From positions 8,499-72,498 of the forward strand of contig CAZVUC010000056.1 in the NCBI GenBank assembly GCA_964630405.1: a stretch of DNA of 64,000 nt, given 5' to 3'. The notes beneath the pieces were generated by a model that saw only the letters and a program-made list of their open reading frames with translations, did no database searches and was not told the DNA's origin. Below, piece after piece: positions 1 through 64,000 of this stretch. How positions within the stretch are numbered: position 1 is the first letter of the stretch; every line of letters begins with the position of its first letter. This stretch comes from an uncultured Syntrophobacterales bacterium (GTDB lineage: Bacteria > Desulfobacterota > Binatia > UBA9968 > JAJDTQ01). The position numbers and the translations under genes are program-made.

Positions 1-445
1 TGAACAGCTCGGGAGAGCCGAAGAACAGCACCAGCGGGCGCATGATGGGAATGGCGAGGGCCAGGATGACGGCGCCTTCGAGACCGGCCACCAGCGAGCT
101 CATGAGCGCGGCGCCCATGGCCCGGCCGGCCTCCCCATTCTTGGTCATGGGGTAACCGTCCATGATGGTGGCCGCGGCCGTGCCTTCTCCCGGGATGCCG
201 AAGAGGATCGAGGTGAGGTCACCGGTGGTGCCGGTGATGGCGTGCATGCCCAGGAGAAAGGCAAAGGCCGAGATCGGCTCCCCGATCTTGTAGGCGAAAG
301 GGAGCATCAGGGCGAGGGTGGCCAAGCCGCCCAGGCCGGGGAGAATCCCCACGATGAACCCCACCAGCGCCCCCAGGAGCAGGAAGCCGAAGGCCGGCCA
401 GGAAAGGACGTGAAGCAGTCCGTCTATGAAGGCGTCGAGCATCAT
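1..445 (-). CDS. tctA: Tripartite tricarboxylate transporter large permease (5' part; runs off the left edge)
   Basis: Manual translation from ATG 445: MMLDAFIDGLLHVLSWPAFGFLLLGALVGFIVGILPGLGGLATLALMLP...DLTSILFGIPGEGTAAATIMDGYPM. The G(I/L)PG and GYPM motifs are typical of TctA; it follows tctC. Confidence 0.9.
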   Translation of the reverse strand, partial: MMLDAFIDGLLHVLSWPAFGFLLLGALVGFIVGILPGLGGLATLALMLPFAYKIGEPISAFAFLLGMHAITGTTGDLTSILFGIPGEGTAAATIMDGYPMTKNGEAGRAMGAALMSSLVAGLEGAVILALAIPIMRPLVLFFGSPELF

Positions 446-455
446 GAGCTAGAAA

Positions 456-1511
456 CTACCTCCCAAGGATCTCCCTGACGCCGTCCACCACCTCCTTGGG
501 TTGGCTTACGACGTTGTTGGCCACCTGCTGCAGGTCCTCGCCCCTCTTCAGCTGGAAGGGCACCATCCGCCCCTTCTCGGCCTCCGCCCCCAGTTTCGGG
601 TCCCCCAAGGTCTTGGCGTAGGCGTCGCGCAGCATCTTCACGCGGTCCGCCGGCACACCCGGCGCCACCGCGAAAGGACGTCCGAAGTCACCGCTGGCGA
701 AGATCACCGTGGCGATGGCCCGAATGCCCTCCGGCGTATTGTGCTGCGCCATCAGCTCGTGGATGGTGGGGGTATCCTTGAGCCTGGAGTCGCGTTCCTG
801 CCCGGTCTGAACCAGTGACCGCGCAAAGTTCTTCTTGTGCCAGGTCAGATAAGGTTCACGCCCGAAGAACGGCGGGATGGACAGACCGCGGCACGACACC
901 TCGTTACGCTCCACCGCCAAGTCGATCTCGCTGCCGCCGGGGTAACCCGAGACGAGCTTGAAGTTCGCTCCCACGGCCTTCTCCAGCACCTTGCCCAGGA
1001 GATAGCTGTTGCCGCTCGTGCCGGTGTTGCCCAGCTTGGCCGGGTCGTCCTTCATCTTGATCAGGTCGTCGACGCTCTTGTACTTCGAGTCGCTGCGGCA
1101 GAAGAGCACGGAGTGGCTCACCTCCTGCGTGCCGATCCACTGGAACTTGGCCATGTCGAAGCGCACTTCCTTCCGTCCCACCACTTGATCCAGGTACAGG
1201 CCCGCCAAGGGCATCACGATGGCCGTGCCGTCCTGCTTGGCGATGTTGTAGACATAGTTGGCGGCGATGAGAGAGCCCGCCCCCGGCATGTTCTGGACGA
1301 TGATGTCGGGCTTGCCCGGGATGTACTGGCCCATGTGCCGCGCGAACAGTCTGGCCCACCGGTCGTAGAACCCGCCCGGGGAGCAGCACACGAGGATGCG
1401 TATGGTCTTTCCTTCGTAGAAGTCCTTCGCCGCCGACTGTCCGGCGAAGCTCATGACCATGAACCCGGCCAGCAGCGACACGAGAAAAATTCGACAGATC
1501 GCTCGCTTCAT
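456..1511 (-). CDS. tctC: TctC/Bug-family periplasmic solute receptor
   Basis: Signal peptide, then FYEGKTIRILV..SPGGFYD..AR and NMPGAGSLIAANY Bug motifs. ATG 1511 with GGAGGTG RBS. Confidence 0.9.
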   Translation of the reverse strand: MKRAICRIFLVSLLAGFMVMSFAGQSAAKDFYEGKTIRILVCCSPGGFYDRWARLFARHMGQYIPGKPDIIVQNMPGAGSLIAANYVYNIAKQDGTAIVMPLAGLYLDQVVGRKEVRFDMAKFQWIGTQEVSHSVLFCRSDSKYKSVDDLIKMKDDPAKLGNTGTSGNSYLLGKVLEKAVGANFKLVSGYPGGSEIDLAVERNEVSCRGLSIPPFFGREPYLTWHKKNFARSLVQTGQERDSRLKDTPTIHELMAQHNTPEGIRAIATVIFASGDFGRPFAVAPGVPADRVKMLRDAYAKTLGDPKLGAEAEKGRMVPFQLKRGEDLQQVANNVVSQPKEVVDGVREILGR

Positions 1512-1592
1512 TGCACACCTCCGTGTTTGGAACCGAGGGCCCTGCGCCACACAAACGGGCACAGGGTTACGACTCGCCTTTCCCGTCCTTGT

Positions 1593-2087
1593 CTATTCAA
1601 AACCCAGCCAACGAAACACCTGGCCCTCGGGAAACGGCAGCAACAGCGTGCGCTCGAACACCACGTAGTAAATGAGCCACGCCGAGGCCGTGAGGATCAG
1701 CGACATGGGCCAGCCTTCCTTCGACTGTATCTTCAGATAGCCGAAGGTCATGCCCGCGACGGTGATGGAAAACCCGATTAGCCAGATACCGGCCATGAAC
1801 CCCACGATCCAGGAGAGGATGTTCGTGGTGCGCCTGACCGCCACGGCCCAGTCGACGGTTTGCGTGAGCTGGAAGTCGGCGGGCGCATTGCTCGACGCGC
1901 TCTCGCCCTCCTCCTTCGGCCCCCTGAGTTCCTGGACGATGTTGATGACCGCCAGGAGGACCATGGGAATACCGATGGCCCAAGGGTAGAGACGCGCCTG
2001 CAGGCGCCACTCCCAGGCCTCCCACACCAGGTAGCCGAAGAAGATCAGGACCAGGAAGCTGAAGCCCGTCCTGGGTGTCAGTCGCAC
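1593..2087 (-). CDS. tctB: TctB small membrane subunit
   Basis: 164 aa with 4 hydrophobic segments and a C-terminal VFERTLLLPFPEG motif; adjacent to tctC and tctA. Confidence 0.85.
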   Translation of the reverse strand: MRLTPRTGFSFLVLIFFGYLVWEAWEWRLQARLYPWAIGIPMVLLAVINIVQELRGPKEEGESASSNAPADFQLTQTVDWAVAVRRTTNILSWIVGFMAGIWLIGFSITVAGMTFGYLKIQSKEGWPMSLILTASAWLIYYVVFERTLLLPFPEGQVFRWLGFE

Positions 2088-2118
2088 GCGAAAACCCCGT
2101 TGCCCGCCCGCTACCCGG

Positions 2119-3132
2119 CTAGCTCCAGCCGTAGAGCGCCTTGGCGTTCTCGCCCAGGAACTTGGCCTTGAAATCGTCGGATATGTCGGTCCGTTCCTTG
2201 ATGGTCTTGGTCACGTTGGGGAACATGCCGTCCCAGTGCGGGTAGTCGGAGGCGAACACGATGTTCTTGTCCCCGATCCGCTCGATGCCGTAGGGCAGGC
2301 TCTCCTCCTCCGGCTCGGCCGCGTAGTACCAGTTCCCCGCTTTCATGTACTCGCTGGGCATGGCCTTGAGCAGCGGCGCCTCGGACTGCCGGTGCTCGTA
2401 CTCCTCGTCCATCCGGTCCATCCAGTAGGGGACCCAGCCGACGCCGCACTCCAGGAACGCGATGCGGAGCTTGGGGAAACGCTCCGGCACGCCGCCGTAC
2501 ATCAGCGCCGCGCAGTCCAGCATGGTCTCGAAGGGACGGCCGATGGTGTGCTTGAAGAGGAACGTGTCGAACCGGTTCTCGCCGGCCGGACCCGAGCGCG
2601 AGTTGTGGATCAGAAGCGGCACGTCGAGCCGTTCCAGCTCCTCGTAGATGGGCCAGAAGAGCTCCTGTCCCAAGTGGTCCTTCATGCCGAAGGTTCCCAC
2701 CGTGATCCCCACCACGCCGAGCTTGGTGACCGCGCGGTTGATCTCCTCGACGGCTGCCGGTACGTCCTGGAAGGGTGCGACGCCGACGCCCTTGAGCCGT
2801 TCCGGCGCCTCGCTGCACATGCTCGAGATCCAGTTGTTGTAGGCGCGCGCGAAGGCCCCCGCGTAGGCCTTCTCCGGCATGCGGTTGACGTGGAAGGCGC
2901 CGGTGGGAAACAGCACCGACATCTCGATCCCCTCGGTGTCCATGTCGCGCAGGCGCGTGGGGACGTCGGTGATGTTCATCCCCAGCGTGCCGAACATGCT
3001 CGAGTCCCACTCGTCCGACGGCAGCAGGGAGCCCTCCCGCTTGTTCCACGGGTCTTCCATGTGGGCGCGAATGTCCGCGTCCCGGTCCCTGACGTGTCCG
3101 TCGGCATCAATGATCTTGGCGTTCACGTTCAT
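2119..3132 (-). CDS. Amidohydrolase_2 family protein (metal-dependent hydrolase/decarboxylase)
   Basis: IIDADGHV, LLIHNS, FLECGVGWVP and FASDYPHWD motifs. ATG 3132 with AAGGAGG RBS; the ORF-track extension to 3774 is an artefact. Confidence 0.88.
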   Translation of the reverse strand: MNVNAKIIDADGHVRDRDADIRAHMEDPWNKREGSLLPSDEWDSSMFGTLGMNITDVPTRLRDMDTEGIEMSVLFPTGAFHVNRMPEKAYAGAFARAYNNWISSMCSEAPERLKGVGVAPFQDVPAAVEEINRAVTKLGVVGITVGTFGMKDHLGQELFWPIYEELERLDVPLLIHNSRSGPAGENRFDTFLFKHTIGRPFETMLDCAALMYGGVPERFPKLRIAFLECGVGWVPYWMDRMDEEYEHRQSEAPLLKAMPSEYMKAGNWYYAAEPEEESLPYGIERIGDKNIVFASDYPHWDGMFPNVTKTIKERTDISDDFKAKFLGENAKALYGWS

Positions 3133-3155
3133 ATTGCCTCCTTCAATTCTCAAGG

Positions 3156-4196
3156 TTATTGCGAGAACCGCACCTGCGCCGGATTCAGCGCGCCGTGCTT
3201 GGACTTGTTGGCGGTGATGTCCAGGGCCTCGGGCATCTTCTCGATGCCTTCCAGCTTGTGGGTGATCATGGGATCGATGTTGATGCGCTTCTGCGCCACC
3301 AGCCGCGCGGCCAAGGTCATCTCCCCGGGGTGGGCCAGCTCCGGCGGGAACATGTAGGTGACCCGCTTGGCCCGCAGGTAATTGAAGTCCAGGGTCACCG
3401 GCTCGTGAAAGTGCGGGATGCTGAGCACCTTTCCCCCGGCCGCCACGCAGGCCACGGCCTCCGAGACGGTGGCGCCGCCGGACAGTCCCATCTGCGGGCT
3501 GCCGCTGGCGGCCTCGATGACGAAAGGAATGCCCTTGCCGTGGCTCAGGTCCATGACCGCGTCGACGACGTTCTCCTTGGACGCGTCGATGGTGACGTCG
3601 ATCCCCAGCTCCTTGGCCATCTCGAGAATTTCCGGCCTCATGTCGGTGCCGATGACCGTGTCCGCTCCCGCGGCCTTGGCCGCCTGGGCCGAATTGAGGC
3701 CCATGACCCCTTGACCCAGCACCAGCACCGTGTCCCCCAGGGTTATCCCCAGCACCTGGATGTTGTGCACGCAACTGGTGAGGGGCTGCAACGCGGAAAC
3801 CTCCCAGTCGCTGATGCCGTCGGGAATCTTGGCCAGCGCATCCAACGGCACCGCCGCGTACTCGGAGAACAGGCCCGGGAAGTCCCGCCCGATGGTGCCG
3901 ATCTCCGTGTGCGTGGCGCCTACCCGGTCACCCACCGCAAGCCCGTAGGTATTGTCCTTCTCGATGTCGACGATCTCCGCGCAGAATTCGTGGCCGAACA
4001 ACGGCTCGGGACCCTGGGCAAGCTTCTTCTTGACCTTGTCGTAGCTGTTGGAGCGCTCACCGTAAAAGAGCTGCACCTCGGTCACCGAGGGCTGCACCAC
4101 CCTGGTTTTCAGAACCGCCCAGCCGGGCCGGGATTCCGGGTCCGGCAACTCCTCCAGCCGCATGTCCTTGAACGCGTGTGTCACCCAACCCCGCAT
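3156..4196 (-). CDS. MDR (alcohol-dehydrogenase-like) oxidoreductase with atypical zinc ligands
   Basis: GHE motif, GDRV, Rossmann GQGVMG. ATG 4196 with GGAGG RBS. Confidence 0.85.
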   Translation of the reverse strand: MRGWVTHAFKDMRLEELPDPESRPGWAVLKTRVVQPSVTEVQLFYGERSNSYDKVKKKLAQGPEPLFGHEFCAEIVDIEKDNTYGLAVGDRVGATHTEIGTIGRDFPGLFSEYAAVPLDALAKIPDGISDWEVSALQPLTSCVHNIQVLGITLGDTVLVLGQGVMGLNSAQAAKAAGADTVIGTDMRPEILEMAKELGIDVTIDASKENVVDAVMDLSHGKGIPFVIEAASGSPQMGLSGGATVSEAVACVAAGGKVLSIPHFHEPVTLDFNYLRAKRVTYMFPPELAHPGEMTLAARLVAQKRINIDPMITHKLEGIEKMPEALDITANKSKHGALNPAQVRFSQ

Positions 4197-4331
4197 GGCG
4201 CTTCCCTCCCTCCAAGGACGTGACCCCCCGTCTGCCATGACCGGCAAGCGCGAATCGAGTTGGATCGGAGCGGTCGTGTCCGGTTCAGGAGGCAACGCAA
4301 CCCAACCCGTGGGGCACGCTGCCTCCGCTGA

Positions 4332-4360
4332 CTAATAGTGAAAGCCTGAAGATTTTGCAA
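4332..4360 (-). promoter_or_regulatory. Candidate sigma70 promoter for the MDR-amidohydrolase-tct operon
   Basis: Minus strand TTGCAA-N17-TATTAG, about 135 nt upstream of ATG 4196; the -10 box is imperfect. Confidence 0.35.
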
Positions 4361-4400
4361 GGCGCATCGGGCCGGTCGGTGTCGCGCCGGGGGGTTCGGC

Positions 4401-4429
4401 TTGCATGTTCGCGAGCCGCGTTCTATGAT
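4401..4429 (+). promoter_or_regulatory. Sigma70 promoter for tRNA-Met
   Basis: TTGCAT-N17-TATGAT, about 40 nt upstream of the tRNA. Confidence 0.6.
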
Positions 4430-4467
4430 TGACGTCTCTCCTCGCGTGAGCGCGATTCACACACAAT

Positions 4468-4544
4468 GGCGGTGTAGCTCAGTTGGTCAGAGCACGCGGC
4501 TCATATCCGCGGCGTCGCTGGTTCAAGTCCAGCCACCGCCACCA
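4468..4544 (+). tRNA. tRNA with CAU anticodon, most likely elongator tRNA-Met
   Basis: 77 nt. GGCGGTG/CACCGCC acceptor stem, anticodon arm CGCGG-CTCATAT-CCGCG, GGTTCAAGTCC T-arm, encoded CCA. The G1-C72 pair excludes the initiator; Ile2 (lysidine) is not fully excluded. Confidence 0.95.
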
Positions 4545-4576
4545 TTCCACCCTTCGGAAGCTCCCGGCGGCGGGGC

Positions 4577-6340
4577 TTACGAGTCTTTACGAGACCCCGG
4601 CGGGGCGTCCACGTGCACCGTCACGATGTCCGTGTCGTGGTATTGCTGGTGGTGGACCCTTGAAGCGAGGTGGCGGAGCAGCCGAAGCGAGATTTCCCGC
4701 TCGTCGGGCGCATCGACAGGACCGGCTCCGAGCAGTGCGATGCGGTCCTGGATGTTCTCGGCGCCGGCGGCCGCGACGAACTCCAGCAAAGCCCCGCCAT
4801 CCTGCTTGCGGGCGGTCAGCCGCAGCCTGCGCCGTCCCCTTCCCTCGCCCTCCTCGTCCTGCCGCATGAGGGTCAGCAGCGTCTCCTCGCCGGCGGCGTC
4901 GAGGCGTTCGGCCATGGCCTTGCCCCAGCCGCCGCGTGAAGCGAAGCCCGCCAGGAACTCACGGATCTTGGGCAGCGCTTCCATTCCGAACTCTACCTCC
5001 ATCCGGCTCGGGCGGGGCGCCGTCAGCTCCACGAACACGGTCATGAGGATCGCCACCAGGCCTCCGGCGGTCATGCCGTTCTGCAGCAGCCCTCCCGCGA
5101 AGTCGGCGAAGTACTCGGGGAAGATGACTCCGTTCTGGAAGCCGACCCCGGCCCAGAAAGACACGCCCACGATGAGCCCGGTGCGATAGTCGAGCTCTCC
5201 CTGAACCACCACCTTCATGCCGACGACGAACAGCATGGACAGCAGAACGGTGGCGTAGGCGGCCACCACCGGGTTCGGGATCGCCAGAACGACGGCCAAG
5301 GCCTTGGGCAGAAAGGCCAGCACGATGAAGATGATGCCGATGGCGACGCCGACCCGGCGGGACGCGACACCGGTCAGCTCGGTTACCGAAATGCTGGTCG
5401 AGTAGGTGGTGTTCGGCACCGTCCCGGCGAGTCCGGACAACAGGTTGCCCACGCCGTCGGCCCCCACCGCGCCCTGCACCGTGCGGAAATCCACCGCCCG
5501 GTTGCCGCGCCAGGATACCCGCTGGATGGCGACGGCGTCTCCGATGGTCTCGATGGCGCCCACCAGGGTCACGAACACGAACGCCGGAAGAAGCGCCCAG
5601 AACACCCCTCCGAAACCCAGATCCAGGCCCGGCCATTCTCCGTCCGGGAGGCCCACCCAGGACGCCCCGGATACAAGGGCCCCGTTGTAGAGCCCGAAGC
5701 CCCCGGCCACCACGGAACCCGCCACCACGCCGATGACCGGCGCCCACAGGCGCAACGACCCGGTGGCCTTGAGCGCGATGCAGGCGATCACCAACACGGT
5801 TACCAGGGCGCTCAGCGGCGCCGCCAACGCCGGGGCGCCTTCCGGCACGTCGTTCAACAAGCCGAAGACGATGGGCATCACGGTCACCGGTATCAGCATG
5901 ATGACGGTGCCGGCGACCGCGGGGGTCAGAACCCGCCGCAGCAGGGACAGCCGCGACGCGAGCACGAACTGGAAGAACGACGAGACCAGGACCAGGGTGG
6001 CGAGCATGGCGGGGCCGCCCTGGACGAGCGCCGTGACGCATACCGCGATGAACGCGCCCGACGTGCCCATCAACAGCACATGGCCGGCGCCGAAGCGGCC
6101 CACCCTCACCGCCTGCAGCACGGTGGTCACCCCGCTGACGGCCACCGCGGCAAACACCGCCCACGAAAGGAACGCTTCGCTGCCCCCGGCGGCCCGGATC
6201 ACGATGGCCGGAGTCAGCACGATTCCCGCAACGCAGAGAATGGCGAGTTGAAGGCCCAGCCCGACCGCAAGCGCGGCCGGCGGATTCTCATCGGGTTGGT
6301 AACGAACGCTCGCGCGGTGGTGGGATTCGTGGGTCTGCAT
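4577..6340 (-). CDS. NCS2 (xanthine/uracil-type) permease fused to a C-terminal RsbW-like HATPase-fold domain
   Basis: About 440 aa polytopic NCS2 core (ETIGD, GADGVGNLLSGLAG, TGVASRRV), followed by about 140 aa of soluble tail. Confidence 0.85.
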   Translation of the reverse strand: MQTHESHHRASVRYQPDENPPAALAVGLGLQLAILCVAGIVLTPAIVIRAAGGSEAFLSWAVFAAVAVSGVTTVLQAVRVGRFGAGHVLLMGTSGAFIAVCVTALVQGGPAMLATLVLVSSFFQFVLASRLSLLRRVLTPAVAGTVIMLIPVTVMPIVFGLLNDVPEGAPALAAPLSALVTVLVIACIALKATGSLRLWAPVIGVVAGSVVAGGFGLYNGALVSGASWVGLPDGEWPGLDLGFGGVFWALLPAFVFVTLVGAIETIGDAVAIQRVSWRGNRAVDFRTVQGAVGADGVGNLLSGLAGTVPNTTYSTSISVTELTGVASRRVGVAIGIIFIVLAFLPKALAVVLAIPNPVVAAYATVLLSMLFVVGMKVVVQGELDYRTGLIVGVSFWAGVGFQNGVIFPEYFADFAGGLLQNGMTAGGLVAILMTVFVELTAPRPSRMEVEFGMEALPKIREFLAGFASRGGWGKAMAERLDAAGEETLLTLMRQDEEGEGRGRRRLRLTARKQDGGALLEFVAAAGAENIQDRIALLGAGPVDAPDEREISLRLLRHLASRVHHQQYHDTDIVTVHVDAPPGSRKDS

Positions 6341-6574
6341 CGGATCACCTCCCGGAAACTCTGGGTAGAACGCCGCGTCGGGCGAGCCCGGAGCATATCA
6401 AAGCGTTTTGGACCGGCCAATCTCGACCTGGAGAATAGACCTGCCGCCCGGTTTCGTAGTAGACTCCTGCCGATTCCGCGTCCCGGGGGGTAGCGCCGGA
6501 CTCGCCCATGCTGCGAATGTTGTGCCGTTGGCCGCCTTGCAGCCGATGGGGTCACACGGACAGGGGAGGTACTC

Positions 6575-7753
6575 TTGATCGACAAGACGCGTCTCAAGGA
6601 GCGCGTGCTGGAGTTGGTGCGGATCGACAGCCTGTCCCGCAAGGAGCGGACCATCGCCCTGCGGCTCACGGAGATCGTCGAAGGGTTGGGCGGCGCCGTC
6701 TTCATGGACGACGCCGGAATCGCGGTGGGAGGCGAGGTGGGGAATCTCGTCGCCCACTTCGACGGCAACGTGGACGGCGCCGAGCCGTTGCTGCTGTCGG
6801 CGCATATGGACACGGTGGCCCCGGGCGAGGGAGTTGTCCCGGTGGTGGACGGCGACGTGATCCGGAGCGACGGGAGCACGGTGCTTGGCGGCGACGACAA
6901 GAGCGGCATCGCCATCATCCTGGAAGTGCTCGAGGCCGTGCGCGAGGAGGACATGCCGCACGGACACATCGACGTGGTCTTCACCATATGCGAGGAGGTC
7001 GGCCTCCTGGGCGCAAAGCACCTCGACCTGAGTCTGGTACGCGCGAAGACCGGCTTGGTGCTCGACAGCGATTCCATCGGATTCCTCATCACCAGGGCGC
7101 CGGCGGCCAACCTCGTGGAGTTCGAGGTCCACGGTCTGGAGGCCCACGCCGGCATCTGCCCGGAACGGGGCATCAGCGCGTTACAGGTAGCCGCCCGCGG
7201 TATCGCCGCCATGCAACTCGGACGTATCGACGAGGACACCACCGCCAACCTCGGCCTGGTGAGCGGCGGCACGGCCGTGAACATCGTGCCGAACCGGGTG
7301 ACCCTCACCGGTGAAGTGCGCAGCCACGACGAGGAGAAGCTCGAACGGCAGACGCGGGCGATGGTCGCGTGCCTGGAGGAAGCCGCGGCCGGCGCTACGC
7401 TGGAGTTGGACGGACGCCTCCATACGACTGTCGTGGAGTCCAACATCAGGCGGCAGTATGACCGCATGGACGTGCCCCACGAGACCGCCATCGTCCGACG
7501 CGTTCACGAGGCGGCGCACAATCTCGGTTTCGCCGTCGACACCGTCGCCAAGGGCGGCGGATGCGACGCGAACGTATTGAACCAGCGGGGGCTTCAGGTC
7601 GCCAACCTGGCCAGCGGCATGCGGGACATCCACACGGTCCATGAATGGCTCGATGTCAACGACCTGGTAACCGCGGCCCGGATCATCCACGAAGTCGTCC
7701 GGCTGGAAGGATCCCGTCAAGCATGCTTGGACGCGAGCTTGAAACACTCCTGA
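6575..7753 (+). CDS. M20/M25/M40 metallopeptidase (peptidase T-like)
   Basis: SAHMDTV, LGGDDKSG, CEEVGLLGA, GLEAHAG, GGGCDAN and IHTVHE motifs. TTG start after GGAGG. Confidence 0.9.
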   Translation: MIDKTRLKERVLELVRIDSLSRKERTIALRLTEIVEGLGGAVFMDDAGIAVGGEVGNLVAHFDGNVDGAEPLLLSAHMDTVAPGEGVVPVVDGDVIRSDGSTVLGGDDKSGIAIILEVLEAVREEDMPHGHIDVVFTICEEVGLLGAKHLDLSLVRAKTGLVLDSDSIGFLITRAPAANLVEFEVHGLEAHAGICPERGISALQVAARGIAAMQLGRIDEDTTANLGLVSGGTAVNIVPNRVTLTGEVRSHDEEKLERQTRAMVACLEEAAAGATLELDGRLHTTVVESNIRRQYDRMDVPHETAIVRRVHEAAHNLGFAVDTVAKGGGCDANVLNQRGLQVANLASGMRDIHTVHEWLDVNDLVTAARIIHEVVRLEGSRQACLDASLKHS

Positions 7754-9168
7754 AGGAAGAGCGGGGTCAGTTCTTCGAGTTCATCAGCGCTTTCGAACAG
7801 AAGAAGCGCGGCACTCAGACGAAGCGACCCCGAGACCTGGCCCGCGAAATCGCGCGCATCCTCGACGGCATGGTCAACGCCGACGGCGGCGTGCTTCTCG
7901 TGGGCGTCGAGCCCGACAAGAGCCTCACCGGGCTCCCCTATTCCGAGTCTGAAATACGGGAACTCGGCGAGGTGCCCCAAAGCCTTCTCAATCCGCCACT
8001 CCCGTCCCTCCACGAACGAATCGACATCGGCAATCTGCTGCTGCTCCGTTTCGAGGTGAGCCCGGGGCTGGAGATCCGTCGCGTGGCCAGCGGCCGGACG
8101 TTCTACCGGATTGCCTCGGAAAACCCCGCGGTGTCGCCCGAGCAGATCCGGCTGCTGAAGGACGCGAAGCTGTCGTACTCCTACGAACGGCAGCATGTCC
8201 ACGACGCCGCCTGGGGGGACCTGGACGACGCCGCGCTGGAGTCGTTCGCGGAACGCGTCGACCCGCAGGCGGATCCCCGTTCGTTGCTGGCCCGCACCTA
8301 TCACCTGGTCCGCGGCCCCGCGGAACGGCCCGAAGTCTCCATGGCGGCCCTGCTTCTGTTCGCCGTCGAACCGACCCGGTGGCATCCGCGCTGCGGCATC
8401 GACTTCGTCAAGTACGAGGGCACCGAACGGAACTACGGAGGATCCCTGAACGTGGTGAAGCGGGTGCGCATCGACCGGCCGTTGTGGACCCTCGTCGACG
8501 AGGCCGTGGGACGCATCAAGGAGCACATCCGCGAGCGCATGGTCCTCCACGACCTGTTCTTCCGGGAGCGCCTGGAATACCCGTCCTTTGCCTGGCAGGA
8601 AGCTCTGGTCAACGCGGTCGCCCACCGCGACTACGGCATCACCGGCGCGGGGGTCGAGCTCTGGATGTTCGAGGACCGCCTGGAAGTTCGGAGCCCGGGC
8701 GCGCTGCCCGCGCCCGTCGCCGTGGACCACCTGAACCGGCGACAGCGGGTACACTTCTCGCGCAACCCGCTGCTGGTGCGGGTGCTGTCGGACCTGGGCT
8801 ACATGCGCGAGATCGGTGAGGGCGTGCCGCGCATGTTCCAGGAGATGGAGCACAACGCGCTCCGCCCGCCCGAGTTCTCCACCGACGGCTTCTTTTTCAC
8901 CGTGACGCTGCGGAACACTCCCATCTATGACGACGAGACCCTGCGGTGGCTCGACCACTTCGACCGCTCCCGCCTCGGCCCGCGCCAACAACGATTGCTG
9001 GTGTACGCCCTGTCCCACGACAAGCTGCTTTCCACGGCCGACTACCAGCGCGTCGCCGAGGTCGACCGCGACACCGCCTACCGCGACATCCGCGGGCTGG
9101 TGAAAATGGGCATCCTCGCCCCCGTCAAGCCCAAGAGCCGCACCTACCGGGTGGTGGAACCGATATGA
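7723..9168 (+). CDS. Schlafen/AlbA_2 domain + RecG-C-like HATPase_c_4 domain + C-terminal winged HTH
   Basis: N-terminal EF..AFE...MVNADGGVLLVGV; AWQEALVNAVAHRDY, SPG and RNPLL..LGYMREIGEGVPRM; C-terminal HTH (VDRDTAYRDIRGLVKMGIL). Confidence 0.85.
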   Translation: MLGRELETLLKEERGQFFEFISAFEQKKRGTQTKRPRDLAREIARILDGMVNADGGVLLVGVEPDKSLTGLPYSESEIRELGEVPQSLLNPPLPSLHERIDIGNLLLLRFEVSPGLEIRRVASGRTFYRIASENPAVSPEQIRLLKDAKLSYSYERQHVHDAAWGDLDDAALESFAERVDPQADPRSLLARTYHLVRGPAERPEVSMAALLLFAVEPTRWHPRCGIDFVKYEGTERNYGGSLNVVKRVRIDRPLWTLVDEAVGRIKEHIRERMVLHDLFFRERLEYPSFAWQEALVNAVAHRDYGITGAGVELWMFEDRLEVRSPGALPAPVAVDHLNRRQRVHFSRNPLLVRVLSDLGYMREIGEGVPRMFQEMEHNALRPPEFSTDGFFFTVTLRNTPIYDDETLRWLDHFDRSRLGPRQQRLLVYALSHDKLLSTADYQRVAEVDRDTAYRDIRGLVKMGILAPVKPKSRTYRVVEPI

Positions 9169-10166
9169 GTGACGGCTTTGCCCGGCTGGCGGGAATCGCC
9201 GGCGGGTACGTGGAGTCTCGAATCCTGCAGGCCGCCGTGGCGCTGGGGGTGTTCGACGCCCTGCGGGACGAAAAAGGCGCCGACGCGGCCATGGTGGCGG
9301 GCGCCATCGGCGCCGAGGCCCGCGCCACCGGCCTGCTGCTGGACGCCCTGGCGGTCATGGGCCTGCTGGACAGGGACGGCCGGGGCTACCGCCTGAGCGA
9401 GTTGTCGGCCACCTATCTGACGAGCGGCTCGCCCAGGGACTTCAGCGGCATGGTGCGTTTCGACGTGCTGTCGTGGGACGCCTGGGGCAAGCTGGAAGAC
9501 GCGGTGCGCACCGGACGGCCCGCGCGGAGGCCGGACATGTACCAGGGCGACGAAACCGAGACCCGGGTCTTCATCGAAGCCATGGACTCACTGGTCCGGG
9601 CGCGGGGCGACGCGGAGGTCACGGCCGGCATCCTGGACCTCGGCGACCCGCGGCGGCTGCTGGACGTAGGCCCCGGACCGGCCACGTATCCCGTGGCTCT
9701 GTGCCGCCGCTATCCGAACCTGCGCGCGACCCTTTACGACCTCCCGGGGACCCTGCGCATCACCGAGCGCTACGTCCGCGCGTCGGACGTGGCCGACCGC
9801 GTCGAATGCGTTGCCGGCGACTACCGGACGGACGCAATGCCGGGCGGCTACGACGTGGTTTTCCTGTCCAACATCATCCATGGAGAAAATGAAGCCGTCA
9901 ATGAGGCTTTGATGGGGAAGCTCTCGAAATCATTGATCTCGGGCGGGCGCCTCATCATCAAGGACCACATCCTGGAAGGAGGCCGTGCGGAAAACGACGC
10001 CGGCGCCGTCTTCAGCCTGCTGATGCTGCTGACGACCGACGGCGGGCGCTGCTATTCCCTCGGCGAGGTCCGGGGCTGGCTCGAACGTGAGGGGCTGGTG
10101 GATGTGGAGCGGGTGGGACTGCCTGCGCCGCTGACGTCGTCCTTGGTCATCGGGCGCAAGCCCTGA
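9165..10166 (+). CDS. SAM-dependent O-methyltransferase (dimerisation domain + Methyltransf_2)
   Basis: SRILQAAVALGVFDAL dimerisation helix, LLDVGPGPA, DLP and SNIIH motifs. ATGA overlap with the upstream stop. Confidence 0.88.
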   Translation: MSDGFARLAGIAGGYVESRILQAAVALGVFDALRDEKGADAAMVAGAIGAEARATGLLLDALAVMGLLDRDGRGYRLSELSATYLTSGSPRDFSGMVRFDVLSWDAWGKLEDAVRTGRPARRPDMYQGDETETRVFIEAMDSLVRARGDAEVTAGILDLGDPRRLLDVGPGPATYPVALCRRYPNLRATLYDLPGTLRITERYVRASDVADRVECVAGDYRTDAMPGGYDVVFLSNIIHGENEAVNEALMGKLSKSLISGGRLIIKDHILEGGRAENDAGAVFSLLMLLTTDGGRCYSLGEVRGWLEREGLVDVERVGLPAPLTSSLVIGRKP

Positions 10167-10194
10167 CAGGGGCCGGCTTGAAACCCGCCCCTAC
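10167..10194 (-). repeat. GTAG-type REP-like palindrome
   Basis: Minus strand GTAGGGGCGGGTTTCAAGCCGGCCCCTG: a GTAG tetranucleotide followed by an imperfect hairpin, between convergent genes. Confidence 0.6.
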
Positions 10195-10352
10195 GATTCC
10201 AGGACGGCGCCGGGAGAGATCTTGAAGGCTTTGTCCAGCAGCTTGGCGCGCGCCTGGTCGCCCCTGGCGCCCTCAAGCTTCACGCGCAGCTTGGCCAAGC
10301 TCTTCCGGCGCCTGCGGCGCCGCTTTATTTCCATCGTTCTCTGGAGAGGCAT
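10191..10352 (-). CDS. Small basic protein (53 aa, DUF6800-like), below the ORF-track cutoff
   Basis: Manual translation MPLQRTMEIKRRRRRRKSLAKLRVKLEGARGDQARAKLLDKAFKISPGAVLES; co-oriented downstream of fbaB. The family call is from recalled pattern. Confidence 0.6.
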   Translation of the reverse strand: MPLQRTMEIKRRRRRRKSLAKLRVKLEGARGDQARAKLLDKAFKISPGAVLES

Positions 10353-10442
10353 GCCGATGACGGTTAACACAGGGATGCGAGGGCCGCAACTCCCCGCCCC
10401 CGGACGGCCGGGAGTGGGACGGGGCCACGGCGCCGGCCGCCT

Positions 10443-11366
10443 TCAGACAGACTCGCCGGCATAGATGCGCATCACCTTGTCGAGCAGGGCAATGGCGTCG
10501 GGCTTGCTCCGCTGGAAGGAGTTGCGTCCGATGATCGAGCCGAACCCGCCCCCTTGGTGGATGGCGCGTATCTCCGCCAGCAAGGCTTCGTCGGTGGTGG
10601 CGGGGCCGCCCGAGAAGATCACTATGCGGCGGCCGTCGAAGGCCGACTGGACCACGTGGCGGACCCGGTCCGCGGGATCGGCGATGGGGACGCCTTCCTT
10701 CTCGAACACTTTGCGCGCCGCGTCCTGCTCGACATTCTCCAGGGGAAATTTCACCTTGATGATATGCGCTCCGAGCTGTGCGGCGATCTGCGCCGCATAG
10801 CCGCACACGTCGACGGCCGCCTCGCCGGGTTTGCTGAGTCCCGAGCCCCGAGGGTAGGACCAGATCACCACCGCCAGGCCGTTGCGCTTGGCCTCGCGGG
10901 CGATCTCACGGATCTGCTCGTACATCCCGAAACGGTGCTCCGAGCCGGGATAGACGGTGAACCCCACGGCCACGCATCCCAGGCGCAGCGCGTCCTCCAC
11001 GCTGGAGGTGACGGCCTGGGTCGGGTCCCTCTCGTCGTTCAGGAGATCGTGGTTGTTGACCTTGAGAATGAGCGGGATCTCGCCGGCGAAGTCCCGGGCG
11101 CCCGCCTCCAGAAAGCCCAGCGGCGCCGCATAGGCGTTGCAGCCGGCGTCCAGGGCCAGCTCGAAGTGATAGCGGGGGTCGTATCCCGCGGGATTGGGAG
11201 CGAAACTGCGCGCCGGGCCGTGCTCGAACCCCTGGTCCACGGGCAGGATCACGAACTTGCCGGTGCCGCCAAGGCGGCCGTGGTTGAGCATCCGGGCCAG
11301 GTTGGTCAGGGTCCCGGGATTGTCGCTGCCGTACCAGCTCAGCACCTCTCGTACTCTCTCGGTCAT
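10443..11366 (-). CDS. fbaB: Class I fructose-bisphosphate aldolase (DhnA/FbaB type)
   Basis: ILPVDQGFEHGP, AYAAPLG, VIWSYPRG, GAHIIKVK and IIGRNSFQR motifs; downstream of fbp. Confidence 0.93.
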   Translation of the reverse strand: MTERVREVLSWYGSDNPGTLTNLARMLNHGRLGGTGKFVILPVDQGFEHGPARSFAPNPAGYDPRYHFELALDAGCNAYAAPLGFLEAGARDFAGEIPLILKVNNHDLLNDERDPTQAVTSSVEDALRLGCVAVGFTVYPGSEHRFGMYEQIREIAREAKRNGLAVVIWSYPRGSGLSKPGEAAVDVCGYAAQIAAQLGAHIIKVKFPLENVEQDAARKVFEKEGVPIADPADRVRHVVQSAFDGRRIVIFSGGPATTDEALLAEIRAIHQGGGFGSIIGRNSFQRSKPDAIALLDKVMRIYAGESV

Positions 11367-11388
11367 CGCTCAGCCTCCTCGGGCGGTC

Positions 11389-12381
11389 TCATTCCTCCGC
11401 CATGAACCGTTCATAAAGGGCGACGTTGTCGACGCTGCCGACGGCGATGGGCGTGCGCTGGTGGATGGCCTCCGGCATCACCTCCAGCAGCCGCCCGCGG
11501 CCGGTGCTGGCCGCCCCTCCCGCCTGCTCCGCCACGCAGGCCAGCGGCGCGCACTCGTAGAGCAGGCGCAGCTTGCCGTTGGGGCTGCCGGGGTCGCCGG
11601 GATAGAAGTACACGCCGCCGTCCAGCAGGCAGCGGTGCAGGTCCGCCACCAAGGCGCCCGTGTACCTGAGGGAATGGGGCCTGCCGGTGGACTTGTCCTG
11701 CTCCGTCACGTAGTCCAGATACTTCCGTACCCCGGGCTCCCAGGCCTTGTGACGGCCGACGTTGGCGCTGTAGACGCTGCCCTTCTCCGGACACCGGATA
11801 TCGTGGTGGGACAGCATGAACTCTCCCACTCCCCGATCGAGGGTGAATCCATGAACGCCGGCGCCTACCGTGTAGACCAGCACCGTGCTGGTGCCGTAGA
11901 GCACGTAGCCGGCGCACACCAGCTCCGAGCCCTTCTGCAGGAACTCCTCGCCGGACAGCTCGCCGGTCCGTACGCGCCTGAATATGCCGAAGATCGTCCC
12001 CAGCGGGGCGTTGACGTCGGTATTGGACGAACCGTCCAGGGGGTCCGTGCACAGCAGATACCGCGCCTCCTCCGACGTGCTCATCACCACCGCCTCGTCC
12101 AGCTCCTCCGACGCGATGCCCGCCACCAAGCTGCAGCCCGAGAACGCGTCCATCACGATCTCGTTGCCGATGACGTCGAGCTTCTTCTGCATGTCGCCGG
12201 TGGCGTTGGCGTCGCCGGCCAGACCGAGCTTGCCGGCGAGAGCGGCCTGATCGACCTCCCGTGCGAGGATCTTCCCTGCCAACGCCATGGGCTCCAGCAG
12301 CCCGAGCAGGTCCCCTGCCCCGTCCTGGCGCCACCCCCCCTCCTCGATCAGATGTCGGTTCAGCGTCTTCCCTGCGGCCAT
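11389..12381 (-). CDS. fbp: Class 1 fructose-1,6-bisphosphatase
   Basis: QKKLDV, ASEE, DPLDGSSN, GTIFGI, RYTGALVADLHR and KLRLLYECAPLA motifs. Confidence 0.95.
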   Translation of the reverse strand: MAAGKTLNRHLIEEGGWRQDGAGDLLGLLEPMALAGKILAREVDQAALAGKLGLAGDANATGDMQKKLDVIGNEIVMDAFSGCSLVAGIASEELDEAVVMSTSEEARYLLCTDPLDGSSNTDVNAPLGTIFGIFRRVRTGELSGEEFLQKGSELVCAGYVLYGTSTVLVYTVGAGVHGFTLDRGVGEFMLSHHDIRCPEKGSVYSANVGRHKAWEPGVRKYLDYVTEQDKSTGRPHSLRYTGALVADLHRCLLDGGVYFYPGDPGSPNGKLRLLYECAPLACVAEQAGGAASTGRGRLLEVMPEAIHQRTPIAVGSVDNVALYERFMAEE

Positions 12382-12418
12382 CCTGACGACTCCTCGCTGT
12401 GGTTTCGACCCATTCCGT

Positions 12419-12448
12419 AAGTTAGGAGCATGTTCCCCGGAATGTCAA
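12419..12448 (-). promoter_or_regulatory. Sigma70 promoter for fbp-fbaB
   Basis: Minus strand TTGACA-N18-TAACTT, about 40 nt upstream of the fbp ATG. Confidence 0.55.
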
Positions 12449-12581
12449 CGCCGGGCCGGAGTTCAGGCCTGACGGGCAGGATCGGCGGGGCTTGGGAAAG
12501 CAGAGGCCGGCATGCCGGGACGCCGGCCTCGTGGAGCAGGACATGCGCTCGGCCCCGAAGGCCGCGCGGGTGACGGCGCGC

Positions 12582-13493
12582 CTATGCCTTCGCGACCCTG
12601 GCGCCGGCGGTCAGGACTCCGAACTCCCTGAGTATCCGCGCCAGGTGCTCCTTGTGGGCTTCCGTCATGATCGGCAGCGGCGGCCGGACCGGCCCTCCGG
12701 CGAGACCGACCATGTCCATGCCGGCCTTCACCACCGCGGCGTGGCCGGCGGCCTTGCACAACATCCGGTACTCCGCCAGCCGCAGGTAGAGGGCCTGCGC
12801 CTCGTGCGCGTCGCCGCGGACGGCGGCATCGTAGATTTCCACCACCGACTCCGGCCAGAACGATGCGGTGGTGGCGGTGTTGCCGATCATGCCCAGGGCC
12901 AGGCATGTCCAGATCATCGACTCGGCGCCGCCGATGAGCGCCATCCTGTCAGCCGCCAGCGCCACCGTCTCGTCCAGCTCCACGGCGTTCTGCGACGCCT
13001 GCTTGATGCCGGCGACGCCATCGATTTCCGCCAGCTCCGCGATCATGGCAGGGCGCAGGCTGTAGCCCACGCGGGGCGGCGCGTTGTAGAGAAACACCGG
13101 CACCCCTACCTCGGCGATCCGCCGGAAGTGGTCGCGGATGCTGGCATCGTTCACGTTGTTGAAGTACGGCGGCGTGGCCATTACCGCATCGGCGCCCAGC
13201 TCCTTGGCGTAACGGGTCAACTCCACGGCCGCCACCGTGGCGGAATGCGACACGCCCAGCATGACGGGTTTGCGCCCCCGGTTGGTCTCGACGGCTATGC
13301 GCATGACCTCCAGGCGTTCCTCGTCCGTCACCGCGGCGAACTCTCCCTGGGTGCCGAGCACCACCAGCACGTGCGCCGAGCTGTCGGCGGCGAACGAGAC
13401 GTTGCGCGCCATCCCTTCCCCGTCGAGGGAGAGGTCGTCCTTGAACGGCGTCGTCAGGATCGTGTGAATCCCCTTCCACTTGTCGTGGTCCAT
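12582..13493 (-). CDS. DapA/NanA-family class I aldolase/lyase
   Basis: LGTQGEF, TPPYF, LYNAPPR and Schiff-base GIKQAS motifs. GTQGE instead of GTTGE suggests a catabolic paralogue. Confidence 0.85.
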   Translation of the reverse strand: MDHDKWKGIHTILTTPFKDDLSLDGEGMARNVSFAADSSAHVLVVLGTQGEFAAVTDEERLEVMRIAVETNRGRKPVMLGVSHSATVAAVELTRYAKELGADAVMATPPYFNNVNDASIRDHFRRIAEVGVPVFLYNAPPRVGYSLRPAMIAELAEIDGVAGIKQASQNAVELDETVALAADRMALIGGAESMIWTCLALGMIGNTATTASFWPESVVEIYDAAVRGDAHEAQALYLRLAEYRMLCKAAGHAAVVKAGMDMVGLAGGPVRPPLPIMTEAHKEHLARILREFGVLTAGARVAKA

Positions 13494-13706
13494 GTTTCCT
13501 CCCACTCTTTCTCGGAGTTTGGCGCGAATACGATTGAGTGAACGCTATATTGCTTCCCGCGGGTCTGTCAATACGGCTGCTCGAACGCTCGCGTCCCCGG
13601 CGATCCTTGACAACACGGGTCCCCTTGGATACCGAGAACGGATTACCCGAGATCGGACGAGGACGTGCTTCTCCGAGTCGGTTCATCACCAAAGGGGCGG
13701 TTGGAC

Positions 13707-14501
13707 ATGCCCAGCGACAAGTACACCGTCAGAGAGGTCCGCTATCCCAGCGGCGGCATCGACGTCAACGCGCTCCTGTTCGAGCCGGTGGGGGTGGAAC
13801 GGGCGCCGGCCGTCGTGCACCACCCGTCCCACAAGAGCCCGGCGAAACACTACGAATGGTATCTCGGCAAGTTCGCGGAGTCGGGATACGTCGGGCTGGG
13901 AATCGAGCAACGCGGATACGGCTCGGGGCCCGCGGGGGAGAACGACCGCGGCGGCCCGTTGCAGCAGGGCGACGTCGCCAACGGCATCACCTTTCTGAGC
14001 GGACTGCCGTCGGTGGACGCCGGCCGCATCGCGGTGAGCGGGCATTCCAACGGCGCCGCCCTGGCCCTGATCGTGAGCGCGAAGGACGAGCGCGTGAAAA
14101 CGTGCGTGAGCCTCGCCCCCAAGACGGACTGGGTCAAGGCCTTGCGGGGGGCCAGGGAATGGAAACCGGACTTCTACGATCTGACGGTCAGGGAGATGAC
14201 CGGCGGAGTCCCGCCGGAGATCGACCCGCGGCCCTTCATGGAACGCTCTCCCATCCACTATGCCGGGGACATCAAGGTGCCGGTGCTGTTCATCGTCGGC
14301 GCCCAGGACTGGGTCAACCCATCCTATCACTGCACGGACATGGCCCGCGCCCTCGAGCGCGCAGGCAACCGGGACGTATCCGTGGAGATCATCGACGAGG
14401 TGGAGCACTTCTTCTGCCGGCGGCACTTTCTCGGCTACCGCTTCGACGCCGTCACCGGGCCCGCCCTGCGCTGGCTCGACCGTTACGCCAAGGGAGCGTG
14501 A
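13707..14501 (+). CDS. Alpha/beta hydrolase (S9/dienelactone-hydrolase-like)
   Basis: RGYG oxyanion segment, GHSNG nucleophile elbow, GAQD and EH catalytic positions. Confidence 0.85.
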   Translation: MPSDKYTVREVRYPSGGIDVNALLFEPVGVERAPAVVHHPSHKSPAKHYEWYLGKFAESGYVGLGIEQRGYGSGPAGENDRGGPLQQGDVANGITFLSGLPSVDAGRIAVSGHSNGAALALIVSAKDERVKTCVSLAPKTDWVKALRGAREWKPDFYDLTVREMTGGVPPEIDPRPFMERSPIHYAGDIKVPVLFIVGAQDWVNPSYHCTDMARALERAGNRDVSVEIIDEVEHFFCRRHFLGYRFDAVTGPALRWLDRYAKGA

Positions 14502-14553
14502 CGGACCTCCACCGGCCGGCCATCACGCATCGACGCCAGGAAGGAACGTTCAG

Positions 14554-17466
14554 ATGAACGGCTCGCGCACCGAACCGATGGCACGCGTTTCCCTGACCCT
14601 CAACGGCAGGCCGGTGACGGCGGAGGTGCCGGCGCGCAAGACGTTGCTGGACGCTGTCCGCGAAGAGCTGGGCCAGACCGGCACCCACGCCGGCTGCGAG
14701 CACGGCGTGTGCGGCTGCTGCAACGTGCTGCTCGACGGCAAGGTGGTGCGCTCATGTCTCCTGCTGGCGGTCCAGGCGGACGGGCACGACATCCGGACGG
14801 TGGAAAGCCTGGGCTCCCCCGAACGGCTGGGGCCGCTCCAGCGGGCCTTTGCCGACAAGCACGCCATGCAGTGCGGCTACTGTACCCCGGGAATGATCAT
14901 GGCCGCCGCGGACCTGCTGGCCGCCAACCCGGACCCGGATGAGGCGGAGATCCGCACCGCCCTCTCGGGCAATCTCTGCCGCTGCACCGGCTACATGGAG
15001 ATCGTCGACGCGGTGAAGGATGCCGCGGGCAGGATCGCCCGGAGCGAGAGCGCGGTGGAAGAGCCCCCTGCCGTGCCCGCCGGCGCCGCCGGCGGCCCGT
15101 ACATCGGGCGGCGCATTCCGCCGGTGGAGGACCGCCGCTTCGTGGCCGGCAAGGGCGCCTACATCAACGACTTCACGGTGCCGGACCTGCTGCACATGGC
15201 CATGGTGCGCTCGCCCCACGCCCACGCCCGCATCCTGAGCATCAACACGAGCCGCGCCGAGGCCCATCCCGGAGTCGTGGCGGTGATCCTGGGAGCGATG
15301 CTCCCCGACGTCATGGACCCCGTGCCCCAGAACCTCGATATCCCCAATGTCGTCTGGTACCCGCTGGCGCTGGACAAGGTACGCTATGCGGGCGAGTGGG
15401 TAGCCGCGGTGGTGGCCGAGAACCGCTACGTCGCCGAGGACGCTGCCGAACTGGTGGAGGTGGAGTACCAGATGCTGGGGCCGGTGGTGGATCCCGAGGA
15501 AGCCATCCGGCCGGACGCCCCGGTGCTGCACGAGAAGCACGGCAGCAACATCGCCTACGAACGGGTGCTGACCTACGGCCCGGTGGACGAGACCATCGGC
15601 AAGGCGCGGCACGTGTTCGAGGAACGCTACCGCTGGAACCGCCACTCCGGCGTGCCGCTGGAGACCTTCGGCGCGGTGGCCCGGTGGGACGCGGGCCGGC
15701 AGGAGATGAGCCTCTGGGCCTCCCACCAGACCCCCAACATCGAGGAGCAGCTCGCCAAGGTGCTGCGGCTGCCCCTGAACCAGCTCCGGGTCCACCAGCA
15801 CCTGGACGTGGGTGGGAGCCACGGCGTCAAGCGCGGGCGCAAGCACATGTTTCTCACCGCCGCCGTGTGCCGCATGCTGGGCCGCCCGGTCAAGTTCATC
15901 GAGGACCGCCTGGAGAACATGAGCTCCGGCGACGGCCACGGACCGGACCGGGTCTACTACCTGCGCGCCGCCTGCGACGGCGACGGCCGCATCCAGGCAT
16001 TGGACATCCGCTGCATCGACGACGCCGGCGCCTACGCCGGCCGCGGCGCCATGCAGCTCATCAAGCCCATTACCGCCATCGTCGGCCCCTACCGAATCCC
16101 GGCCGTGCGCTATCACGCCATTTCGGCGCTGACGTCCAAGACCAACCAGTCGCCCTACCGGGGCTTCGGCCAGGCGCCCGCGGGTTACGTGCTGGAGCGC
16201 ATGGTGGACCTCATCGCCAGGGAACTCGGGATCGACCGGGCGGAGATCCGCTCGCGGAACTTCATCCAGCCCGACGAATTCCCGTACACCATCCCCACCG
16301 GGGCCGAGTACGACAGCGGCGACTACCCCGTGTGCCTGGAAAAGGCGCTGGCGGTCTCCCGCGCCGACACCTGGGAGCAGCGGCGCCGGGAGGCCCGGAA
16401 GCGCGGCAAGTGGCTCGGCTTCGGCCTCTCCACGGTCATCGAGCCCGGCGGCGGCACGGGCATGGTGTTCGCGGTCATGGGGCCGCAGATGGTGAACATG
16501 GACACCAACATGGAAGGCATCCGCGTCCACGTGGACGTCACCGGCATGATCACCGTCACCATCGGCTTCCAGTCCTGTGGCCAGGGCCACGAGACCACCA
16601 CCACGCAGCTCGCCTGCGATTTCTTCGGGGTCGCGCCGGACCGGGTCCGCATCGCCCGCGCCGACTCAATGGAGGGAATCGTCACCCGCGCCACCTCCGG
16701 CAACCGCCTGCACCTGATGCTGCCGCTGGCGTTGTTCAGCGCCGGCCGGAAGATCAAGGACAAGATGCAGGCCATCGCGGCCAACGCCCTGGAGGTTCCG
16801 GCGGAGCGCATCGAGCTCGCCGGCGGCATGTTCACCGACCGGGAGGACCCTGGGAAGAACGTGAGCTGGGACCAGGTGTGCTTCTACGCCTACCGCCGCG
16901 ACACGCTGCTCTCCCCCGGCATGGAGCCCGGGCTCATGGCCAACGCCATCGCCAAGCACCCGAGAGGGTTCGTGCCGCCGACCCCGGACGGCCGGGTCGC
17001 CGGGGGGTTCGCCACCTACACGTTCTCGGTGCACGTGCCGGTGGTGGAGGTGGACCCCGAGACCCTCGAGATCAAGCTGGTGGACTATTACGTGGTCCAC
17101 GACTGCGGCAAGGTCATCAATCCGCTGATGGTGGAAAGCTTCTGCTACGGCGGCGTGAACCTCGGCATCGGCGGGGCGCTCTACGAGCAGTTCAAGTACG
17201 ACGAGGACGGCCAGCTCCTGAGCCAGACCTTCATGGACTACCTCCTGCCCTCCACCATGGAGGTGCCGGAGATCGTGCTGGAGGAGCACGAGACCCCGGC
17301 CCCCGGCAACCCGGTGGGCGCCAAGGCCGCGGGCGAAAGCGGCTACATGCCCGCGCCCCCCGCCATCGTGAGCGCGGTGGAAGACGCCCTCCGGCACACC
17401 AACGTGCGCATCACGGACACGCCGGTCACGCCCGACATCCTGTTCGGGCTGGTGAACGGACGCTGA
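14554..17466 (+). CDS. Xanthine-dehydrogenase-family Mo-hydroxylase, fused [2Fe-2S] small and molybdopterin large subunits
   Basis: [11 protein letters not shown] and [14 protein letters not shown] Fe-S motifs, then a Moco domain with VGGSHG, PYRGFG, GQGHET and AKAAGE. Confidence 0.92.
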
Positions 17467-17482
17467 GGCGCAAGAGGCCGGG

Positions 17483-18349
17483 ATGAAACCGCCGATTTTC
17501 GACTACGTCATCGCCGAGAGCCAGGAACACGCGCTGGACGTGCTGCGCGAGCACGGCGACGAAGCCAAGGTGCTGGCCGGAGGCCAGAGCCTGGTTCCGT
17601 TGATGAGCTTCAGGCTGGCCAAGCCGGCCCTGCTGCTGGACATCAACCGGCTGGAAGGGCTTGGCTCCATAGCAGAGACCGACGGGCACATCCAAATCGG
17701 CGCGCTGACGCGGCAGTGCGAGCTGCTGACACACCCCCTGATGGCGGAGCATTGTCCGCTCGTGCGCGCGGCCGCGGAGTTCATCGGCCATCCCGCCATC
17801 CGCAACCGCGGCACCGTGGGCGGCAGCGTCGCCCACGCCGACCCCGCCGCGGAGTTGCCGGTCCTGCTTCAGGCACTCGACGCGGAGATCGAGGTGTGCT
17901 CCGCCGGGTCGCAAAGAACCATTCCCGCGGACGACTTCTTCATGGGCCCGCTGTGGACCGGCATGAACCCCGACGAGATGCTCACCGGCATCAGCTTCCG
18001 GCTGCCCTGGAAGGGCTCGGGCTGGGGCTTCCACGAGGTGGCGCGCCGCCACGGCGATTTCGCGCTGGTGGCCGCCGCGGCCCTGGTCACGCTGGACGAC
18101 GGGGGCGCGGTGGCCGGAGCCGCCGTGGCCCTGGGCGGCATCTCCGGCCGGCCGGTGCGGGTGGTCGCCGCCGAGGATGCGCTGAAGGGCAACCGGCCCA
18201 CGCCGGAAGCAATCGAAACCGCCTCGCACCTGGTCGACGGCTCGGTCACCCCCGTGGGCGACATCCACGCCAGCGAAGCATACCGCGCCCATCTTGGACG
18301 GGTGTTGACGAAGCGCGCCCTGCACGACGCCGTGGCACGGGCCAGATAA
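17483..18349 (+). CDS. Mo-hydroxylase FAD-binding medium subunit (CoxM/CutM type)
   Basis: KVLAGGQSL, IRNRGTVGGS.AHADPAAE and RRHGDFA motifs. Confidence 0.92.
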   Translation: MKPPIFDYVIAESQEHALDVLREHGDEAKVLAGGQSLVPLMSFRLAKPALLLDINRLEGLGSIAETDGHIQIGALTRQCELLTHPLMAEHCPLVRAAAEFIGHPAIRNRGTVGGSVAHADPAAELPVLLQALDAEIEVCSAGSQRTIPADDFFMGPLWTGMNPDEMLTGISFRLPWKGSGWGFHEVARRHGDFALVAAAALVTLDDGGAVAGAAVALGGISGRPVRVVAAEDALKGNRPTPEAIETASHLVDGSVTPVGDIHASEAYRAHLGRVLTKRALHDAVARAR

Positions 18350-18415
18350 ACACCACGAAACAGCCGGCCAACGACGGCAACCGTTGTTTGCGAAACCGCC
18401 TGAGACCCCCGCTTC

Positions 18416-18544
18416 CGTCATTCCCGCGAAAGGGGGAATGACGATTCGGGGGGCGTTACCTCTCTCGTATGGCGTTCGACACAGCCTGTTTCGCGGAAAT
18501 GACGGACGGGACTTTCCTGTATCCCGGATCAAGTCCGGGATGAC
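18416..18544. repeat. Cluster of REP-like palindromes (ATTCCC-N8-GGGAAT type and CCCGGATCAAGTCCGGG type)
   Basis: CGTCATTCCC-GCGAAAGG-GGGAATGACG at 18416-18443, a partial CGCGGAAATGACG near 18492, and TCCCGGATCAAGTCCGGGATGACG at 18522-18544. Confidence 0.75.
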
Positions 18545-19389
18545 GATTTGAGCAGTCCGAACGGCAGGTACCGCAGCGCGAGGCCGCCGAGGATCATCAC
18601 GCCGCCGATACAGGTGGCCAGGGACGGCACTTCCCCCACCCACAGCGCCACCAACAGCGGATTGAGCACCGGCTCCACCAGAGCGATCAGAGATGCTTCC
18701 TGCACCGATATGTGCTCGATGCTCCTGAAGAAGAAGAAGTGGGCAAACGCGAACTGGACGACCCCCAGACACGCCAGCGCCGCGAGCTGGGACACGGACA
18801 CGGAAAACGCGCCGTAGGCGAAACCGAGCAGGGCGACGGTCGAGACGAAGTTGTTGCTCAGCATCAACGCGAACGGGTCGAAGCCCCTGAGGGGGCGGAG
18901 GTTGAGGAAGTAGACCCCGAGCATGAACCCGCTGCCAAGGCCCACGGAAACACCCAGGAGGTCCCGCGCGCCCGCGGCCCCGCCGAATATGATCAGGATG
19001 CCGGTGGTGCCGAAGAGCAGCGTGACCAGGTTGGCGCGCGTGGGACGCTCGCGGAACAGCAGGAACACCAGCACGCAGACGAACACCGGGGCGGTGTTCT
19101 GCAGCACGATGGCGTTGGCGGCGGTGGTGAGTTTCGTAGCCCACACCAGCGAGCCCGTGGCCGCGGTGAAGGCCAGGCCGGAGAACAGGAGCCGCGGCCT
19201 CGGGCGCCATCGCCGGGTCCCGGCAAACGGGACGAAGAAGAGCATGGCGAACAGGCTTCGGTAAAAGGCGATGACCGCGGCGGGAAGCGCCAGCGACTTG
19301 ATGAAGACGCCGGCCAGGCTCCAGCAGAATGCGGAGAGCAGCGCGAAGAGTCTGCACCGATTGATCGAGGAGCGGGATGCGTGTTCCAT
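18529..19389 (-). CDS. EamA/DMT-family transporter
   Basis: About 10 hydrophobic segments with TTAANAIVLQNTAPVFV and LVEPVLNPLL motifs. Confidence 0.88.
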   Translation of the reverse strand: MEHASRSSINRCRLFALLSAFCWSLAGVFIKSLALPAAVIAFYRSLFAMLFFVPFAGTRRWRPRPRLLFSGLAFTAATGSLVWATKLTTAANAIVLQNTAPVFVCVLVFLLFRERPTRANLVTLLFGTTGILIIFGGAAGARDLLGVSVGLGSGFMLGVYFLNLRPLRGFDPFALMLSNNFVSTVALLGFAYGAFSVSVSQLAALACLGVVQFAFAHFFFFRSIEHISVQEASLIALVEPVLNPLLVALWVGEVPSLATCIGGVMILGGLALRYLPFGLLKSSSRT

Positions 19390-19429
19390 GGCGCGGTTCT
19401 TTGCGGACCTGGGCGGAGGACGGCGCGCT

Positions 19430-20782
19430 CTAGGAATCCTTCTTGGGTAGACCGGACTCGGTGAGACCCGGCAGGATGACCTCGTCACGCTGCGCCATCG
19501 GCACGGTAGCGTCTATCCCCACCTTCACCACCTGTTCGCTCGATGGGTCCCGGGAGGCGTCGATGCGGGAGCCGAGGCCCTGATCCAGGGTGATCTGCTC
19601 CGGCCGTCCCACCCGTGTCGCCTGGGCCCACTCCACCTGGGCCGGGTCGCGAATATCGATGTCATCGTCCACGATCACCACGCGCTTGAGGTATCCGTAG
19701 GCGCCGAACAGGCCCTCTATGAGCCGGCGCGGCATGCCGTCGTCCAGCTTGCGCAGGGACGCCACCGCATGGAAATTGCGCCCGGCGGGCGGAAAGTGGA
19801 CGTCGTAGGCGGCGCCCAGGTCGAGGCCCAGGACCCTTGCCCGCCCCGCGGCCTGGTAGTCGTGCCAGAAATCGTTGTTGCGTGACTTGAAGTGCTCCCG
19901 GGAATTGAACCCCAGCACGGTATGGTAGATGGGGTCGCGCCGCGTGGTGATGGCGGAGACTTCCACCACCGGCTGTTGTCCGGCCGAAGTCACCTGTCCC
20001 GTAATGTCGGCGAAAGGACCTTCGAACCGCGTCCGGTCCGGGCTGATCCGGCCTTCGATGACGATCTCGGCATGAGCCGGCACCTCCAGGTCCACGGTCA
20101 GGGCCGGCACCACCTCCAAGGGCCGCCTCAGCAGCGCTCCGGCCACACCGAGCTCGTCGGCCCGCGGACCCACCGGCCAGAATGCCGCGACGAACAGCGC
20201 CGGGTCGACGCCGATGCACACGGCGACGTCGACGCCGCGCCCCGCGGCCTGTGCGTCGCCCAAGACCCTGTGGCCGTCGTGGAAGCGGTTGGTCATGACG
20301 GTAAGTTCATGTGGACCATGAATCTGGATACGGTAAATGCCTGCATTCCTTCGTTTTCCATCGTCGGTAATCACGACGCCCGAGGTGATGTAGGGTCCGC
20401 CGTCGCCGGGAAAGTGCGTGGGTATCGGAAGCTGTTCCAGTCCCAATTCGGGAGCGAACCGGACTTCCTGGCACCCCCCATAAACGCCACGTCGGGGAGC
20501 GACCGGGCGGGCGATGGCCCCTTCCAGCCGCTGCGCGAACTCGGCCATGCTGCTCATGCGCAGACCAAGAAGGTGGCGCCGGGTGTTGCCGTACAGACCC
20601 GCGGCCACCGGGATGCTGTGCCCCCGGACCGCACGGAACAGGAACGCCTTGTTGTCTCCGCGTTCGCTGGCGTCGACGTGAGCGGCGAGCTCGTGTACCA
20701 GCAAGACGGGCTGCTTCACCTCGATCAGCTCACCCTGTTCTTTCAGCCGGCTCAGAAACCAGCGGAAGCCCACATCCGCCAT
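19430..20782 (-). CDS. UbiD-family prFMN-dependent decarboxylase
   Basis: PIPTHFPGDGGPYITSG, NAGIYR, VPAHAEIVIEG, EGPFADITG, IVDDDIDI and KVGIDAT motifs. GGAGGAG RBS. Confidence 0.9.
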   Translation of the reverse strand: MADVGFRWFLSRLKEQGELIEVKQPVLLVHELAAHVDASERGDNKAFLFRAVRGHSIPVAAGLYGNTRRHLLGLRMSSMAEFAQRLEGAIARPVAPRRGVYGGCQEVRFAPELGLEQLPIPTHFPGDGGPYITSGVVITDDGKRRNAGIYRIQIHGPHELTVMTNRFHDGHRVLGDAQAAGRGVDVAVCIGVDPALFVAAFWPVGPRADELGVAGALLRRPLEVVPALTVDLEVPAHAEIVIEGRISPDRTRFEGPFADITGQVTSAGQQPVVEVSAITTRRDPIYHTVLGFNSREHFKSRNNDFWHDYQAAGRARVLGLDLGAAYDVHFPPAGRNFHAVASLRKLDDGMPRRLIEGLFGAYGYLKRVVIVDDDIDIRDPAQVEWAQATRVGRPEQITLDQGLGSRIDASRDPSSEQVVKVGIDATVPMAQRDEVILPGLTESGLPKKDS

Positions 20783-20882
20783 GACTCCTCCGTGGCTCCT
20801 CACCTATCACACGGATGTTTCGGCGGATAGCGCCTGCTCCTGCCGCCTTCCAAAATCACCGCCGCCGCCGCATAATGCGGCC

Positions 20883-22301
20883 ATGAAGGAGCTTGCCTTT
20901 ACGTCGGTTCACGAGCTGGCGCGCCTGACAAGGACGCGCCAAGTCTCGCCGCGCGAACTCGTCGTCCTGTTCCTCGAACGCATCGCCCGGTTCGATCCCA
21001 CCCTGAACGCCTACCTCACGGTGAACGAGGAAGAAGCGAGACGGACCGCCACGGAGGCCGAGACGGCAGCCATGCGAATCGACCGTTTGCCGCCGCTCTT
21101 CGGAATACCGGTAGCCGTCAAGGACCTGGAGTTCACCCGGGGACTCCGGAGCACGGGCGGCTCCCTGGCCTACCGGGAACACGTGCCCTCGGAAGACTCC
21201 ATCGTGGTGGAACGGCTGCGAAACGCGGGGGCCATTGTACTGGGGAAGACGAACACGCCCGAATTCGGCTCCTACGGCCAGACCTGGAACCGGCTGAGCG
21301 AAGACTGCCGCACCCCCTGGGACACGGCCCGGACCTCGGGGGGCTCCAGCGGCGGCAGCGCGGCCGCGGTGGCGGCCGGCCTGGCGCCTGTCGCGACCGG
21401 CACCGACGGGGCCGGTTCCATCAGGGCGCCCGCCGCCTTCTGCGGCGTGTACGGCTTCAAGCCGAGCTTCGGACGGATCCCCATGCACGGCGGGTTCCTG
21501 GGGCTTCCACTCCACACCTGCCCCGGACCGCTGACCCGATCGGTCCGGGACGCCGCCCTCATGCTCTCGGTGCTGTGCGGCCACGACCCCCGGGACCCCA
21601 ACTCCACGCGGCAGCCGCCACCGGATTTTCTCGGGGCGCTGAGCCGTCCGGTCCAGGACCTGCGCGTCGCCTGGAGCCCGAATCTCGGGTTCGCTCACGT
21701 CGATGCCGAAACCCGGAACCTGGCGGAAGCGGCGGCGAAGACCCTGGAAACCTCGGGCTGCCGGCTGGAGGCCGAAGACCCGCCCGTCGACGCCGACCTC
21801 TTCGAGGTGGCGGACCCGGTCCGGAACGCGGACAAGTACGCCGCCTGGGGACACTTGCTCAGGAACCGCCCCGGCGATTTGACGCCCTACGTCCGGTCGG
21901 TGCTGGAACGCGGAAGCCGGGTCACCGGCGAGGAATATTCCAATTCGCTCCGGGAGCTGGAGCGCCTCAATCACAGGATGGCGGACTTCTTCGAGCGATA
22001 CGACGTGCTGCTGACGCCGACGACCCCGGTTCCAGCCTATCCGGTAAGACAACCCCCGAAGACGATCGAGGGTTTCGAGGTGCCCCATTACGCCAGCACG
22101 ACGCTGCTGACGATTTTATGGAACCTCACCGGCCAGCCCGCCGCCTCCCTGCCCTGCGGGCTGACGGAGAAGGGCTTGCCCGTGGGGTTGCAGATCATCG
22201 GCCGCGGTGGCGACGACGCGACGGTGCTTCGGGCCTCCCGGGCGTTGGAGCAGGCGAGGCCCTGGCCCGCTGGGGTTCGGATACAAGGCCACGCACCCTG
22301 A
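20883..22301 (+). CDS. Amidase-signature family hydrolase
   Basis: VAVKDL, GKTNTPEFG, GGSSGGSAAAVAAG, TDGAGSIR and LPVGLQI motifs. Confidence 0.92.
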   Translation: MKELAFTSVHELARLTRTRQVSPRELVVLFLERIARFDPTLNAYLTVNEEEARRTATEAETAAMRIDRLPPLFGIPVAVKDLEFTRGLRSTGGSLAYREHVPSEDSIVVERLRNAGAIVLGKTNTPEFGSYGQTWNRLSEDCRTPWDTARTSGGSSGGSAAAVAAGLAPVATGTDGAGSIRAPAAFCGVYGFKPSFGRIPMHGGFLGLPLHTCPGPLTRSVRDAALMLSVLCGHDPRDPNSTRQPPPDFLGALSRPVQDLRVAWSPNLGFAHVDAETRNLAEAAAKTLETSGCRLEAEDPPVDADLFEVADPVRNADKYAAWGHLLRNRPGDLTPYVRSVLERGSRVTGEEYSNSLRELERLNHRMADFFERYDVLLTPTTPVPAYPVRQPPKTIEGFEVPHYASTTLLTILWNLTGQPAASLPCGLTEKGLPVGLQIIGRGGDDATVLRASRALEQARPWPAGVRIQGHAP

Positions 22302-22305
22302 ACGC

Positions 22306-22339
22306 AACGCCGGAGAAATGCATGCATTTCCCCGGCGTT
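22306..22339. terminator. Near-perfect palindrome between convergent genes (probable bidirectional terminator)
   Basis: AACGCCGGAGAAATGCA|TGCATTTCCCCGGCGTT; U-tracts are weak. Confidence 0.55.
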
Positions 22340-22410
22340 CCGGCCGACCGCCGCGCCGGATCGCACCTCCGAAGCGACGGGGTTCGTCCGGCGCGGCCTA
22401 TCGACAATAC

Positions 22411-23415
22411 TTACGGCACGAACAGACCGTCGATATGAGCCTCCGCCTCCTTGGGGAAAATCCCCAGGGCGATGCCGTCTTTCAGGTACTGTTTCTGATT
22501 CGCCAGGTTCTTCGGGTTCGGCCACTTGAAGTCAGCCGGAAGCAGGAAAGGCCTCACCCGCTTGTAGCCGAGGTCGACGACGTCCTTCCCCTCCAGCCCG
22601 AAGATCTTCTTGGCGTACTTCGCGAAGTGTTCAGGGTCATTCTGTACGCCGGCGATCATATCCTGCCACGCGGCGCGAATCTTGCCGACGACTCCGGGGT
22701 TCTTCTTCGCCCAGGCTTCCTGCGCTCCGACCCAGCCGAACATGTGGATGTCCTTGTTCAGCACCTTGGTGATCACGTCTCCCAGCTTCGCGATGGAGCG
22801 GTATTTCCCCGTGGCCATCATCCGGGTGACGTGCGCTTCCCAGTGGAGCGCGGCTTCCACCTCGCCCTTCTCCATCACCGCGATGATGCCGGCGGCGCCC
22901 AGCTTCTTGAGCTCGAAGTCCTTCTCGATGGAGACACCCTGCTTCCGCATCATGAAGTCGAACAGGTTGTAGGCCGAGGTGACTTCCCGCGGCACGGCGA
23001 TGGACTTCCCCTTGAGGTCGGCGATGGACTTGTAAGGGGAATCCTTGCGGACCAGGATGTAGTTGTGCATCGTCCGCATGTAAGGCTGCACCAGTTTGAG
23101 CGGAATGCCCTTCATGTTGGCGCGCAGGGCAGACTCCACGGTGGCCAGACCCACCGGAATGGCGCCGATGGCGATGAGACGCTCGACGTTGGCCACGCCG
23201 CCCCAGCGGGGCTTGGCGACAAAGCCGTGCTTGCGGTCGAGCTTCTTGTCGATCATGTACTGGCCGCCCAGGCCGAAGACGCCGCCGGAAGGCAAGCCGA
23301 ACTCCACCACGGGCAGATCCGCGCTCAGGGCCGGCACCGAGAGGCCCGGACCCAACAGGAACAGCCCCGCGGCCAGGACCAGCAGACGAAACCGTTTGAT
23401 TCTCGCGATCATCAT
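22411..23415 (-). CDS. ABC substrate-binding protein (SsuA/TauA/NMT1-like)
   Basis: Signal peptide, SIADLKGKSIAV, GEVEAALHWE; downstream of the ATPase and permease. Confidence 0.85.
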   Translation of the reverse strand: MMIARIKRFRLLVLAAGLFLLGPGLSVPALSADLPVVEFGLPSGGVFGLGGQYMIDKKLDRKHGFVAKPRWGGVANVERLIAIGAIPVGLATVESALRANMKGIPLKLVQPYMRTMHNYILVRKDSPYKSIADLKGKSIAVPREVTSAYNLFDFMMRKQGVSIEKDFELKKLGAAGIIAVMEKGEVEAALHWEAHVTRMMATGKYRSIAKLGDVITKVLNKDIHMFGWVGAQEAWAKKNPGVVGKIRAAWQDMIAGVQNDPEHFAKYAKKIFGLEGKDVVDLGYKRVRPFLLPADFKWPNPKNLANQKQYLKDGIALGIFPKEAEAHIDGLFVP

Positions 23416-24185
23416 GCTTCCTCCTTCACCAGGTTGAGTATGGTTTCCAGCACTTCCTTCTTGAACTCGATGAACCGCATGTCGTCGGTATCCCGCTCCG
23501 ATGACTTCAGGGGGTTCTCGTAGACCGCGGCGATGCGCGCCGGCCGGGCGGAGAATATCACGATCCGGTCTCCCATGTAGGCCGACTCCTCGACGTCGTG
23601 GGTCACCAGCAAGGCGGTCTGCTTCAACCGGGAGCAGATCTGGAGCGTGTCTTCCCGCAACTGCCGCGCCGTGAGCTGGTCGAGCTTGCTGTAGGGCTCG
23701 TCCATCAGCAGCACCTGCGGCTCGATCACAAGCCCGCGCGCCAGACCCACGCGTTGCCGCATGCCGCCGGACAGGTACAGGGGGTACTGCTTGCGGAAGT
23801 CCGTCAGGCCCACCAGCGACAGGTACTTGTCCAGCCGCTCGTCCCACTCGTCCGCCGGCACGTCCATGCCCCTGAGAGCGAATTTCAGGTTGTCCTCCAC
23901 CCGCTTCCAGTTGAGCAGCCTCGGGTCCTGGAACACGTAGCCCAACTGCGGGTGTGCCTGCCCATCGTCCTCGCTCTCCGAAATGATCTCCACCCGCCCG
24001 TGGTCGAGGCGTTCGAGTCCGGTGATGATGTTCAATAGCGTCGACTTGCCGCAGCCCGACGGGCCCAGAAGCGCCGTGATGCCGTATTCCTTCGTGTCGA
24101 AGGAGATGCCGTCCAACACCTTCAGCGGCGAGCCGTCCTCGCGGGAAAAGAACTTGACCGCTTCGTCAATCCGTACGTAGGCCAA
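23412..24185 (-). CDS. ABC ATP-binding protein (NitT/TauB type)
   Basis: Walker A GPSGCGKS, LSGGMRQR, Walker B LLMDEP, H-loop VTHD. TTG start after GGAGGAG. Confidence 0.92.
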   Translation of the reverse strand: MAYVRIDEAVKFFSREDGSPLKVLDGISFDTKEYGITALLGPSGCGKSTLLNIITGLERLDHGRVEIISESEDDGQAHPQLGYVFQDPRLLNWKRVEDNLKFALRGMDVPADEWDERLDKYLSLVGLTDFRKQYPLYLSGGMRQRVGLARGLVIEPQVLLMDEPYSKLDQLTARQLREDTLQICSRLKQTALLVTHDVEESAYMGDRIVIFSARPARIAAVYENPLKSSERDTDDMRFIEFKKEVLETILNLVKEEA

Positions 24186-24186
24186 C

Positions 24187-25041
24187 CTATCTCCTCCAGG
24201 CCTCGACGCGCGGCCGCCAGCGTGTGACGCTGCGCTCCAGGACGCCGACCACACCGAACTCGAGAAAGATCATCACGATCAGGAACGTGATGGCCCAGGC
24301 CAGCACCCCTTTCACCGAGAAGAGGTCGAACTGGTGCATGACCTGATAGCCGACGCCGTTGCTGAAGCCGAACCCTTCGACCAGCACGATCACCTTCCAC
24401 GCCAACCCCAGGCCGTATCGGATGGCGGCGAGGATATGCGACACCAACTGCGGCAGGATCACGTCCACCAGCTTGGAATACACGCTGGCGTGAAACGCCG
24501 TACTCATGTCGATCAGATCCTTGTCGATCGACTTGGTCCCCTGCCAGATGCTGATGGTGAGCATGGGAGAGATGGTCACGGCCACCGCGAGGTAGGCGCT
24601 GACCTCCTTGATGCCGAAAACCATGATCATCAAGAGCGCCCAGATGAGGCCCGGCATGGTGAGACCCAGGATCACCGGAGGCTCGAAGAAGCTTTCCTGG
24701 TTCCTGAAGCTCCCCATGATAATCCCAAGGGGCGTGCTGATCACCATGGCAAGGCCGAATCCGACGAACACGCGCCAAAGCGTGTTGCCCATGTGGTGAT
24801 ACAGTTCCCCCGACTTGATGATGACGCCTACTTCCCCGAACGTTTCCCACGGCCTCGGCACCAGGGCCGGCGGAAAGAAAAGACTCATCCCCCACCATGC
24901 AAGGACGAGCGCCAAGATGGAGCCCACGCGGAGAGAGACGTCCCAGCCGGCCTCGGTAAAGACGGAAGAGGTTTTCCGGGGCCCTCTGAGGGGTTCCGTG
25001 TCGGGTGTCGGGACGAGCGTCAGCTCCTCCTGTTTCGCCAT
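24187..25041 (-). CDS. ABC permease (NitT/TauC type)
   Basis: TM segments, an EAA-like loop (IDKDLIDMSTAF), LGLAWKVIVLVE. Confidence 0.9.
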   Translation of the reverse strand: MAKQEELTLVPTPDTEPLRGPRKTSSVFTEAGWDVSLRVGSILALVLAWWGMSLFFPPALVPRPWETFGEVGVIIKSGELYHHMGNTLWRVFVGFGLAMVISTPLGIIMGSFRNQESFFEPPVILGLTMPGLIWALLMIMVFGIKEVSAYLAVAVTISPMLTISIWQGTKSIDKDLIDMSTAFHASVYSKLVDVILPQLVSHILAAIRYGLGLAWKVIVLVEGFGFSNGVGYQVMHQFDLFSVKGVLAWAITFLIVMIFLEFGVVGVLERSVTRWRPRVEAWRR

Positions 25042-25169
25042 GGATGATGTCTCCTGATACGAACGACCGAATTCGCCGCCAAGCGGCCGATGTTAGTCGA
25101 TGGCATTGGTGGCTGTCAAATGAACTTCCCCCGGGCCTTTCACCCGTCATCGGGTTATGGAGGCGCCCC

Positions 25170-26018
25170 TCAGGTGACCCAGAGCTGGTCGGCCGGGAGC
25201 CCGATGGCGGCCCGGGCCAGCCGGACCTGCTCCCTGGTCGTAATCACCCGAAAGGACCGCGCCGTCTTGATGGCCCAGAAGGTCTCCTCCTGAATCTCCC
25301 GGGTGGTGGCGTATTTCTTGAGGATGTCCAGCACGCCGCCGCCGTGGAGCTGGTCCTTGGCCTGGTGGAGGCCGGCATTCATCAGGGAACCGTGCGGTAT
25401 GCCGCACAGCTTCTCCACGGTGTTGGCGCTGGCCGCCCAAGGGCCCTCGAACTCGCCCTTGTCGAGATATCCGCGCTTGACCGCCACCCGGATGCTTTCC
25501 AGGCCGCCGATGGCGGCGAAGCCGCCCTGCCACGTCAGGGTACGGCTCAGGTTGTCCAGCGCGTGCATGCAGGCCATGAAGACCGGCGTCGGCTCGAACG
25601 CCTCCGCTTCCTCACGGGTGATGCCGAGCTGCCGGGAGTCGTGGTACAGCACCTCGATGTGGCACATGCCGTCGGCGTCCGGATCGGTCACCTCCTCGTC
25701 CCAGCAATCGTGCAGAATCTCGCGGCGGACGTCCTGGTAGGGGCACCTGGCGGCGATGTTCATCAGATAGCTGGGAAACATCTTGGCGAAGAAGCTGTGG
25801 TTCATCTGCCACACGCCGAAGTATCGCTTGGCCTTTTCAGGGTCGCTCCGGACCTCGTCGGGTATGGGCGGATGATTATGGTAGGTCCGCACGACGTCGG
25901 CCTGTGCCTGCAGGAACCGCCCTTCGTACTCCTCCGGGGAGAGAGGCGGGCCATCCGCCTCCGGAGGAACCCTGAAATAGGTCTTGGTGGTAATGACATC
26001 CGCTTGAGTATCCGCCAT
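25170..26018 (-). CDS. CADD/PqqC-like heme-oxygenase-like diiron oxidase (HDO)
   Basis: DEE...HIEVL, GGLES and H-x3-D-x2-H (HQAKDQLH) match the six-ligand CADD-type dimetal pattern. Confidence 0.75.
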   Translation of the reverse strand: MADTQADVITTKTYFRVPPEADGPPLSPEEYEGRFLQAQADVVRTYHNHPPIPDEVRSDPEKAKRYFGVWQMNHSFFAKMFPSYLMNIAARCPYQDVRREILHDCWDEEVTDPDADGMCHIEVLYHDSRQLGITREEAEAFEPTPVFMACMHALDNLSRTLTWQGGFAAIGGLESIRVAVKRGYLDKGEFEGPWAASANTVEKLCGIPHGSLMNAGLHQAKDQLHGGGVLDILKKYATTREIQEETFWAIKTARSFRVITTREQVRLARAAIGLPADQLWVT

Positions 26019-26138
26019 CGTTACCCCTCCTTGTTTCCAAACATGCCGGCGCCATCGGCTTGTCCCGGCGGTATCAGAACGGCTGTAGCGTGTCAACGAA
26101 GGCGCCGGGGACGCTGCCGCGCACTTTACTCCGCATGT

Positions 26139-26154
26139 GGGTATTGATATACCC
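26139..26154. promoter_or_regulatory. Palindromic operator candidate in the divergent HDO/Rieske promoter region
   Basis: GGGTAT-TGAT-ATACCC, 45 nt upstream of the Rieske ATG. A minus-strand TTGACA also lies at 26091-26096. Confidence 0.4.
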
Positions 26155-26199
26155 GCTGCCGAATCGTCCCGAGTCAGGTCCCCAACGAGGAGGATCGTC

Positions 26200-27381
26200 A
26201 TGCGAAGCGCCTACGGTCTCAAGATTCCCGAGATAGACCCCGAGCTCACCCGGGTGGGGCCGGGCACGCCGTGCGGCGAATTGATGCGGCGGTACTGGCA
26301 GCCGGTCTGCCTGTCGGCCGACCTGACCGACCTGCCCAAGCGCATCCGCATCCTCGGCGAGGACCTGATCGCCTTCCGGGACGGAAAGGGACGCGCCGGG
26401 CTGCTGTTCTTCCGTTGCAGCCACCGGGGCACCTCGCTGGAATACGGGCGGGTGGAACGGGACGGGCTCCGCTGCTGCTATCACGGCTGGCTCTACGACG
26501 TGGAAGGCCGCATCCTCGACATGCCGCTGGAGCCGCCCGAGAGCACTGTCAAGGACCACCTCTGGCACCCCGCCTACCCGGTGCAGGAGTTCGGCGGGCT
26601 GCTGTTCGCCTACATGGGTCCCCTGGACAAGATGCCGCTTCTGCCCCGCTATGACGTGCTGCAGGCGGAAGGGGGCACGCTGAAGCCGCGCTTCGGCCCC
26701 CGCGTGGGCGGCGCCCAGGACTGCAACTGGCTGCAGAGCGAGGAGAACCTCATGGACGCGCTCCATGCGGTGTGGCTGCACACGGTCCACAGCGGAGCCC
26801 AGTTCCCCACCCAGGCCCATTCGACGCTGCCGGAAAAGCTGGCCTACGAGGAGACCGACATCGGCATGCGATTCATCATGACCCGGAAGCTCGACGACGG
26901 GCGCTGGGCCGACGTCATCTGGGAGAACATCATGCCGCTCAACGTGCACCTGACCTACACGGACGAGCCGGTGACGGAGAAGGTGAACCAGGTGTCCTTC
27001 TGCGTTCCCGTGGACGATACCCACCAGCTCGGCGCCAACATCCGGTGGATTCCGGACGGCGCCGACCCGTCGGAGCTGTCGGGTCGCGAGAAGCTCGCCC
27101 CCGCGGGCCGGGGACCCCGGGACTACGAATACAGCCAGCGCTACCCCGACGACAAGGAGGCCCAGGAGGGCCAGGGCGAAATCGTGATCCACGCCATGGA
27201 ACGTCACGTGAGCTCGGACGAGGGCGTGCTGCTGTTCCGGAAGATCCTCAAGACCGCCATCGACGACGTCAAGGCCGGCAGGGACCCCAAGGGGATCATC
27301 AGGGATCCCGACCGGGCCGCATGCGTGCCCACCACCGCGGGAGCGATCGTGCACGCGGCCCGGCCCGCCCACGTGGCCTGA
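26200..27381 (+). CDS. Rieske non-heme iron oxygenase large subunit (phthalate 4,5-dioxygenase-like)
   Basis: CSH...CCYH Rieske ligands, ENLMDALHAVWLH Fe site and C-terminal SDEG. GAGGAGG RBS. Confidence 0.92.
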   Translation: MRSAYGLKIPEIDPELTRVGPGTPCGELMRRYWQPVCLSADLTDLPKRIRILGEDLIAFRDGKGRAGLLFFRCSHRGTSLEYGRVERDGLRCCYHGWLYDVEGRILDMPLEPPESTVKDHLWHPAYPVQEFGGLLFAYMGPLDKMPLLPRYDVLQAEGGTLKPRFGPRVGGAQDCNWLQSEENLMDALHAVWLHTVHSGAQFPTQAHSTLPEKLAYEETDIGMRFIMTRKLDDGRWADVIWENIMPLNVHLTYTDEPVTEKVNQVSFCVPVDDTHQLGANIRWIPDGADPSELSGREKLAPAGRGPRDYEYSQRYPDDKEAQEGQGEIVIHAMERHVSSDEGVLLFRKILKTAIDDVKAGRDPKGIIRDPDRAACVPTTAGAIVHAARPAHVA

Positions 27382-27412
27382 CGGGCCGGCGTCTTCGATC
27401 CCTGCCCTTCGT

Positions 27413-28567
27413 TCAGGCCCTGCCCGTCTCGGGGTCCAGGCCGTAGAAGCGGGCGACGTTGTCCACCAGCAGCTTCCGCTTGGTGTCCTCGCCGATGTCC
27501 GTGCGCTTCAGAAAGACGCTGACCGAGTCCACCAGCCGGTCGCCGTGCGGGATGTCGGAGCCGTAGAGCCAGCACTCGTCGCCGAACTCCTCGACGGCGA
27601 ACGGCAGGAGCCGCTCATCCACCTCGAAGCCGAAGTAGACCTGGCCCCGGCGGATGTACTCCTCCGGTTTGTGTCTGCCCAGATAGCCGCGGTTGAAATC
27701 CGCTCCGGCCCGGGCGTGGCCGAGGCCGCTGTAGTCCGCCACCCGCTCCACCACCGCCGGCACCCACGAACAGCCGGCCTCCAGGAAGGCGATGCGGAGG
27801 TCGGGATAGCGGTCGGCGATTCCCTTGGAGATGACCCGCTGGAACGCGAACTGCACCGTGAGCCAGAAAGCCATGCTGGTCTTGTCGTGATGCGTGTCGC
27901 AGACCTCGCCCAGGGCGCGGAAGCTGTGGCCGGTATGCACCGCCACCGGCAGACCGGCGGCCGCCGCGGCCTCCCAGACGGGCTCCATGGAATCGTCGTC
28001 CACCCGGTGGTGGCCGGTCATGCCCAGCATCATCACGCCCACCGAGCCCATCTCCTTGGTGCGCTGAACCTCCCGCGCGGATGCCTCGGGATCGATGGGG
28101 TCGATGATGGTGACCCACTTGAGCCGTTCCGGCGCCTGGCCGGTCATGTCCGCGATCCAGTTGTTGTAGGCCCGCATCATGGCCACGGACAGCTCCCGGT
28201 CGAAGGTAATCGGGTAGGAAAGGAACATGGTGGGATAGATCACCTGGAGCTGGGTGTTCTCCCGGTCCAGTTGCTCGAGGCGGGCCGCCACCGTGCGCAG
28301 CTCGGCGCTCTCCACCGGGTCCGCCGCGTTGATGCCCGGCGTGACCGCCGCCGGCCGGCCGTCCTTGCTCAGCGGGAAACCGGCCTGCTGGTACGGCCCG
28401 GTCCGGACCGGGAACGCCCGGGTGTCGATCAGCCAGCGCAGCGCCCGGTCCGGACCGATCTCGATCACCTCCGGCCTGCGGGACCGGAGATCGGCGTGCC
28501 AATACTTGTCGGAGAATGTGACCTCGGACTCGGAAACGTGTCCGTCCGCATCCCACGCCTTGATCAT
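27413..28567 (-). CDS. Amidohydrolase_2 family protein
   Basis: WDADGHV, AVHTG, AFLEAGCSWVP and GSDIPHGD motifs. Confidence 0.88.
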   Translation of the reverse strand: MIKAWDADGHVSESEVTFSDKYWHADLRSRRPEVIEIGPDRALRWLIDTRAFPVRTGPYQQAGFPLSKDGRPAAVTPGINAADPVESAELRTVAARLEQLDRENTQLQVIYPTMFLSYPITFDRELSVAMMRAYNNWIADMTGQAPERLKWVTIIDPIDPEASAREVQRTKEMGSVGVMMLGMTGHHRVDDDSMEPVWEAAAAAGLPVAVHTGHSFRALGEVCDTHHDKTSMAFWLTVQFAFQRVISKGIADRYPDLRIAFLEAGCSWVPAVVERVADYSGLGHARAGADFNRGYLGRHKPEEYIRRGQVYFGFEVDERLLPFAVEEFGDECWLYGSDIPHGDRLVDSVSVFLKRTDIGEDTKRKLLVDNVARFYGLDPETGRA

Positions 28568-28702
28568 GCTCTTCCCTTCCCTCGTATCCTCATGTGCGAA
28601 AGGGGCATCATATACCACCCGGCGCCACCCTCAAAAACCTATGGCTTGACTATCGGCGTTATGTGCCGATAGGTATAAAAAACGAAAGCGAGGAGGACTG
28701 CG

Positions 28703-28954
28703 ATGCCGGACGGAACCGAAGACCGCATGACCAAGCTCGAAACGGCATTCGAGACCATACTGCCTCATCTGGCCACGAAGGCGGATCTGGCGAATTTTGA
28801 AACCGTACTGCCCCATCTGGCAACCAAGGCGGATCTGGCGAAGCTGGAGACGGATCTCGTCAGGGCCATAAGCAAACTCGAGTCCAAAATGATGTGGGGA
28901 GCGCTGGGGTTGTTGGTCGGGATGGCGACGATCATCGTCAAGCTGTTCACTTGA
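28703..28954 (+). CDS. Small coiled-coil protein with C-terminal TM anchor and ATKADL repeats (DUF1640/Bdr-like)
   Basis: GAGGAGG RBS; two FET(I/V)LPHLATKADLA repeats; hydrophobic C-terminus; followed by a terminator. Confidence 0.75.
   Translation: MPDGTEDRMTKLETAFETILPHLATKADLANFETVLPHLATKADLAKLETDLVRAISKLESKMMWGALGLLVGMATIIVKLFT
28748..28843 (+). repeat. 48-nt imperfect tandem repeat (2 copies) inside the DUF1640-like gene
   Basis: Units 28748-28795 and 28796-28843 differ at 7 of 48 positions; 5 differences are synonymous. Confidence 0.9.
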
Positions 28955-28976
28955 CCGGAGGGGACTCGCCATGCAG

Positions 28977-29015
28977 AAAGGGGACACCATACTCCGTGGC
29001 GTCCCCTTTGTCTTT
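28977..29015 (+). terminator. Rho-independent terminator
   Basis: AAAGGGGACACCA-loop-TGGCGTCCCCTTT followed by GTCTTT. Confidence 0.7.
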
Positions 29016-29089
29016 CGGCCGCACACGGGGCCGGATCACGACCGTACACCGAACAGGACCTTCATGATCATCCGGCGAGGGAGAAGAAC

Positions 29090-30694
29090 TTGAGCATCCC
29101 ATCCATCGATCCACTGGACACTCGCGACTTGCTGGCCTCGGATACGCTTCACGCCTGCATCGACGTGCGCGAACGCGGCGAGTTCGCGCGGGCGCAGATC
29201 GCCGCCACGAGCCCGGTCAACCGCGGCGCACTGGAGGTCCGGTTGCCGGTGATGGTGCCGGACCGGCGCGTTCCCGTGGTGGTCTGCTGCGACGACGGAC
29301 GCCGTAGCGGGCTGGCGGCGGAAACGCTGGCGAGCATGGGCTACACCGATGTCAAGGTCCTGGCGGGCGGTGTCGACGAGTGGCAGCGCCAGGGCCTGCC
29401 CGTGCGCTCGGGCTGGGGCGTGCACGGCAAGGAATACGGCGAGCGCGTCGCCCACGGCGGCAACGTCACCCACCTCGACGCCGTGGAGCTGGCGCGACGG
29501 CGCAAGGGCGGCGAGGACGTGGTGGTGGTGGACGTGCGCTCGCGTGAGGAGTACCTGCGGGGCCACGTGCCGGATACCTACCACATCCCCGGCGGCAACC
29601 TCTTGCTGGACGCTCCGCGGCTGCCGTTGGCGGAAGACACGACGCTGGTGGTGAGCTGCGCGGGCCGGACCCGCGGCATCCTCGGCGCGCAACTGCTGCA
29701 CGACAACGGTTTCACCAACGTCTACGCCCTGGAGAACGGCGTCATGGGCTGGTTCCTGGCCGGCGGCCACATCGCCACGGGCCCGGGCAAGGAAGTGCCC
29801 GAGACGGCGGCGGCATCGCGGGCCGCCCAGGTCCGGCAGGCCACCGAGGCTCTCGCCTCGCGAGAAGGTGCCAGGCGATGTTCGCTCGACGCCTTCCGCA
29901 CGGTCTACGACTCCGACCGGGCCTTCTACCTGCTGGACGTGCGGCTGCCCGAGGAATACGAGAGGGGCCACGTACCCCGTTCCATTTCGCTGCCCCTGGG
30001 ACAGATGGCGCTGGCTCACGAGAACTTCCTCGCCGTGCGCGGCGCACCCGTGTTCGTGGTCTCCGACGACGACCTGCGGCCGGTGTGGGCCGCTTCCCTG
30101 CTACGGAACCTCGGCTTCCGCGACGTCGCCATCCTGGACGGCGGCCTTCGGGCATGGGACCAAGCCGGCCTTCCCCTGCAGCAAGGAACTCCGGAGCCCA
30201 CGGTCTTCAGGTTGGAGGAAGCACGGGCCCATGCGGCCCTCATCGATCCGCCGGCGCTCCAGGCCCGTCTCGAGTCATCGGCTCTCGCGCTGGACGTCCG
30301 CAGCATCGGCGAATACGGCTTCGCCCACATCCCGGGCACCCGCTGGCTCCCTCGCGGCCGCCTGGAGCTCGACGTCGAGCGCACGGCGCCCGAAAAGAAC
30401 GCCCCGCTGGTGGTGATCTGCGACAACGGCACGCGGTCGACGCTGGCGGCCGGTACCCTGCGGCAACTCGGTTACACCGCTGTCCAGGTGCTCGACGGCG
30501 GGACCCGGTCATGGGAGAGCGGCGGCCGTGCGCTGGAGGACGGGCTCGAGGGCACCGGCGTCTCCACCGAGGACGCTCAGGCCGACTTCGGCCACAGCGT
30601 GTGGCACGGCGCGCTGGGGAAGTCCCGCGAGGATATGGAACGCTACCTGTCCTGGGAAATCGACCTGGTCAAGGACGAAGAAGCGGCGTCCTGA
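29090..30694 (+). CDS. Four-domain rhodanese/sulfurtransferase
   Basis: Four (I/V/L)DVR..E(F/Y)..(G/A)(H/Q)I/V repeats; loops CDDGRRS, CAGRTRG, SDDDLRP (no Cys) and CDNGTRS. TTG start. Confidence 0.88.
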   Translation: MSIPSIDPLDTRDLLASDTLHACIDVRERGEFARAQIAATSPVNRGALEVRLPVMVPDRRVPVVVCCDDGRRSGLAAETLASMGYTDVKVLAGGVDEWQRQGLPVRSGWGVHGKEYGERVAHGGNVTHLDAVELARRRKGGEDVVVVDVRSREEYLRGHVPDTYHIPGGNLLLDAPRLPLAEDTTLVVSCAGRTRGILGAQLLHDNGFTNVYALENGVMGWFLAGGHIATGPGKEVPETAAASRAAQVRQATEALASREGARRCSLDAFRTVYDSDRAFYLLDVRLPEEYERGHVPRSISLPLGQMALAHENFLAVRGAPVFVVSDDDLRPVWAASLLRNLGFRDVAILDGGLRAWDQAGLPLQQGTPEPTVFRLEEARAHAALIDPPALQARLESSALALDVRSIGEYGFAHIPGTRWLPRGRLELDVERTAPEKNAPLVVICDNGTRSTLAAGTLRQLGYTAVQVLDGGTRSWESGGRALEDGLEGTGVSTEDAQADFGHSVWHGALGKSREDMERYLSWEIDLVKDEEAAS

Positions 30695-30710
30695 GACGCC
30701 GGTGAAACCG

Positions 30711-31229
30711 TCAGGGCCCCGGCACCCTGCCGGGAAAGCCGTGGAAGATCAACCCGCCCACGAAACCCACCATGGGAGGCAACACGAGACTGGCCAGGAA
30801 TCGGGCTACGGTTATCTCCAGGCCCAGTATGGGAATCTCCCAAATGATGACCCGGTGGAAGCCGATGAGGGACCATGACGTCAGATAGGCGATGATGGGT
30901 CCGGCGCCGGCGCCCGAGGCCATCAGTGAGGCCACGATGGGAAAGTGCATCATGGGCCCGCCCGGGGTGAACGCCCCGGCCACCGTGCCGATCATGAGCC
31001 CGCGCACCCCGGAGCCCTCGCCGATCCACTGGGATATCAGGTCCGTCGGCAGGATGACCTGGATCAGACCCGCCACCGCGAATGCGAAGATCATCTTGGG
31101 AAGCGTCGCCATCAGGAGCTGGCCGCCGCTCGACAGGCCGTCCAGGGCCCGCGGCACGCCGTAGGAATGGACCACGTACACGCCCACGACGATGCTGGCC
31201 ACGAACATGAACCAAAAGCCCCCGTCCAT
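30711..31229 (-). CDS. Predicted permease (DUF318-like)
   Basis: Hydrophobic protein with WIGEGSGVRG, AGAFTPGGP..FPI and YLTSWSL motifs. Confidence 0.75.
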   Translation of the reverse strand: MDGGFWFMFVASIVVGVYVVHSYGVPRALDGLSSGGQLLMATLPKMIFAFAVAGLIQVILPTDLISQWIGEGSGVRGLMIGTVAGAFTPGGPMMHFPIVASLMASGAGAGPIIAYLTSWSLIGFHRVIIWEIPILGLEITVARFLASLVLPPMVGFVGGLIFHGFPGRVPGP

Positions 31230-31552
31230 ACCGAGTCTCCCTGTTATGCCGCGCTTTCTTTGTCTCATACCGCGCTCAGCCTCATCGACTCCCGACCCCG
31301 CCGACACCTTTCACGAAGCTTCCATAACTTGACACCGATGGGAGTCAGTCTTGCCGGAAGCATACAAGGTACTGTTTCTATGCACCCTCGTCCTGCCGTG
31401 AGGGGTTGGAACGCCCAGGAAGGGTCCTCGACGCGGTGCAGCGCACCCTCGGTGGGTGGCGGCCAGCTCTGCTCACGGTCGTGTAGACTTGATGGGAGCC
31501 AAGCCACCTTCGGAAACACGAACGGCTCCCCGAGCTGTCCCGGTCGTGCCGC

Positions 31553-31975
31553 TCATGCCATCGTCCAGGGATCCACGAGTTCGACTTCCGTGCGTTCGAA
31601 ATCCCGCACGTTGCGGGTTACCAGGACAGCGCCACGGGAGCGCGATATGGCGGCAATCTGACAGTCCGCCTCACCCATCGGCCGGCCTGCGCGGCGACGG
31701 CCGGATGCGATCTCCGCATAGGCTCGTGCCGCGGCGCTGTCGAACGACAGAATCCGTCGCGTGAACCCAAGATCAAGCCACTCGCGCATGGCGGCTTCCA
31801 GTGCATTGCGTCGCTTGCCGGCCGGCATGATCGCCACCCCGTACAGCAGTTCCGCTTCGCTCACGGCCGTCAGATAAATCGCCTCGGCGTCCTGCTCGGC
31901 TATCCACGCCGCCACGGTGGGATTCGGCGCGGGGCGCATGAGCTCGGCCGCGACGTTGGTGTCTATGACAAACAT
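31553..31975 (-). CDS. vapC: PIN-domain toxin (VapC/FitB type)
   Basis: VIDTNV..ELMRP, EAELLYGV, DCQIAAI and LVTRNVRDF motifs. Confidence 0.93.
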   Translation of the reverse strand: MFVIDTNVAAELMRPAPNPTVAAWIAEQDAEAIYLTAVSEAELLYGVAIMPAGKRRNALEAAMREWLDLGFTRRILSFDSAAARAYAEIASGRRRAGRPMGEADCQIAAISRSRGAVLVTRNVRDFERTEVELVDPWTMA

Positions 31976-31985
31976 CGCGAGCGTC

Positions 31986-32231
31986 TCAGGAGAAGTCCGG
32001 AGGCTCGCGCATCGGACCGCGCGGAGGAAGTTCGAGTTCGACGCCGCCAAGGGGCGCGAAGCACTCCCGGGTAAACTTCGCCAGATCCCGTGGAACGGTC
32101 CGCCCGCCGTTCACCACGTCGCGCAGGATAACGCGCACCTCTTCCTCCATGGAGCGGTGGTGCTCGGCCGCGCGCACGCGCAGGCGCGTCTTCACGTCGT
32201 CGTCAAGATTGCGGATCGTTATGCTCGCCAT
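31986..32231 (-). CDS. FitA-like ribbon-helix-helix antitoxin
   Basis: MASITIRNLDDDVKTRLRVRAAEHHRSMEEEVRVILR, directly upstream of the PIN gene. Confidence 0.9.
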   Translation of the reverse strand: MASITIRNLDDDVKTRLRVRAAEHHRSMEEEVRVILRDVVNGGRTVPRDLAKFTRECFAPLGGVELELPPRGPMREPPDFS

Positions 32232-32264
32232 CGTCATTCTCCCGTGGTTGCCAATTTACGCGGG

Positions 32265-32279
32265 GATTGCGATGCAATC
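32265..32279. promoter_or_regulatory. Candidate autoregulatory operator of the TA pair
   Basis: GATTGC-GAT-GCAATC palindrome upstream of the antitoxin. It overlaps TGCAATCA, one base from the Neisseria FitA half-site TGCTATCA. Confidence 0.45.
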
Positions 32280-32348
32280 AAGTTGCCGTGGATGTGCTCG
32301 ATTTTTCTTATGATGCAAGGGCTCTGATTCGACTCAGACACCCAGGGA

Positions 32349-32377
32349 TTGACAGAATCGGAACCCCGATTGTAGTT
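32349..32377 (+). promoter_or_regulatory. Promoter with a palindromic operator in the spacer, upstream of the Rieske operon
   Basis: TTGACA at 32349, then AATCGG-AACC-CCGATT (32356-32371), then GTAGTT. Confidence 0.45.
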
Positions 32378-32418
32378 CTTTAGGCTCGGCCAACGACAGT
32401 GAGGACACCGAGGACGGC

Positions 32419-33723
32419 ATGCTGACCAGGGAAGACAACGAGATACTGACGAGGGTGGGCCCGGGCACGCCCATGGGCGAGCTGATGCGGCGCTATTGGG
32501 TGCCGGTGGTGCTTTCAGCCGAACTGGAAGCGGGGGGCCGGACCAAGCGGGTGCGCATCCTGGGCGAGGACATGGTGGCCTTCCGCACCGCCGGGGGGGA
32601 GGCCGGGCTGCTCGGCGAGTATTGCTCGCACCGGCGCGTGTCGCTCTATTTCGGCCGGGTGGAGAAGGACGGCCTTCGCTGCTGCTACCACGGCTGGAAG
32701 TACGGGCTCGACGGCCGCTGCCTGGAGATGCCCAACGAGGCGCCGGAAACGGACTTCAAGCACGCCGTGAGGCATCCCGCCTACCCCTGCCGCGAGCACG
32801 GCGGCATCGTGTGGGCGTTCATGGGCGATCCCGCCCACGTCACCGAGGTGCCCGACTTCGAATGGCTGGGTTTGCCCGACAATCAACGATTCATCTCAAA
32901 ATACTACCAGGACAGCAATTACTTTCAGGCCCTGGAGGGCGGCATCGATTCCAGCCACATCTCGTTCCTGCACGCGCCGTTGGACACCGCGGACCAGGCT
33001 TCCCTCGAAAACATCGAGAAGGCCGGATTCGGCGTGGACACGGCGGTGGGGACCTCGGACCGGAGCCCCCGGTTCGAGGTGGTGGACACGGACTACGGGG
33101 TGATGATCGGCGCCCGCCGCAACGCCGAAGGCGAGCGCTACTACTGGCGCATCACCCAGTTCATCATGCCCTTCTACACCATGCCGCCGCCCCAGGACGA
33201 GGATCCGATCCTGCACTCCCACGCCTGGGTTCCGGCCGACGACGGGCACCTGATCAACTGGACCATCACCTGGCACCCGACGCGGCCCCTCAAGGAAGAG
33301 GAACTGGTGTCGCTCAACACCGGCTTCAGCGCCCACATCACGGAGTACGGACCGCCCGCCAACGGCCCGTACGGCGATGTTCGCCCGGCGGCCACACGAG
33401 CCGCCGACTACGGCATGGACTGGGACGCGCACCGCACGCGCATGTTCTGCGGCATCCCCGGTTTCGGCATGCAGGACCGCGCCATGACCGAAAGCCAGGG
33501 CCCGATCTTCGACCGGACCCTCGAACGGCTGGGCACCAGCGACACCGCCATCATCCAGGTTCGCAAGTGCCTCATCGATTCGGCGAAGATGCTGCGGCAG
33601 GAGCACGCCGACCCGCCGGGACTGGATCCGAGGCTTCACCACATCCGCGCCGCCTCGGTGCGATTGCCCAAGGACGCCGTGTGGGTGGAGGCGGTGAAGG
33701 AGCGGGTGCATATCGCATCGTAG
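32419..33723 (+). CDS. Rieske oxygenase large subunit (phthalate 4,5-dioxygenase/LigX-like)
   Basis: LTRVGPGTPMGELMRRYW, CSH..CCYH, EGGIDSSHISFLH, QDRAMTESQG and LGTSD motifs. Confidence 0.93.
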   Translation: MLTREDNEILTRVGPGTPMGELMRRYWVPVVLSAELEAGGRTKRVRILGEDMVAFRTAGGEAGLLGEYCSHRRVSLYFGRVEKDGLRCCYHGWKYGLDGRCLEMPNEAPETDFKHAVRHPAYPCREHGGIVWAFMGDPAHVTEVPDFEWLGLPDNQRFISKYYQDSNYFQALEGGIDSSHISFLHAPLDTADQASLENIEKAGFGVDTAVGTSDRSPRFEVVDTDYGVMIGARRNAEGERYYWRITQFIMPFYTMPPPQDEDPILHSHAWVPADDGHLINWTITWHPTRPLKEEELVSLNTGFSAHITEYGPPANGPYGDVRPAATRAADYGMDWDAHRTRMFCGIPGFGMQDRAMTESQGPIFDRTLERLGTSDTAIIQVRKCLIDSAKMLRQEHADPPGLDPRLHHIRAASVRLPKDAVWVEAVKERVHIAS

Positions 33724-33746
33724 GGCAGCTCATCCTCCCCGCCCCT

Positions 33747-33771
33747 GGATTCCCGCCTTCGCGGGAATGAC
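33747..33771. repeat. REP-like palindrome of the same family as 18416-18443
   Basis: GGATTCCCGCCTTCGCGGGAATGAC (ATTCCC-N8-GGGAAT), just after the Rieske stop. Confidence 0.75.
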
Positions 33772-33816
33772 GGAGGGGAGCGGGAATGCCGTGTCGGATG
33801 TAGTCGCCGGGAAACC

Positions 33817-34074
33817 ATGACATTTGAAGAGTATATGGCCGTGCCCTATGTGCTGTGCATGGCGGCGGTGCAGGGAACCGACGGCCGTTGGCTGCGGCGG
33901 GCGGAGTATCCGGAGTTGCCGGGCTGTTTCGGCGAGGGCCTCTCACCGGAAGAGGCCCTCGCCGAACTCGACCGCAACCGCGAGCGCATGGTCCGGGAAC
34001 TTCTCGCCGAGGGGGCTCAAGTACCGGTTCCCCGCCGTCCGCTGGCAAGGTTGATGAGAACTCGAACCAGTTGA
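33817..34074 (+). CDS. Orphan HicB-like protein (N-terminal domain only)
   Basis: AEYPELPGCFGEGLSPEEALAEL matches the HicB PDLPGC..G.T.EEA motif; there is no DNA-binding tail and no hicA nearby. Confidence 0.7.
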   Translation: MTFEEYMAVPYVLCMAAVQGTDGRWLRRAEYPELPGCFGEGLSPEEALAELDRNRERMVRELLAEGAQVPVPRRPLARLMRTRTS

Positions 34075-34121
34075 CGCCAAACGCGAATTTCAGCCTACGA
34101 CCCGGAGAGAGGAGGACTGCA

Positions 34122-34580
34122 TTGAGCTTTGAAATGAAACAGGCACGGGCGCTGGTGGATGCGGGCATCCGCGCGGCGGAGGAAAAGGGTTACCAGGTTG
34201 CGGTGACCATCGTAGACGCCGGCGGCAACTTCATGTGGTCGGGACGCATGGACGGCACCAAGTTCGTGGCGCCGGACATCGCCCGGGCCAAGGCCTACAC
34301 CGCGGCGGCGTTCCGGCAGAGCACCGCGGTGCTGGAGGAGAAGGCCAACCCGAAGCCGGTCTTCTACACCGGCGTGCAGGTGGTGCACGGCGGGAACATC
34401 GCCATCGGCCAGGGAGCGCTCCCGGTCTGGATCGGCGACGAGGTGGTGGGCGGCATCGGCGTAAGCGGCGCCGCGCCGCAGGAGGACGAGGAAGTGGCGG
34501 CCGCGGCCCTGGAGGCCGAGGGCTATTCCTTCCCGGACGCCGACGTGGCCACGCGGGCGGCCATGGGCCACTCGAGGTAA
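34122..34580 (+). CDS. GlcG/HbpS-family heme-binding protein
   Basis: VAVTIVDAGG..RMDG, IARAKAYTA and GGIGVSGA..EDEEVA motifs. TTG start after GGAGG. Confidence 0.88.
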   Translation: MSFEMKQARALVDAGIRAAEEKGYQVAVTIVDAGGNFMWSGRMDGTKFVAPDIARAKAYTAAAFRQSTAVLEEKANPKPVFYTGVQVVHGGNIAIGQGALPVWIGDEVVGGIGVSGAAPQEDEEVAAAALEAEGYSFPDADVATRAAMGHSR

Positions 34581-34592
34581 GAAAGGGAACGC

Positions 34593-35378
34593 ATGGGCCG
34601 CCTCGAAGGAAAGGCCGCGCTGATCACCGGCGGCGGAGGCGGCATCGGCGCCGCCACCGCCCTGCTCTTCGCGGAGGAAGGCGCCCGGCTTGCGCTGGTG
34701 GACCGTGACGGCGACAGCGCCGAGGCGGCGGCCGAAGAGATCCGCGGCAGGATCCCCTCCGCGGACGTCATGCCCCTGGCGGCCGACCTGAGCGACGAGC
34801 CGCAGGCGGACCGGGCCATGGATGCGGCGGCGGCGCGCTTCGGCGGCCTCGACATCCTGGTGAACGTGGCGGGGATCCGGGTGTTCGGCGCCCTGGCGGA
34901 TGCGGAACCGGACAGTTGGGGCTCCATACTGGCGGTCAATCTCATGGCCACCGTCCACTGTTGCAGGGCGGCCGTCCCGCTGCTCCGTTCACGGGGCAGC
35001 GGCAGCATCGTCAACGTCTCTTCGGTCTTCGGAGTCACCGGACGGGCGGGAATGGGACAATACGACGTGACCAAGGCCGCGGTGGTGAGCCTCAGCCGCA
35101 CCCTGGCCATCGAGGAGGTGGGACACGGCATCCGCGTCAACGCGGTCTGTCCCGGCCCTACCATCACGCCCTTTCACATCGAGCGGGCCAAGGCCCGTGG
35201 CGTGAGCGAGGAAGAGTTGCGCCGCAACGGCGCGCAACACACGTTGATGAAACGGTGGGCGGAGCCCCGGGAGGTCGCCCACACGATCCTGTTCCTGGCT
35301 TGTGACGACTCGTCCTTCGTCACCGGCACGGCGCTGGTGGTGGACGGCGGCGCCTCCGCCGCCGTCGGCGGATCGTAG
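34593..35378 (+). CDS. Short-chain dehydrogenase/reductase
   Basis: TGGGGGIG, VNVAG, NVSS, YDVTK and IRVNAVCPG motifs. Confidence 0.92.
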   Translation: MGRLEGKAALITGGGGGIGAATALLFAEEGARLALVDRDGDSAEAAAEEIRGRIPSADVMPLAADLSDEPQADRAMDAAAARFGGLDILVNVAGIRVFGALADAEPDSWGSILAVNLMATVHCCRAAVPLLRSRGSGSIVNVSSVFGVTGRAGMGQYDVTKAAVVSLSRTLAIEEVGHGIRVNAVCPGPTITPFHIERAKARGVSEEELRRNGAQHTLMKRWAEPREVAHTILFLACDDSSFVTGTALVVDGGASAAVGGS

Positions 35379-35391
35379 GTCTACGCCCGCG

Positions 35392-35742
35392 TCAGTCCGC
35401 CAGCGGCACCACCGCGAAGACGTGGGGCTCGTCGCCGATGACGCGGCTCTGGTGTCCGCGGCCCGTCAGGTCGTCCGCGAGCATGATGTCGCCGGCCTGA
35501 AACCGCCGCACTTCCCCGCCGCCGCACTCGATGTCCCACTGCCCCGAGAGCGTGAACAGATACTGGCGCCGGGGCGCCGGATGCCAGTCCAGCAGCACGC
35601 CGGGCGGCACCCGGCGCACGTGAACGCTCTTGGCGTTGCCCAGGGTCGTGGACTCCATCCGCCGATCCGGCTCGAAGTTGAGCTCGATGTCCTCGAAGTG
35701 GGACTCGCCGTCGTCCCCGCTGTAAAGTCTGACTACCTGCAT
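35392..35742 (-). CDS. Small cupin-like protein
   Basis: RLYSGDDGESHFED, WHPAPRRQ, GDIMLADDLTGRGH. Confidence 0.8.
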   Translation of the reverse strand: MQVVRLYSGDDGESHFEDIELNFEPDRRMESTTLGNAKSVHVRRVPPGVLLDWHPAPRRQYLFTLSGQWDIECGGGEVRRFQAGDIMLADDLTGRGHQSRVIGDEPHVFAVVPLAD

Positions 35743-35797
35743 GCACCTCCGCCTTTCCGACCGCACCCGGACGCTACGGCGCCTGTTGCTGTCCCAA

Positions 35798-36781
35798 TTA
35801 CTTGCCCAGTGATTTCCTGAAGGTCTCCCCGTTGTCCTCGATAAGGCCGTAGAAGCCGTTGAGCATGTTCTCCCAATCCTTGCCCACCACCGGCTCGATC
35901 TTGGCCCTCATCTTGGCGAACCGCTCCAGTACGTCGGGGTCCTTGGTGGCGGCATCGAACGCCTTCTGGAGGATCTCCAGCCGGTCCTTGGGCATCCCCG
36001 GCGGAGCCGTCACCACCCGGTGAGAGGCCAGCACCGTCAACTCCGGATGCCCCAGCTCTCCGATCGTCGGCACGTCGGGGAACTCCGGCGAACGTTTCTC
36101 CAGATACACCCACAGAGGCCGCAGGTGGCCGTCGTGAACGAACTGCATCTGTCCCGGTGAATCCAGGCCCAGGCCGCGCGCGTGTCCCTCGCCGCGCACG
36201 ATGCCCATGTTGGCGGCCGGCGCACTGGGATAACCCAGAATGAACCGATGGTTGAACTTCAGCACCGACGCGGTCAGCGCCGCCGTGACCCACGCCGTGC
36301 CGCCCACCCCCGTACCGGTGAGCAGCACCTCCTTGGCCTTCTGCAGGTCCTCCAGACTCTTGAACGGGGTCTTGGCTCCCACGGCCCACACATACGGCCC
36401 CGCGGAGATCTGCCCGATCCACGAGAATTCCTTCAGCTTGTACTGCGGCTTCGGGTTGTCGAACAGCTCGGAAACGATGGCTCCCGGAATGTTGACGGTC
36501 GAAATGGTGTAACCGTCCGGCTTGGCCCCCCAGGTCAGGTTCCACGCGATGTTGCCGCCGGCCCCTGGCCGGTTTCGGATGATGACGTTGACGCCGAGCG
36601 CCTTCTTCATGCCGATGGTCATGGCCCGGCTGTGGAGGTCGAACCCCCCCGCGGGACCGTAGGGTATCAGCCAGGTGATGGTCCTGCTCGGGTACTTGTC
36701 CGCCGCCAGTACGACCTGCGCGGTCACGGCAATCCCCAGGACGGCCAACAAAGAAACGATTCCGATCACTTTACGCAACAC
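35798..36781 (-). CDS. tctC: TctC/Bug-family solute receptor
   Basis: Signal peptide, YPSRTITWLIPYGPAGGFD, NRPGAGG, PDVPT. GTG start after AAGGAGG. Confidence 0.9.
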   Translation of the reverse strand: MLRKVIGIVSLLAVLGIAVTAQVVLAADKYPSRTITWLIPYGPAGGFDLHSRAMTIGMKKALGVNVIIRNRPGAGGNIAWNLTWGAKPDGYTISTVNIPGAIVSELFDNPKPQYKLKEFSWIGQISAGPYVWAVGAKTPFKSLEDLQKAKEVLLTGTGVGGTAWVTAALTASVLKFNHRFILGYPSAPAANMGIVRGEGHARGLGLDSPGQMQFVHDGHLRPLWVYLEKRSPEFPDVPTIGELGHPELTVLASHRVVTAPPGMPKDRLEILQKAFDAATKDPDVLERFAKMRAKIEPVVGKDWENMLNGFYGLIEDNGETFRKSLGK

Positions 36782-36842
36782 TGAGTACCTCCTTGCCCAG
36801 AGCCAATGACTCCACCCACTCTGCATGGTTTCTTCCACTTGA

Positions 36843-38009
36843 TCAACCTTCCTCCCAGACTCTGGCCCCTGCCGTCGTTGCCACGCAGGCGGCCTTCTCG
36901 GCATCCCGTATGATTCCCTTGGGATCCCTGTTCTCCTTTACCGCGTCGATGGCCGTTCGAAGAATCCTGCGGAACATCAGCACGCCTTCATCCGAGGTGA
37001 CGTGATGCTCCAACCGATGATTGGCGATCTCGCCCTGGCCTTCCTGGGCTTCCTTGTCGTCGGGGTGGCGCTGGCGGTACTCGTAGCTCGTGTCGGACCT
37101 TCCCCCCGGCGCGAGCTTGGCGCGCCCGCTCAACAGGGTTTCATCCTCGTCCGCCGGCATCCACCGGATGTTGGCCGACCTGACATGCGTGTCGTCCACC
37201 GGCACGCAAAAGGAGACTTGGTTCACTTTCGTGGTCTTGAGCTCGCTGGTGTAGACCAGGTGCGCATTCAGGGGCATGACCATTTCCCAGATCAACTCGG
37301 CCCATCTGCCGCCGTCGAGCTTCTGGATCATGACGAAGCGCATGCCCATTTCGGTCTCTTCGTAGCGGAGCTCTTCCGGCAGCGAGGTAAACACCTGGGT
37401 GGGAAACTGGGAGCCGCTGTGCAGGGTATGCAGCCACACCGTGTGCAGCGCATCCATCAGGTTCTCCTCGGTCTGGAGCCAGTTGCAATCGACGGAACCG
37501 CCTATCCTGGGGCCGAATCGGGCGTGGAACTTTCCCCCCTCGTGTACCCAGGCATCGTACTTGGGAAGCTCCGGTATTCTCTCCAGCGGCCCCATGTAGG
37601 CAAAGACCAGGCCGCCGAACTCCTGCACCGGGTAGGCGGGGTGCCATAGATGGTCCTTCACCGTGCTCCCGGGCGGTTCCAGCGGCATGTCGAGGATGCG
37701 CCCTTCCACATCGTAGAGCCAGCCGTGGTAACAACAACGCAATCCGTCCCGCTCGACCCGCCCGTACTCCAGGGAAGTGCCCCGGTGGCTGCAACGAAAG
37801 AAGAGAAGTCCCGGCCGGCCGTCGCCGTCCCGAAAAGCGACCAGGTCCTCGCCGAGGATACGGATACGCCTGGGCAGATCCCCCAAATCACGGGACAGAC
37901 ACACCGGCTGCCAGTACCTGCGCATGAGCTCGCCGCAGGGCGTGCCGGGACCGACCCGAGTCAGTTCCGGATCGATTTCGGGGACCTTGAAGCCGTAGGC
38001 GCTCCTCAT
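36843..38009 (-). CDS. Rieske oxygenase large subunit, close paralogue of 26200-27381
   Basis: Nearly the same N-terminus (MRSAYG.K.PEIDPELTRVGPGTPCGELMRRYWQPVCLS), CSH/CCYH ligands, ENLMDALHTVWLH. Confidence 0.92.
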   Translation of the reverse strand: MRSAYGFKVPEIDPELTRVGPGTPCGELMRRYWQPVCLSRDLGDLPRRIRILGEDLVAFRDGDGRPGLLFFRCSHRGTSLEYGRVERDGLRCCYHGWLYDVEGRILDMPLEPPGSTVKDHLWHPAYPVQEFGGLVFAYMGPLERIPELPKYDAWVHEGGKFHARFGPRIGGSVDCNWLQTEENLMDALHTVWLHTLHSGSQFPTQVFTSLPEELRYEETEMGMRFVMIQKLDGGRWAELIWEMVMPLNAHLVYTSELKTTKVNQVSFCVPVDDTHVRSANIRWMPADEDETLLSGRAKLAPGGRSDTSYEYRQRHPDDKEAQEGQGEIANHRLEHHVTSDEGVLMFRRILRTAIDAVKENRDPKGIIRDAEKAACVATTAGARVWEEG

Positions 38010-38060
38010 CAAAGCACTCCTCTCCCACCCGGTTTGCTCGGAGCCGCCATGACCGAACAT

Positions 38061-38117
38061 ACCACCGGCCGGGCCGCACGCATGGCGAAGCCATGCCGGC
38101 GTATCCCGGCCGGTGGT
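38061..38117. other. Intercistronic nested stem-loop
   Basis: 13-bp inverted repeat ACCACCGGCCGGG/CCCGGCCGGTGGT enclosing GCATGGC-GAA-GCCATGC. Confidence 0.5.
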
Positions 38118-38149
38118 GGATCTGCGGTGATTCGGAAGGCTCCGCTATT

Positions 38150-39142
38150 CTACTTCCTTTTCAGGGCCTCCTTGAATATGTCTCCGTACTGGTCGATGAG
38201 GCCGTAGAAGCCTTCAAGCGTGGCGTCCCAGTCCTTGCCCACGACCACGGCAGGATTGGCCCTAAACTTCTTTAACGTGGCGAGCACCTCCGGATCCTTC
38301 ATCGCCGTGTTGAACGCCTTCTGCAGGACCGCCATGCGGTCCTCGGGCACTCCCGGCGGAGCCGTCACCACGCGGTGAGCGGCGAGGACCGCGAGCTGCG
38401 GAAAGCCCAACTCCCCCACGGTGGGGACGTCGGGGTACCTGGGAGTGCGCTTGTCCAGGTAGACCCATACGGGCCTCATCTGGCCATCCTCCACGAACAC
38501 CATCTGGCCCGGGGAGTCCAGCCCCAGCCCCCTGGCGTGGCCCTCCCCTTGGACGATTCCCATGTTGGCCGCGGGAGCACCCGGATAACCCAGGATGAAC
38601 TTCGCGTTGAACCCCATGACCTTGGATGTCAGCAGGTTGGTGATCCACCCGGTGGCGCCCACCCCCGTGCCCGTGAGCAGGACCTCCTTGGCGTCCTGGA
38701 AGTCCTTGAGGGTGTGGAACGGGGTCTTGGCGCCCACCGCGAATATGTAGGAACTGAACGTCATCCGTCCCAGCCAGGAGAACTCCCTCAGCTTGTAAAC
38801 CGGCTTGGGATCGTTGAACAATTCGGAGACGATCGCCCCGGGGATGTTGACGGTGCCGATGGTGTAGCCGTCGGGCTTGGACGCCCAGAGCAGGTTCCAG
38901 GCAATGGTTCCGCCGGCGCCCGGCCGGTTCCTGAGAATCACGTTGACGCCGAGGGCCTTCTTCATGCCGATGCTCACGGCGCGGCTGTGAAGATCGAACC
39001 CGCCCGCCGGGGCGTAGGGGATCAACCACGTGATGGTCTTGCCCTTCTCCGGCCAGGTCCCCTGGGCCAATGCGTCGCTCGCCGGAACGACCATCCCAAG
39101 GACGGCCAGCAAGCACCCTGTGCGTATCAGATTACGTAACAT
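38150..39142 (-). CDS. tctC: TctC/Bug-family solute receptor
   Basis: WPEKGKTITWLIPYAPAGGFD, NRPGAGG, PDVPT. AAGGAGG RBS. Confidence 0.9.
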   Translation of the reverse strand: MLRNLIRTGCLLAVLGMVVPASDALAQGTWPEKGKTITWLIPYAPAGGFDLHSRAVSIGMKKALGVNVILRNRPGAGGTIAWNLLWASKPDGYTIGTVNIPGAIVSELFNDPKPVYKLREFSWLGRMTFSSYIFAVGAKTPFHTLKDFQDAKEVLLTGTGVGATGWITNLLTSKVMGFNAKFILGYPGAPAANMGIVQGEGHARGLGLDSPGQMVFVEDGQMRPVWVYLDKRTPRYPDVPTVGELGFPQLAVLAAHRVVTAPPGVPEDRMAVLQKAFNTAMKDPEVLATLKKFRANPAVVVGKDWDATLEGFYGLIDQYGDIFKEALKRK

Positions 39143-39220
39143 CGGTACCTCCTTGCGAATCCGCCAATCATTCTTACTCGTTCGGTTCACTCTTGTTCGT
39201 ACGGCTACAGGTACGCGGAC

Positions 39221-40207
39221 TTACCTCTTCAGCGCCGCCTTGAAGACGTCGCCGTTGTCCTCGATCAGGCCGTAGAAATCATTGAGCATGTTGTTCCAGT
39301 CCTGACCGACCACGGGGTCGATCCGCGCCTTCATCCGCTTGAACCGCGACAACACGTCCGGGTCCTTGGTGGCCGCGTCGAACGCCTTTTGAAGTATGGC
39401 CAAGCGGTCCTTGGACATGCCCGGAGGAGCCGTCACGACCCGGTGGGAGGCAAGCACCGACAGGCCCGGATAGCCCAACTCTCCCACCGTGGGGACATCG
39501 GGGAAGTCCGGGTCGCGCTTGTCCAGGTAGACCCACATGGGCCTCAGGCGGCCATCATGGATGAAAGCCATCTGCCCGGGGGAGTCCAGGCCGAGAGGAC
39601 GGCCGTGGCCTTCGCCCTTGACGATGGCCAGGTTGGACGCCGGGGCGCTGGGATAGCCCAGGATATGCTTGAGGGGGAACTTCATGACCCTTGCCGACAG
39701 GGTTGCCGTAATCCAATCGGTGCCGCCCACCCCCGAACCCGTGGTGAGGAACTCCTTGGCCTTCTGCATGTCCTCGAGGGTCTTGAACGGCGAATCGGCG
39801 CCGACCGCGAATATATAGGGTCCGGCCGAGATCTGCCCGATCCAGGAGAACTCCTTCAACCGGTATTGCGGCTTGGGCTTGTCGAAAAGCTCGGAAATGA
39901 TGGCTCCGGGAATGTTGACGGTAGAGATCGTGTATCCGTCGGGCTTGGCGCCCCAGGTGAGGTTCCAGGCGATGTTTCCGCCCGCCCCGGGCCGGTTCCG
40001 GATGATGATGTTGACGCCGAGCGCCTTCTTCATGCCGATGATCATGGCCCGGCTGTGAAGGTCGAAACCGCCCGCCGGACCGTAGGGGATCAGCCAGGTG
40101 ATGGTCCTGCTCGGATATTTGTCCGCCGAAACCGCCGGACCCGGGAAAACGAGGGCCAGCGCGACGATTGCTGCCACAAACACTGTCGTAAGGCGTATTG
40201 CTCGCAT
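39221..40207 (-). CDS. tctC: TctC/Bug-family solute receptor, close paralogue of 35798-36781
   Basis: ADKYPSRTITWLIPYGPAGGFDLHSRAM shared with 35798-36781. AAGGAGG RBS; the ORF-track extension to 40780 is an artefact. Confidence 0.9.
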   Translation of the reverse strand: MRAIRLTTVFVAAIVALALVFPGPAVSADKYPSRTITWLIPYGPAGGFDLHSRAMIIGMKKALGVNIIIRNRPGAGGNIAWNLTWGAKPDGYTISTVNIPGAIISELFDKPKPQYRLKEFSWIGQISAGPYIFAVGADSPFKTLEDMQKAKEFLTTGSGVGGTDWITATLSARVMKFPLKHILGYPSAPASNLAIVKGEGHGRPLGLDSPGQMAFIHDGRLRPMWVYLDKRDPDFPDVPTVGELGYPGLSVLASHRVVTAPPGMSKDRLAILQKAFDAATKDPDVLSRFKRMKARIDPVVGQDWNNMLNDFYGLIEDNGDVFKAALKR

Positions 40208-40359
40208 GGGGACCTCCTTGGTCTGCTTGGCGTGGCCCCCGTATGCCACACGCGCGACGCGCCTGTCAACGTGAACAGGGACTCGCAACGCCGCGAAACA
40301 AAGGCTTCCGGGCCGGCCGGCGCAAACGGGAAAGGCGGTGAAGGAACTCCAGGCGGAGA

Positions 40360-40983
40360 TCAGGCGAGGCTCTTGAAGTAGCTGAGGTCCCCCTGCCCTT
40401 CGCGCAGGATCGCGATGGTGTCGTCGACAAGCGAAATGACGCTGGAGGCCAGTACCGGAAGGGTCCCGCACTCCATGATGAGGTCCACCCGGTGGCCGAA
40501 GATCCGTTCGAGATCCACCGGGTTGGTCACCACCTCCTCGTCGCTCTCGTTGGCGCTGGTGCTGACCACGGGGTTGCCGAGCTGCTCCACCAGCGCCAGC
40601 GGCACCGGGTGATCGGGAATCCGGATGCCCACGGTCTTCTGCTTGGACTGGAACACCCGGGGGGTTTCCTTGGTGGCGGTCAACACGAAGGTATAGGGGC
40701 CCGGAAGGAATCGCTTCAGTATCCGGTGCGCGAAGTTCGACACGCGGCCGTACCGGCTCACCTGCACCAGGTCCGAGCATACGAACGACATGGGTTTGTT
40801 GGCATCGCGCCCCTTGATGCGGCGGATACGTTCCACCGCCGCCTTGCTGGTGACGTCGCAGCCCAGGCCGTAGATGGTGTCCGTGGGATAGACGATGACG
40901 CCGTCGCGCTTCAGCACCTCGACGGCGCGGTCCACGTGCCGTCCCTTCAGGTGCTGGGGGTCGATGCTCAGAGTCGTGGCCAT
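40360..40983 (-). CDS. Sua5/YciO/YrdC-family (threonylcarbamoyl-AMP synthase-like) protein
   Basis: VIVYPTDTIYGLGC, IRRIKGR, LPGPYTFVL, VGIRIPDHP and STSAN motifs. Confidence 0.9.
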   Translation of the reverse strand: MATTLSIDPQHLKGRHVDRAVEVLKRDGVIVYPTDTIYGLGCDVTSKAAVERIRRIKGRDANKPMSFVCSDLVQVSRYGRVSNFAHRILKRFLPGPYTFVLTATKETPRVFQSKQKTVGIRIPDHPVPLALVEQLGNPVVSTSANESDEEVVTNPVDLERIFGHRVDLIMECGTLPVLASSVISLVDDTIAILREGQGDLSYFKSLA

Positions 40984-41002
40984 GGAGAACTCCGGTGCGG
41001 AT

Positions 41003-42082
41003 TCAAGGAGAAGACACGTCGGTCCGCCGCGTCATGAAGAGATCCGCCGGCAGCCGCGTGCCGAGTTTTCGTTTCCGGGCCTCCTGCAGCACCAGGTGGC
41101 CGATGGCGGCGAACTGGACGCCCATGCCGCAGTTGTTGTTGTGGTGGGTGATCTCCGAGGCGGTGGTGCGGCCGGCGATGTTGCCGATGACCAGGTCGCC
41201 CAACTCGTGGATCTGCTCCCAGCCGATAATGCCCTTCCTGATCGGCGACATCAGCTCGGGCTGCTCGTCGATCTCCACCTGCTCCTTGGAGTTCACCACG
41301 ATGAGGTCGCAGTTCTCGATGGCGGCGTCGTCCAGCTCCCGGCGCTTGTCGAACCAGTCCGGGCCGATCATGGAGACGACGTGCGTGCCGGGCTCCAGCA
41401 GGTCGCCGTCGAACACCGGATCGCCGGAGTTGGTGGCGGTGACCACGATGTCCGAATCGTGGACCACCTCCTCGGGGCGCCGGACGGCCCGGGCCTTGAC
41501 GCCGTAGCGCTCGGTCACCTCCCTGGCGAAGCGCTGGCGGTTCTCCTCCCGCAGCGAGAACACCTTGACCTCCCGAATCTTCCGCACCGCGCAAAAGGCC
41601 GACACCTGGCCGTGGGCCTGGGTGCCGCTGCCGAAGATGCCCAGCACCGACGCGTCCTCCCGCGCCAGGTACTTCGCCGCCACCGCGCTGGTGGCCCCGA
41701 CCCGCAGCGCCGACAGGTAGTGGTCGTGGACGATGCCCTTGAGGGCCCGCTCCTTGATGCTGAACAGCATCACGAAGCCGGCGAAGTCGCCGGGGAACTC
41801 CATGCGGCTGGCGCCGTCGACGTTCCGGAAGCGGATCTGGGACGAATCGAGACGCACCGCGGCCGTGTCGAAGGCCGGCACCGCCCCGGGAATGACGTTC
41901 AGCCAGTACCAGGTGCGCTCCAGGCCCTCCTGCGGCATGTGCAGCCGGCGCCGGGGCATACCCTCGGCGATCTTCCGGCCAAGCTCTCCGTACGCCGTCT
42001 CCACCGCCTCCACGATCTCCCCCATGTCGAGGAGACCCTCCATGTCTTCGTTGGTCAGGACCAGCACGTCCTCGTCAGCCAT
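41003..42082 (-). CDS. Ornithine cyclodeaminase/mu-crystallin family (imine reductase-like)
   Basis: ALRVGATSAVAAKYLAR, GIFGSGTQA, DIVVTATNS and GMGVQFAA motifs. Confidence 0.88.
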   Translation of the reverse strand: MADEDVLVLTNEDMEGLLDMGEIVEAVETAYGELGRKIAEGMPRRRLHMPQEGLERTWYWLNVIPGAVPAFDTAAVRLDSSQIRFRNVDGASRMEFPGDFAGFVMLFSIKERALKGIVHDHYLSALRVGATSAVAAKYLAREDASVLGIFGSGTQAHGQVSAFCAVRKIREVKVFSLREENRQRFAREVTERYGVKARAVRRPEEVVHDSDIVVTATNSGDPVFDGDLLEPGTHVVSMIGPDWFDKRRELDDAAIENCDLIVVNSKEQVEIDEQPELMSPIRKGIIGWEQIHELGDLVIGNIAGRTTASEITHHNNNCGMGVQFAAIGHLVLQEARKRKLGTRLPADLFMTRRTDVSSP

Positions 42083-42153
42083 CAAGAACCCCTTGTCTAC
42101 CCGCTCCCCGGAGTTTCCAGCCGCGTATGTCCAGCGTGCACCTCGACGCGACC

Positions 42154-42183
42154 TTGTGTCAGTTCAACGACTTACGGTAGACT
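42154..42183 (+). promoter_or_regulatory. Candidate sigma70 promoter for the Opp-type operon
   Basis: TTGTGT-N18-TAGACT, 26 nt upstream of ATG 42210. Confidence 0.45.
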
Positions 42184-42209
42184 GACGGTTTGTTCCCGTC
42201 AAGCCGACG

Positions 42210-44003
42210 ATGTTTCGACTCACGAAATCCGTACTCGTTCTCGCGGCAGCCGCAACGGTTCTGAGTCTGGCGGCCCCCGAAACGCTCTATTCCCGCGACC
42301 TTGAGCTGGTTGACCGGCTGAAGCAGAACGCCGCCGAGTTCCGCTACGAAATCGGCAAGCCTGGGGGAACGCTCACCTACTCGACGATCTCCGGCCCCAA
42401 GACGTTCAATCTGGCCATTTCCACCGAGACGTCATCGAGCGAGATTCTCGCCTACGTGTTCGAAGGGCTGGTCGAGACTTCCTGGCTGACCGCGGAGGTC
42501 GAGCCCAGCCTCGCGGAGCGCTGGGAGTCGTCCGAGGACGGCCTTGTCTGGACGTTTTTCCTCCGCAAGGGCGTGAAGTGGGCCGATGGAGCGCCGTTCT
42601 CCGCGGACGACGTCATCTTCACGTTCTCGAAAATCATCTACAACGACGACATCCCCGCCTCGGCCCGGCCCGGTCTCACCATCCGCTATCACGACGCCGC
42701 GACGCAGACCTGGAAAAAAGGCCAGGTCAAGGCCGAGAAGATCGGCCCGCACACCGTGAGGTTCACCCTGCCGGTGCCGTTCGCGCCCTTCCTCCGGAGC
42801 ATGGAGACCTCCATCTATCCCAGACACATCCTGGAACGGCACGTGGACGACGGCACTTTCACCTCCACCTGGGACGTGGGCACCGAGCCCGGGGACATCA
42901 TCGGCACCGGGCCCTTCACCATTGAACGCTACGACGTGGGGGAGCGCATCGTCCTCAAGCGCAACCCGCGGTACTGGCAACGGGACACGGCCGGAAACCC
43001 CCTGCCCTACCTCGACCGGATCATCTACCTGGTGGTACCCAACCTGGCTACCTCGCTCTTGAAATTCCAGGCTGGTGAGACCGACATACTGAACGTCACC
43101 GGCGAGCACTTCCCGATCCTGAAACCGCAGGAGGCGGCCAAGAAGTTCACTCTGTACAAGAGGGGACCGAACTTCGGGACCACCTTCCTCGCTCTCAACA
43201 TGAACGCCGGCAAGAATCCCAAGAACGATGCGCCCTTCGTCGATCCCGTCAAGCTGGGGTGGTTCCGCACACTAGCCTTCAGGAAGGCCTTGGCCCACAG
43301 CATCGACAAGGACAGCATCATCGACAACGTCATGAACGGCCTCGGCTATCCGCAGTGGGCCGCCGTCAGCCCCGCGGCCGGCGACTTCCACAACCCGAAT
43401 GTGGCCCGTTATCCCTACGACATCGACAAAGCCAACGCCCTGCTCGACGGCTTGGGCTGGTTCGACGGCGACGGCGACGGCGTACGGGAAGACGCCGAAG
43501 GCAACAACATCGTGTTCAACCTTGCGACCAACTCCGGCAACACGGTGCGGGAACGGGTGTGCACGATCATGAAGCAGGACCTGGCCAGAATCGGCATCCG
43601 GGTGAACCTGCGGTTTCTGGAGTTCAACACCCTCGTATCCCAACTCACCAGCACCTACGACTGGGAAGCCATCGTCATCGGCTTCACGGGCGGCGTGGAA
43701 CCCCATCACGGCATCAATTTCTGGCATTCCGGCGAACGGCTTCACCTATGGTTCCCGAACCAGGAGGAACCCGCCACCGAGTGGGAAAGGCGGATCGACG
43801 AGCTCTTCGTGAGCGGCAGCCGCGAGCTGGACCACGAAAAGCGGGTTGCCATCTACCACGAGTTCCAGAAGATCGCGTCCGACAACGTACCCGTGGTCTA
43901 TACCGCCTTGGCCGAACGCATCACGGCCATAGGCAATCGTTTCGCCAATGTCACGCCGACCCTGTTCGGGCTGTTCGATGTACGGCGACTCTACGTGAAG
44001 TGA
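42210..44003 (+). CDS. ABC substrate-binding protein, family 5 (OppA/DppA-like)
   Basis: PKTFN, EGLVE..LAERWE, LRKGVKWADGAPFSADDVIFT, IIGTGPF, FRKALAHSID motifs. Confidence 0.92.
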   Translation: MFRLTKSVLVLAAAATVLSLAAPETLYSRDLELVDRLKQNAAEFRYEIGKPGGTLTYSTISGPKTFNLAISTETSSSEILAYVFEGLVETSWLTAEVEPSLAERWESSEDGLVWTFFLRKGVKWADGAPFSADDVIFTFSKIIYNDDIPASARPGLTIRYHDAATQTWKKGQVKAEKIGPHTVRFTLPVPFAPFLRSMETSIYPRHILERHVDDGTFTSTWDVGTEPGDIIGTGPFTIERYDVGERIVLKRNPRYWQRDTAGNPLPYLDRIIYLVVPNLATSLLKFQAGETDILNVTGEHFPILKPQEAAKKFTLYKRGPNFGTTFLALNMNAGKNPKNDAPFVDPVKLGWFRTLAFRKALAHSIDKDSIIDNVMNGLGYPQWAAVSPAAGDFHNPNVARYPYDIDKANALLDGLGWFDGDGDGVREDAEGNNIVFNLATNSGNTVRERVCTIMKQDLARIGIRVNLRFLEFNTLVSQLTSTYDWEAIVIGFTGGVEPHHGINFWHSGERLHLWFPNQEEPATEWERRIDELFVSGSRELDHEKRVAIYHEFQKIASDNVPVVYTALAERITAIGNRFANVTPTLFGLFDVRRLYVK

Positions 44004-44057
44004 TCCGTATTCCGTGCTGTTACGCGACGACCTCGCGCAGGCCCGAACGGTCCGACC

Positions 44058-45923
44058 ATGACGACCTACATCGTACGGCGGCTGCTGATAACGATTCCGT
44101 CACTCTTCGGCCTGACCTTCGTGATCTTCATGATCATCCAGATCGCCCCGGGGGACTATTTCGACCAGTGGGCGCTCCAGCCCGACCTCGATCAGCGGCA
44201 ACTGCGCCAGTGGAAACGCGAGTTCGGCGCTGACAAGGGCTGGGGCAACCAATACCTGCGGTGGTTGCGCGGCGTGTTGTTCGACGTTCGTTTCGCCCGC
44301 GAGCGCGTTCGCATCGTCGACTTCGAATACTCCGATCTGGCCGCCAACCGTAAAGCCTACAAGATCTCCGGCAACGCCACGCCTATCCTTGTCCCGCAAG
44401 CGGACGGCACATTCGGACTCGGGTTCAACTTCGACGCGGCCGGAGGTGTCGGTGTATTGCGAAAGACGGACAACCCCAACACCGCAGGTCAACGCGCCTG
44501 GAACCATTGGTCGGGGGATGAGTTCCATGCCATCGAAATGGACCTGCGCAATGACCGGGTTCACGGCGCGGACATCTTCCTGCGCATCCAGGACAGGGAC
44601 GGAAAGACGTTCCAGGAACGCCGATCCGTCGCCGCCGACGAACCGGTCTCGGTGGCGCTGACAGACGCCGACTACGCCCGCTTCGGAGTGGACCGGAAGC
44701 GGCTCAAGGGGGTGTTTCTCTTTGCGCGGCAACGCGGCGGAAGACCCGCGGTGATGGAGGTCACCTATCATGCCGGAAAGGCGTTGTTGGCCACGGCGCG
44801 TCACGCCCTCGACCCGACACGGCGCCTGGCCCTCGTCCGCGGTGCGTTCCCACCCGGGCTGGCGGAACCGGGCCGCTGCGACCGCGTGACCTTCAGGATC
44901 ATCCCGGAACCGCCGGTACGCATGACGGCGACCGTGGCCTTCCGGGATGCGGACTCGAACGCCTACACCACCAAGTTGCGCCTGGCCGGCAACGTCACGA
45001 CGTCGTTGTCGGTCGACCTGGCCGAGCTCCACGCGGCGGGCGTGGACACCGCGCGCATGGGTTCCATCTCGTTCCGCAGCGACGTCCCGGGATCCCTTTT
45101 CGTGGACGAGATCCGGCTCGTGAAGGCCGGCAGCGGCTTCCACATCGGCATGCCCGATTTCGGCAAGTCCATCGCCAACCGCCAGCCCGTGTGGACCACC
45201 ATGTGGCCCTTTCTCAAGAACACCATGCTGCTGAACGTCCTGGCCATTCTCTTCACCTGGCTTCTGTCGCTACCCATCGGGATCTACTCGGCCACGCATC
45301 CCTATTCCTGGAGCGACAAGGCGTTCGGCTTCATGGCTTACATGGGCTTGGCGATTCCCTCTTTCTTCTTCGCGCTGTTGCTGCTCTATGCCGTAACCCT
45401 GACCTACGATTTCAACCCCAACAACCCGTTTTACGAATGGCTTCCCATCGGCGGGCTCACGTCGGCGAACTACCATGAGCTCGATACGTGGGGACGGATG
45501 ATGGACGTGGCCCGTCACCTGGTGCTTCCCGTGATCGTGCTCGGAACCGGCTCCATGGCGGCGCTCGTCCGCGTGCTGCGAGCGGAGTTTCTCGACAAGA
45601 GCCACATGCAGTTCGTCGTCACCGCACGGGCCAAGGGCCTCTCCAACGCCATGGTCAACTACAAGCACATCCTGAGGAACGCCATCACCCCGTTCGTGGC
45701 GGGCTTCGGCTCCCTGCTGCCGACCATCATCGGCGGCTCGGCCCTGGTGGAGATCGTTTTCGGCTACCCCGGTATCGGGCAACTGATGCTTACAGCGGTG
45801 CGTTCCTACGACATCTACGTCGTAATGGCCAGTTCCCTCGCCGGCGGGCTGTTGCTGATCATCGGCAACCTGCTCGCCGACATCCTGCTGGCCTGGGTCG
45901 ACCCGCGGATCAGTTACAGGTAG
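44058..45923 (+). CDS. OppB/DppB-like permease with a ~290-aa insertion of two CBM-like domains
   Basis: YIVRRLL..IFMIIQIAPGD, YLRWL, DFGKS, an EAA loop (FVVTARAKGLS) and VDPRISY. Confidence 0.88.
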   Translation: MTTYIVRRLLITIPSLFGLTFVIFMIIQIAPGDYFDQWALQPDLDQRQLRQWKREFGADKGWGNQYLRWLRGVLFDVRFARERVRIVDFEYSDLAANRKAYKISGNATPILVPQADGTFGLGFNFDAAGGVGVLRKTDNPNTAGQRAWNHWSGDEFHAIEMDLRNDRVHGADIFLRIQDRDGKTFQERRSVAADEPVSVALTDADYARFGVDRKRLKGVFLFARQRGGRPAVMEVTYHAGKALLATARHALDPTRRLALVRGAFPPGLAEPGRCDRVTFRIIPEPPVRMTATVAFRDADSNAYTTKLRLAGNVTTSLSVDLAELHAAGVDTARMGSISFRSDVPGSLFVDEIRLVKAGSGFHIGMPDFGKSIANRQPVWTTMWPFLKNTMLLNVLAILFTWLLSLPIGIYSATHPYSWSDKAFGFMAYMGLAIPSFFFALLLLYAVTLTYDFNPNNPFYEWLPIGGLTSANYHELDTWGRMMDVARHLVLPVIVLGTGSMAALVRVLRAEFLDKSHMQFVVTARAKGLSNAMVNYKHILRNAITPFVAGFGSLLPTIIGGSALVEIVFGYPGIGQLMLTAVRSYDIYVVMASSLAGGLLLIIGNLLADILLAWVDPRISYR

Positions 45924-45928
45924 TTTCC

Positions 45929-47086
45929 ATGCCCCCCGATACGGACAACGGCGGCCGCCAAAAACGCAAGACACCCGGATCCAACTCTCCATTGCGGCGC
46001 GCCGTCTCCCGCCTCCGGCGCAACCGTCTCGCCATGCTTGGATTCTGGATCCTGGTGGTCCTCTACGGCGCAGCCATCTTCGCGGATTTCCTCGCCCCGC
46101 ACCATTACGCCACCAGCGCCCGCAAGAAGGCCTATCATCCGCCCATGGTCACCTGGGTCCATGTCTTGGACGAGGACGGGTTGAGATGGCCCTACATCCG
46201 CAACAGCGCCTTCGAGTTCGACGAGAACCAGCGCAAGGTCTACCGCGAGTTGCCCGGCGCCACCTATCCCATCGGGTTCTTCGTCACCGGAGACCGCTAC
46301 CGTTTCCTGGGACTCATCGAAACCCGGCTGCACCTGTTCGGCTTGCGCGGCGTGGAAGAGTTCACCGACAGCGACCCGAACCGGCCCATGCTCTTCCTGC
46401 TCGGCTCGGACAGTTTCGGCCGCGATGTCCTTTCCCGCCTGTTGTACGGCAGCCGCGTGTCGCTGTCGGTGGGGCTGGTCGGGGTGGCCATCACGTTCGT
46501 CCTGGGCATGCTGATCGGCGGCGCTTCCGGTTATTTCGGAGGCCGTACGGACATGGTGATTCAGCGGCTGTGCGAGATGCTGATGATGATGCCGGGTTTC
46601 TATCTTCTCCTGGCGCTACGTGCGGCGATTCCGGCGGACTGGTCGTCCTTCGAGACTTACCTGGCCATCGTGGTCATACTGAGCTTCATCGGCTGGGCCA
46701 GCCTCGCCCGGATCGTCCGCGGACTCGTGCTCTCCATCAGCGAGATGGACTACGTCGCCAGCGCGCGCGCCATGGGCGTTCCCCATTCACGCATCATCAT
46801 CCGCCACGTGTTGCCCAACACGTTCTCGTACGCCATCGTCGCCGCGACCATGTCCATACCAGGCTACATCCTCGGGGAATCCGGCCTGAGCCTCATCGGC
46901 CTCGGTATCCAGGATCCCGAGGCTTCCTGGGGCAACATGCTGGCCCTGGCCATGGACATCGCGCAGATCCGCTTCCACCCGTGGATCCTGATCCCCGGCG
47001 TCCTGATCTTCATCACCGTCATGGCGTTCAACTACGTCGGTGACGGTCTTCGGGACGCGCTGGATCCCCACGGCGTCCAGCAGTGA
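45929..47086 (+). CDS. OppC/DppC-like permease
   Basis: RLRRNRLAMLG, LLGSDSFGRDVLSRLLYGSRVSL, YVASARAMG and GDGLRDALDP motifs. Confidence 0.92.
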   Translation: MPPDTDNGGRQKRKTPGSNSPLRRAVSRLRRNRLAMLGFWILVVLYGAAIFADFLAPHHYATSARKKAYHPPMVTWVHVLDEDGLRWPYIRNSAFEFDENQRKVYRELPGATYPIGFFVTGDRYRFLGLIETRLHLFGLRGVEEFTDSDPNRPMLFLLGSDSFGRDVLSRLLYGSRVSLSVGLVGVAITFVLGMLIGGASGYFGGRTDMVIQRLCEMLMMMPGFYLLLALRAAIPADWSSFETYLAIVVILSFIGWASLARIVRGLVLSISEMDYVASARAMGVPHSRIIIRHVLPNTFSYAIVAATMSIPGYILGESGLSLIGLGIQDPEASWGNMLALAMDIAQIRFHPWILIPGVLIFITVMAFNYVGDGLRDALDPHGVQQ

Positions 47087-47131
47087 CTCTTTCGCGTTGT
47101 TGTGAGCCCGTAGGTGGTGCGACGCGGAGCC

Positions 47132-48505
47132 CTAACGACGGCCGCGCCGGCGCAGGGCCTGTGGCGTGAACTTCTTTCGTTCCAACGGTATGTCGAACTC
47201 GGCCGCCTCGGACTCATTGGTCAGGCCCTTGGCCAGGTATCGTCCGTTCTGGAGATCGTAGACCGCCAACCCTGTCTGCCACAGCACCGGCACCTGGTAG
47301 TGGTTGACGATCCAGGACTGGCTCACCCGCCAGATCTTGCCGCGGGCGTCGTACTGGTCCACCACCGCGATCTGCCAACTGTCCTCGTCGAGATAGAACG
47401 TGCGACGCGGATAGATGTGGCGGGTGCCCTCCTTCAACGTCGCCTCCACCACCCACACCCGGTGCAGCTCGTAACGCGTGAGGTCCGGGTTGACGTGGCC
47501 GGGCTTCAGGATGTCGTCGTAGCGATAGCGGTCGCTGGCCAGCTTGTAGCTGTTGTAGGGGATGTAGACTTCCCGCTTGCCCAACAGCTTCCAGTCGTAT
47601 CGGTCCGGCGCGCCGTTGTACATGTCCGCCTGATCGTTGGTGCGCTGGCCGTCGGAGCCGGTGCCGGGGTTGTCGTAGCCGACGTTGGCGGCGCGCCGGA
47701 CGCGCCGCTGTCCGGGGTTGTAGATCCAGGCCTTGCGCGGCTCCGCGGCCTGGTTCAGGGTCTCGTGAACGAGAACGAACGTGCCCGCCAGTCTGGCCGG
47801 GGACAGCACTTCCTGCAGGAAATAGGCGAGCTTGTTGTCGATGTTGTCGGTGGTGGCGCCGGGCTGCTGATACCCCCACAGCACCTGCTCCCGGATTTGC
47901 ACCACGACGTAGGCGCCGGCGGCCGTGGGCGCGGCCTGGCCGCTGGTAACGCGCGCGGACTTGCCGCGGTAGCGCAGAAGATGGTTCCAGATGGCTTCAA
48001 GGCCGTTCTTGGGGATCGGAAAAGGCACGCCCTCCGCGGCGTTCACCACGCCGTTGCCGTCCTCGGTGAGCATCGCCGTCGTGGCGTTGGCGATGGTCCG
48101 CTCGTAGATCCGCCGCGGCAACGACGCCGTGCGCCGGGTCTCGTAAACCGGCATCCGGTAGGTCTTGGGATAGCGTTGGATCACCGCGATCTGGCCGGGC
48201 GTGAGGTTGGCCTCGTATTTCCGGAAATTGTCCGCCGTGATGGTGAAGAGCGGCTTGTCGTCCGGGAACGGGTCGACGAGATGCTTGCCGCGCCGGTAGC
48301 CGGCCGGCGGCTCCCTGATGCCGCCTTCCCACGCGGGTATGGTGCCGGATTCGTTGCCCGCGCGGGTGGCTCCCAATGGCGTCAACTCCGCACCCAGTCT
48401 GGCCGCCTCCGCGGCCGTGACCTTCGCCGCCGCCGGCGCCGCCGCGACCAGCGCCAACGCGAGCGCGGCTGCCTGCATGGCCCATCGTACCTTCATGTCA
48501 TCCAT
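47132..48505 (-). CDS. DUF1329-family periplasmic protein
   Basis: Signal peptide, LTPLGATRAGN..GTIPAWEGG, AWIYNPGQRRVRRA, YDWKLLGKRE.YIPYN, RYELHRVWVVEA. Confidence 0.88.
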   Translation of the reverse strand: MDDMKVRWAMQAAALALALVAAAPAAAKVTAAEAARLGAELTPLGATRAGNESGTIPAWEGGIREPPAGYRRGKHLVDPFPDDKPLFTITADNFRKYEANLTPGQIAVIQRYPKTYRMPVYETRRTASLPRRIYERTIANATTAMLTEDGNGVVNAAEGVPFPIPKNGLEAIWNHLLRYRGKSARVTSGQAAPTAAGAYVVVQIREQVLWGYQQPGATTDNIDNKLAYFLQEVLSPARLAGTFVLVHETLNQAAEPRKAWIYNPGQRRVRRAANVGYDNPGTGSDGQRTNDQADMYNGAPDRYDWKLLGKREVYIPYNSYKLASDRYRYDDILKPGHVNPDLTRYELHRVWVVEATLKEGTRHIYPRRTFYLDEDSWQIAVVDQYDARGKIWRVSQSWIVNHYQVPVLWQTGLAVYDLQNGRYLAKGLTNESEAAEFDIPLERKKFTPQALRRRGRR

Positions 48506-48537
48506 CCCTCGATAGTCTTTCCAAGATGCTTGCGACC

Positions 48538-50508
48538 CTAGAAGGAATAGCTTGCCGTAAGCGACACGAAGTCGCGATCGCCCAGCAGGTTGTGCGCGCC
48601 TCCGCCAAAGAAGTTGGTATACGAGAGCTGGGCGCGCCACGACACGAGGTAGCTCGCGCCCAACGACAGCGTCACCGTCTTGCGTCCCTCTATGAAGTTG
48701 CTGATGGGAGTGGGCGCCGTACCGCTGACGTCGTGGGCAAGGGCGATCCGAGGGGTGAGACTGACCGGGCCCAGCGCGTTGCTGTAGGTCGCTTGCATCA
48801 CCGCCCGGTAACCCCAGGAGAACGCATCGGCGAAGCCGCTCACCTGGGTCTTCGGCTGTATGTTCCGCGTAGTAAAAAGTTCGGTGCCGCTGGTGTACGT
48901 GGCCGGACCGTCGTAGCGGAGCACCGACTTGTCCTCCATGCCCCTTACCTGGGTAAAGCCGGCCTCAGCCAGCACCAGCACATCGCCTGCCCCCAACATG
49001 GGGCCCAACGCCTTCGTGACCGCGAGGGAACCCTGGACCACGTCCTTGCGGCGGAAGCCCGTAACCTCTTCCCCTGGTTCCCGCGCGCCGGTCTGGCTCT
49101 CGCCGAACAACCTGCCGAGACCGGCCAGACCCGTGAGCAACCGCTTGCGGGGATGCTGCGGCGGCAGGGCCGCCGCCTGAGCCGCGAGCTTCCGCAGCGG
49201 CGAATAGGCGGAAAAGAGAAGCTCTACGTTGTCGACCTGGAGCGGCTGATTCCGGCGATAGGCGATCTCGCCCTGGACGGTGAAACCGCTGGCCCCCAGC
49301 TCGCCGTTGAAGCTTGCGCCCATGAGGTCGATGTCCTCGGGGAACTCCCGGAAATACCGCACGGAGCCGGCAAAGCCCCCGGGGGCGGTCAGGGCCCGGT
49401 GGTCGCCGGCGATGAACGACACCAGCGGCAGACGGCTGTGGATGCGCGCGTAGTAGAGACCCAACTCGGTGTCGTTCAGCGCCGCGGCGAAATAGCGCAG
49501 GGCGACGCCGAACTGTCCGTCGTGGCCGGCGTCCCGGTCGGCGGCACGCGGCACGCGCGAGCAACGGCCCGCCGGGTTGATCCGGCTCGGGCAGGCGGGG
49601 TCCGGCATGTTGTCCCTGTCGTCACCCCTGTTCCTGTCGCCGAGGCCAAGATGGACGGTGTCCGCCCCCGGCCCCGCGGTGTCGGAGACGGAGAAAAACG
49701 TGCCCTTTGCTTCGATCTCCGAGTTAGCCCAGCGGAATTGGTAAAAACCTTCGAGGAAGAGGCTGTCGCCGATGCCCAGCTTTGCATTGGCGGCAGGGAC
49801 CGGGATGAGGACGTCGCGCAACTCCGCGCCGGCTATCCGCAACCTGGCGACGTCGGCCGGGTTGATGGAGTTGACGCCGCTACGGAGAAAGACGCTCTCG
49901 CCCCAGCTTATGACCTGGTTTCCCAGCCGAATCGAAACCGGCACCGTGCCGGCGTCGACATCGCCCGTGACATAGGCGTCCAGCAGCTTGAAGTCTCGCC
50001 CAGCGTGGCCCTTGGCGGTCGCGGACAGTTCCGTGTGCTCGGTGTCGCCATCGGCGACCACGTGATCGTAGAAATACAGTACCCGCCCGAATAGCCCCAA
50101 CTCCGCGCCCGGACTCTCCAGGTTGAGCTGCAACTCGTGGTTCACCTTGGCACTTAGCGACACGAAGTCGCCCCGGTCGTAGTTGAGATTGCCGTCGTCG
50201 TTGTTGAAGGACAACGCCTTGCCGCCGCTACCCCTGCTGAACAGACGCTCGTCACGCCCCGAGACACGCATGGCCGCACCCGTGGAAATGGTGGTGTCGA
50301 AGTGTCCGGTGATGCCGCTTTCGTTGGCGGGCAACTGCATGGCGGGCGCGGAGCGAGGGGTTGACAAGGCAACCGTCGCCAGCAGACCCGTCAATACGAA
50401 CCCCGCGAAGACGGACCACGGAAACCCGGCATTGCGGCGCGAGTCATCGCGGTATGACGCGATCCCCGACAACATGTGGCGATCGGCTGTCCCCTTCCCA
50501 AAGTCCAT
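48538..50508 (-). CDS. DUF1302-family outer-membrane beta-barrel protein
   Basis: DDGNLNY, LLDAYV, RLGNQVISWGES, DAGHDGQFGVA, GEIAYR and terminal DRDFVSLTASYSF (C-terminal Phe). Confidence 0.88.
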   Translation of the reverse strand: MDFGKGTADRHMLSGIASYRDDSRRNAGFPWSVFAGFVLTGLLATVALSTPRSAPAMQLPANESGITGHFDTTISTGAAMRVSGRDERLFSRGSGGKALSFNNDDGNLNYDRGDFVSLSAKVNHELQLNLESPGAELGLFGRVLYFYDHVVADGDTEHTELSATAKGHAGRDFKLLDAYVTGDVDAGTVPVSIRLGNQVISWGESVFLRSGVNSINPADVARLRIAGAELRDVLIPVPAANAKLGIGDSLFLEGFYQFRWANSEIEAKGTFFSVSDTAGPGADTVHLGLGDRNRGDDRDNMPDPACPSRINPAGRCSRVPRAADRDAGHDGQFGVALRYFAAALNDTELGLYYARIHSRLPLVSFIAGDHRALTAPGGFAGSVRYFREFPEDIDLMGASFNGELGASGFTVQGEIAYRRNQPLQVDNVELLFSAYSPLRKLAAQAAALPPQHPRKRLLTGLAGLGRLFGESQTGAREPGEEVTGFRRKDVVQGSLAVTKALGPMLGAGDVLVLAEAGFTQVRGMEDKSVLRYDGPATYTSGTELFTTRNIQPKTQVSGFADAFSWGYRAVMQATYSNALGPVSLTPRIALAHDVSGTAPTPISNFIEGRKTVTLSLGASYLVSWRAQLSYTNFFGGGAHNLLGDRDFVSLTASYSF

Positions 50509-50525
50509 GACTCGGTCCTCTCCGG

Positions 50526-50846
50526 TTATCCGGGTTCCACCTCGGCCGCCCGCTGCAGCGCCGCATAGAAGTCCCGGTACGGCGTCCCGGCGATCTCCTG
50601 GGGCATCTCCCGGACGATCTCCACGGTATAGTCCCCGCGCAACTCGACGCCCACCACGGTGCGGACCAGGAGCCCGTCGCCCGGGCCGCCGCCCTCGCGG
50701 ACGATGCCCACCACGTGCCTGAGCCCGTACTTGCCCCGGCCCGGCCGCAGGTCCCTCAGGACCATCGGCGTCTCCACGCCGCACCGGACGTCCCCCGGAC
50801 GGCGCACGAAGGTATCCCATACCCGAGCATCACTGCTTGAAGCCAT
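50526..50846 (-). CDS. Phenylphosphate-carboxylase gamma-subunit-like (PpcD/AbcD-like) small protein
   Basis: WDTFV..LRDLRPG..KY..R.V...D.L.VR...G...Y.V.I matches the recalled Phenyl_P_gamma pattern. It overlaps the UbiD stop and has a GGAG RBS. Confidence 0.72.
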   Translation of the reverse strand: MASSSDARVWDTFVRRPGDVRCGVETPMVLRDLRPGRGKYGLRHVVGIVREGGGPGDGLLVRTVVGVELRGDYTVEIVREMPQEIAGTPYRDFYAALQRAAEVEPG

Positions 50847-52299
50847 ACTCGCTCCAGTTCTTCAGCACCTTCTCCCGCACCTCTTCCGAGAAGATCGAAT
50901 CCAGGGTCGCCTTCACCGGCGTCTCCCATTCGCGGGACCACTCACCCGGCCAGGTGCAGTCGTACAGCACCGTGGCGCCCTTCTGCGCCGCCCGCTCCGC
51001 CTGGCTGTAGCACGGCGTCAGCGTGTTGGCCCGCCCCTCGTAGTGGATCACATGGATGCCGTTGGCCGGATGGCACTTGGTGGAAAACGCGTGAAGGACC
51101 TTTCCCATGTCGAACACGTCGGTGTCGGTATCCACCAGGAAGAGCTTGGAGAGGAGCGCCCGGCGCGAGGTCAGCACCTGGAGCACCTTCCGGGCCACCT
51201 CCTGGCCGCCGTAGTCCACGCTCATGACCGCCAGGTGCACGGCGCCCTCCGGCGGCACGTACACGTCCCGAACGGGCACGCCGTGGCGCTCCAGCCGCCG
51301 CTTGATGGCCAGCGCTCCGGACAGCGCCGTCACCGTGGAGCTGTCATCCTTGTAGCCCGTGGCATCCACCGTGAGCACCGGCTTCTCCCGGTGGGTGATG
51401 GCGGTGGTGCGGAACAGGATGCCATTGCCCATCTCCCCGGTGCGGTAGCCCGGATACTCGCCGTAGGGTCCCTCCAGCCCCACCCGGTCGGGCAGCACCT
51501 CGCCCTCGATGACAATTTCGGAATGGGCCGGCACGAGAAGATCGCTGGTCTCGCACCGGACCATCTCCACCGGCCGGCCGCGCAACCCGCCGGCCAGTCT
51601 GGCCTCGTCGCCGCCCAGGGCGTAGGTGGCGGCCGCCGCGAAATGGGAGAGTGGATCCGTGCCGATGGCGATGGCCAGGGGCATGGGCTTCCCCTTGGCC
51701 ACGTAGTGCTCCTGGAAGACCTTGCCCAGATGGCTCGTGGGCCGCGGGAAGCCGGTGAGGTGATGCGCGTCGTAGACCATGAACCGGTACATGCCCCAGT
51801 TGACCCAGCCGCTGTCCACGTCCTTGGAGATGACCAGATCCCAGGTGCCCAGGTAACGGCCGCCGTCGCCCTCGTGAAGCATGGGCGTGGGCAGGTCGAA
51901 CAGGTTGGCGTCGGCCCCCTTGCGGATCACCTGCTTGCACGGCGCTTCCTCCACCTCCACCGGATCGACGGGATTCCCCTCCCCCTTCTCGTAGGCTTCG
52001 TAGATCTCCCGCACCGTGGCCGTGGCGGGCAGCCCCAGGGCGATGGCGATGCGGCGCCAGGTGGCCACCGGATTGACGAAAACCGAGACCTCGTCCAGGT
52101 AGTCGGTGACCCGCTTGAACCACACCGCCGGGCCGTCCTTCTCGCACGCCAACCGGCTGATGGCGCCGAGCTCCAGGTCCCAGCTCACCTCCTTCTCCAC
52201 CTCCACGAGGTCGCCGGAGCGGCGGAGCGCCTCGATAAAGCTTCGATTGTCATCGAAAATCATGATGGGAAACGTAAGGTGCCGATCACTCGATTGCAA
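50830..52299 (-). CDS. UbiD-family (de)carboxylase of the phenylphosphate-carboxylase alpha/beta type
   Basis: NRSFIEAL, HEGDGGRYLGTW, VNWGMYR, EGPYGEYPGYR, DCTWP.EW and terminal KVLKNWSEYGF resemble PpcA. The start may be ATG 52263. Confidence 0.9.
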   Translation of the reverse strand: MQSSDRHLTFPIMIFDDNRSFIEALRRSGDLVEVEKEVSWDLELGAISRLACEKDGPAVWFKRVTDYLDEVSVFVNPVATWRRIAIALGLPATATVREIYEAYEKGEGNPVDPVEVEEAPCKQVIRKGADANLFDLPTPMLHEGDGGRYLGTWDLVISKDVDSGWVNWGMYRFMVYDAHHLTGFPRPTSHLGKVFQEHYVAKGKPMPLAIAIGTDPLSHFAAAATYALGGDEARLAGGLRGRPVEMVRCETSDLLVPAHSEIVIEGEVLPDRVGLEGPYGEYPGYRTGEMGNGILFRTTAITHREKPVLTVDATGYKDDSSTVTALSGALAIKRRLERHGVPVRDVYVPPEGAVHLAVMSVDYGGQEVARKVLQVLTSRRALLSKLFLVDTDTDVFDMGKVLHAFSTKCHPANGIHVIHYEGRANTLTPCYSQAERAAQKGATVLYDCTWPGEWSREWETPVKATLDSIFSEEVREKVLKNWSEYGFKQ

Positions 52300-52306
52300 G
52301 CAACTC

Positions 52307-53449
52307 CTACCGACGGGCTTCGTCGAGGGCGATGAGGGTGAAGACCTTCTTCATCTCCTGTTTCCTGAACTTGCCCGAAAGGCGGCGCATGACCTCACCC
52401 TTGTTCTCGGACAGCTTGATGCCCACCTGCCGGTATTCGGCCATCACCCGGCTCTTGAACTCCATCTCCTCGCACACCTCGGCGATGCACTCGTCGATGC
52501 AGGTCCGGAACCGCTCGATCTCGTCGTCGGCGTACTCCTCCGCCAGCAGCGGATAGAGGGTCTCGTAGGTCAGCACGTCCTGCGTCTCGAACAGGTTCCA
52601 GCAGGTGGCGGTCACCGCGGCCTTGTTGATGCCGGCGACCCAGTGCACCTCCTCCACCGACTCGGGCTTGCACTTGAACAGCACGGTGTCATCGTCCCGT
52701 GTACGCACGTACCAGACGGCGCCCTCGACTCCGGTGATCTTGCCATCGTCGGCCGGCGTGTTGCCGCTCTCCAGCCGTTCGCGGATCGCGGCGTACTCCG
52801 CCACGGGATCCTTCCCCGCGCTCAGTGTGCCGTACAGGGTCGCCACGGGAACTCCCCGGCTGTCCAGGGCCGACGGCGGCAGCGGCTTCCCGCCTTCGGC
52901 AACGCCGAACAACAGCACGCAATCCAGGGGTTCCTCGTACAGGATGAGATGAGTGTTGCGCCTGCCGTAGAGCTCGAAGCCCAGGGAGCAGCCGTTGATC
53001 TCCACCAGCTCGGGAATGACCGGGTAGCGGAGCAGCATCTCCCGCCACATGTCCAGGAACGCGCCGAACCGGCCGTTGCGCAGCACCGGGGACAGACGAA
53101 GCTTGTAGGTCAGATAACGGCGCCCCCGGGCGTCATGATAGGCATAGGCCAGCACATTGGTGCCGTCGTATTTCTCGAAGACCTCGATCTGGCTGACCGG
53201 CGGGAAGCTGAACCGGCCTTGCCGGTCGAAGGGGTAGTGCAGCTTGGGGGTGGCGAAGACGAGTTGCGGCGCGGGTTCATCGTTGACATGGGTAACGGCC
53301 AGCGCCCCGTACCGGTGGTCCGGCCGGCGCGACAGGAAGCCCCGCAGCGCGATGTCGTTGAAGGGGTCGACGACGTCGAACTCCTGGAGCCACTTGGCGT
53401 CCAGGGAAAGAGTCTCGGCGACGGTTTGCAGGTCGTCCATTTGCTTCAA
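52307..53449 (-). CDS. ATP-dependent RNA-ligase-fold nucleotidyltransferase (Rnl2/Rnl3-like)
   Basis: Motif I EKYDGTN, III FELYG, IIIa LLFGV, IV EGAVW, V FKCKP, and an upstream TPKL segment. Confidence 0.75.
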   Translation of the reverse strand: MKQMDDLQTVAETLSLDAKWLQEFDVVDPFNDIALRGFLSRRPDHRYGALAVTHVNDEPAPQLVFATPKLHYPFDRQGRFSFPPVSQIEVFEKYDGTNVLAYAYHDARGRRYLTYKLRLSPVLRNGRFGAFLDMWREMLLRYPVIPELVEINGCSLGFELYGRRNTHLILYEEPLDCVLLFGVAEGGKPLPPSALDSRGVPVATLYGTLSAGKDPVAEYAAIRERLESGNTPADDGKITGVEGAVWYVRTRDDDTVLFKCKPESVEEVHWVAGINKAAVTATCWNLFETQDVLTYETLYPLLAEEYADDEIERFRTCIDECIAEVCEEMEFKSRVMAEYRQVGIKLSENKGEVMRRLSGKFRKQEMKKVFTLIALDEARR

Positions 53450-53477
53450 CCCAGCGTCCGGAATACCCCCGCTCCCC

Positions 53478-54836
53478 TCACCCTTGTCTCCTGTCCCGGA
53501 TCCGTCTCACCTTGATGCGGTTCTCCACCCCGAGTGAACGGCCCAACTCGCCCGGCGATAGCAGCGAGGCATCCATGGTGAGGCTCGTCGCTACCTTGAG
53601 CTCCCGCTCCAGCCGTTTCTTGATATCCCCCGTGGCCTCGCAGCCGGGGCGCATTTCCACCTCCACCGTCAGGGTGTCCTGCTGGCCTGCGCGGTCCACC
53701 GTGACCAGGTACTCGCGGGTAAGCTCGGGCAGGCGCTCCAACGCGGTCTCCACCGAGGTGGGATAGAAAGGGATGCCGCTCACCTTCACCATGTCACTGA
53801 GCCGGCCCCTGAGCTTGGAGATGCGCCGGAAGGTGCGGCCGCAGCCGCAATCGTCTTCGATGAGCTCACACAGGTCCTCGATGTTGTAGCGGATCACCGG
53901 CGCCGCCTCCTTGAAGAGGCAGGTGACCACCAGCACGCCCTCGCTGCCTGGCGCCACCGGCTCGTGGGTGGCCGGGTCCAGCACCTCGAAGATGTAGGCG
54001 TCCTCGTTGACGTGGTAACCGCTCCGTTCCTCGCACTCGAAGGTCGGGGAGCCGGTCTCGACGCTGCCGAAGTTGTCGTAGGCGGACACGCCCCAGCGGC
54101 TCTCGATGGCCCGCCGCGCCGCCTCCGTCATGGTCTCCGAGGTATGGATGGTGCGCCGGAGGCGGAAGTCCTTCCTGAGGTCGAGTCCCTGCCCTTCGGC
54201 CACATCGGCCAGATGGAGCACGTAGGACGGCGTCCCGGCGAGCACGGTGGTGCCCCAGTCCCGGGCGATCTTCACCTGACGCTCGCTCGGGGTCACGCTG
54301 CCGCTGCCCGTGGGCACCACCAGCGCCCCGAGCCGCATGGCCCCTTCGGAGGCGGTGAACCCCACGATGAAGAGCGTGTAGGCGAAGACGACCTGGAGGA
54401 TGTCCCCTTCCCTCACCCCTTGGGCATGGAAGCGCCGGCTCCACAGCCGGGCGATGATGTCCCAGTCGTTTCGGGTGAAGAAGAAGGGCTTGGGGTTGCC
54501 CGAGGTGCCCGAGCTGGCCTGGACCCGCACCGCGGCGAAGTCGCCCTGGTAGTCGCCGAAGGGCGGATGGAGCCGCAGGCTGTCCTCGAAGTCGCTCTTT
54601 CGGATGACCGGCAGCTTGCGGATGTCTTCTGCCGCGCGGATGTCCCCGGGCTCGATTCCCGCCGCCTTCCAGCGGTCACGGTAGAACGGAATGCGGTCCC
54701 AGGAACGCCGCACCAGGGCGGCCAGGCGTTCGCCCTGGAGTTGCCGGATGACCTCCGGCGATGCCGTCTCGATCTCGTGGCTCTCCGGCGCGCCGGGGTA
54801 TGTTTCGTTCACGGCGATTCTCGGACTCCCGTCCAT
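53478..54836 (-). CDS. Phenylacetate-CoA-ligase-like (PaaK/F390-type) adenylating enzyme
   Basis: RIPFYRDRW, SSGTSGNP, GTPSYVLHL, DNFGSVE, PVIRY, GRLSDMVKVSGIPFYP motifs. Confidence 0.88.
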   Translation of the reverse strand: MDGSPRIAVNETYPGAPESHEIETASPEVIRQLQGERLAALVRRSWDRIPFYRDRWKAAGIEPGDIRAAEDIRKLPVIRKSDFEDSLRLHPPFGDYQGDFAAVRVQASSGTSGNPKPFFFTRNDWDIIARLWSRRFHAQGVREGDILQVVFAYTLFIVGFTASEGAMRLGALVVPTGSGSVTPSERQVKIARDWGTTVLAGTPSYVLHLADVAEGQGLDLRKDFRLRRTIHTSETMTEAARRAIESRWGVSAYDNFGSVETGSPTFECEERSGYHVNEDAYIFEVLDPATHEPVAPGSEGVLVVTCLFKEAAPVIRYNIEDLCELIEDDCGCGRTFRRISKLRGRLSDMVKVSGIPFYPTSVETALERLPELTREYLVTVDRAGQQDTLTVEVEMRPGCEATGDIKKRLERELKVATSLTMDASLLSPGELGRSLGVENRIKVRRIRDRRQG

Positions 54837-54915
54837 GGGCCTTTCCACCGCTTCCGGGTCCGCGCCCGTGGAGTGTGGTTGTTTAACAGATCGACACCGA
54901 TGGGGTTAGTGTCCG

Positions 54916-56649
54916 CTACCCGTGTGTGAGGCGCTCGACGTGTTCGTCCACCGCGAATCGGAAGGTCTCCAATTCGGGCTCTATTTCGTCACCATCATAG
55001 CGATAGCCACCAGGGATCGATCGGTAGCGGGCGTCGACCCGCGTGAACAAATCGTCCCGGCGTTCGCCGATTGCCTCGACCGGCTCGAAGGATCGGAAAC
55101 CCGCTTCCCGGAAAAGGCTCAACTCTTCCGCCAGGAACTCCTTGAAGTCGTGAATCGCCATTTGCTGCCGGGTGACCTTCTCATAGTGGTACCCCAGTGC
55201 AGCCAGTCCGATCGCTTCCGGAAGCATCCGTGGATACGCTTCGGAAACCTTGGCAATGAACCGGTTGAAGGACTGGAGCTGCGTCGGAGAAAGCCGCTTG
55301 CGGACGATCATGAGTCTCAGGAACAGTGCGTTCTTGCTCATCGGTTTCCGCAGGTGCGGAACGGGTGTCAGGTGCTCCAGCAGTGTCAGGCAGCGTTTGA
55401 AGTAGTTCTCCAGTGTCGGGTCGTAGATGGTGCTCATCACTCGCCGGTATCCGTCAATCAACGTCTTGATGTCCATCTGCGGCTTGAAGTTGACGGTCGT
55501 GGCGACGGTTCCGATGGATACGTCCAGCAGCCGGTTCTCCCTCTTCAGGCGCTGGTAGAGATTCGTGTCCTTCAAAGCCGTCAGCAGGTAGATGGCGGCC
55601 ATCGGAATGCCGGCCTCCTGGATGAAGTCGATCTGTGCGTCAAAGGCATCCGCGCCATCTTCATCGAGCCCCAGTATGAAGCCTCCCAGGACCTGCATCC
55701 CCTTGCCTTGGATCTTGCGCACGGCGTGGAGAAGATAGTTCTCCTCCCGCGTGCTGACGTTCTGTGGTTTCTTGACCTTGAGCAAAGCCTCGGGATTCGG
55801 CGTTTCGATGCCCAGAAACACGGAGTCGAACCCGGCCTCGATCATGACATCCATCAAGGCATCCATCCGGGCGAGATTCACAGAGGCTTCAGTGACCAGG
55901 GAGAACGGATAGCCACGGGCCTTTTGCCAGCCGGCGATGACCGGCAGCAACTCCGTTGCGGCCCGCTTGTTGCCGATGAAATTGTCGTCCACCAGGAAGA
56001 GAGGGCCACGCCAACCCAGCCGATAAAGGGCTTCGAACTCGTCAAGCATCTGCTCCGGCGACTTGGTCCGGGGCACGCGCCCGTAGAGCTTGGTGATGTC
56101 GCAGAACTCGCAGTCGAACGGACATCCGCGCGAGAACTGCACGCACATCGAGTGGTAGGCCTCCCTATCGACGAGGTCGAAACGGGGAACCGGCGTCCGG
56201 GTGACATCGGGTTTCCGCCGCTCCCGGTAGATGGCCTTGGCCGTGCCGTTCTCCAGATCACGCAAGAAATCGGGGAGGACCTCCTCGGCCTCGTCCAGAA
56301 CGAAATGATCGACCCCGTCGATCTCCTCATGATACGTGGTGGGATAGGGTCCGCCCGCCACCACGGGAAGACCGGCCCGACGGCATCGTTCGATGACGCC
56401 TCGCAAAGAGACTCGTTGAACGATCATGCTGGAGGTAAACGCCAGGTCGGCCCATTCCAGATCCGACTCCTCCAACGAGGTCACATTCATATCCACCACG
56501 CGTAGGTCGTATTCGGGCGGAAACATCGCGGCAACGGTCAGCAGGCCCAAGGGCGGGTAGGCGGCCTTCTTGCCGAGCAGTTCCAAGGCATACCTGGCCC
56601 CCCAGAAGGCAGGGGGTTGTTCGGGATAGATGAGAAGTGCATGCGGCAT
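54916..56649 (-). CDS. swfC: Cobalamin-binding radical-SAM protein (class B methyltransferase, HpnP/DUF4070-like)
   Basis: YPPLGLLTVAA B12-domain start, SRGCPFDCEFCDI CxxxCxxC, FLVDDNFIGNK, FLGIETP; third gene of the PKS cluster. Confidence 0.85.
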   Translation of the reverse strand: MPHALLIYPEQPPAFWGARYALELLGKKAAYPPLGLLTVAAMFPPEYDLRVVDMNVTSLEESDLEWADLAFTSSMIVQRVSLRGVIERCRRAGLPVVAGGPYPTTYHEEIDGVDHFVLDEAEEVLPDFLRDLENGTAKAIYRERRKPDVTRTPVPRFDLVDREAYHSMCVQFSRGCPFDCEFCDITKLYGRVPRTKSPEQMLDEFEALYRLGWRGPLFLVDDNFIGNKRAATELLPVIAGWQKARGYPFSLVTEASVNLARMDALMDVMIEAGFDSVFLGIETPNPEALLKVKKPQNVSTREENYLLHAVRKIQGKGMQVLGGFILGLDEDGADAFDAQIDFIQEAGIPMAAIYLLTALKDTNLYQRLKRENRLLDVSIGTVATTVNFKPQMDIKTLIDGYRRVMSTIYDPTLENYFKRCLTLLEHLTPVPHLRKPMSKNALFLRLMIVRKRLSPTQLQSFNRFIAKVSEAYPRMLPEAIGLAALGYHYEKVTRQQMAIHDFKEFLAEELSLFREAGFRSFEPVEAIGERRDDLFTRVDARYRSIPGGYRYDGDEIEPELETFRFAVDEHVERLTHG

Positions 56650-56666
56650 GGCGGCGAGGTTGGCGG

Positions 56667-59174
56667 CTATCGTGGACGCCCTTGTCGAATGGCCGACCGG
56701 GACAAGAATTCCCGATACGATGCGAACGCGCCGTCCACCGCCTCCACGGTGAGACCGTAGTCCTCCAGGGCGTAGCGATGCCGCTTCTCCCGCCGCCGGC
56801 GCTCTGCCTGCCGGAACAGCCAGTCGTCCATGGCGTCGACGGTCCCCTGCTCCAGCGCCCAGCCGAACCGTTCATACACGCTGCGCACGACGGCCGACGG
56901 GTCCTCCACCAGATCGACGTAGTTCACGTCCATCCAGCGGTCCTCCAGCTCGGGGTGAGATTCGCGGAACCGCACGGCCCTGTCCATCATGCCGCTCATG
57001 AAGGTCAACATTTCGGCGCCGAGGTCATGCCGCGGGCGGGGCTCGCTGGCGAGCGAGCGCGCCTTTTCCACGAAGCTGTTCCAGGAACCCATGAATTGAC
57101 CCGGGCTGCGATGGGTCTGGATGAAGAGGGCGTCGGGATAGGTCTCCACGAGGGTCTCCAGCTCCATGAGATGAAAGGGCATCTTGAACAGCCACTGCCC
57201 CTGGTGCTCCGGCTCGCGCTGCCGGCGCTGCCAGGTCAGGTTTTGCATGATGCGGCGGTGATGAGCGTAGGCATGCCGGCAACCGGTGGCGGCCAGCCAA
57301 CGGCCGAACTCCGGGACACGGAACTGGATGGTCAAGGTCCAAGAGCCAAAGGACAAGTTCAGGAGCGAGAAATCCTCCACCGGTTCGTCGATGTTGAATT
57401 CGTGGATACCCTCGAAAATATCGACGAGCCTGGATACGTCGAGCATCTCCTCGACCCGCTTCCGACGGGGATCGTCAAGGGTTCCTCCGATGGCGGCATA
57501 TTCCTCCTTCGACAGGATCGGCGGGGCGTACTCGTAGCCTAGCGGCGACCAGAACCGTCGGTCGCGGGCCATGAGACGGTGCAGATAAGTGGTGCCGGTG
57601 CGGTTGATCCCCACAATGAAGACCGGTTGCCGGATCCGCTCCCGTTCGATCTCCGGATACTGAAGCCGTTCTCGGGCGAACCCGGCGTTGTTGCGCAGGA
57701 GACGGCTCAGGCCGAAGATGGTGTTGCCAAGCTTGTCCTCCAACAGAGCCGCATCGGGATCCTGCAACGCACGTACCAACTGCTGCAGGTTTCGGCGCAT
57801 CCATTCGGGATACACCTGCTCGGAGGGGACGCCGTAGCGGTCGGCATAGCACTCGGCCCGGGCCATCAGGCCTTCGAAGTCCAAACGGGGTTGCGCTACG
57901 GGATGGGGCCATTGCCACCGATGCTCCATGACCCACTCGACGGACCCTCTCAGCTTGGTCAACGTGCCCGGCCATTTGATCGGATGCGGACAATCCTCGC
58001 GGATGGCACGATCGCAGACGGGCAGCCACTCCTTGGGCTTTTGCTGGCTGAACCAGTGCTCCTGGAAATGATCGAGCACGGCCCAGTGTCCGTCAAGCGC
58101 GGAATCCTCGCGGGCGTGGCAGGCGCGCTTGAATGACTCGTAGGAAACCTCGGGCAGGTAGTTTCCGAAATCGGCGAGCTCGAGATCACCGGAATCGAGC
58201 TTCGGATTGCAGCAATGATAGACCGTGAACCGGCGCTCCGGGTTCAGGGAGATGGCCGTACAGGCCCGACTCAACGTATCCACCGTCTCGTTGCTGGATT
58301 GAAACGAGAATCCCGCCGGGATGATCCCGCTTTGAAGCACCGCGGCCAGTATCTTCATCGTGAAATCGTTTGCCCGAACGAAACCGTTGCTGGCCAAGGC
58401 GGTTTGCGGCAGCCGGAAGAGCGCCAACGGCATTCCGGCCTGTTGCGCGAAAAGTAGCACCTGCTCGGACGTGAGCTTGCTCCAGGGGTAGCCTAGCAAA
58501 CCGATGGGGAACCTTCTCTTCATGGTGGCGAGGTCCGGTTGCATCTGGTGCTCGATGGCGCTGTTCTGGAATTCATCCGCGAAGGCAAAGAAGTACTGCG
58601 GAAACACGCCCATGGTCGAGGCATGGAACAAGTGCTTGAAGCGCTTCCGCAGACACAGCTCGATCACGTTGTGAATGCTGAGTGTGTTGACCTTGCGGAT
58701 GGCGAGATAGGAAGAAGCGAGATTGACGTCGGCGGCGAGGTGATAGACCGCATCGATCCGCTCACAGAGATCGTCGAAACGCGCATCGCTCAGACCGAAG
58801 CGGGCGGCGCCGATGTCGCCGACCACCACCCGGATACGCGACGCGAACGACTCATCCCAGACTTCGGCCTCTTGCAGCGCATCATGCAGGCGTTGGAATC
58901 CCTGCCGGACATCATCTGCCCGCACGACACAGTGAACGACCAGACCGCTGTCATGCTGCAAGAGGTCGCGCAGGAAGAAACGACCGATGAAGCCGGTGGC
59001 TCCGGTCAACAGGACCTCCCGGAAGTCGGCCGGCGATACGGCATCCGCCGGCGACTCCTGGCTGACGGCTCCATGAATGAAGCGTCGCATGACTTGCACG
59101 TCTCTGTGACACTGTGGCGGCAGCGCCCCGACCAGCGGCGGCACTTTCGTCTCGGCGGAGGAGATTTCACCCAT
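56667..59174 (-). CDS. swfB: Thioester reductase (R) - sulfotransferase (ST) didomain protein
   Basis: VLLTGATGFIG, YHLAA and GYPWSK (SDR YxxxK-like) in the N-half; PVFIVGINRTGTTYLHRLM (PAPS loop), WLFKMPFH and THRSP..SW in the C-half. Confidence 0.85.
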   Translation of the reverse strand: MGEISSAETKVPPLVGALPPQCHRDVQVMRRFIHGAVSQESPADAVSPADFREVLLTGATGFIGRFFLRDLLQHDSGLVVHCVVRADDVRQGFQRLHDALQEAEVWDESFASRIRVVVGDIGAARFGLSDARFDDLCERIDAVYHLAADVNLASSYLAIRKVNTLSIHNVIELCLRKRFKHLFHASTMGVFPQYFFAFADEFQNSAIEHQMQPDLATMKRRFPIGLLGYPWSKLTSEQVLLFAQQAGMPLALFRLPQTALASNGFVRANDFTMKILAAVLQSGIIPAGFSFQSSNETVDTLSRACTAISLNPERRFTVYHCCNPKLDSGDLELADFGNYLPEVSYESFKRACHAREDSALDGHWAVLDHFQEHWFSQQKPKEWLPVCDRAIREDCPHPIKWPGTLTKLRGSVEWVMEHRWQWPHPVAQPRLDFEGLMARAECYADRYGVPSEQVYPEWMRRNLQQLVRALQDPDAALLEDKLGNTIFGLSRLLRNNAGFARERLQYPEIERERIRQPVFIVGINRTGTTYLHRLMARDRRFWSPLGYEYAPPILSKEEYAAIGGTLDDPRRKRVEEMLDVSRLVDIFEGIHEFNIDEPVEDFSLLNLSFGSWTLTIQFRVPEFGRWLAATGCRHAYAHHRRIMQNLTWQRRQREPEHQGQWLFKMPFHLMELETLVETYPDALFIQTHRSPGQFMGSWNSFVEKARSLASEPRPRHDLGAEMLTFMSGMMDRAVRFRESHPELEDRWMDVNYVDLVEDPSAVVRSVYERFGWALEQGTVDAMDDWLFRQAERRRREKRHRYALEDYGLTVEAVDGAFASYREFLSRSAIRQGRPR

Positions 59175-59235
59175 GGTTTGTTTTCCGGTGGTCTGTGGTC
59201 TGTATGGAGCGTCGTTCCATCGGTGTTGACGGCGG

Positions 59236-62200
59236 TCAGCCCGCGGCGATCTCTTCCGGGAGACCCGGCTCGACGCCGGCCCCGCGCGGGAAGTGGTCTT
59301 CGAGCCGGTTGGCGAAGACGGATGGTGCGCGGCAGACCCGTTGCCGGGCGGCAAGTTGAGCGTCTTCGGACCCGGCCGCATCCGTCTCGGCCTGGTCTCC
59401 GTCGGCGTCCTTCTTCCCGTGGATAATGTCCTGCGCCAACGAGAGCGCGGAAGCCGTGGTCATCAACTCCAATGCGCTCACGCGGTGGTTGAACTGCGTC
59501 TGGATGAAGGTCCCCAACTCGGCCACCGAGATCGACGTCAGCCCGAAGCTCGACAACGGCTCCTCCACTCCGCCCTCGTCATGACCGCAGAGCTCCGCGA
59601 CCTTGCCGGCGATCTGCGCTACCACGGCGTCGACCGTCAACTCCCCGGCCGCCCCCACCTCGAAGGCGTCCTGGTTCGGCAGCAAACGTCCGACGCGCAT
59701 ATAGTCCGGGGAGTCGACCCGCCACGCCGGGCTCTCGAACAAGGCCGTGATCAAGTGGTCCCGGTCGGGCATGGAGCGCATGGCGTAGTCCAGGTTGGAG
59801 ACGGCGAACTGGCTGCTCACCGGCGGAATGCCGGCGGCCCTCATCAGTCGCAGCACCGGGAGGCTGCGCGCGGCCATGCCGGCGTCGGCAACGGCGGCCA
59901 TGTTGTAGGCCAGACCGGGCAGGCCCTGCCGTCGGCGGTACGCGGCCAAGCCGTCCAGAAAGGCGTTGGCGGCGCTGTAGTTGACCTGTCCGGGATTGCC
60001 CAACACCGAGGAGGTCGATGAAAACAGCACGAAGTGGTCGAGGGCGCAGGCGGCGGTGGCCCGGTGGAGATGGAGGGCTCCGGAGGCCTTGGGGGCGAAG
60101 ACCTTCGCCACGGATTCCTCCGTCATGTCCACCAGCAGACCGTCGTCGAGCAAGCCGGCCAGGTGAAACACGCCCTTCAGGGGCCTCTTCAATCCGGCGA
60201 TACAGCGTTGGACATCCTCTTCCATCGCCACGTCGCCCGATACGATATCGAATTCGACCTCCTCATCCATGTAGGTCAAGGCGCCCGACCGGCGGATCCA
60301 ATCGGCATCCCGGCGGCGCTCGGGGTCGCGGTCCATGAGCGTGAGGTGGCGAGCGCCGGCAGCCACCAGGTAGGGCAGCAACCGCATCCCGAAGCCGCCG
60401 AGGCCGCCGGTCACCAGGTAGGTGGCGTCGGGGTCGAGGAACGGCCGCACGTCGGCCACCGTGAACCCGGCGTCCTCGGACGCTTGCGGCGCCTTGAGCA
60501 CCAGCTTTCCCTGATGCTGGCCGGTGGTCATCAAGCGGAGCGCCTTTGCGTAATCCTTGTACGGAAAGACGGTTACCGGCAACGGTGGCAGCGCGCCTTG
60601 ATCGAGCAGGTCCAGGCAAGCCTGGGAGAGTTGATGGGTGAGGAACGGGTCGTCGATCATCAAACGGTCCACGTCGATGGCCGCGAACCGCAGGTTCTTG
60701 CGGAAGATGCGCAGACCGAGATCGTTGTCCTGGTAGATGTCCACCTTGCCGATCTCGCAATGCCACCCGCCCGGCCGCAGCGCCCGCAGGCACAACTCGA
60801 CGTGGCGCCCGGCCAGGGAGTTCAATACGACATCGACGCCCTCGCCGGCGGTCGCTTCCATCAGGCTGTCGTACCAGTCGAAGCTGTGCGAGTCGAAGGC
60901 CGCGCGCACGCCCAGCGCCCTCAATTGTTCACGTTTGCTCTCGCTTCCGGCCGTGGCGTAGATCTCCGCTCCCGCGTGTTTGGCAAGGGCGATGGCGGCC
61001 TGTCCGACGCCGCCCATGGCAGAGTGGATGAGAACGCGTTGACCCTGCCGCAAGCGGGCCAGATGGATCAGCGAATAGTAGCCGGTGACGTACACGGACA
61101 GCGATGACGCGGCCTCTTCCATACTCAGACGGCCGGGCTTGCCGAAAACCAGATGTTCGTTGAGCACCACCCGATTGGCGATGCACCCGCCGGTGGTGAA
61201 CGCCACCTCGTCGCCCACCCGGCAATGGGCCACGCCCGGCCCGACGCGGCGGACGGTGCCGGCGCCCTCGATTCCGACTTCGCGGCCGAGAGCCGACCGC
61301 TCGTATGCCAGCGCCGGCAACAACCCCAGCGTCACCATGACGTCGCGGAAGTTGAGGGCTGCCGCCTCCACCCCTATTTCCACGTCGCGCGGCTTCAGCG
61401 GCGGTAGCTCGCGGGTCTTCATCCCCAGGCCGGTGATCTGGCCCGGGTTGTCGAGAGTGAGCCGGTACGCGGCCTCCTCGCCGGCGGGCACCAGCGGATA
61501 TCGATCCCGGATGCTGACAAGCCGGGGCGCCCACAACCGGTTCCCGCGCACCGCCAGCTCGCGCTCGCGCAAATCGCAGCGGGCGAGTTCCGCCAAGGTC
61601 TCCAGGTCTTCCTGGGCGCCCAGGTCCACAAGACGGAACCGGATCCCCGCTTCTTCGCCGATCTCGAGGTCCATGCTCCGGACCGCTCCCCACAACGCGC
61701 CGCCGCGCGGCTCCTCCACCTCGAAGGCAGCACCCTGCGTCACCACGGTCACGCGGCACGGATGCTTCGCGTCCTCCATTCTGGCGAGCACCAGGGCCCG
61801 GACCAGTGCGATGAGCCGCGCCGACACCTTCTCGCCCGTCGTATCCCGCGGGTCTCTGCCGCAGAAGAAGTCGATGGCCCGCACCCCGGTGACTTCCGGC
61901 CACTCCGCAAGCGACTCGAAGTCTCCCGCGGCAACGGTCTCCCAGGGGATCCGGCGCAGGTCGGGCGCATCGAGCAGGGAGGCCCAGTCCTCCGCACAGC
62001 TCTCCGCCTCGCCTAGAACCCACCGCGGGCCGGGAAGATCCCCTGGGTCACCCGCATCGGGACGGGCCTGGGAGGCCTGCAGCAGGGTGGTGCGCCGGCC
62101 TGCGCGAATCGTAACCCAGCCGGCGCCCGGCTCGATGACGTCGCCCTCGTCGTGGCACACCAGGGCCAGGCCGCCGGCGACCGCCAGTCTGTGCAGGAAA

Positions 62201-64000
62201 ACCCACCGCTCCGGCCCGAAGTCTCCGGCATCCCGATGCAGAAAGATGATCTCGGCGGCGCCCGGACGCAGCAGGCCTTCTTCCAGTTGCCGCTCAACGG
62301 CGGGGTCAAGGCTTTCGAAACGGACCGCGGCCCCCTGCTGGTGGAAGGCCTCGTAGTGGGCCCGGCTACTCTCCTCGCTGTCGCTCACGAGCCAGAACTC
62401 GGACTGCCCGCCCGGACCCGAAAGCCCCTCGACGCACTGCTTGAGAATCGTCTGGTCGGGTCCGCGATCGCCGGCGAACTCGACGACGTGGCAGGCATGA
62501 CCAGGGCCTCCGTCGGGCCGTTCCAGGGCCGCGATCAACGCGGCGGGCTCGATCTCGCCGCCGGGCAGCCGGTCCACGAGAGCCGGTCCGGTGGGGAGGA
62601 ATTTCGGCTGCCAGGAGATCCCGTGCTTGCTGCGCGGCAGGTCGCCCCAGCGCGGATTGGATACGAAGGATATGTACTTGTCGATGTGGGCGATGAGGTT
62701 TCCGGTGGCGTTGTCGTAGAAGCTCACGCTGCCGCCGGTGGTTTCGCCGTAGTGAACCGTATACTGACCTTTCTCGTTCACATGGTACCAGCCGTCGGCG
62801 GGCTTGGTGACGAGAACGGTGATCCGCGGCGACGTCGGCGCGCCCAGGAACGTCACGCCCTCGGCCCGCTGCGGTATGGCGAAATGATCGCTGCCGAGCA
62901 TCAGGTTGTACAGGAATATCTGCAGGCCTCCGTCCAGCAAGGGGACGGACGCGACATACCCCTCGTCGTCGCCGGCCTTCCACAGGCTCTCGTCCATCTC
63001 CACGTCCACAAGATAGGCGCGGGTGGCCATGTCCATCCGGACCTGCTTCATGGTCCTGAAATTGGGGCCGTATTGAAACGTCTCGCTGAGCGCGGCTTCG
63101 AAGCGTTCGTAACAATCGCTTTCGTCGGCGAGGACCGAGCGCTCGAAGCGGGCCATGTCGATGTCCGCCAGGCGGGCCGGCACCTCCAGCGCCGGGGCGC
63201 CGCTCAGCCGGCGCACCTTGCCGCGGCAATGCATCTCGCTTCCGGCGTCGACGTCGAAGGAGCGGGAGGAGATGGTGAAAGTGAACTCGTCGGGAGCGTT
63301 CGCCACCGGGTGCACGGCCGTCTGCAGGCGCACCGGCGTCTTGGGAATGGGACAGGGCTGGAGGAACTCGAGGACCTCGATATGGACCGGCGCTCCCTCG
63401 AACGCCTCCAGGACCAGCTCGATGTAGCCGGCCGCCGGCATGATGGCCGCGTAATGGACGAGGTGCTCCGCCAGCCAGGGAAAGTCCTTGTCGGAAAGGC
63501 GCGCTTCGAAGAGCATGTGATCGGAAGGCACCTTGTGCCCCACCAGCGGACCGTGGGAGTACTGGCCCTGCCGGATGAACATCTCGTCATCGCACAGGAC
63601 GTCGATGGTCGCCTGCTCTTCTCTCGGATGGCCGGGCAGCAGGTGGGCGACGGGCTCGGGGCGCGGATACTGGGCGGTGAAATCCAGGTCCACGCCGGCC
63701 CTGAAAAGGGCGCCCAGCGCCTCCTGGAAGTTGCGGCAGACGTCGGCGTCACGCATCAGCGTCGGAATGCAGAAAGACCCCTGAGCATTGCCTTCCAGGC
63801 ACTGCGCGATGACCGGCTGCAGGGCGCTGTGGGGCGCGATTTCAAGCACCACGTCGGGCCGGTATTCCCGCTGGATGGTTTCCATCGCCGCCGCGAACCG
63901 CACGGGCCGGCGGATATTGGACCACCAGTAGGCGTTGTCCAGCCGCTCCGCCTGCTCGCCGGTCACCGAAGAAACGAGCGGAACGTCGGCGTCGATGGCG
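59236..64000 (-). CDS. swfA: Mono-modular highly reducing type I PKS/FAS (AT end-DH-pseudoMT-ER-KR-ACP); 5' end beyond the window
   Basis: AT end YWWSNIRRPVRF..LEIAPH; DH WLAEHLVHYAAIMP; ER ALNFRD and HSAMGGVGQAA; KR YLVTGGLGGFG, HLAGLLDD, YSAAN; ACP FGLTSIS; no TE. Confidence 0.9.
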   Translation of the reverse strand, partial: AIDADVPLVSSVTGEQAERLDNAYWWSNIRRPVRFAAAMETIQREYRPDVVLEIAPHSALQPVIAQCLEGNAQGSFCIPTLMRDADVCRNFQEALGALFRAGVDLDFTAQYPRPEPVAHLLPGHPREEQATIDVLCDDEMFIRQGQYSHGPLVGHKVPSDHMLFEARLSDKDFPWLAEHLVHYAAIMPAAGYIELVLEAFEGAPVHIEVLEFLQPCPIPKTPVRLQTAVHPVANAPDEFTFTISSRSFDVDAGSEMHCRGKVRRLSGAPALEVPARLADIDMARFERSVLADESDCYERFEAALSETFQYGPNFRTMKQVRMDMATRAYLVDVEMDESLWKAGDDEGYVASVPLLDGGLQIFLYNLMLGSDHFAIPQRAEGVTFLGAPTSPRITVLVTKPADGWYHVNEKGQYTVHYGETTGGSVSFYDNATGNLIAHIDKYISFVSNPRWGDLPRSKHGISWQPKFLPTGPALVDRLPGGEIEPAALIAALERPDGGPGHACHVVEFAGDRGPDQTILKQCVEGLSGPGGQSEFWLVSDSEESSRAHYEAFHQQGAAVRFESLDPAVERQLEEGLLRPGAAEIIFLHRDAGDFGPERWVFLHRLAVAGGLALVCHDEGDVIEPGAGWVTIRAGRRTTLLQASQARPDAGDPGDLPGPRWVLGEAESCAEDWASLLDAPDLRRIPWETVAAGDFESLAEWPEVTGVRAIDFFCGRDPRDTTGEKVSARLIALVRALVLARMEDAKHPCRVTVVTQGAAFEVEEPRGGALWGAVRSMDLEIGEEAGIRFRLVDLGAQEDLETLAELARCDLRERELAVRGNRLWAPRLVSIRDRYPLVPAGEEAAYRLTLDNPGQITGLGMKTRELPPLKPRDVEIGVEAAALNFRDVMVTLGLLPALAYERSALGREVGIEGAGTVRRVGPGVAHCRVGDEVAFTTGGCIANRVVLNEHLVFGKPGRLSMEEAASSLSVYVTGYYSLIHLARLRQGQRVLIHSAMGGVGQAAIALAKHAGAEIYATAGSESKREQLRALGVRAAFDSHSFDWYDSLMEATAGEGVDVVLNSLAGRHVELCLRALRPGGWHCEIGKVDIYQDNDLGLRIFRKNLRFAAIDVDRLMIDDPFLTHQLSQACLDLLDQGALPPLPVTVFPYKDYAKALRLMTTGQHQGKLVLKAPQASEDAGFTVADVRPFLDPDATYLVTGGLGGFGMRLLPYLVAAGARHLTLMDRDPERRRDADWIRRSGALTYMDEEVEFDIVSGDVAMEEDVQRCIAGLKRPLKGVFHLAGLLDDGLLVDMTEESVAKVFAPKASGALHLHRATAACALDHFVLFSSTSSVLGNPGQVNYSAANAFLDGLAAYRRRQGLPGLAYNMAAVADAGMAARSLPVLRLMRAAGIPPVSSQFAVSNLDYAMRSMPDRDHLITALFESPAWRVDSPDYMRVGRLLPNQDAFEVGAAGELTVDAVVAQIAGKVAELCGHDEGGVEEPLSSFGLTSISVAELGTFIQTQFNHRVSALELMTTASALSLAQDIIHGKKDADGDQAETDAAGSEDAQLAARQRVCRAPSVFANRLEDHFPRGAGVEPGLPEEIAAG

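Follow-up and report, generated by a model that had tools for sequence, protein, structure and literature searches.

A ligand-complete heme-oxygenase-like diiron oxidase encoded divergently from a Rieske oxygenase in one Binatia genus, and its putative role in the breakdown of an imported organic acid

The dozen or so heme-oxygenase-like diiron oxidases/oxygenases (HDOs) that have been characterized so far all make natural products or cofactors, as summarized in a 2026 review. Neither a catabolic HDO nor a pairing of an HDO with a Rieske oxygenase was found in the literature searched, and the partner protein of MboA, MboB, was seen to be a reductase rather than an oxygenase. As judged from sequence comparison, the closest characterized relative of the HDO described here is, weakly so, CADD (CT610), the 4-aminobenzoate synthase of Chlamydia trachomatis and Nitrosomonas europaea (PDB 1rcw, 8va9, 9pj4), which was matched with an E value of 1.6e-4 by the single sequence and 4e-6 by a profile. 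CADD shares the fold and the six ligand positions with this HDO at about 20% identity. The best match by both fold (Foldseek E 4e-6) and profile (E 3e-7) is SSO2700 from Sulfolobus solfataricus, a structural-genomics protein (PDB 4lqx) that has the same PF14518-type architecture but is only 17–18% identical and has no histidine opposite the first His of the H-x3-D-x2-H motif. UndA, BesC, and other substrate-oxidizing HDOs have the fold and the 3-His/3-carboxylate idea in common with the protein. Their substrates are free carboxylic or amino acids, the class that is also suggested for this HDO, but they show no detectable sequence relation to it (no match at E 10). They are also biosynthetic, whereas the family described here is found in uptake and degradation clusters.

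The HDO gene lies in a stretch of 64,000 nucleotides, referred to here as the window, and the features around it are collected in Table 1. The start codon is an ATG that is preceded at 8 nt by AGGAGG. The protein matches PF14518 with an E value of 5.9e-9, and it barely reaches the cut-off of PF03070 (22.6 versus 22 bits) with its N-terminal half only. The AF2 model is all-helical (pLDDT 87, pTM 0.84) and features the seven-helix heme-oxygenase-like fold, with a Foldseek probability of 1.00 to SSO2700, PqqC, CADD, UndA, and BesC. A profile search of the PDB returned SSO2700 and CADD-type para-aminobenzoate synthases only, with no TenA, PqqC, UndA, or SznF at E 10, and the clusters of the ESM Atlas gave only the generic term "iron-containing redox enzyme".

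Table 1. Features of the HDO locus, in window coordinates
Feature	Position	Strand	Remarks
Periplasmic binding protein, NMT1/SsuA family	22411..23433	-	340 aa; PF09084; N-terminal signal peptide
ABC ATPase	23412..24254	-	PF00005; ORF start 24254
ABC permease, NitT/TauT type (SsuC/TauC-like)	24187..25041	-	284 aa; PF00528
Gap between HDO and permease	25042..25169	-	128 nt; promoter-like TTGACA-18-TAACAT at 25119-25090
HDO (heme-oxygenase-like diiron oxidase/oxygenase family)	25170..26018	-	282 aa; PF14518
Divergent control region	26019..26199	.	181 nt; conserved promoter-like blocks on both sides
HDO-side conserved TTGACA box	26096-26091	-	
Rieske-side conserved block	26124-26153	+	CTTTAC-N17-TGnTATAYC
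Palindrome (6-N4-6)	26139-26154		6 + 4 + 6; overlaps the Rieske -10
Rieske non-heme iron oxygenase alpha subunit	26200..27381	+	393 aa; PF00355 E 3e-15; phthalate/isophthalate-dioxygenase clade
Amidohydro_2 protein	27413..28567	-	converges on the Rieske gene; in 14/19 loci of the genus

The 3-His/3-carboxylate set consists of E108, H120, E174, H218, D222, and H225. Through the motifs DEE...H, E, and H-x3-D-x2-H they correspond to E81, H88, E142, H174, D178, and H181 of CADD, and in an alignment of 21 relatives that are as little as 38% identical, five of the ligands are invariant and E174 is conserved to at least 90%. The claim of the preliminary description that all six CADD-type ligands are kept is therefore borne out. 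Additional invariant residues, R98, C92, C105, K221, and W248, are specific to the HDO subfamily. [quoted passage not shown] The first Glu and His are spaced as E-x11-H in the HDO and as E-x6-H in CADD, with five extra residues in the HDO, so that the geometry of the metal site is likewise only predicted.

Because CADD is the closest characterized sequence relative, and because the two proteins have an FP-YL...RC...DEE...H block in common, the HDO could make para-aminobenzoate for folate synthesis in the self-sacrificing manner of CADD. Several observations make this assignment very improbable. With the CADD model TIGR04305 the HDO scores 20.1 bits, where the cut-off is 200. The stretch opposite the sacrificial Lys152 of CADD is variable in the HDO family and offers no conserved residue at that position, and Tyr27 of CADD precedes the start of the alignable core. 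The gene context is one of uptake and degradation for the HDO and is folate-related for CADD, and an orthologue was not found in 5 of the 20 species of the genus. As had been noted from the sequence, pqq and folate genes are missing nearby: none is among those annotated from 10.4 to 42 kb of the window.

The PqqC model TIGR02111 was not matched by the HDO at E 0.001, so PqqC was rejected as an identity, and no gene of the genome reaches the TIGR02111 cut-off of 240 bits. Another candidate assignment is thiamine salvage, with the HDO as a TenA-like thiaminase II and the importer as a pyrimidine transporter of the ThiXYZ kind. The match to PF03070 and the order of the genes, in which a protein of the TenA superfamily is followed by a NitT/TauT-type permease, an ATPase, and a binding protein of the NMT1/THI5 family, are reminiscent of tenA-thiXYZ, the thiamine salvage operon of Bacillus. 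The six metal ligands are conserved in the HDO but are not needed by TenA, and the binding protein matches the structures of SsuA and TauA, being nearer to SsuA, with no ThiY at E 0.001. A scan of 18–33 kb against Rfam gave no match at all, either to a TPP riboswitch or to any other family. Relatives of the HDO can also do without the ABC set. A thiamine salvage role is thus hardly probable. The lack of either protein in the PDB profile results, the unmatched TIGR02111 model, and the absence of the riboswitch indicate that the HDO is neither TenA nor PqqC.

The permease, ATPase, and binding protein genes do follow the HDO gene on the same strand, as first described, and together they encode a NitT/TauT-type importer with an NMT1/SsuA-family binding protein. 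The start of the ATPase is probably at ~24185, which would overlap the permease stop. The nearest NCBIfam models are SsuC/TauC for the permease, SaoA/TauB for the ATPase, and the SsuA family for the binding protein, all below their equivalog cut-offs. The gap ahead of the permease is 128 nt long and carries a promoter-like site, so that a single operon of the HDO and the importer is only putative. No terminator-like site was found in the gap. The ABC set occurs in 14 of the 19 loci of the genus, while the other five lack it or carry a TctC gene instead, and no window-type set was found around the relatives in the sister clades at ~60% and ~40% identity. The description of the HDO as heading an ABC importer operon does not hold beyond this local arrangement; the importer is an accessory cassette outside the conserved unit, with its own promoter-like site.

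On its other side the HDO gene is separated from the divergent Rieske gene by the 181 nt originally reported. Conserved promoter-like blocks face both genes. The 16-bp palindrome that had been pointed out in this region is present as a 6-N4-6 repeat, of which ~0.4 would be expected by chance in 181 nt (an estimate), but it is not a conserved operator. Among 14 orthologous regions conservation is limited to one arm, the one overlapping the -10, and compensating changes are absent, and for this reason an operator was rejected. The palindrome seems to belong to the Rieske promoter.

The Rieske protein has RO_CH34, phthalate dioxygenase, and isophthalate dioxygenase as its three closest solved relatives. 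Its D-A-L-H-A-V-W-L-H segment aligns to D178/H181/H186 of RO_CH34 and PDO, so that the bridging Asp and the H-x4-H pair are kept, and the third iron ligand, an Asp, lies within the D317-D318 pair. In phthalate 4,5-dioxygenase proper, the carboxylate-binding residues are Arg207 and Arg244. The position of Arg244/Arg233 appears to be opposite a Val in this Rieske protein, in a poorly aligned stretch where the alignment is uncertain, and an aromatic dicarboxylate is therefore not indicated. The phthalate and isophthalate dioxygenase systems (PDO_KF1 and IPDO) contain, together with RO_CH34, the nearest enzymes of the Rieske gene. They use TctC-type or NitT/TauT-type uptake, and HDO relatives carry an adjacent TctC receptor. 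The reductase, dihydrodiol dehydrogenase, and decarboxylase of phthalate operons are absent here and, to our knowledge, no known phthalate operon includes an HDO. TctC receptors bind carboxylates, and in Comamonas TctC-type receptors serve the uptake of isophthalate and terephthalate. An acid as the substrate of the HDO is suggested by these receptors together with the relatives of the Rieske protein.

A search of the class, with eight candidates scored per genome, found orthologues of the window HDO in one Binatia genus only, and a phylum-wide search scored in the same way found none outside the genome's own class sample. The HDOs of this genus are 82–99% identical. Their loci feature a Rieske-HDO core plus an ABC and/or a TctC binding protein, and the stretch downstream of the HDO holds ABC, TctC, or EamA genes or even, directly, an FBPase gene. 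The divergent Rieske-HDO pair is found in 19/19 of these loci while everything downstream varies. The pairing is constant only among close relatives, though, and shared descent could explain it.

It is conceivable, although unlikely, that the genes are mere neighbors, with the HDO, the Rieske oxygenase, and the ABC importer belonging to separate pathways of a gene-dense catabolic island and the true partners of the HDO, a TctC receptor and an SDR as in a sister clade, lost or located elsewhere. The downstream stretch behaves as a variable cassette region, the promoter-like site ahead of the permease fits with this explanation, and the genome has many copies of such genes (90 Amidohydro_2, 33 UbiD, 28 NMT1, and 18 Rieske genes). 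The link to Rieske genes is not enriched among the HDO paralogues of the genome, with 2 of 11 loci having one within 5 kb (P 0.07). Rieske-HDO adjacency in a second genome of the order also stays near chance level, given the 93 Rieske genes there. Against coincidence stand the retention of the divergent pair in every locus of the genus despite the downstream variation, the conservation of the promoter-like blocks on either side of the region between the two genes, and the presence of Rieske alpha subunits of another subfamily beside distant members of the HDO family (loci L047, L080, L093, L094, and L096).

The Amidohydro_2 gene does converge on the Rieske gene, and its product has PtmU3 as its best solved relative, followed by LigW-type decarboxylases. 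It was rejected as a clue to the pathway and says little as a neighbor because the genome has 90 such genes.

The contexts of more distant relatives were taken from a scan of metagenomes. The clade at ~60% (59–68% identity) features TctC-HDO-SDR operons in which the HDO and SDR genes are separated by 3–83 nt, mostly 9–23 nt. The neighbors in the clade at ~40% identity include P450, SDR, BphC-type extradiol dioxygenase, Rieske alpha subunit, TetR, Amidohydro_2, and DHDPS-type aldolase genes. An SDR is the immediate neighbor of the HDO in 6 of the 21 clusters formed at 80% identity, an NMT1-type binding protein that is unrelated to the window ABC set lies upstream in five similar sister-clade loci, and a Rieske gene of another subfamily is found in the sister clades only now and then. 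Overall, the HDO neighborhoods in the three clades are catabolic or of the uptake type and never biosynthetic. Since the relatives are always found among uptake and degradation genes, a role of the HDO in breakdown is probable. Synthesis of a small secondary metabolite would agree with the reviewed enzymes, for which only biosynthetic or cofactor roles are given, but this is improbable for the present family. At none of ~80 related loci did the surroundings show a biosynthetic gene, such as one for an NRPS, a PKS, or an ATP-grasp enzyme, and the neighbors are binding proteins, SDRs, P450s, ring-cleaving dioxygenases, decarboxylases, and TetR regulators.

The best reading of the locus, to which we assign a probability of roughly 0.55, is that of a catabolic HDO that would act on an imported organic acid. 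This keeps the catabolic role and imported substrate that were proposed from the sequence, with support from the uptake and degradation context in three clades, but the ABC set is variable and the Rieske link is constant only within the genus. The six ligands would hold two Fe(II) ions (or Fe/Mn), and this metal site would react with O2 and oxidize a small organic acid that enters by binding-protein-dependent uptake. An enzyme that oxidizes an acid supplied in this way would serve breakdown and not natural-product synthesis. Candidate reactions are hydroxylation, desaturation, oxidative decarboxylation, or C-C cleavage. The back-to-back Rieske oxygenase is probably in the same pathway, and the downstream NitT/TauT importer may supply the substrate in this strain. 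The fold, the six ligands, and the arrangement of the genes with its distribution are established here, and the metal site, its reaction with O2, the role in breakdown, the acid substrate, and any coupling of the HDO to the Rieske enzyme or the importer are predicted.

If correct, a catabolic role would be without precedent among the characterized HDOs, and with a family so consistently associated with solute receptors, SDRs, P450s, and ring-cleaving enzymes the superfamily would reach into carbon catabolism. The HDO would be a defined, small, soluble target for new diiron chemistry, and the nearby binding proteins offer a direct experimental route to its substrate.

Other HDO genes of the genome are also found near TctC, UbiD, and bicupin genes, in line with a catabolic role. 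A broader and more tentative reading, which we consider possible but doubtful, is that HDOs are a major unrecognized class of catabolic oxygenases in one Binatia order, where their genes are embedded with those for TctC receptors, UbiD decarboxylases, and bicupin and Rieske dioxygenases, and that the window gene is one branch. Its product may then use O2 to convert an aromatic or alicyclic acid that is imported, through a reaction such as an oxidative decarboxylation, a desaturation, or a C-C cleavage of a ring or side chain. The expansion in copy number suggests a role in the feeding of this uncultured, partly sponge-associated Binatia lineage. Genomes of the order carry 5–33 HDO genes each.

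The product of the gene is a true metal-binding heme-oxygenase-like diiron oxidase/oxygenase (HDO) with an estimated probability of about 0.85. It matches Pfam family PF14518 (E 5.9e-9), reaches PF03070 at its cut-off only, and touches the NCBIfam model of CADD, a pABA synthase and its closest characterised relative, at 20 bits against a model cut-off of 200. Five predicted ligands (E108, H120, H218, D222 and H225) are invariant across 21 aligned relatives with identity down to 38%, and the sixth, E174, is at least 90% conserved in the same alignment. R98, C92, C105, K221 and W248 are likewise invariant and are subfamily-specific. The HMMER alignment to CADD places the DEE...H motif of the HDO on E81/H88, and the later motifs match E142 and H174-D178-H181. 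The AF2 model is all-helical (pLDDT 87), and Foldseek matched it to SSO2700, PqqC, CADD, UndA, BesC and TenA, with identity of at most 21% in all cases. In a PDB search with the family profile, SSO2700 (3e-7) and CADD-type pABA synthases (4e-6 and 2e-3) were the only entries recovered up to E 10. The PqqC equivalog model did not match the HDO gene, and an Rfam scan around it found neither a TPP riboswitch nor any other Rfam family. With the ligands kept and these profile, PqqC and Rfam results, the protein therefore does not cluster with TenA or PqqC, and the HDO assignment of the preliminary description stands. No pqq or folate genes were seen among the genes annotated around the HDO.

The importer genes, the divergent Rieske oxygenase gene and the convergent Amidohydro_2 gene lie where they had been described. 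The window lies on contig C56 of genome G000, which has 3.47 Mb, is 93% complete and has MAGs labelled Candidatus Binatia as its nearest relatives. Farther from the HDO are genes for an amidase, a UbiD decarboxylase, an EamA exporter, a molybdenum hydroxylase, a four-domain rhodanese, an SDR, several TctC receptors and two additional Rieske oxygenases; two of the three Rieske alpha subunits in the window are VanA_C-like and one is LigXa-like. Of the genes annotated from 10 to 42 kb of the window, none was seen to encode a reductase or ferredoxin, and the HDO, too, would need an electron donor.

Features of the HDO locus and of the paralogue modules (window positions unless a contig is named)
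Feature	Position	Strand
HDO gene, 282 aa	25170-26018	minus
ABC permease	24187-25041	minus
ABC ATPase	end at 23412	minus
Binding protein with signal peptide	22411-23433	minus
Cassette stretch, HDO to FBPase gene	11389-25169	
Palindrome GGGTAT-TGAT-ATACCC	26139-26154	
Rieske oxygenase, 393 aa	26200-27381	plus
Amidohydro_2 gene, convergent to Rieske gene	27413-28567	minus
Second Rieske alpha subunit	32419-33723	
Third Rieske alpha subunit	36843-38060	
TctC-HDO(-HDO)-bicupin module, L104	C84:13960-16846	
TctC-HDO(-HDO)-bicupin module, L110	C55:11040-15800	
TctC-HDO(-HDO)-bicupin module, L112	C87:18753-23433	

The divergent Rieske protein is nearest to RO_CH34, phthalate 4,5-dioxygenase and isophthalate dioxygenase (E 6e-46 to 5e-39) and retains the bridging Asp and H-x4-H. 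By sequence it falls in the benzene-dicarboxylate dioxygenase clade, but it probably has another substrate: Val aligns with the carboxylate-binding Arg244, in a stretch where the alignment is weak. The closest matches of the binding protein are SsuA and TauA (E 4e-8 to 1e-4), and it stays under all equivalog cut-offs. The Amidohydro_2 protein comes closest to PtmU3 (E 5e-22), with LigW/ACMSD-type decarboxylases ranking lower; PtmU3, its best solved relative, has an amidohydrolase fold and is a non-heme diiron monooxygenase.

The 181-nt gap between the Rieske and HDO genes has good ribosome-binding sites before both flanking start codons. The palindrome noted there earlier is not conserved as a unit: across 14 orthologous regions its sole invariant arm is the one overlapping a TGnTATAYC element, and the other arm drifts with no compensating changes. 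The invariant blocks are CTTTAC-N17-TGnTATAYC, towards the Rieske gene, and a TTGACA box towards the HDO gene; they resemble a pair of back-to-back promoters more than an operator. An operator overlapping the -10 is a lesser possibility.

Within the genus, 19 loci (18 genomes and one metagenome contig) were compared. The divergent Rieske-HDO pair is present in all 19, the Amidohydro_2 gene and the ABC importer set each in 14, and a TctC-type receptor directly follows the HDO or the ABC set in 8. The HDO is directly followed by FBPase in one genome (L026) and by an EamA gene in another. Given these varied genes, the downstream DNA is a cassette region and the ABC importer is one optional insert of it. 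The stretch varies across loci L009-L026 and L043; in the window, its ~13 kb hold the ABC set, amidase, UbiD, EamA, Mo-hydroxylase and a DHDPS-family gene. Before the importer, the window has a gap of 128 nt that holds a TTGACA-18-TAACAT site and in which no terminator was found.

The family is small, as its profile matches only 174 of 1.84 billion representative proteins with E 0.001 as the threshold, and 16 with 1e-30. Two matches, P0059 (523 aa) and P0103 (547 aa), are natural tandem HDO-HDO fusions among distant relatives; they parallel the pairs of HDO genes that lie in tandem at C35 and at C55 in G000. The orthologue occurs in 15/20 sampled species of one genus (GTDB species genomes). 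With only eight candidates scored per genome, its count of 0/280 in other genomes of the class and 0/300 in others of the phylum sample therefore means not found rather than absent. Metagenomes contribute a 59–68% clade (mostly soil) and a 37–46% clade of relatives.

Outside the genus, the window's ABC set is absent around HDO relatives and the window-type Rieske gene gives weak, scattered matches only. An NMT1-type binding protein lies upstream of the HDO in five similar loci, with no similarity to the window's binding protein detectable at E 1e-8. The 59–68% clade has the order TctC, HDO (gap mostly 50–100 nt), SDR (gap mostly 9–23 nt). Neighbours in the ~40% clade encode P450, SDR, BphC-type extradiol dioxygenase, Rieske alpha subunits (another subfamily), TetR, PNPOx-like proteins, GMC oxidoreductase, DHDPS-type aldolase and Amidohydro_2. 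After collapsing at 80% identity, an SDR and a P450 are each the immediate neighbour in 6 of 21 clusters. No biosynthetic genes were seen at any HDO locus surveyed.

The best-supported reading is that the HDO would be a metal-dependent, O2-activating enzyme, with a small organic acid, imported by a binding-protein-dependent route, as its catabolic substrate. What the preliminary description observed is confirmed, and its reading of it is supported in part. A catabolic role is moderately favoured, joint working with the Rieske enzyme is tentative, and substrate delivery by the ABC importer is somewhat doubtful. About a dozen HDOs have been characterised according to a field review, all in natural-product or cofactor synthesis, and no paper on a catabolic HDO or an HDO and Rieske oxygenase pair was found in the literature searched. 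The interest lies in how consistently a small subfamily is set among catabolic genes and in how strongly HDOs have expanded in the order, not in the ABC operon.

G000 carries 13 PF14518 HDOs, all keeping the five clearly aligned ligands, with the E174 column gapped in six. Its copy numbers of catabolic families are extreme (90 Amidohydro_2, 33 UbiD, 28 NMT1 binding proteins and 24 TctC), and it has 18 Rieske genes. Within 5 kb of 11 HDO loci, against random placement, TctC occurs at four (P about 0.002), UbiD at four (P about 0.013) and Rieske at two (P 0.07). Three paralogue loci share the TctC-HDO(-HDO)-bicupin module, in which the bicupin has two Cupin_2 domains; UbiD lies within 2 kb at two of them, adjoining the module at C55 and C87. 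A DHDPS-type aldolase, a CoA-transferase or a thioesterase is found near these modules. With HDO and cupin as separate genes, the module recalls SznF, an enzyme in which the two are fused. Nine relatives of the same order have 5–33 PF14518 genes per genome and the class's other orders 0–6. A complete genome from another family of the order (G338, 4.46 Mb) has 25 HDO genes among Rieske, bicupin, Mo-hydroxylase, UbiD and Amidohydro_2 genes; it has 93 Rieske-domain genes, therefore finding one beside an HDO gene in it is close to chance level. A phage-type integrase and an IS110 transposase adjoin some distant family members (L053:4142-5404, L085:19-1242), which hints that HDO modules may move between genomes.

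Follow-up and report, generated by a model that had tools for sequence, protein, structure and literature searches.

The permease encoded at 44058–45923 of the window, i.e. the whole 64-kb stretch of DNA analyzed here from an apparently sponge-associated Binatia bacterium, carries a predicted all-beta module of about 291 residues in the periplasmic loop between its first two transmembrane (TM) helices, an insert-bearing OppB architecture that is rare and undescribed. For type I ABC importers, recognition of the substrate is ascribed to the soluble binding protein, with the permease giving a short scoop only; what, then, might a permease do with a folded periplasmic domain of its own? Our analysis suggests that the module is most likely a platform for docking or gating next to the scoop, with a lectin role being possible. 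Outside of the insertion, the permease (P0001) has the following parts:

44058–45923, forward strand: OppB/DppB-type permease with an insertion, 621 residues (Pfam and DppB alignment).
44079–44147, forward strand: TM helix 1, residues ~8–30, with a hydropathy peak of 2.5, aligned with DppB TM1.
44148–44282, forward strand: scoop motif (~residues 32–62) and helix alpha3 (~63–75), LQPDLDQRQLRQWKREFGADK, ungapped to DppB.
45156–45920, forward strand: canonical permease core, DFGKS motif and TM2–TM6, aligned to DppB 77–337.
45615–45680, forward strand: EAA coupling loop, TARAKGLS...RNA, residues 520–541.

Judged by its sequence, P0001 looks like a functional permease from the PepT (Opp/Dpp) family of type I ABC importers. 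Pfam places BPD_transp_1_N at residues 1–79 (PF19300, the N-terminal region; 28.4 bits, cut-off 23.8) and BPD_transp_1 at residues 405–619 (PF00528, the membrane core; E 1.3e-37, 129.8 bits, cut-off 26.4), and the top NCBIfam matches, Opp4B, NikB and DppB, cover residues 366–620 only, every one of them under its cut-off. In the alignment to Escherichia coli DppB (8z1v_A; E 8e-40), residues 2–75 fall on DppB 2–75 without gaps, and residues 367–620 fall on DppB 77–337 (E 1e-33). The DppB scoop (residues 32–62) inserts into the cleft of docked DppA in the E. coli DppABCDF transporter (PMC12136057). By alignment, residues 32–62 of P0001 appear to form the same scoop, and scoop and alpha3 together are nearly invariant (alignment A1), with 84–100% identity over 21 related loci. 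Additionally, T522, A523, K526 and G527 of the EAA loop are invariant even among distant relatives.

The additional sequence is divided as follows:

44283–45155, forward strand: periplasmic insertion, all-beta module, residues 76–366, a gap in the DppB alignment.
44304–44840, forward strand: first beta-sandwich part, residues 83–261, with ~14 strands and 2 short helices (DSSP of models), of CBM11/CIA30-like size.
44466–44510, forward strand: conserved loop TDNPN...W.HW, of lower confidence, residues 137–151, a candidate functional site.
44883–45125, forward strand: second, smaller beta part, residues 276–356, with 6–7 strands and a helix (DSSP), ending in a conserved PGSLxVDEIRLV strand.

The insertion site directly follows the scoop and alpha3 and precedes DFGxS, the motif leading into TM2, and the insert takes the place of a single DppB residue. 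A first-pass annotation made from the sequence had described an insertion of about 290 residues in this OppB loop, and its description holds: the peptides that it quoted are found in the translated insert and its start at 44283 stands, although its end at 45150 is 5 nt short of 45155. The insert is free of hydrophobic segments (maximal Kyte–Doolittle 19-mer mean of 0.76 versus >2 in the TM helices). Between the two BPD_transp_1-type regions of P0001, Pfam finds no significant family, and neither Pfam searches of P0001 and 22 family members nor a PDB profile search matched the insert to a curated family over threshold. The best sub-threshold match is Agarase_CBM (PF17992; E 0.008–0.04, 14 bits versus a cut-off of 26.3), which recurs at protein residues ~145–191 in 6 of the 22 family members, with a best E of 0.008. 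In terms of sequence families, then, the insert would not be assigned to CBM11, CBM22 or Agarase_CBM.

In the full-length AlphaFold2 model, the insert is all-beta with a pLDDT of ~90, and modeled by itself it reaches a pLDDT of 85.6 and a pTM of 0.78, from input alignments that are shallow (22–32 close relatives); the five insert-only models differ, their mean pLDDT values ranging from 58 to 86. The models point to a jelly-roll beta-sandwich fold. Their most probable Foldseek matches (probability 0.9–1.0) are CBM22 (2wys, 2w5f), CBM11 (6r3m), CBM16, the CBM-like domain of GH50 agarase (4bq*) and CIA30/NDUFAF1, with a probability of 1.00 for CBM22 and for CBM11 6r3m_A, the latter with a TM score of 0.61 normalized to the target. 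These matches are at the level of fold only (E 1e-4 to 1e-3, identity 6–11%), and Cry toxin domains and viral capsids stand in the same list beside CIA30. Thus, the resemblance to CBM11/CIA30-type beta-sandwiches that had been noted earlier is borne out as a fold class, and membership in a CBM family is not. The proposal of two tandem CBM domains also needs revision. The order of secondary structure elements (four strands, helix, strands) is indeed repeated in the predicted models, at residues 156–226 and 276–341; in sequence, however, the two units are not significantly similar (hhalign of 150–265 versus 266–362, 65 ungapped columns, E 0.08). Moreover, the first part, at ~180 residues, is as large as a jelly roll of the CBM11/CIA30 type, and the second, at ~80 residues and 6–7 strands, is too small for a complete one. 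This second part is the best conserved portion of the insert towards the distant groups C and D.

How widespread is this architecture? Homologues of P0001 number 56, nearly all of 621–623 residues, and an exhaustive phmmer search with the insert against 1.84 billion representatives returned 10 matches, ~6 of which are genuine relatives; three others (P0061, P0063 and P0064), all repeat proteins, seem spurious. Annotated OppB families therefore do not commonly carry such an insert. Twenty-one other genomes, including several closed chromosomes, have the insert in frame, and this conservation together with the dN/dS values rules out an assembly or frameshift artefact. The insert is under purifying selection, weaker than that on the membrane core (dN/dS 0.19–0.27 versus 0.013–0.05). 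It is also the fastest-evolving part of the operon, with 57% identity between phyla versus 73% for OppA.

Such rapid evolution is what one might cite in favor of a tolerated passenger, i.e. a stable domain kept for folding or stability and devoid of a specific function, as is the variation of domain content in distant relatives: P0077 has a single insert domain of ~160 residues, and in P0066 and P0078, hydrophobic segments replace part of the insert. We give this explanation little credence. Lineages with as little as 33–37% identity keep the whole insert, and its dN/dS stays well under 1; profile homology extends to still more distant groups; many polar residues within it are invariant; and it has probably been co-transferred intact between phyla. 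In the loop at residues 137–151, for example, D138, N139, P140 and W151 are invariant and H150 is nearly so (alignment A1), and the NP[ND]...W motif also occurs in distant groups B and D and in P0092, although pLDDT in this loop falls to 50–58.

The transfer itself was probable from sequence comparisons. The unit of OppA, OppB and OppC without OppD/F is found in one Binatia genus and in the Entotheonellaceae; its gene order is constant over the 21 related loci, and the three proteins are 73–88% identical between the two phyla. In the tree, Binatia are sister to the small-genome Entotheonellaceae, and the large-genome Entotheonella fall outside (support 100/100 and 97/87). This identity and topology together indicate that the OppABC unit probably passed between Binatia and Entotheonellaceae by horizontal transfer. 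The Entotheonellaceae are a lineage known as sponge symbionts, and the genomes that hold the insert appear to be sponge-derived MAGs. With this distribution and a tree that indicates transfer, the cassette is a candidate for a niche-specific uptake system of sponge microbiomes.

The partners of the permease are those of an ordinary importer:

42210–44003, forward strand: OppA-like substrate-binding protein, 597 residues, cluster C / SBP family 5 (SBP_bac_5, E 1e-86).
45956–47086, forward strand: OppC-like permease, 376 residues from the ATG at 45956 (385 residues in public records).

As the first-pass annotation had stated, OppA and OppC are normal neighbors; both are encoded in the same direction as the permease, with SBP_bac_5 upstream and OppC_N (residues 11–63) plus BPD_transp_1 (184–371) downstream. 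OppA has an N-terminal signal peptide with no lipobox cysteine. At each of the 21 related loci its gene immediately precedes that of the permease, and the protein is 73–96% identical. Residues 140–372 of OppC align to E. coli OppC 75–300, and its TM1–TM2 periplasmic loop is ~65 residues longer. A coupling of this long OppC loop to the OppB insert is ruled out by an insert-less Spirochaeta lutea relative, the OppC of which is longer still (464 residues). A distant insert, homologous by hhalign (96%, E 1e-9), sits in a full SBP-OppB-OppC-OppD-OppF operon. With OppA present at every locus and this distant member in a complete OppABCDF-type operon, the insert works inside an ordinary importer.

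The ATPases appear to be encoded elsewhere. No OppD/F gene was found in the 64-kb window, the sole ABC ATPase of which (~23.4–24.2 kb) serves another importer, or in the flanking ~8 kb to each side at the 21 related loci. The absence of oppD/F from the locus, which had been pointed out before, is thus confirmed, and OppD/F pairs were located elsewhere in the genome: three, on contigs C32, C42 and C78, as compared to nine OppB-type permeases, each one of a permease pair. Of the four closed genomes of the genus, three are likewise unbalanced (8–15 OppC_N versus 8–14 oligo_HPY matches, two of the latter per ATPase pair), and the shortage is therefore not an assembly gap. Given an intact EAA coupling loop in a three-gene OppA-OppB-OppC unit, OppD/F ATPases encoded elsewhere would have to be used.

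What does the importer carry? The neighboring genes encode amino-acid or peptide enzymes, namely an M20 dipeptidase-like protein, an OCD-family member and a DAO-family oxidoreductase, with no CAZyme among them, and the nearest solved relatives of OppA are the peptide binders Bacillus subtilis AppA (1xoc; 1e-42) and DppA. Neighbors and binding protein together suggest peptides over glycans, and a peptide or amino-acid derivative is the most likely cargo. Across clades only OppA, OppB and OppC are conserved, and inferring function from other neighbors was rejected. The PLP enzyme that adjoins the Entotheonella serta-type locus is an ordinary threonine synthase and thus uninformative.

One set of neighbors bears on whether the module might be an envelope spacer or anchor, binding peptidoglycan, an outer-membrane component or another protein and so placing the importer under an outer-membrane uptake channel, with no direct role in OppA docking or with the substrate. 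The outer-membrane-associated DUF1329 and DUF1302 lie directly downstream, in convergent orientation, in ~9 of 15 Binatia loci, and CIA30/NDUFAF1, which is among the Foldseek matches, is a protein-binding assembly factor. DUF1329 and DUF1302 are, however, variable neighbors that neither the Entotheonellaceae loci nor the other examined groups have, and we rejected them as partners. The insert has no peptidoglycan-binding signature; an anchoring role is accordingly quite improbable.

Alternatively, the module might itself bind a glycan, a glycopeptide or a component of the host matrix, either concentrating the ligand at the entrance of the transporter or tethering the transporter to a polymer that releases substrate. 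We regard such a permease-borne capture domain, which had been the first proposal for this locus, as possible but doubtful. True CBMs are the top structural matches, sub-threshold Agarase_CBM matches recur in the family, and the conserved polar and aromatic residues of the DNPN...HW loop could form a site. The PDB relatives of OppA also include a chitin-oligosaccharide binder (1zty) and an alpha-galactoside binder (6epy), Opp-family importers take up oligosaccharides in Thermotoga and archaea, and sponges are hosts with a glycan-rich matrix. Against these points, every CBM family is under threshold, the best relatives of OppA bind peptides, and the jelly-roll fold is functionally promiscuous, as the company of CIA30, Cry toxin domains and viral capsids illustrates. 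Aromatic residues are scarce in the insert (2 Trp and 5 Tyr in 291 residues), and at the Binatia, Entotheonellaceae, E. serta-type, group C and P0092 loci, the module has no glycoside hydrolase, sulfatase or lyase beside it. Capture of glycans or glycopeptides is thus unproven, and the genomic context does not support it. A bolder version, in which the module would be a true receptor within the translocator, with lectin-like recognition of a sponge-derived glycoconjugate or modified peptide, the membrane subunit adding specificity and the OppABC cassette being a symbiosis trait exchanged between the unrelated sponge-symbiont phyla Tectimicrobiota and Binatia, strikes us as improbable.

The reading that we favor, with a likelihood that we would put a little short of even, is that the module aids OppA docking as an accessory periplasmic platform, functionally like the P2 loop of MalF. 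By this analogy, the module would sit by the entrance of the transporter and contact liganded OppA, or close the cavity formed by OppA, OppB and OppC, and this contact or closure would raise the affinity or fidelity of docking. Since the scoop is retained and almost invariant, the module would add to the docking surface and not replace it. Some observations run against a docking platform: carbohydrate-binding modules are the nearest structural neighbors of the insert, which favors a ligand-binding role, and the faster evolution of the insert relative to OppA is unexpected for a tightly co-evolving interface. The long OppC loop gives docking no support, as it is also present in the nearest insert-less relative. 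If docking is the correct explanation, the module would be the second permease-borne periplasmic domain to shape docking, after MalF P2, and the first in the PepT family; if instead the module itself binds ligand, the permease would help choose the substrate. As the family is small, conserved, well predicted and paired with a standard OppA, it is tractable for structural work.

A full-text literature search found no description of an OppB with such an insert. Its closest counterparts are distant homologous inserts in Candidatus Entotheonella serta-type genomes, Kiritimatiellia and other MAGs. In Ca. Entotheonella serta PON18172.1, a 'hypothetical protein', a homologous insert occupies this very site, with blastp E values of 1e-52 to 1e-58 for proteins of the E. 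serta type. In other long OppB homologues, from Kiritimatiellia and other MAGs, hhalign detects a same-site insert at 96–98%, and the SBP-OppB-OppC order is shared. These distant homologues are 471–660 residues long, are annotated merely as 'ABC transporter permease' and have insert identities of 20–37%; some have OppD/F in the operon, and some have a shortened insert or hydrophobic segments. To our knowledge, none has been studied.

With CBM11, CBM22, the GH50 agarase CBM-like domain (PF17992) and CIA30, the insert has the jelly-roll fold class in common; unlike CBMs, the module has no attached glycoside hydrolase and no carbohydrate context, and the likeness is one of predicted fold. MalF P2 is a periplasmic domain in the permease of the E. 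coli maltose importer MalFGK2-E, where it binds the substrate-binding protein, and P0001 resembles it in having an extra folded periplasmic domain within a type I ABC permease subunit. The insert is not a homologue of MalF P2 at the same position: P2 lies between TM3 and TM4, is Ig-like and has ~180 residues, whereas the CBM-like P0001 module sits in the TM1–TM2 loop and comprises 291, and the listed Foldseek matches of the insert include no MalF structure. A further point of comparison is E. coli DppB/OppB and Mycobacterium tuberculosis OppB (PDB 8z1v, 8z21, 8j5q), with which P0001 shares a common core (TM1, scoop, alpha3, DFGxS and EAA loop) and the same partners, a cluster-C SBP and an OppC-type second permease; relative to DppB, P0001 adds a 291-residue beta-sandwich between alpha3 and DFGxS, and its ATPase genes lie outside the operon.

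Comparison with solved structures defines the extra segment of the window's OppB/DppB-type permease. Residues 2–75 align without gaps to residues 2–75 of E. coli DppB (8z1v_A), and residues 367–620 align to DppB 77–337; residues 76–366 are therefore an insertion. The long insertion proposed in the first-pass annotation is thus borne out, with an end coordinate that was 5 nt short. Pfam assigns residues 1–79 to the N-terminal region of binding-protein-dependent permeases and residues 405–619 to the membrane core, with no significant match between residues 79 and 405, and it identifies the flanking OppA and OppC genes listed below.

Features of the OppABC locus (window coordinates)
41003–42085, minus strand: ornithine cyclodeaminase/mu-crystallin family gene, divergent from OppA
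42210–44003, plus strand: OppA, an SBP_bac_5 binding protein, upstream of OppB and in the same direction
44058–45923, plus strand: OppB-type permease open reading frame, 621 residues
44283–45155, plus strand: insertion, residues 76–366, ~291 residues in place of one DppB residue
~45956–47086, plus strand: OppC-type permease, downstream of OppB and in the same direction

Hydropathy places transmembrane helix TM1 at about residues 8–30 and TM2 at about 385–410 and finds no hydrophobic segment in the insert; the whole insert is therefore periplasmic. In E. coli DppABCDF, the TM1–TM2 region of DppB holds a scoop motif (alpha1-loop-alpha2, residues 32–62) and, after it, a short helix, alpha3; once DppA has docked, the scoop inserts into its cleft and closes off the outward-facing cavity (PMC12136057). 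The ungapped alignment shows that the scoop and alpha3 are wholly kept in the window protein, which has the core, scoop and EAA loop of a PepT-family OppB/DppB permease. This segment is the most conserved stretch of this protein family, with LQPDLDQRQLRQWKREFGADK invariant (n = 32 sequences). The insert starts directly behind alpha3 (…WLRGVLF, then DVRF…) and ends at the DFGKS motif leading into TM2. In other words, the permease has gained the module alongside the docking element, with the scoop retained.

What type of domain is it? An AlphaFold2 model of full-length OppB, built on a shallow alignment of 32 homologues, has low confidence in the membrane part and a pLDDT of ~90 for residues 83–356, which are all beta except for two or three short helices. 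When the insert was modelled by itself, again on a shallow alignment (22 homologues translated from genome loci), the best model had mean pLDDT 85.6 and pTM 0.78 and a secondary structure that agrees with the first; the remaining four models were weaker (mean pLDDT 58–73). Against the PDB, Foldseek matched jelly-roll beta-sandwiches only: the CBM22 of Xyn10B (2wys and 2w5f, probability 1.00), CBM11 (6r3m_A, probability 1.00, TM 0.61 normalised to target, rmsd 6.2 Å), the CBM-like domain of a GH50 exo-beta-agarase (4bq2-5, 0.96–0.99), NDUFAF1/CIA30 (7zkp_A, 0.94) and, also among the high-probability matches, CBM16. These matches have E values of 1e-4 to 1e-3 and identities of 6–11%; Cry-toxin and viral-capsid jelly rolls appear at low probability. 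The models thus support the CBM11/CIA30-type beta-sandwich fold that the first-pass annotation had recognized. Membership of a CBM family found no such support: no curated family matched the insert sequence above threshold, a profile search of PDB sequences returned no match, and Agarase_CBM (PF17992) was sub-threshold in 6 of 22 family members (best E 0.008). The insert is not demonstrably a member of any CBM family. It can provisionally be divided into a first part of CBM11/CIA30 domain size (residues 83–261, ~14 strands) and a smaller second part (residues 276–356, 6–7 strands). The proposal of two similar units stands as far as both share the order four strands, helix, strands; a profile-profile comparison of the two gives no significant match (E 0.08). 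In P0077, a distant relative with a single ~160-residue domain, the strands at the N-terminus and the closing VDxxRLV strand are still present, as would fit an ancestor with one jelly roll and a later expansion.

A search with the membrane core as query, accepting long proteins alone, recovered further OppB homologues of 471–660 aa with an insert at the matching site. Inserts from Candidatus Entotheonella serta-like genomes align with that of the window over their full length (blastp E 1e-52 to 1e-58, 33–37% identity), and profile comparison by hhalign links the window family to the insert of a group that includes a Kiritimatiellia MAG (96% probability, E 1e-9) and to that of a low-GC group (98%, E 7e-14); by these alignments the inserts are homologous. 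One member of the Kiritimatiellia-containing group sits in a complete SBP-OppB-OppC-OppD-OppF operon, so the module operates there in an importer that is ordinary in other respects and retains its binding protein. The low-GC proteins P0066, P0078 and P0080 (569–570 aa) carry two strongly hydrophobic ~20-residue segments inside the insert, around residues 205–260, which may form an additional membrane hairpin midway through the module. P0004, a metagenomic relative on a 16-kb ENA contig, is called as one 1007-aa OppB-OppC fusion (BPD_transp_1 plus OppC_N), which may be genuine or may reflect an overlooked stop codon. The nearest insert-free relative is the 378-aa OppB of Spirochaeta lutea, whose operon has the same make-up, its SBP being 613 aa and its OppC 464 aa long. 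The TM1–TM2 periplasmic loop of the window's OppC exceeds that of E. coli OppC by ~65 residues, and relatives' OppC proteins, that of S. lutea included, span 393–464 aa. Coupling of the long OppC loop to the OppB insert is ruled out by S. lutea, and the loop is a separate trait of a broader subfamily.

Insert-bearing OppB is rare. A word-indexed search of 5.8 billion proteins gave 56 insert-bearing clusters (insert identity 51–95%, nearly all 621–623 aa), and phmmer, run exhaustively against 1.84 billion representatives, gave ten insert matches, about six of them true relatives. The insert is present in 16 of 21 sampled genomes of the window's genus (17 of 22 counting the window's own) and, bar one weak partial match, in none of 118 other sampled genera of its class. 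Species-representative genomes hold 21 loci, 15 in Binatia and 6 in Entotheonellaceae/Tectimicrobiota; the range is thus one Binatia genus and Entotheonellaceae, plus the distant homologues. Four cassette-bearing genomes (loci L017, L019, L027 and L037) were deposited as Deltaproteobacteria, Thermodesulfobacteriota or Syntrophobacterales, with inserts 72–96% identical to those of Binatia; these labels are probably outdated because a class-level genome search groups the close relatives with the window's genus. Entotheonella has long been known as a symbiont of sponges. Among the genomes with the cassette, at least the jk18 MAGs come from Ircinia sponges (PMC9531527), and both Binatia and Tectomicrobia MAGs are on record from Petrosia ficiformis (PMC12648040).

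The OppA-OppB-OppC unit is kept in all 21 loci, with flanks that vary by clade. Between Binatia and Entotheonellaceae, which belong to different phyla, identity is 73% for OppA, 84–89% for the N-terminal part of OppB, 82% for its core and 80% for OppC, and only 55–59% for the insert. A maximum-likelihood tree of the membrane core makes the Binatia clade sister to a small-genome Entotheonellaceae clade, with the large-genome Entotheonella clade, including a Ca. E. serta protein, outside both (support 100/100 and 97/87). This nesting of Binatia OppB within Tectimicrobiota diversity indicates that the cassette moved horizontally between the two, probably into the Binatia genus. Against three close relatives, dN/dS is 0.19–0.27 for the insert, 0.013–0.05 for the membrane core and 0–0.07 for the N-terminal segment: the insert is constrained, yet is by far the most variable part of OppB. 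A functionless passenger, to which that variability might be congenial and the constraint is not, strikes us as improbable.

An importer with an intact EAA loop needs an ATPase; where is it encoded? As noted at first pass, the locus has no oppD/F: the 64-kb window holds none, its sole ABC ATPase (~23.4–24.2 kb) is part of another system, and no OppD/F gene occurs within ~8 kb of the module at any of the 21 related loci. The pairs sought elsewhere were located in the window's genome (93% complete), which has nine OppB/OppC permease pairs vs three OppD/F pairs (contigs C32, C42 and C78), together spread over C20, C25, C32, C42, C46, C55, C56, C78 and C79; no permease gene directly adjoins the C42 pair. 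Within the genus, four genomes that are closed or nearly so carry 8–15 OppC genes vs 8–14 oligo_HPY domains (4–7 ATPase pairs), three of them have clearly fewer ATPase pairs than permease pairs, and the nearest OppD/F pair lies 60–85 kb from the module. This excess suggests ATPases common to several importers, and the simplest reading is that several permease pairs share Opp-type ATPases.

The first-pass annotation also proposed lectin-like capture of glycans or glycopeptides, a reading in keeping with the CBM-like fold. The surrounding evidence points elsewhere: the closest solved relatives of OppA are peptide binders (AppA, 1e-42; DppA, 2e-39), with sugar and metal binders lower in the list; no carbohydrate-active enzyme lies near the module in Binatia, Entotheonellaceae or E. 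serta-type loci; and Trp and Tyr are scarce in the insert (2 and 5 residues). We consider lectin-like capture unlikely. NCBIfam matches to the permease (Opp4/Nik/Dpp) are all sub-threshold. The ornithine-cyclodeaminase-family gene is divergent from OppA in most Binatia loci, not in Entotheonellaceae, and may point to an imino-acid or opine-like substrate; an M20 dipeptidase-like enzyme adjoins the Entotheonellaceae loci and a DAO-family oxidoreductase the E. serta-type locus. DUF1329 and DUF1302 genes (47132–50820, minus strand) converge on OppABC in ~9 of 15 Binatia loci; they are absent from Entotheonellaceae loci and are treated as unrelated neighbours. Because the closest solved OppA relatives bind peptides, the neighbours include no CAZymes and the insert has few aromatics, we tentatively prefer a role as an accessory platform for docking or gating beside the scoop, as a possibility just short of an even chance, over lectin-like capture, a passenger or an envelope anchor, the last of which we also consider improbable. 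Under a docking or a lectin model, the best candidate functional site is the conserved loop TDNPN…W.HW (residues 137–151, modelled with lower confidence), whose NP[ND]…W core is seen again in distant groups.

A full-text literature search found no description of an OppB-type permease with such an insert, and public annotation calls the protein "ABC transporter permease subunit" or "hypothetical protein." New here are where the insert lies with respect to the scoop, the wider clade of homologues, one of them in a full OppABCDF operon, the evidence for Tectimicrobiota–Binatia transfer, the contrast in selection between insert and core, and the context evidence against a glycan role. Among known systems, the P2 loop of MalF is analogous to the insert, not homologous.

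Follow-up and report, generated by a model that had tools for sequence, protein, structure and literature searches.

A further swf-type locus in a Candidatus Binatia sponge symbiont and a proposed route to alkyl sulfates

The locus and its membership in the swf family

Comparison at the sequence level gives good support that the locus described here represents one more copy of the swf cluster, known already (Della Sala 2013), swf standing for "sponge symbiont widespread FAS" (PMC3908369). It lies at the end of the analyzed stretch of DNA (64,000 nt, hereafter the window), where, in the list of ORFs of these 64 kb, positions 54916-64000 hold three long frames, all of them co-oriented on the minus strand (Table 1). 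The intergenic spacers, 61 nt between swfA and swfB (59175-59235) and 17 nt between swfB and swfC (56650-56666), are exactly those given in an earlier note on this DNA. The same note took the cluster to be complete, which does not hold, since the frame of swfA is still open at 63999 and its 5' part is outside the window. By comparison with a 2347-aa orthologue, ~765 N-terminal residues of SwfA (the KS, the linker and most of the AT) are off-window, and the first Pfam match in the fragment covers only positions 228-318 of the 319 of the AT model. The visible protein consists of the last ~90 aa of the AT and DH-ER-KR-ACP, in such a way that the proposal of a fully reducing single module without TE stands for the DH, ER, KR and ACP and for the lack of a TE after the ACP among the Pfam domains of SwfA, but reaches beyond the window for the KS and most of the AT. 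The R-ST didomain assigned to the second gene was recovered with Pfam (NAD_binding_4, 2e-47; Sulfotransfer_3, 6e-33), as was the cobalamin radical SAM protein through its three domains. Chance frames are not at issue, with Pfam E-values down to 1e-53, coding-like GC3 and orthologues at 51-91% identity in 60 other swf-type loci, and all three junctions are spanned by independent contigs from sponge-metagenome runs.

Table 1. Genes, domains and regions of the swf locus in window coordinates.
Feature	Position	Strand	Evidence and remarks
swfA, 3' part	59236..64000	-	1587 codons + stop; KS and ~70% of AT absent; runs off window
AT, C-terminal end	63721..63987	-	Pfam; downstream of IAFH, GHSSGE and QCALVEL motifs
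DH	62710..63582	-	Pfam; His in HLVHYAAIMP; LLDGGLQ Asp motif
Methyltransferase-like region, ~300 aa	61765..62667	-	AF2 fold match; between DH and structural KR subdomain
ER	60493..61455	-	Pfam; NADPH motif HSAMGGVGQAA
KR	59920..60459	-	Pfam; GGLGGFG Rossmann motif, LLDD (B-type), YSAAN catalytic Tyr
ACP	59464..59649	-	Pfam; phosphopantetheine Ser in FGLTSI
swfB, R + ST didomain, 835 aa	56667..59174	-	Pfam, NCBIfam, PDB relatives
R domain of SwfB	58062..59015	-	TGATGFIG (NAD(P)H binding), HASTMG Thr, GYPWSK (Tyr/Lys)
ST domain of SwfB	56706..57665	-	5'-phosphosulfate loop GINRTGTTYL; HRSPGQFMGS motif
swfC, cobalamin-binding radical SAM, 577 aa	54916..56649	-	B12-binding, Radical_SAM and DUF4070 domains

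The signature motifs of published SwfA proteins all fall past base 64000, and the KS and AT of this copy are read through its orthologues. Over 1584 aa, the fragment shares 91% identity with residues ~765-2347 of SwfA (2347 aa) from the Binatia MAG locus L001, against which the window edge falls ~25 residues after the IAFH of the AT. This 91%-identical orthologue has the full KS-AT-DH-ER-KR-ACP layout without TE, and DPQVR, HATGT, QCALVEL, GHSSGE and IAFH are all present in SwfA of L001 and of a second Binatia locus, L002; HATGT is found in essentially all the full-length loci. In the published description, the KS of Swf is marked by DPQ[I/V]R instead of DPQQR and by HATGT instead of HGTGT, which separate it from WcbR/RkpA and from cis-AT PKS, and the AT by GHSSGE, IAFH and the signature QCALVEL (PMC3908369). 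The published clusters PS11G3, PSA11D7 and POR_0547-0550, from the sponge microbiome, combine in the same way a KS-AT-DH-ER-KR-ACP protein lacking a TE with an R-ST protein and with a radical SAM protein that binds B12, the last being optional and missing in PSA11D7, and the order A-B-C of the window is that of PS11G3 (PMC3908369). Sizes are also alike, with 2349 or 2361 aa published for SwfA versus 2347 aa in the orthologue of the window copy, 839 or 832 versus 835 aa for SwfB, and 585 versus 577 aa for SwfC. The swf-type architecture proposed earlier is thus borne out by domain content, by the motifs of the orthologues and by gene sizes.

Domains of SwfA, SwfB and SwfC

By motif inspection, the catalytic motifs are intact in every visible domain of SwfA, and also in SwfB and SwfC. 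The reducing region of SwfA is nearest to the iterative mycocerosic acid synthase and next to animal FAS. Its DH has a Tyr at the position of the catalytic-His motif where Gly is usual, and the phosphopantetheine Ser of the ACP is residue 1489 of the fragment (codon 59533-59535); for published SwfA, the ACP was reported to be turned into its holo form by Svp. The region between the DH and the structural KR subdomain gave no sequence match in Pfam or the PDB. Its AF2 model (pLDDT 61.6) resembles SAM-MT folds, among them those of the C-MTs from LovB, CurJ and DszA as well as the FAS pseudo-MT region. Motif I is degenerate, and the region is conserved, with just 67 relatives among 1.84 billion representatives. 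From the modelled fold, we consider it probably a cryptic pseudo-methyltransferase.

The true start of swfB was assigned to the ATG at 59174, yielding 835 aa, because the homologues measure 834-835 aa and the DNA homology to relatives starts 7 nt upstream of this ATG. The gene adjoins swfA, with the R domain N-terminal and the ST domain C-terminal. Among PDB structures, the R domain is closest to that of MxaA (4u7w) and to a terminal R domain from a PKS, and the relatives of the ST domain are the mycobacterial sulfotransferases of entries 2zq5 and 2z6v. The R domain of MxaA carries the reduction of its thioester all the way to the alcohol.

SwfC has the layout of class B radical SAM enzymes, that is, an N-terminal B12-binding domain and a radical SAM core with CX3CX2C, the cluster motif CPFDCEFC being codons 176-183 (56101-56124). 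For each of the curated B12 radical SAM families its score falls well short of the cut-off, with non-methylases among the matches, and its PDB relatives are weak, so that methylation by SwfC is a guess by class.

Proposed product and competing chemistries

With moderate confidence, we propose that the locus would produce a long-chain alcohol that is O-sulfated to an alkyl sulfate, with SwfC as an optional tailoring enzyme. From its domain set, SwfA would be a mono-modular, fully reducing iterative synthase of the MAS/FAS kind that extends an ACP-bound acyl chain to a long, saturated one. Reductive release of this chain as a fatty alcohol would fall to the R domain of SwfB, and the fused ST domain would place sulfate from PAPS onto it, giving a primary alkyl sulfate. 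The weakest step is that of SwfC, which would most plausibly C-methylate an unactivated chain carbon; its gene is missing in roughly one locus out of five and in every fused form. The methyl-branched alkyl sulfate suggested in the earlier note is not a new idea, as it equals a hypothesis already printed in 2013 (PMC3908369). The literature searched reports no demonstrated swf product, in line with that note, and when its discoverers expressed the entire cluster in E. coli BAP1, no new metabolite appeared (PMC3908369). Neither PPTase nor PAPS-synthesis genes were found within the 64-kb window, and a search for RNA data yielded none.

Natural single-chain proteins of 3088-3183 aa with the layout KS-AT-DH-x-ER-KR-ACP-R-ST exist, such as WP_364477761.1 from the cultured isolate Actinoplanes sp. 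NPDC051470 and the metagenomic P0195 and P0209. Their domain order, KS-AT-DH-(MT-like)-ER-KR-ACP-R-ST, is collinear with that of the window genes, one of them sharing 49% identity with SwfA and 45% with SwfB; HATGT, GYPWSK and NRTGTT are kept, and GHSAGE and DPQ[S/I]R appear as variants. The presence of R right after the ACP in these natural fusions supports reductive release followed by sulfation. A primary alcohol was also shown to be the product of a coccidian TR domain, that of TgPKS2 from T. gondii. No swfC, STAS or ~95-aa genes were found near the fused genes (in Actinoplanes, within 10 kb); one fused gene adjoins a PPTase gene, another an MMPL lipid-exporter gene, and one, other than the Actinoplanes gene, has Bacteroidota-like neighbours. 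Actinoplanes is a soil-type actinomycete, and with a single-chain SwfAB in a cultured strain the chemistry is now solvable without uncultured symbionts.

Class B radical SAM enzymes characterized so far are mostly methylases, which argues against another B12-dependent radical reaction of SwfC on the lipid (C-C coupling, cyclization or rearrangement), a reading that we hold to be unlikely. Its weak best matches do include BchE, HpnJ, AprD4 and a ladderane-lipid rSAM, all far under the cut-offs, but the published tree puts SwfC among methyltransferases, nearest to HpnP (PMC3908369).

Quite unlikely, in our estimate, is that the R domain stops at the aldehyde, or that the ST sulfates an in-chain hydroxyl, giving a sulfated hydroxy-aldehyde or hydroxy-alcohol. 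An iterative synthase may leave out some reductions (PMC3908369), and the sequence of R/TR domains does not predict a two- or a four-electron outcome. However, none of the DH, ER and KR motifs is damaged, the fusion of R with ST points to two successive reactions at one and the same chain end, and no conserved transaminase or oxidase that could trap an aldehyde is nearby.

The sulfate could also be a leaving group, in such a way that a transient alkyl sulfate is turned into a terminal alkene, an ether or an alkylated product, following the logic of CurM and olefin synthases, with radical chemistry of SwfC on the activated chain. The 2013 paper refers to curacin A, in whose biosynthesis a leaving group arises by sulfonation, and notes that no alkyl sulfates widespread in sponges are known (PMC3908369). 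We nevertheless find this rather improbable, as neither the ACP nor the ST has a TE or a decarboxylase behind it, even in the fused forms, and the substrate would be a primary alcohol and not a beta-hydroxyacyl thioester. Near swfAB there is no conserved enzyme able to use a leaving group, the only recurrent partners being the STAS and ~95-aa proteins, and the Actinoplanes fused gene has neither these nor swfC within 10 kb.

Returning to the alkyl sulfate reading, it appears doubtful that the product is an unseen class of bacterial lipids, namely long-chain, optionally methyl-branched alkyl sulfates, made specifically for life in sponges by symbionts of a dozen named groups. If this were true, the swf alkyl sulfates might serve, for instance, as a host-directed signal or a surface lipid, by analogy with bacterial sulfonolipids, which act on choanoflagellates.

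We compared the locus with other known systems. Among solved or curated proteins, mycobacterial MAS and Pks2 come nearest to the reducing region of SwfA, and the Stf sulfotransferases (2zq5, 2z6v) to the ST; both systems pair an iterative, fully reducing synthase of lipids with sulfation, although the scores are far below the family cut-offs. In the sulfolipid-1 (SL-1) pathway, sulfate is on the trehalose and not on the lipid, methylmalonyl-CoA is the source of the methyl branches, and an R domain is lacking. CurM and olefin synthases share with swf a PAPS-dependent ST in the PKS release module, but the ST of CurM acts on a beta-hydroxyacyl-ACP and a TE comes next, whereas in swf the R precedes the ST and no TE is found in SwfA, SwfB or the fused forms, and the ST-TE type of release was discarded. 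Coccidian type I FAS/PKS, likened here by description, have a C-terminal R-ST as in SwfB, but are eukaryotic and multimodular; coccidian FAS were the only other proteins with a contiguous R-ST known to the 2013 paper (PMC3908369). That the locus is instead a wcbR/rkpA-type capsule-lipid PKS or a sup-type methyl-branched fatty acid synthase is highly improbable: POR_0547 and POR_0548 were at first annotated as WcbR-like and Sup is the other sponge-wide mono-modular PKS, but an R-ST partner is typical of swf, the neighbours here are aromatic-acid and transport genes and not genes for making or exporting a capsule, and the KS motifs of the orthologues are those of Swf, for which the capsule PKS type was also rejected.

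Host, gene order and base composition

The host is a Candidatus Binatia-type sponge symbiont, and swf is chromosomal in it. The sponge origin proposed earlier was confirmed by four "sponge metagenome" runs, which hold 75-93% of the sampled words and whose contigs cover the genes and their junctions. The nearest relatives of the locus come from Candidatus Binatia MAGs, in which the flanking genes are also shared, whereas the literature searched names Nitrospirota, Latescibacterota and Acidobacteriota as swf phyla. Flanks and insertion site are shared with four Binatia loci (L001, OY762897.2; L002; L058; L059); identities to the window are 88-91% for SwfA and 86-89% for SwfC, both against L001 and L002 only, and 78-91% for SwfB across the other Binatia MAG loci. 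In these four loci the order is swfA-swfC-swfB with overlapping stop and start codons, in contrast to the swfA-swfB-swfC of the window, which has new spacers of 61, 17 and 67 nt.

Both published gene orders are found within the family of swf-type loci. Wherever swfA and swfB occur together, which is the case in 51 loci, they lie next to each other, and nine of these loci have no swfC within 10 kb. Genes for the STAS and ~95-aa proteins accompany swf in 43 of 60 loci; by analogy, if present here, they would be beyond the end of the window.

The base composition was compared with a background of 38 genes (mean 65.9 +/- 2.4% GC). The impression that the cluster is more AT-rich than its flanks is correct for swfC (59.7% GC, GC3 0.77, z about -3) and swfB (62.0% GC, GC3 0.79, z about -2.4), but not for the visible part of swfA, at 67.3% GC. 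In 48 loci of many phyla, GC was below that of the own flank in 97% for swfC, in 81% for swfB and in only 27% for swfA, and the GC of swfB follows that of the flank (r = 0.85). Since the low GC of swfB and swfC recurs in loci of other phyla, it is a property of these genes and no sign of recent acquisition. The earlier suggestion that AT-richness hints at horizontal acquisition is therefore not sustained, the site being also the same in the four other Binatia loci and no mobile-element genes having been found within the 64-kb window. Judged from gene trees, horizontal transfer of swf between phyla is nonetheless real, as already noted by Loureiro et al. 2022.

Gene content, family membership and host

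The interval of the cluster was scanned for open reading frames, and three long minus-strand ORFs were found to fill it. The positions of these and of all other features are collected in the table below. The longest ORF that can hold swfB (the reductase-sulfotransferase, R-ST, gene) runs into the end of the PKS gene; since its homologues have 834-835 residues and DNA homology with the relatives begins 7 nt ahead of the ATG at 59174, the gene was taken to start at this ATG. The frame of swfA, the synthase gene, is open up to base 63999, and the first domain matched in SwfA is just the tail of the AT model (positions 228-318 out of 319), in such a way that the window shows AT tail-DH-ER-KR-ACP, without the KS and most of the AT. 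No TE domain was detected by domain search in this part of SwfA. The description of the cluster as complete in the earlier note was thus overstated, the 5' end of swfA being outside the window, and the fully reducing module said to be seen there stands for the AT tail, DH, ER, KR and ACP and not for the KS and most of the AT. On the other hand, the co-oriented arrangement with gaps of 61 and 17 nt proved exact by both ORF coordinates and DNA alignment. Short-read contigs from four sponge-metagenome runs, which are independent of this assembly, span all three gene junctions; the gene arrangement does not come from an assembly error. The observation is real, though incomplete at its 5' end.

Positions and composition of the features described
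Feature	Sequence	Position	Strand	GC; GC3 (z of GC/GC3)	Content
swfC	window	54916-56649	-	59.7%; 0.77 (-2.6/-3.0)	577 aa; B12-binding, Radical_SAM, DUF4070
swfB	window	56667-59174	-	62.0%; 0.79 (-1.6/-2.4)	835 aa; N-terminal thioester-reductase, C-terminal sulfotransferase
Longest swfB ORF	window	56667-59381	-
swfA (3' part)	window	ends at 59236	-	67.3%; 0.86 (+0.6/-0.4)	AT tail, DH, ER, KR, ACP
38 background genes	window			65.9 +/- 2.4%; 0.87 (reference)
Methyltransferase-like region of SwfA	window	61765-62667	-		about 300 residues, between DH and structural KR subdomain
swfB and swfC blocks	window	54916-59235
Same blocks, other Binatia	L058	8257-12524
B/C joint	window	56651-56665			about 15 nt
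Run after swfC	window	47132-54848	-		PaaK-like CoA ligase, 380-aa protein, UbiD-family decarboxylase, DUF1302, DUF1329
STAS/~95-aa region	L059	440-787, 862-1155
STAS/~95-aa region	L001	498-1164
PhyH-type dioxygenase	L004	13621-14535
MFS transporter	L008	13316-15028
SwfA-SwfB fusion	L061	10001-19267			WP_364477761.1
SwfA-SwfB fusion	L063	8001-17540
Second UbiD paralogue	window	19430-20803
PIN-domain (VapC-like) protein	window	31553-32050	-
Four-repeat rhodanese protein	window	29090-30694
Xanthine-dehydrogenase-type Mo enzyme	window	14260-18349
tRNA-Met	window	4468-4544

The swf family was defined by three genes (Della Sala et al. 2013, PMC3908369), in which swfA encodes KS-AT-DH-ER-KR-ACP with signature motifs in KS (DPQ[I/V]R, HATGT) and AT (GHSSGE, IAFH, QCALVEL), swfB an R-ST didomain and swfC an optional B12 radical SAM enzyme. 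For comparison we used 57 loci obtained through a SwfB scan, with one genome per GTDB species, plus three from the assembly collection. The top matches were two Candidatus Binatia MAGs (L001 and L002) and two ENA contigs (L058 and L059), with identities to the window of 88-91% for SwfA and 86-89% for SwfC, both against L001 and L002, and of 78-91% for SwfB. In these Binatia relatives SwfA has 2347 residues, the full architecture and every published signature motif; the window starts about 25 residues past IAFH in the alignment, and because of this no SwfA signature can be read within it. An exact look-up of the window SwfC in the assembly collection gave no record, and a search for published SwfB by name among the cluster members of ten matches returned generic names only ("SDR family oxidoreductase", "thioester reductase-like protein"). 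Membership in swf is supported by the orthologues with all signature motifs, by SwfB and SwfC and by the origin of the DNA, as the earlier note had proposed together with a sponge-symbiont host. The latter is borne out too, as "sponge metagenome" runs contain 75-93% of the sampled words of the window DNA. By itself the window adds little, namely Binatia as one more host lineage and a variant of the gene order, to one of the few biosynthetic clusters common to unrelated symbionts across many sponges.

Gene order, composition and neighbours

All 51 loci that have both swfA and swfB carry them adjacent. The order A-C-B was found in 31, including all four other Binatia loci, and A-B-C in nine, all of them Gemmatimonadota; another nine have A-B with no swfC within 10 kb, and B-C-A and C-A-B appear once each. 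swfA and swfB form the conserved core, to which swfC is an optional addition. Set against these 51 complete loci, the window stands alone in having A-B-C outside the Gemmatimonadota. DNA alignment with L058, L059 and L001 showed that its swfB and swfC blocks are cleanly swapped, in such a way that the four related loci read A-C-B, their stop and start codons overlapping, whereas the window has A-B-C with spacers of 61 and 67 nt, which came with the swap. At the new B/C joint a short stretch is matched by both the swfB and the swfC blocks.

The co-directional genes that follow swfC, among them a phenylphosphate-carboxylase-like UbiD-family decarboxylase and a 380-aa protein without family match, are also present in L001, L002, L058 and L059 (76-98% identity in the first two). 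All five were considered as swf members and rejected: they are conserved in the Binatia loci only, and therefore represent host synteny. As the start of the PaaK-like ligase gene overlaps the swfB stop codon in the four other Binatia loci, this gene may be co-transcribed with swf there. A promoter and terminator scan of 52-60 kb did not exceed the shuffled expectation and gave no terminator after swfC, and an Rfam scan of the whole window detected a tRNA only, with no cobalamin or other riboswitch.

The cluster had been described as more AT-rich than its flanks, which applies to swfC and swfB and not to swfA, whose GC is above that of the background genes. The same pattern was found in 48 loci from all phyla, where swfC is below its own flank in 97% of the cases and swfB in 81%, as against only 27% for swfA, with mean offsets of -4.7, -1.9 and +2.0 points, respectively, and the GC of swfB correlates with that of the flank (r = 0.85). 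Hence the offset belongs to the swf genes themselves and does not mark a recent arrival, against which also speak the chromosomal site of swf, shared by the five Binatia loci, and an ORF scan across the window that met no integrase or transposase gene. The horizontal acquisition at which the AT-richness was thought to hint was rejected, as a recent event, on these grounds; this gene-intrinsic low GC of swfB and swfC could mislead island detection. Transfer of swf between phyla is, all the same, evident from the neighbour-joining trees of SwfA, SwfB and SwfC, in which phyla are interleaved and topologies disagree (for example in the placement of L050 and L034), the window falling within the Binatia clade in all three. 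Independence of swf from taxonomy was noted in 2022 (Loureiro et al. 2022).

Two small genes travel with swf across phyla, either just upstream of swfA or divergent after swfB, coding for a 115-aa STAS-domain protein and a protein of about 95 aa without Pfam match (consensus VD..IVG.NI.DIA.FT.EKYEF..D.TL...RE...LW..VE.L..RR..L..MF). At least the latter was found in 43 of the 60 loci. In the 2013 tables (PMC3908369) the counterparts of this pair are ORF18/ORF19 of PS11G3 and POR_0546, from published swf clusters. In the Binatia relatives both genes are directly upstream of swfA, a position beyond the window end, and Nitrospirales loci have the ~95-aa protein without STAS, at times in two copies. 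A PhyH-type Fe/2-oxoglutarate dioxygenase gene adjoins swf in 11 loci, mostly of Acidobacteriota, and an MFS transporter gene in eight; neither is near the window cluster.

Proposed chemistry and single-chain fusions

All the catalytic motifs of the SwfA part, SwfB and SwfC were intact on inspection (DH, His and the Asp of LLDGGLQ; ER, GGVG; KR, Rossmann motif, LLDD and YSAAN; ACP, Ser in GLTSI; R, TGATGFIG and GYPWSK; ST, the phosphosulfate loop NRTGTT; SwfC, CPFDCEFC). The reducing region of SwfA is nearest to iterative mycocerosic acid synthase, and next to modular PKS and animal FAS; the R domain of SwfB is similar to MxaA and to the terminal R domain of a PKS, and its ST domain to 2zq5 and 2z6v, PDB entries for mycobacterial sulfotransferases. 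The most economical reading of these sequences is that SwfA would synthesize a saturated acyl-ACP iteratively, the R domain would release it reductively as a fatty alcohol and the ST domain would O-sulfate this to a primary alkyl sulfate, with SwfC, which fits no curated family, as an optional tailoring enzyme for which the enzyme class suggests C-methylation. This reading, like the product idea of the earlier note, had already been published as a hypothesis in 2013 (PMC3908369), and no test of it was found in the literature searched. Expression of a swf cluster in E. coli yielded nothing (PMC3908369), which counts against this reading or leaves it open, as does the fact that two- or four-electron reduction by an R domain cannot be predicted from sequence.

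Natural fusions lend new support to reductive release followed by sulfation. When a profile of a SwfA-specific region, the methyltransferase-like one described below, was searched against 1.84 billion representatives, only 67 relatives were recovered, some of them single chains of 3088-3183 aa with KS-AT-DH-x-ER-KR-ACP-R-ST, in which R takes the place of a chain-releasing domain and ST comes next. One of them, WP_364477761.1 from the cultured Actinoplanes sp. NPDC051470 (GCA_040682035.1), is collinear with the window proteins, with 49% identity to SwfA and 45% to SwfB. Like it, further fusions (L063 and P0209) were found outside sponge-type clusters. The swfC, STAS and ~95-aa genes are absent near the fused genes. 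One of these lies beside a PPTase gene, on a contig where the neighbours are Bacteroidota-like, and a second one beside an MMPL exporter gene. In a second Actinoplanes strain the fused gene is split in two ORFs (P0204 and P0250). A fused homologue in a culturable Actinoplanes represents the chief practical route to the swf product.

SwfA also contains a family-conserved region (residues ~1210-1510) between DH and the structural KR subdomain that was not listed in the 2013 paper (PMC3908369). Sequence and profile searches against Pfam and PDB gave no match, and a word-indexed protein search returned nine gene fragments only, which left AlphaFold with a shallow alignment and a model of low to moderate confidence (mean pLDDT of 61.6, with only one of five models above 42). 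The model consistently matches SAM-methyltransferase folds at TM values of only 0.3-0.4, including those of the LovB, CurJ and DszA C-methyltransferases and of the animal FAS pseudo-methyltransferase region. An active C-methyltransferase was judged unlikely, as motif I has degenerated (E-x-A-G-x-R) and the fused relatives lack even this remnant; His172 is invariant. Tentatively, the region is taken for a pseudo-methyltransferase of the FAS type.

Other genes of the host chromosome

Positions 1-41000 of the window show an ordinary heterotroph chromosome context, with five TctC-family solute receptors together with TctA and TctB, and three Rieske oxygenases, one of them LigXa-like. A second UbiD paralogue, a xanthine-dehydrogenase-type Mo enzyme, a four-repeat rhodanese protein, a PIN-domain protein and a tRNA-Met were also located there.
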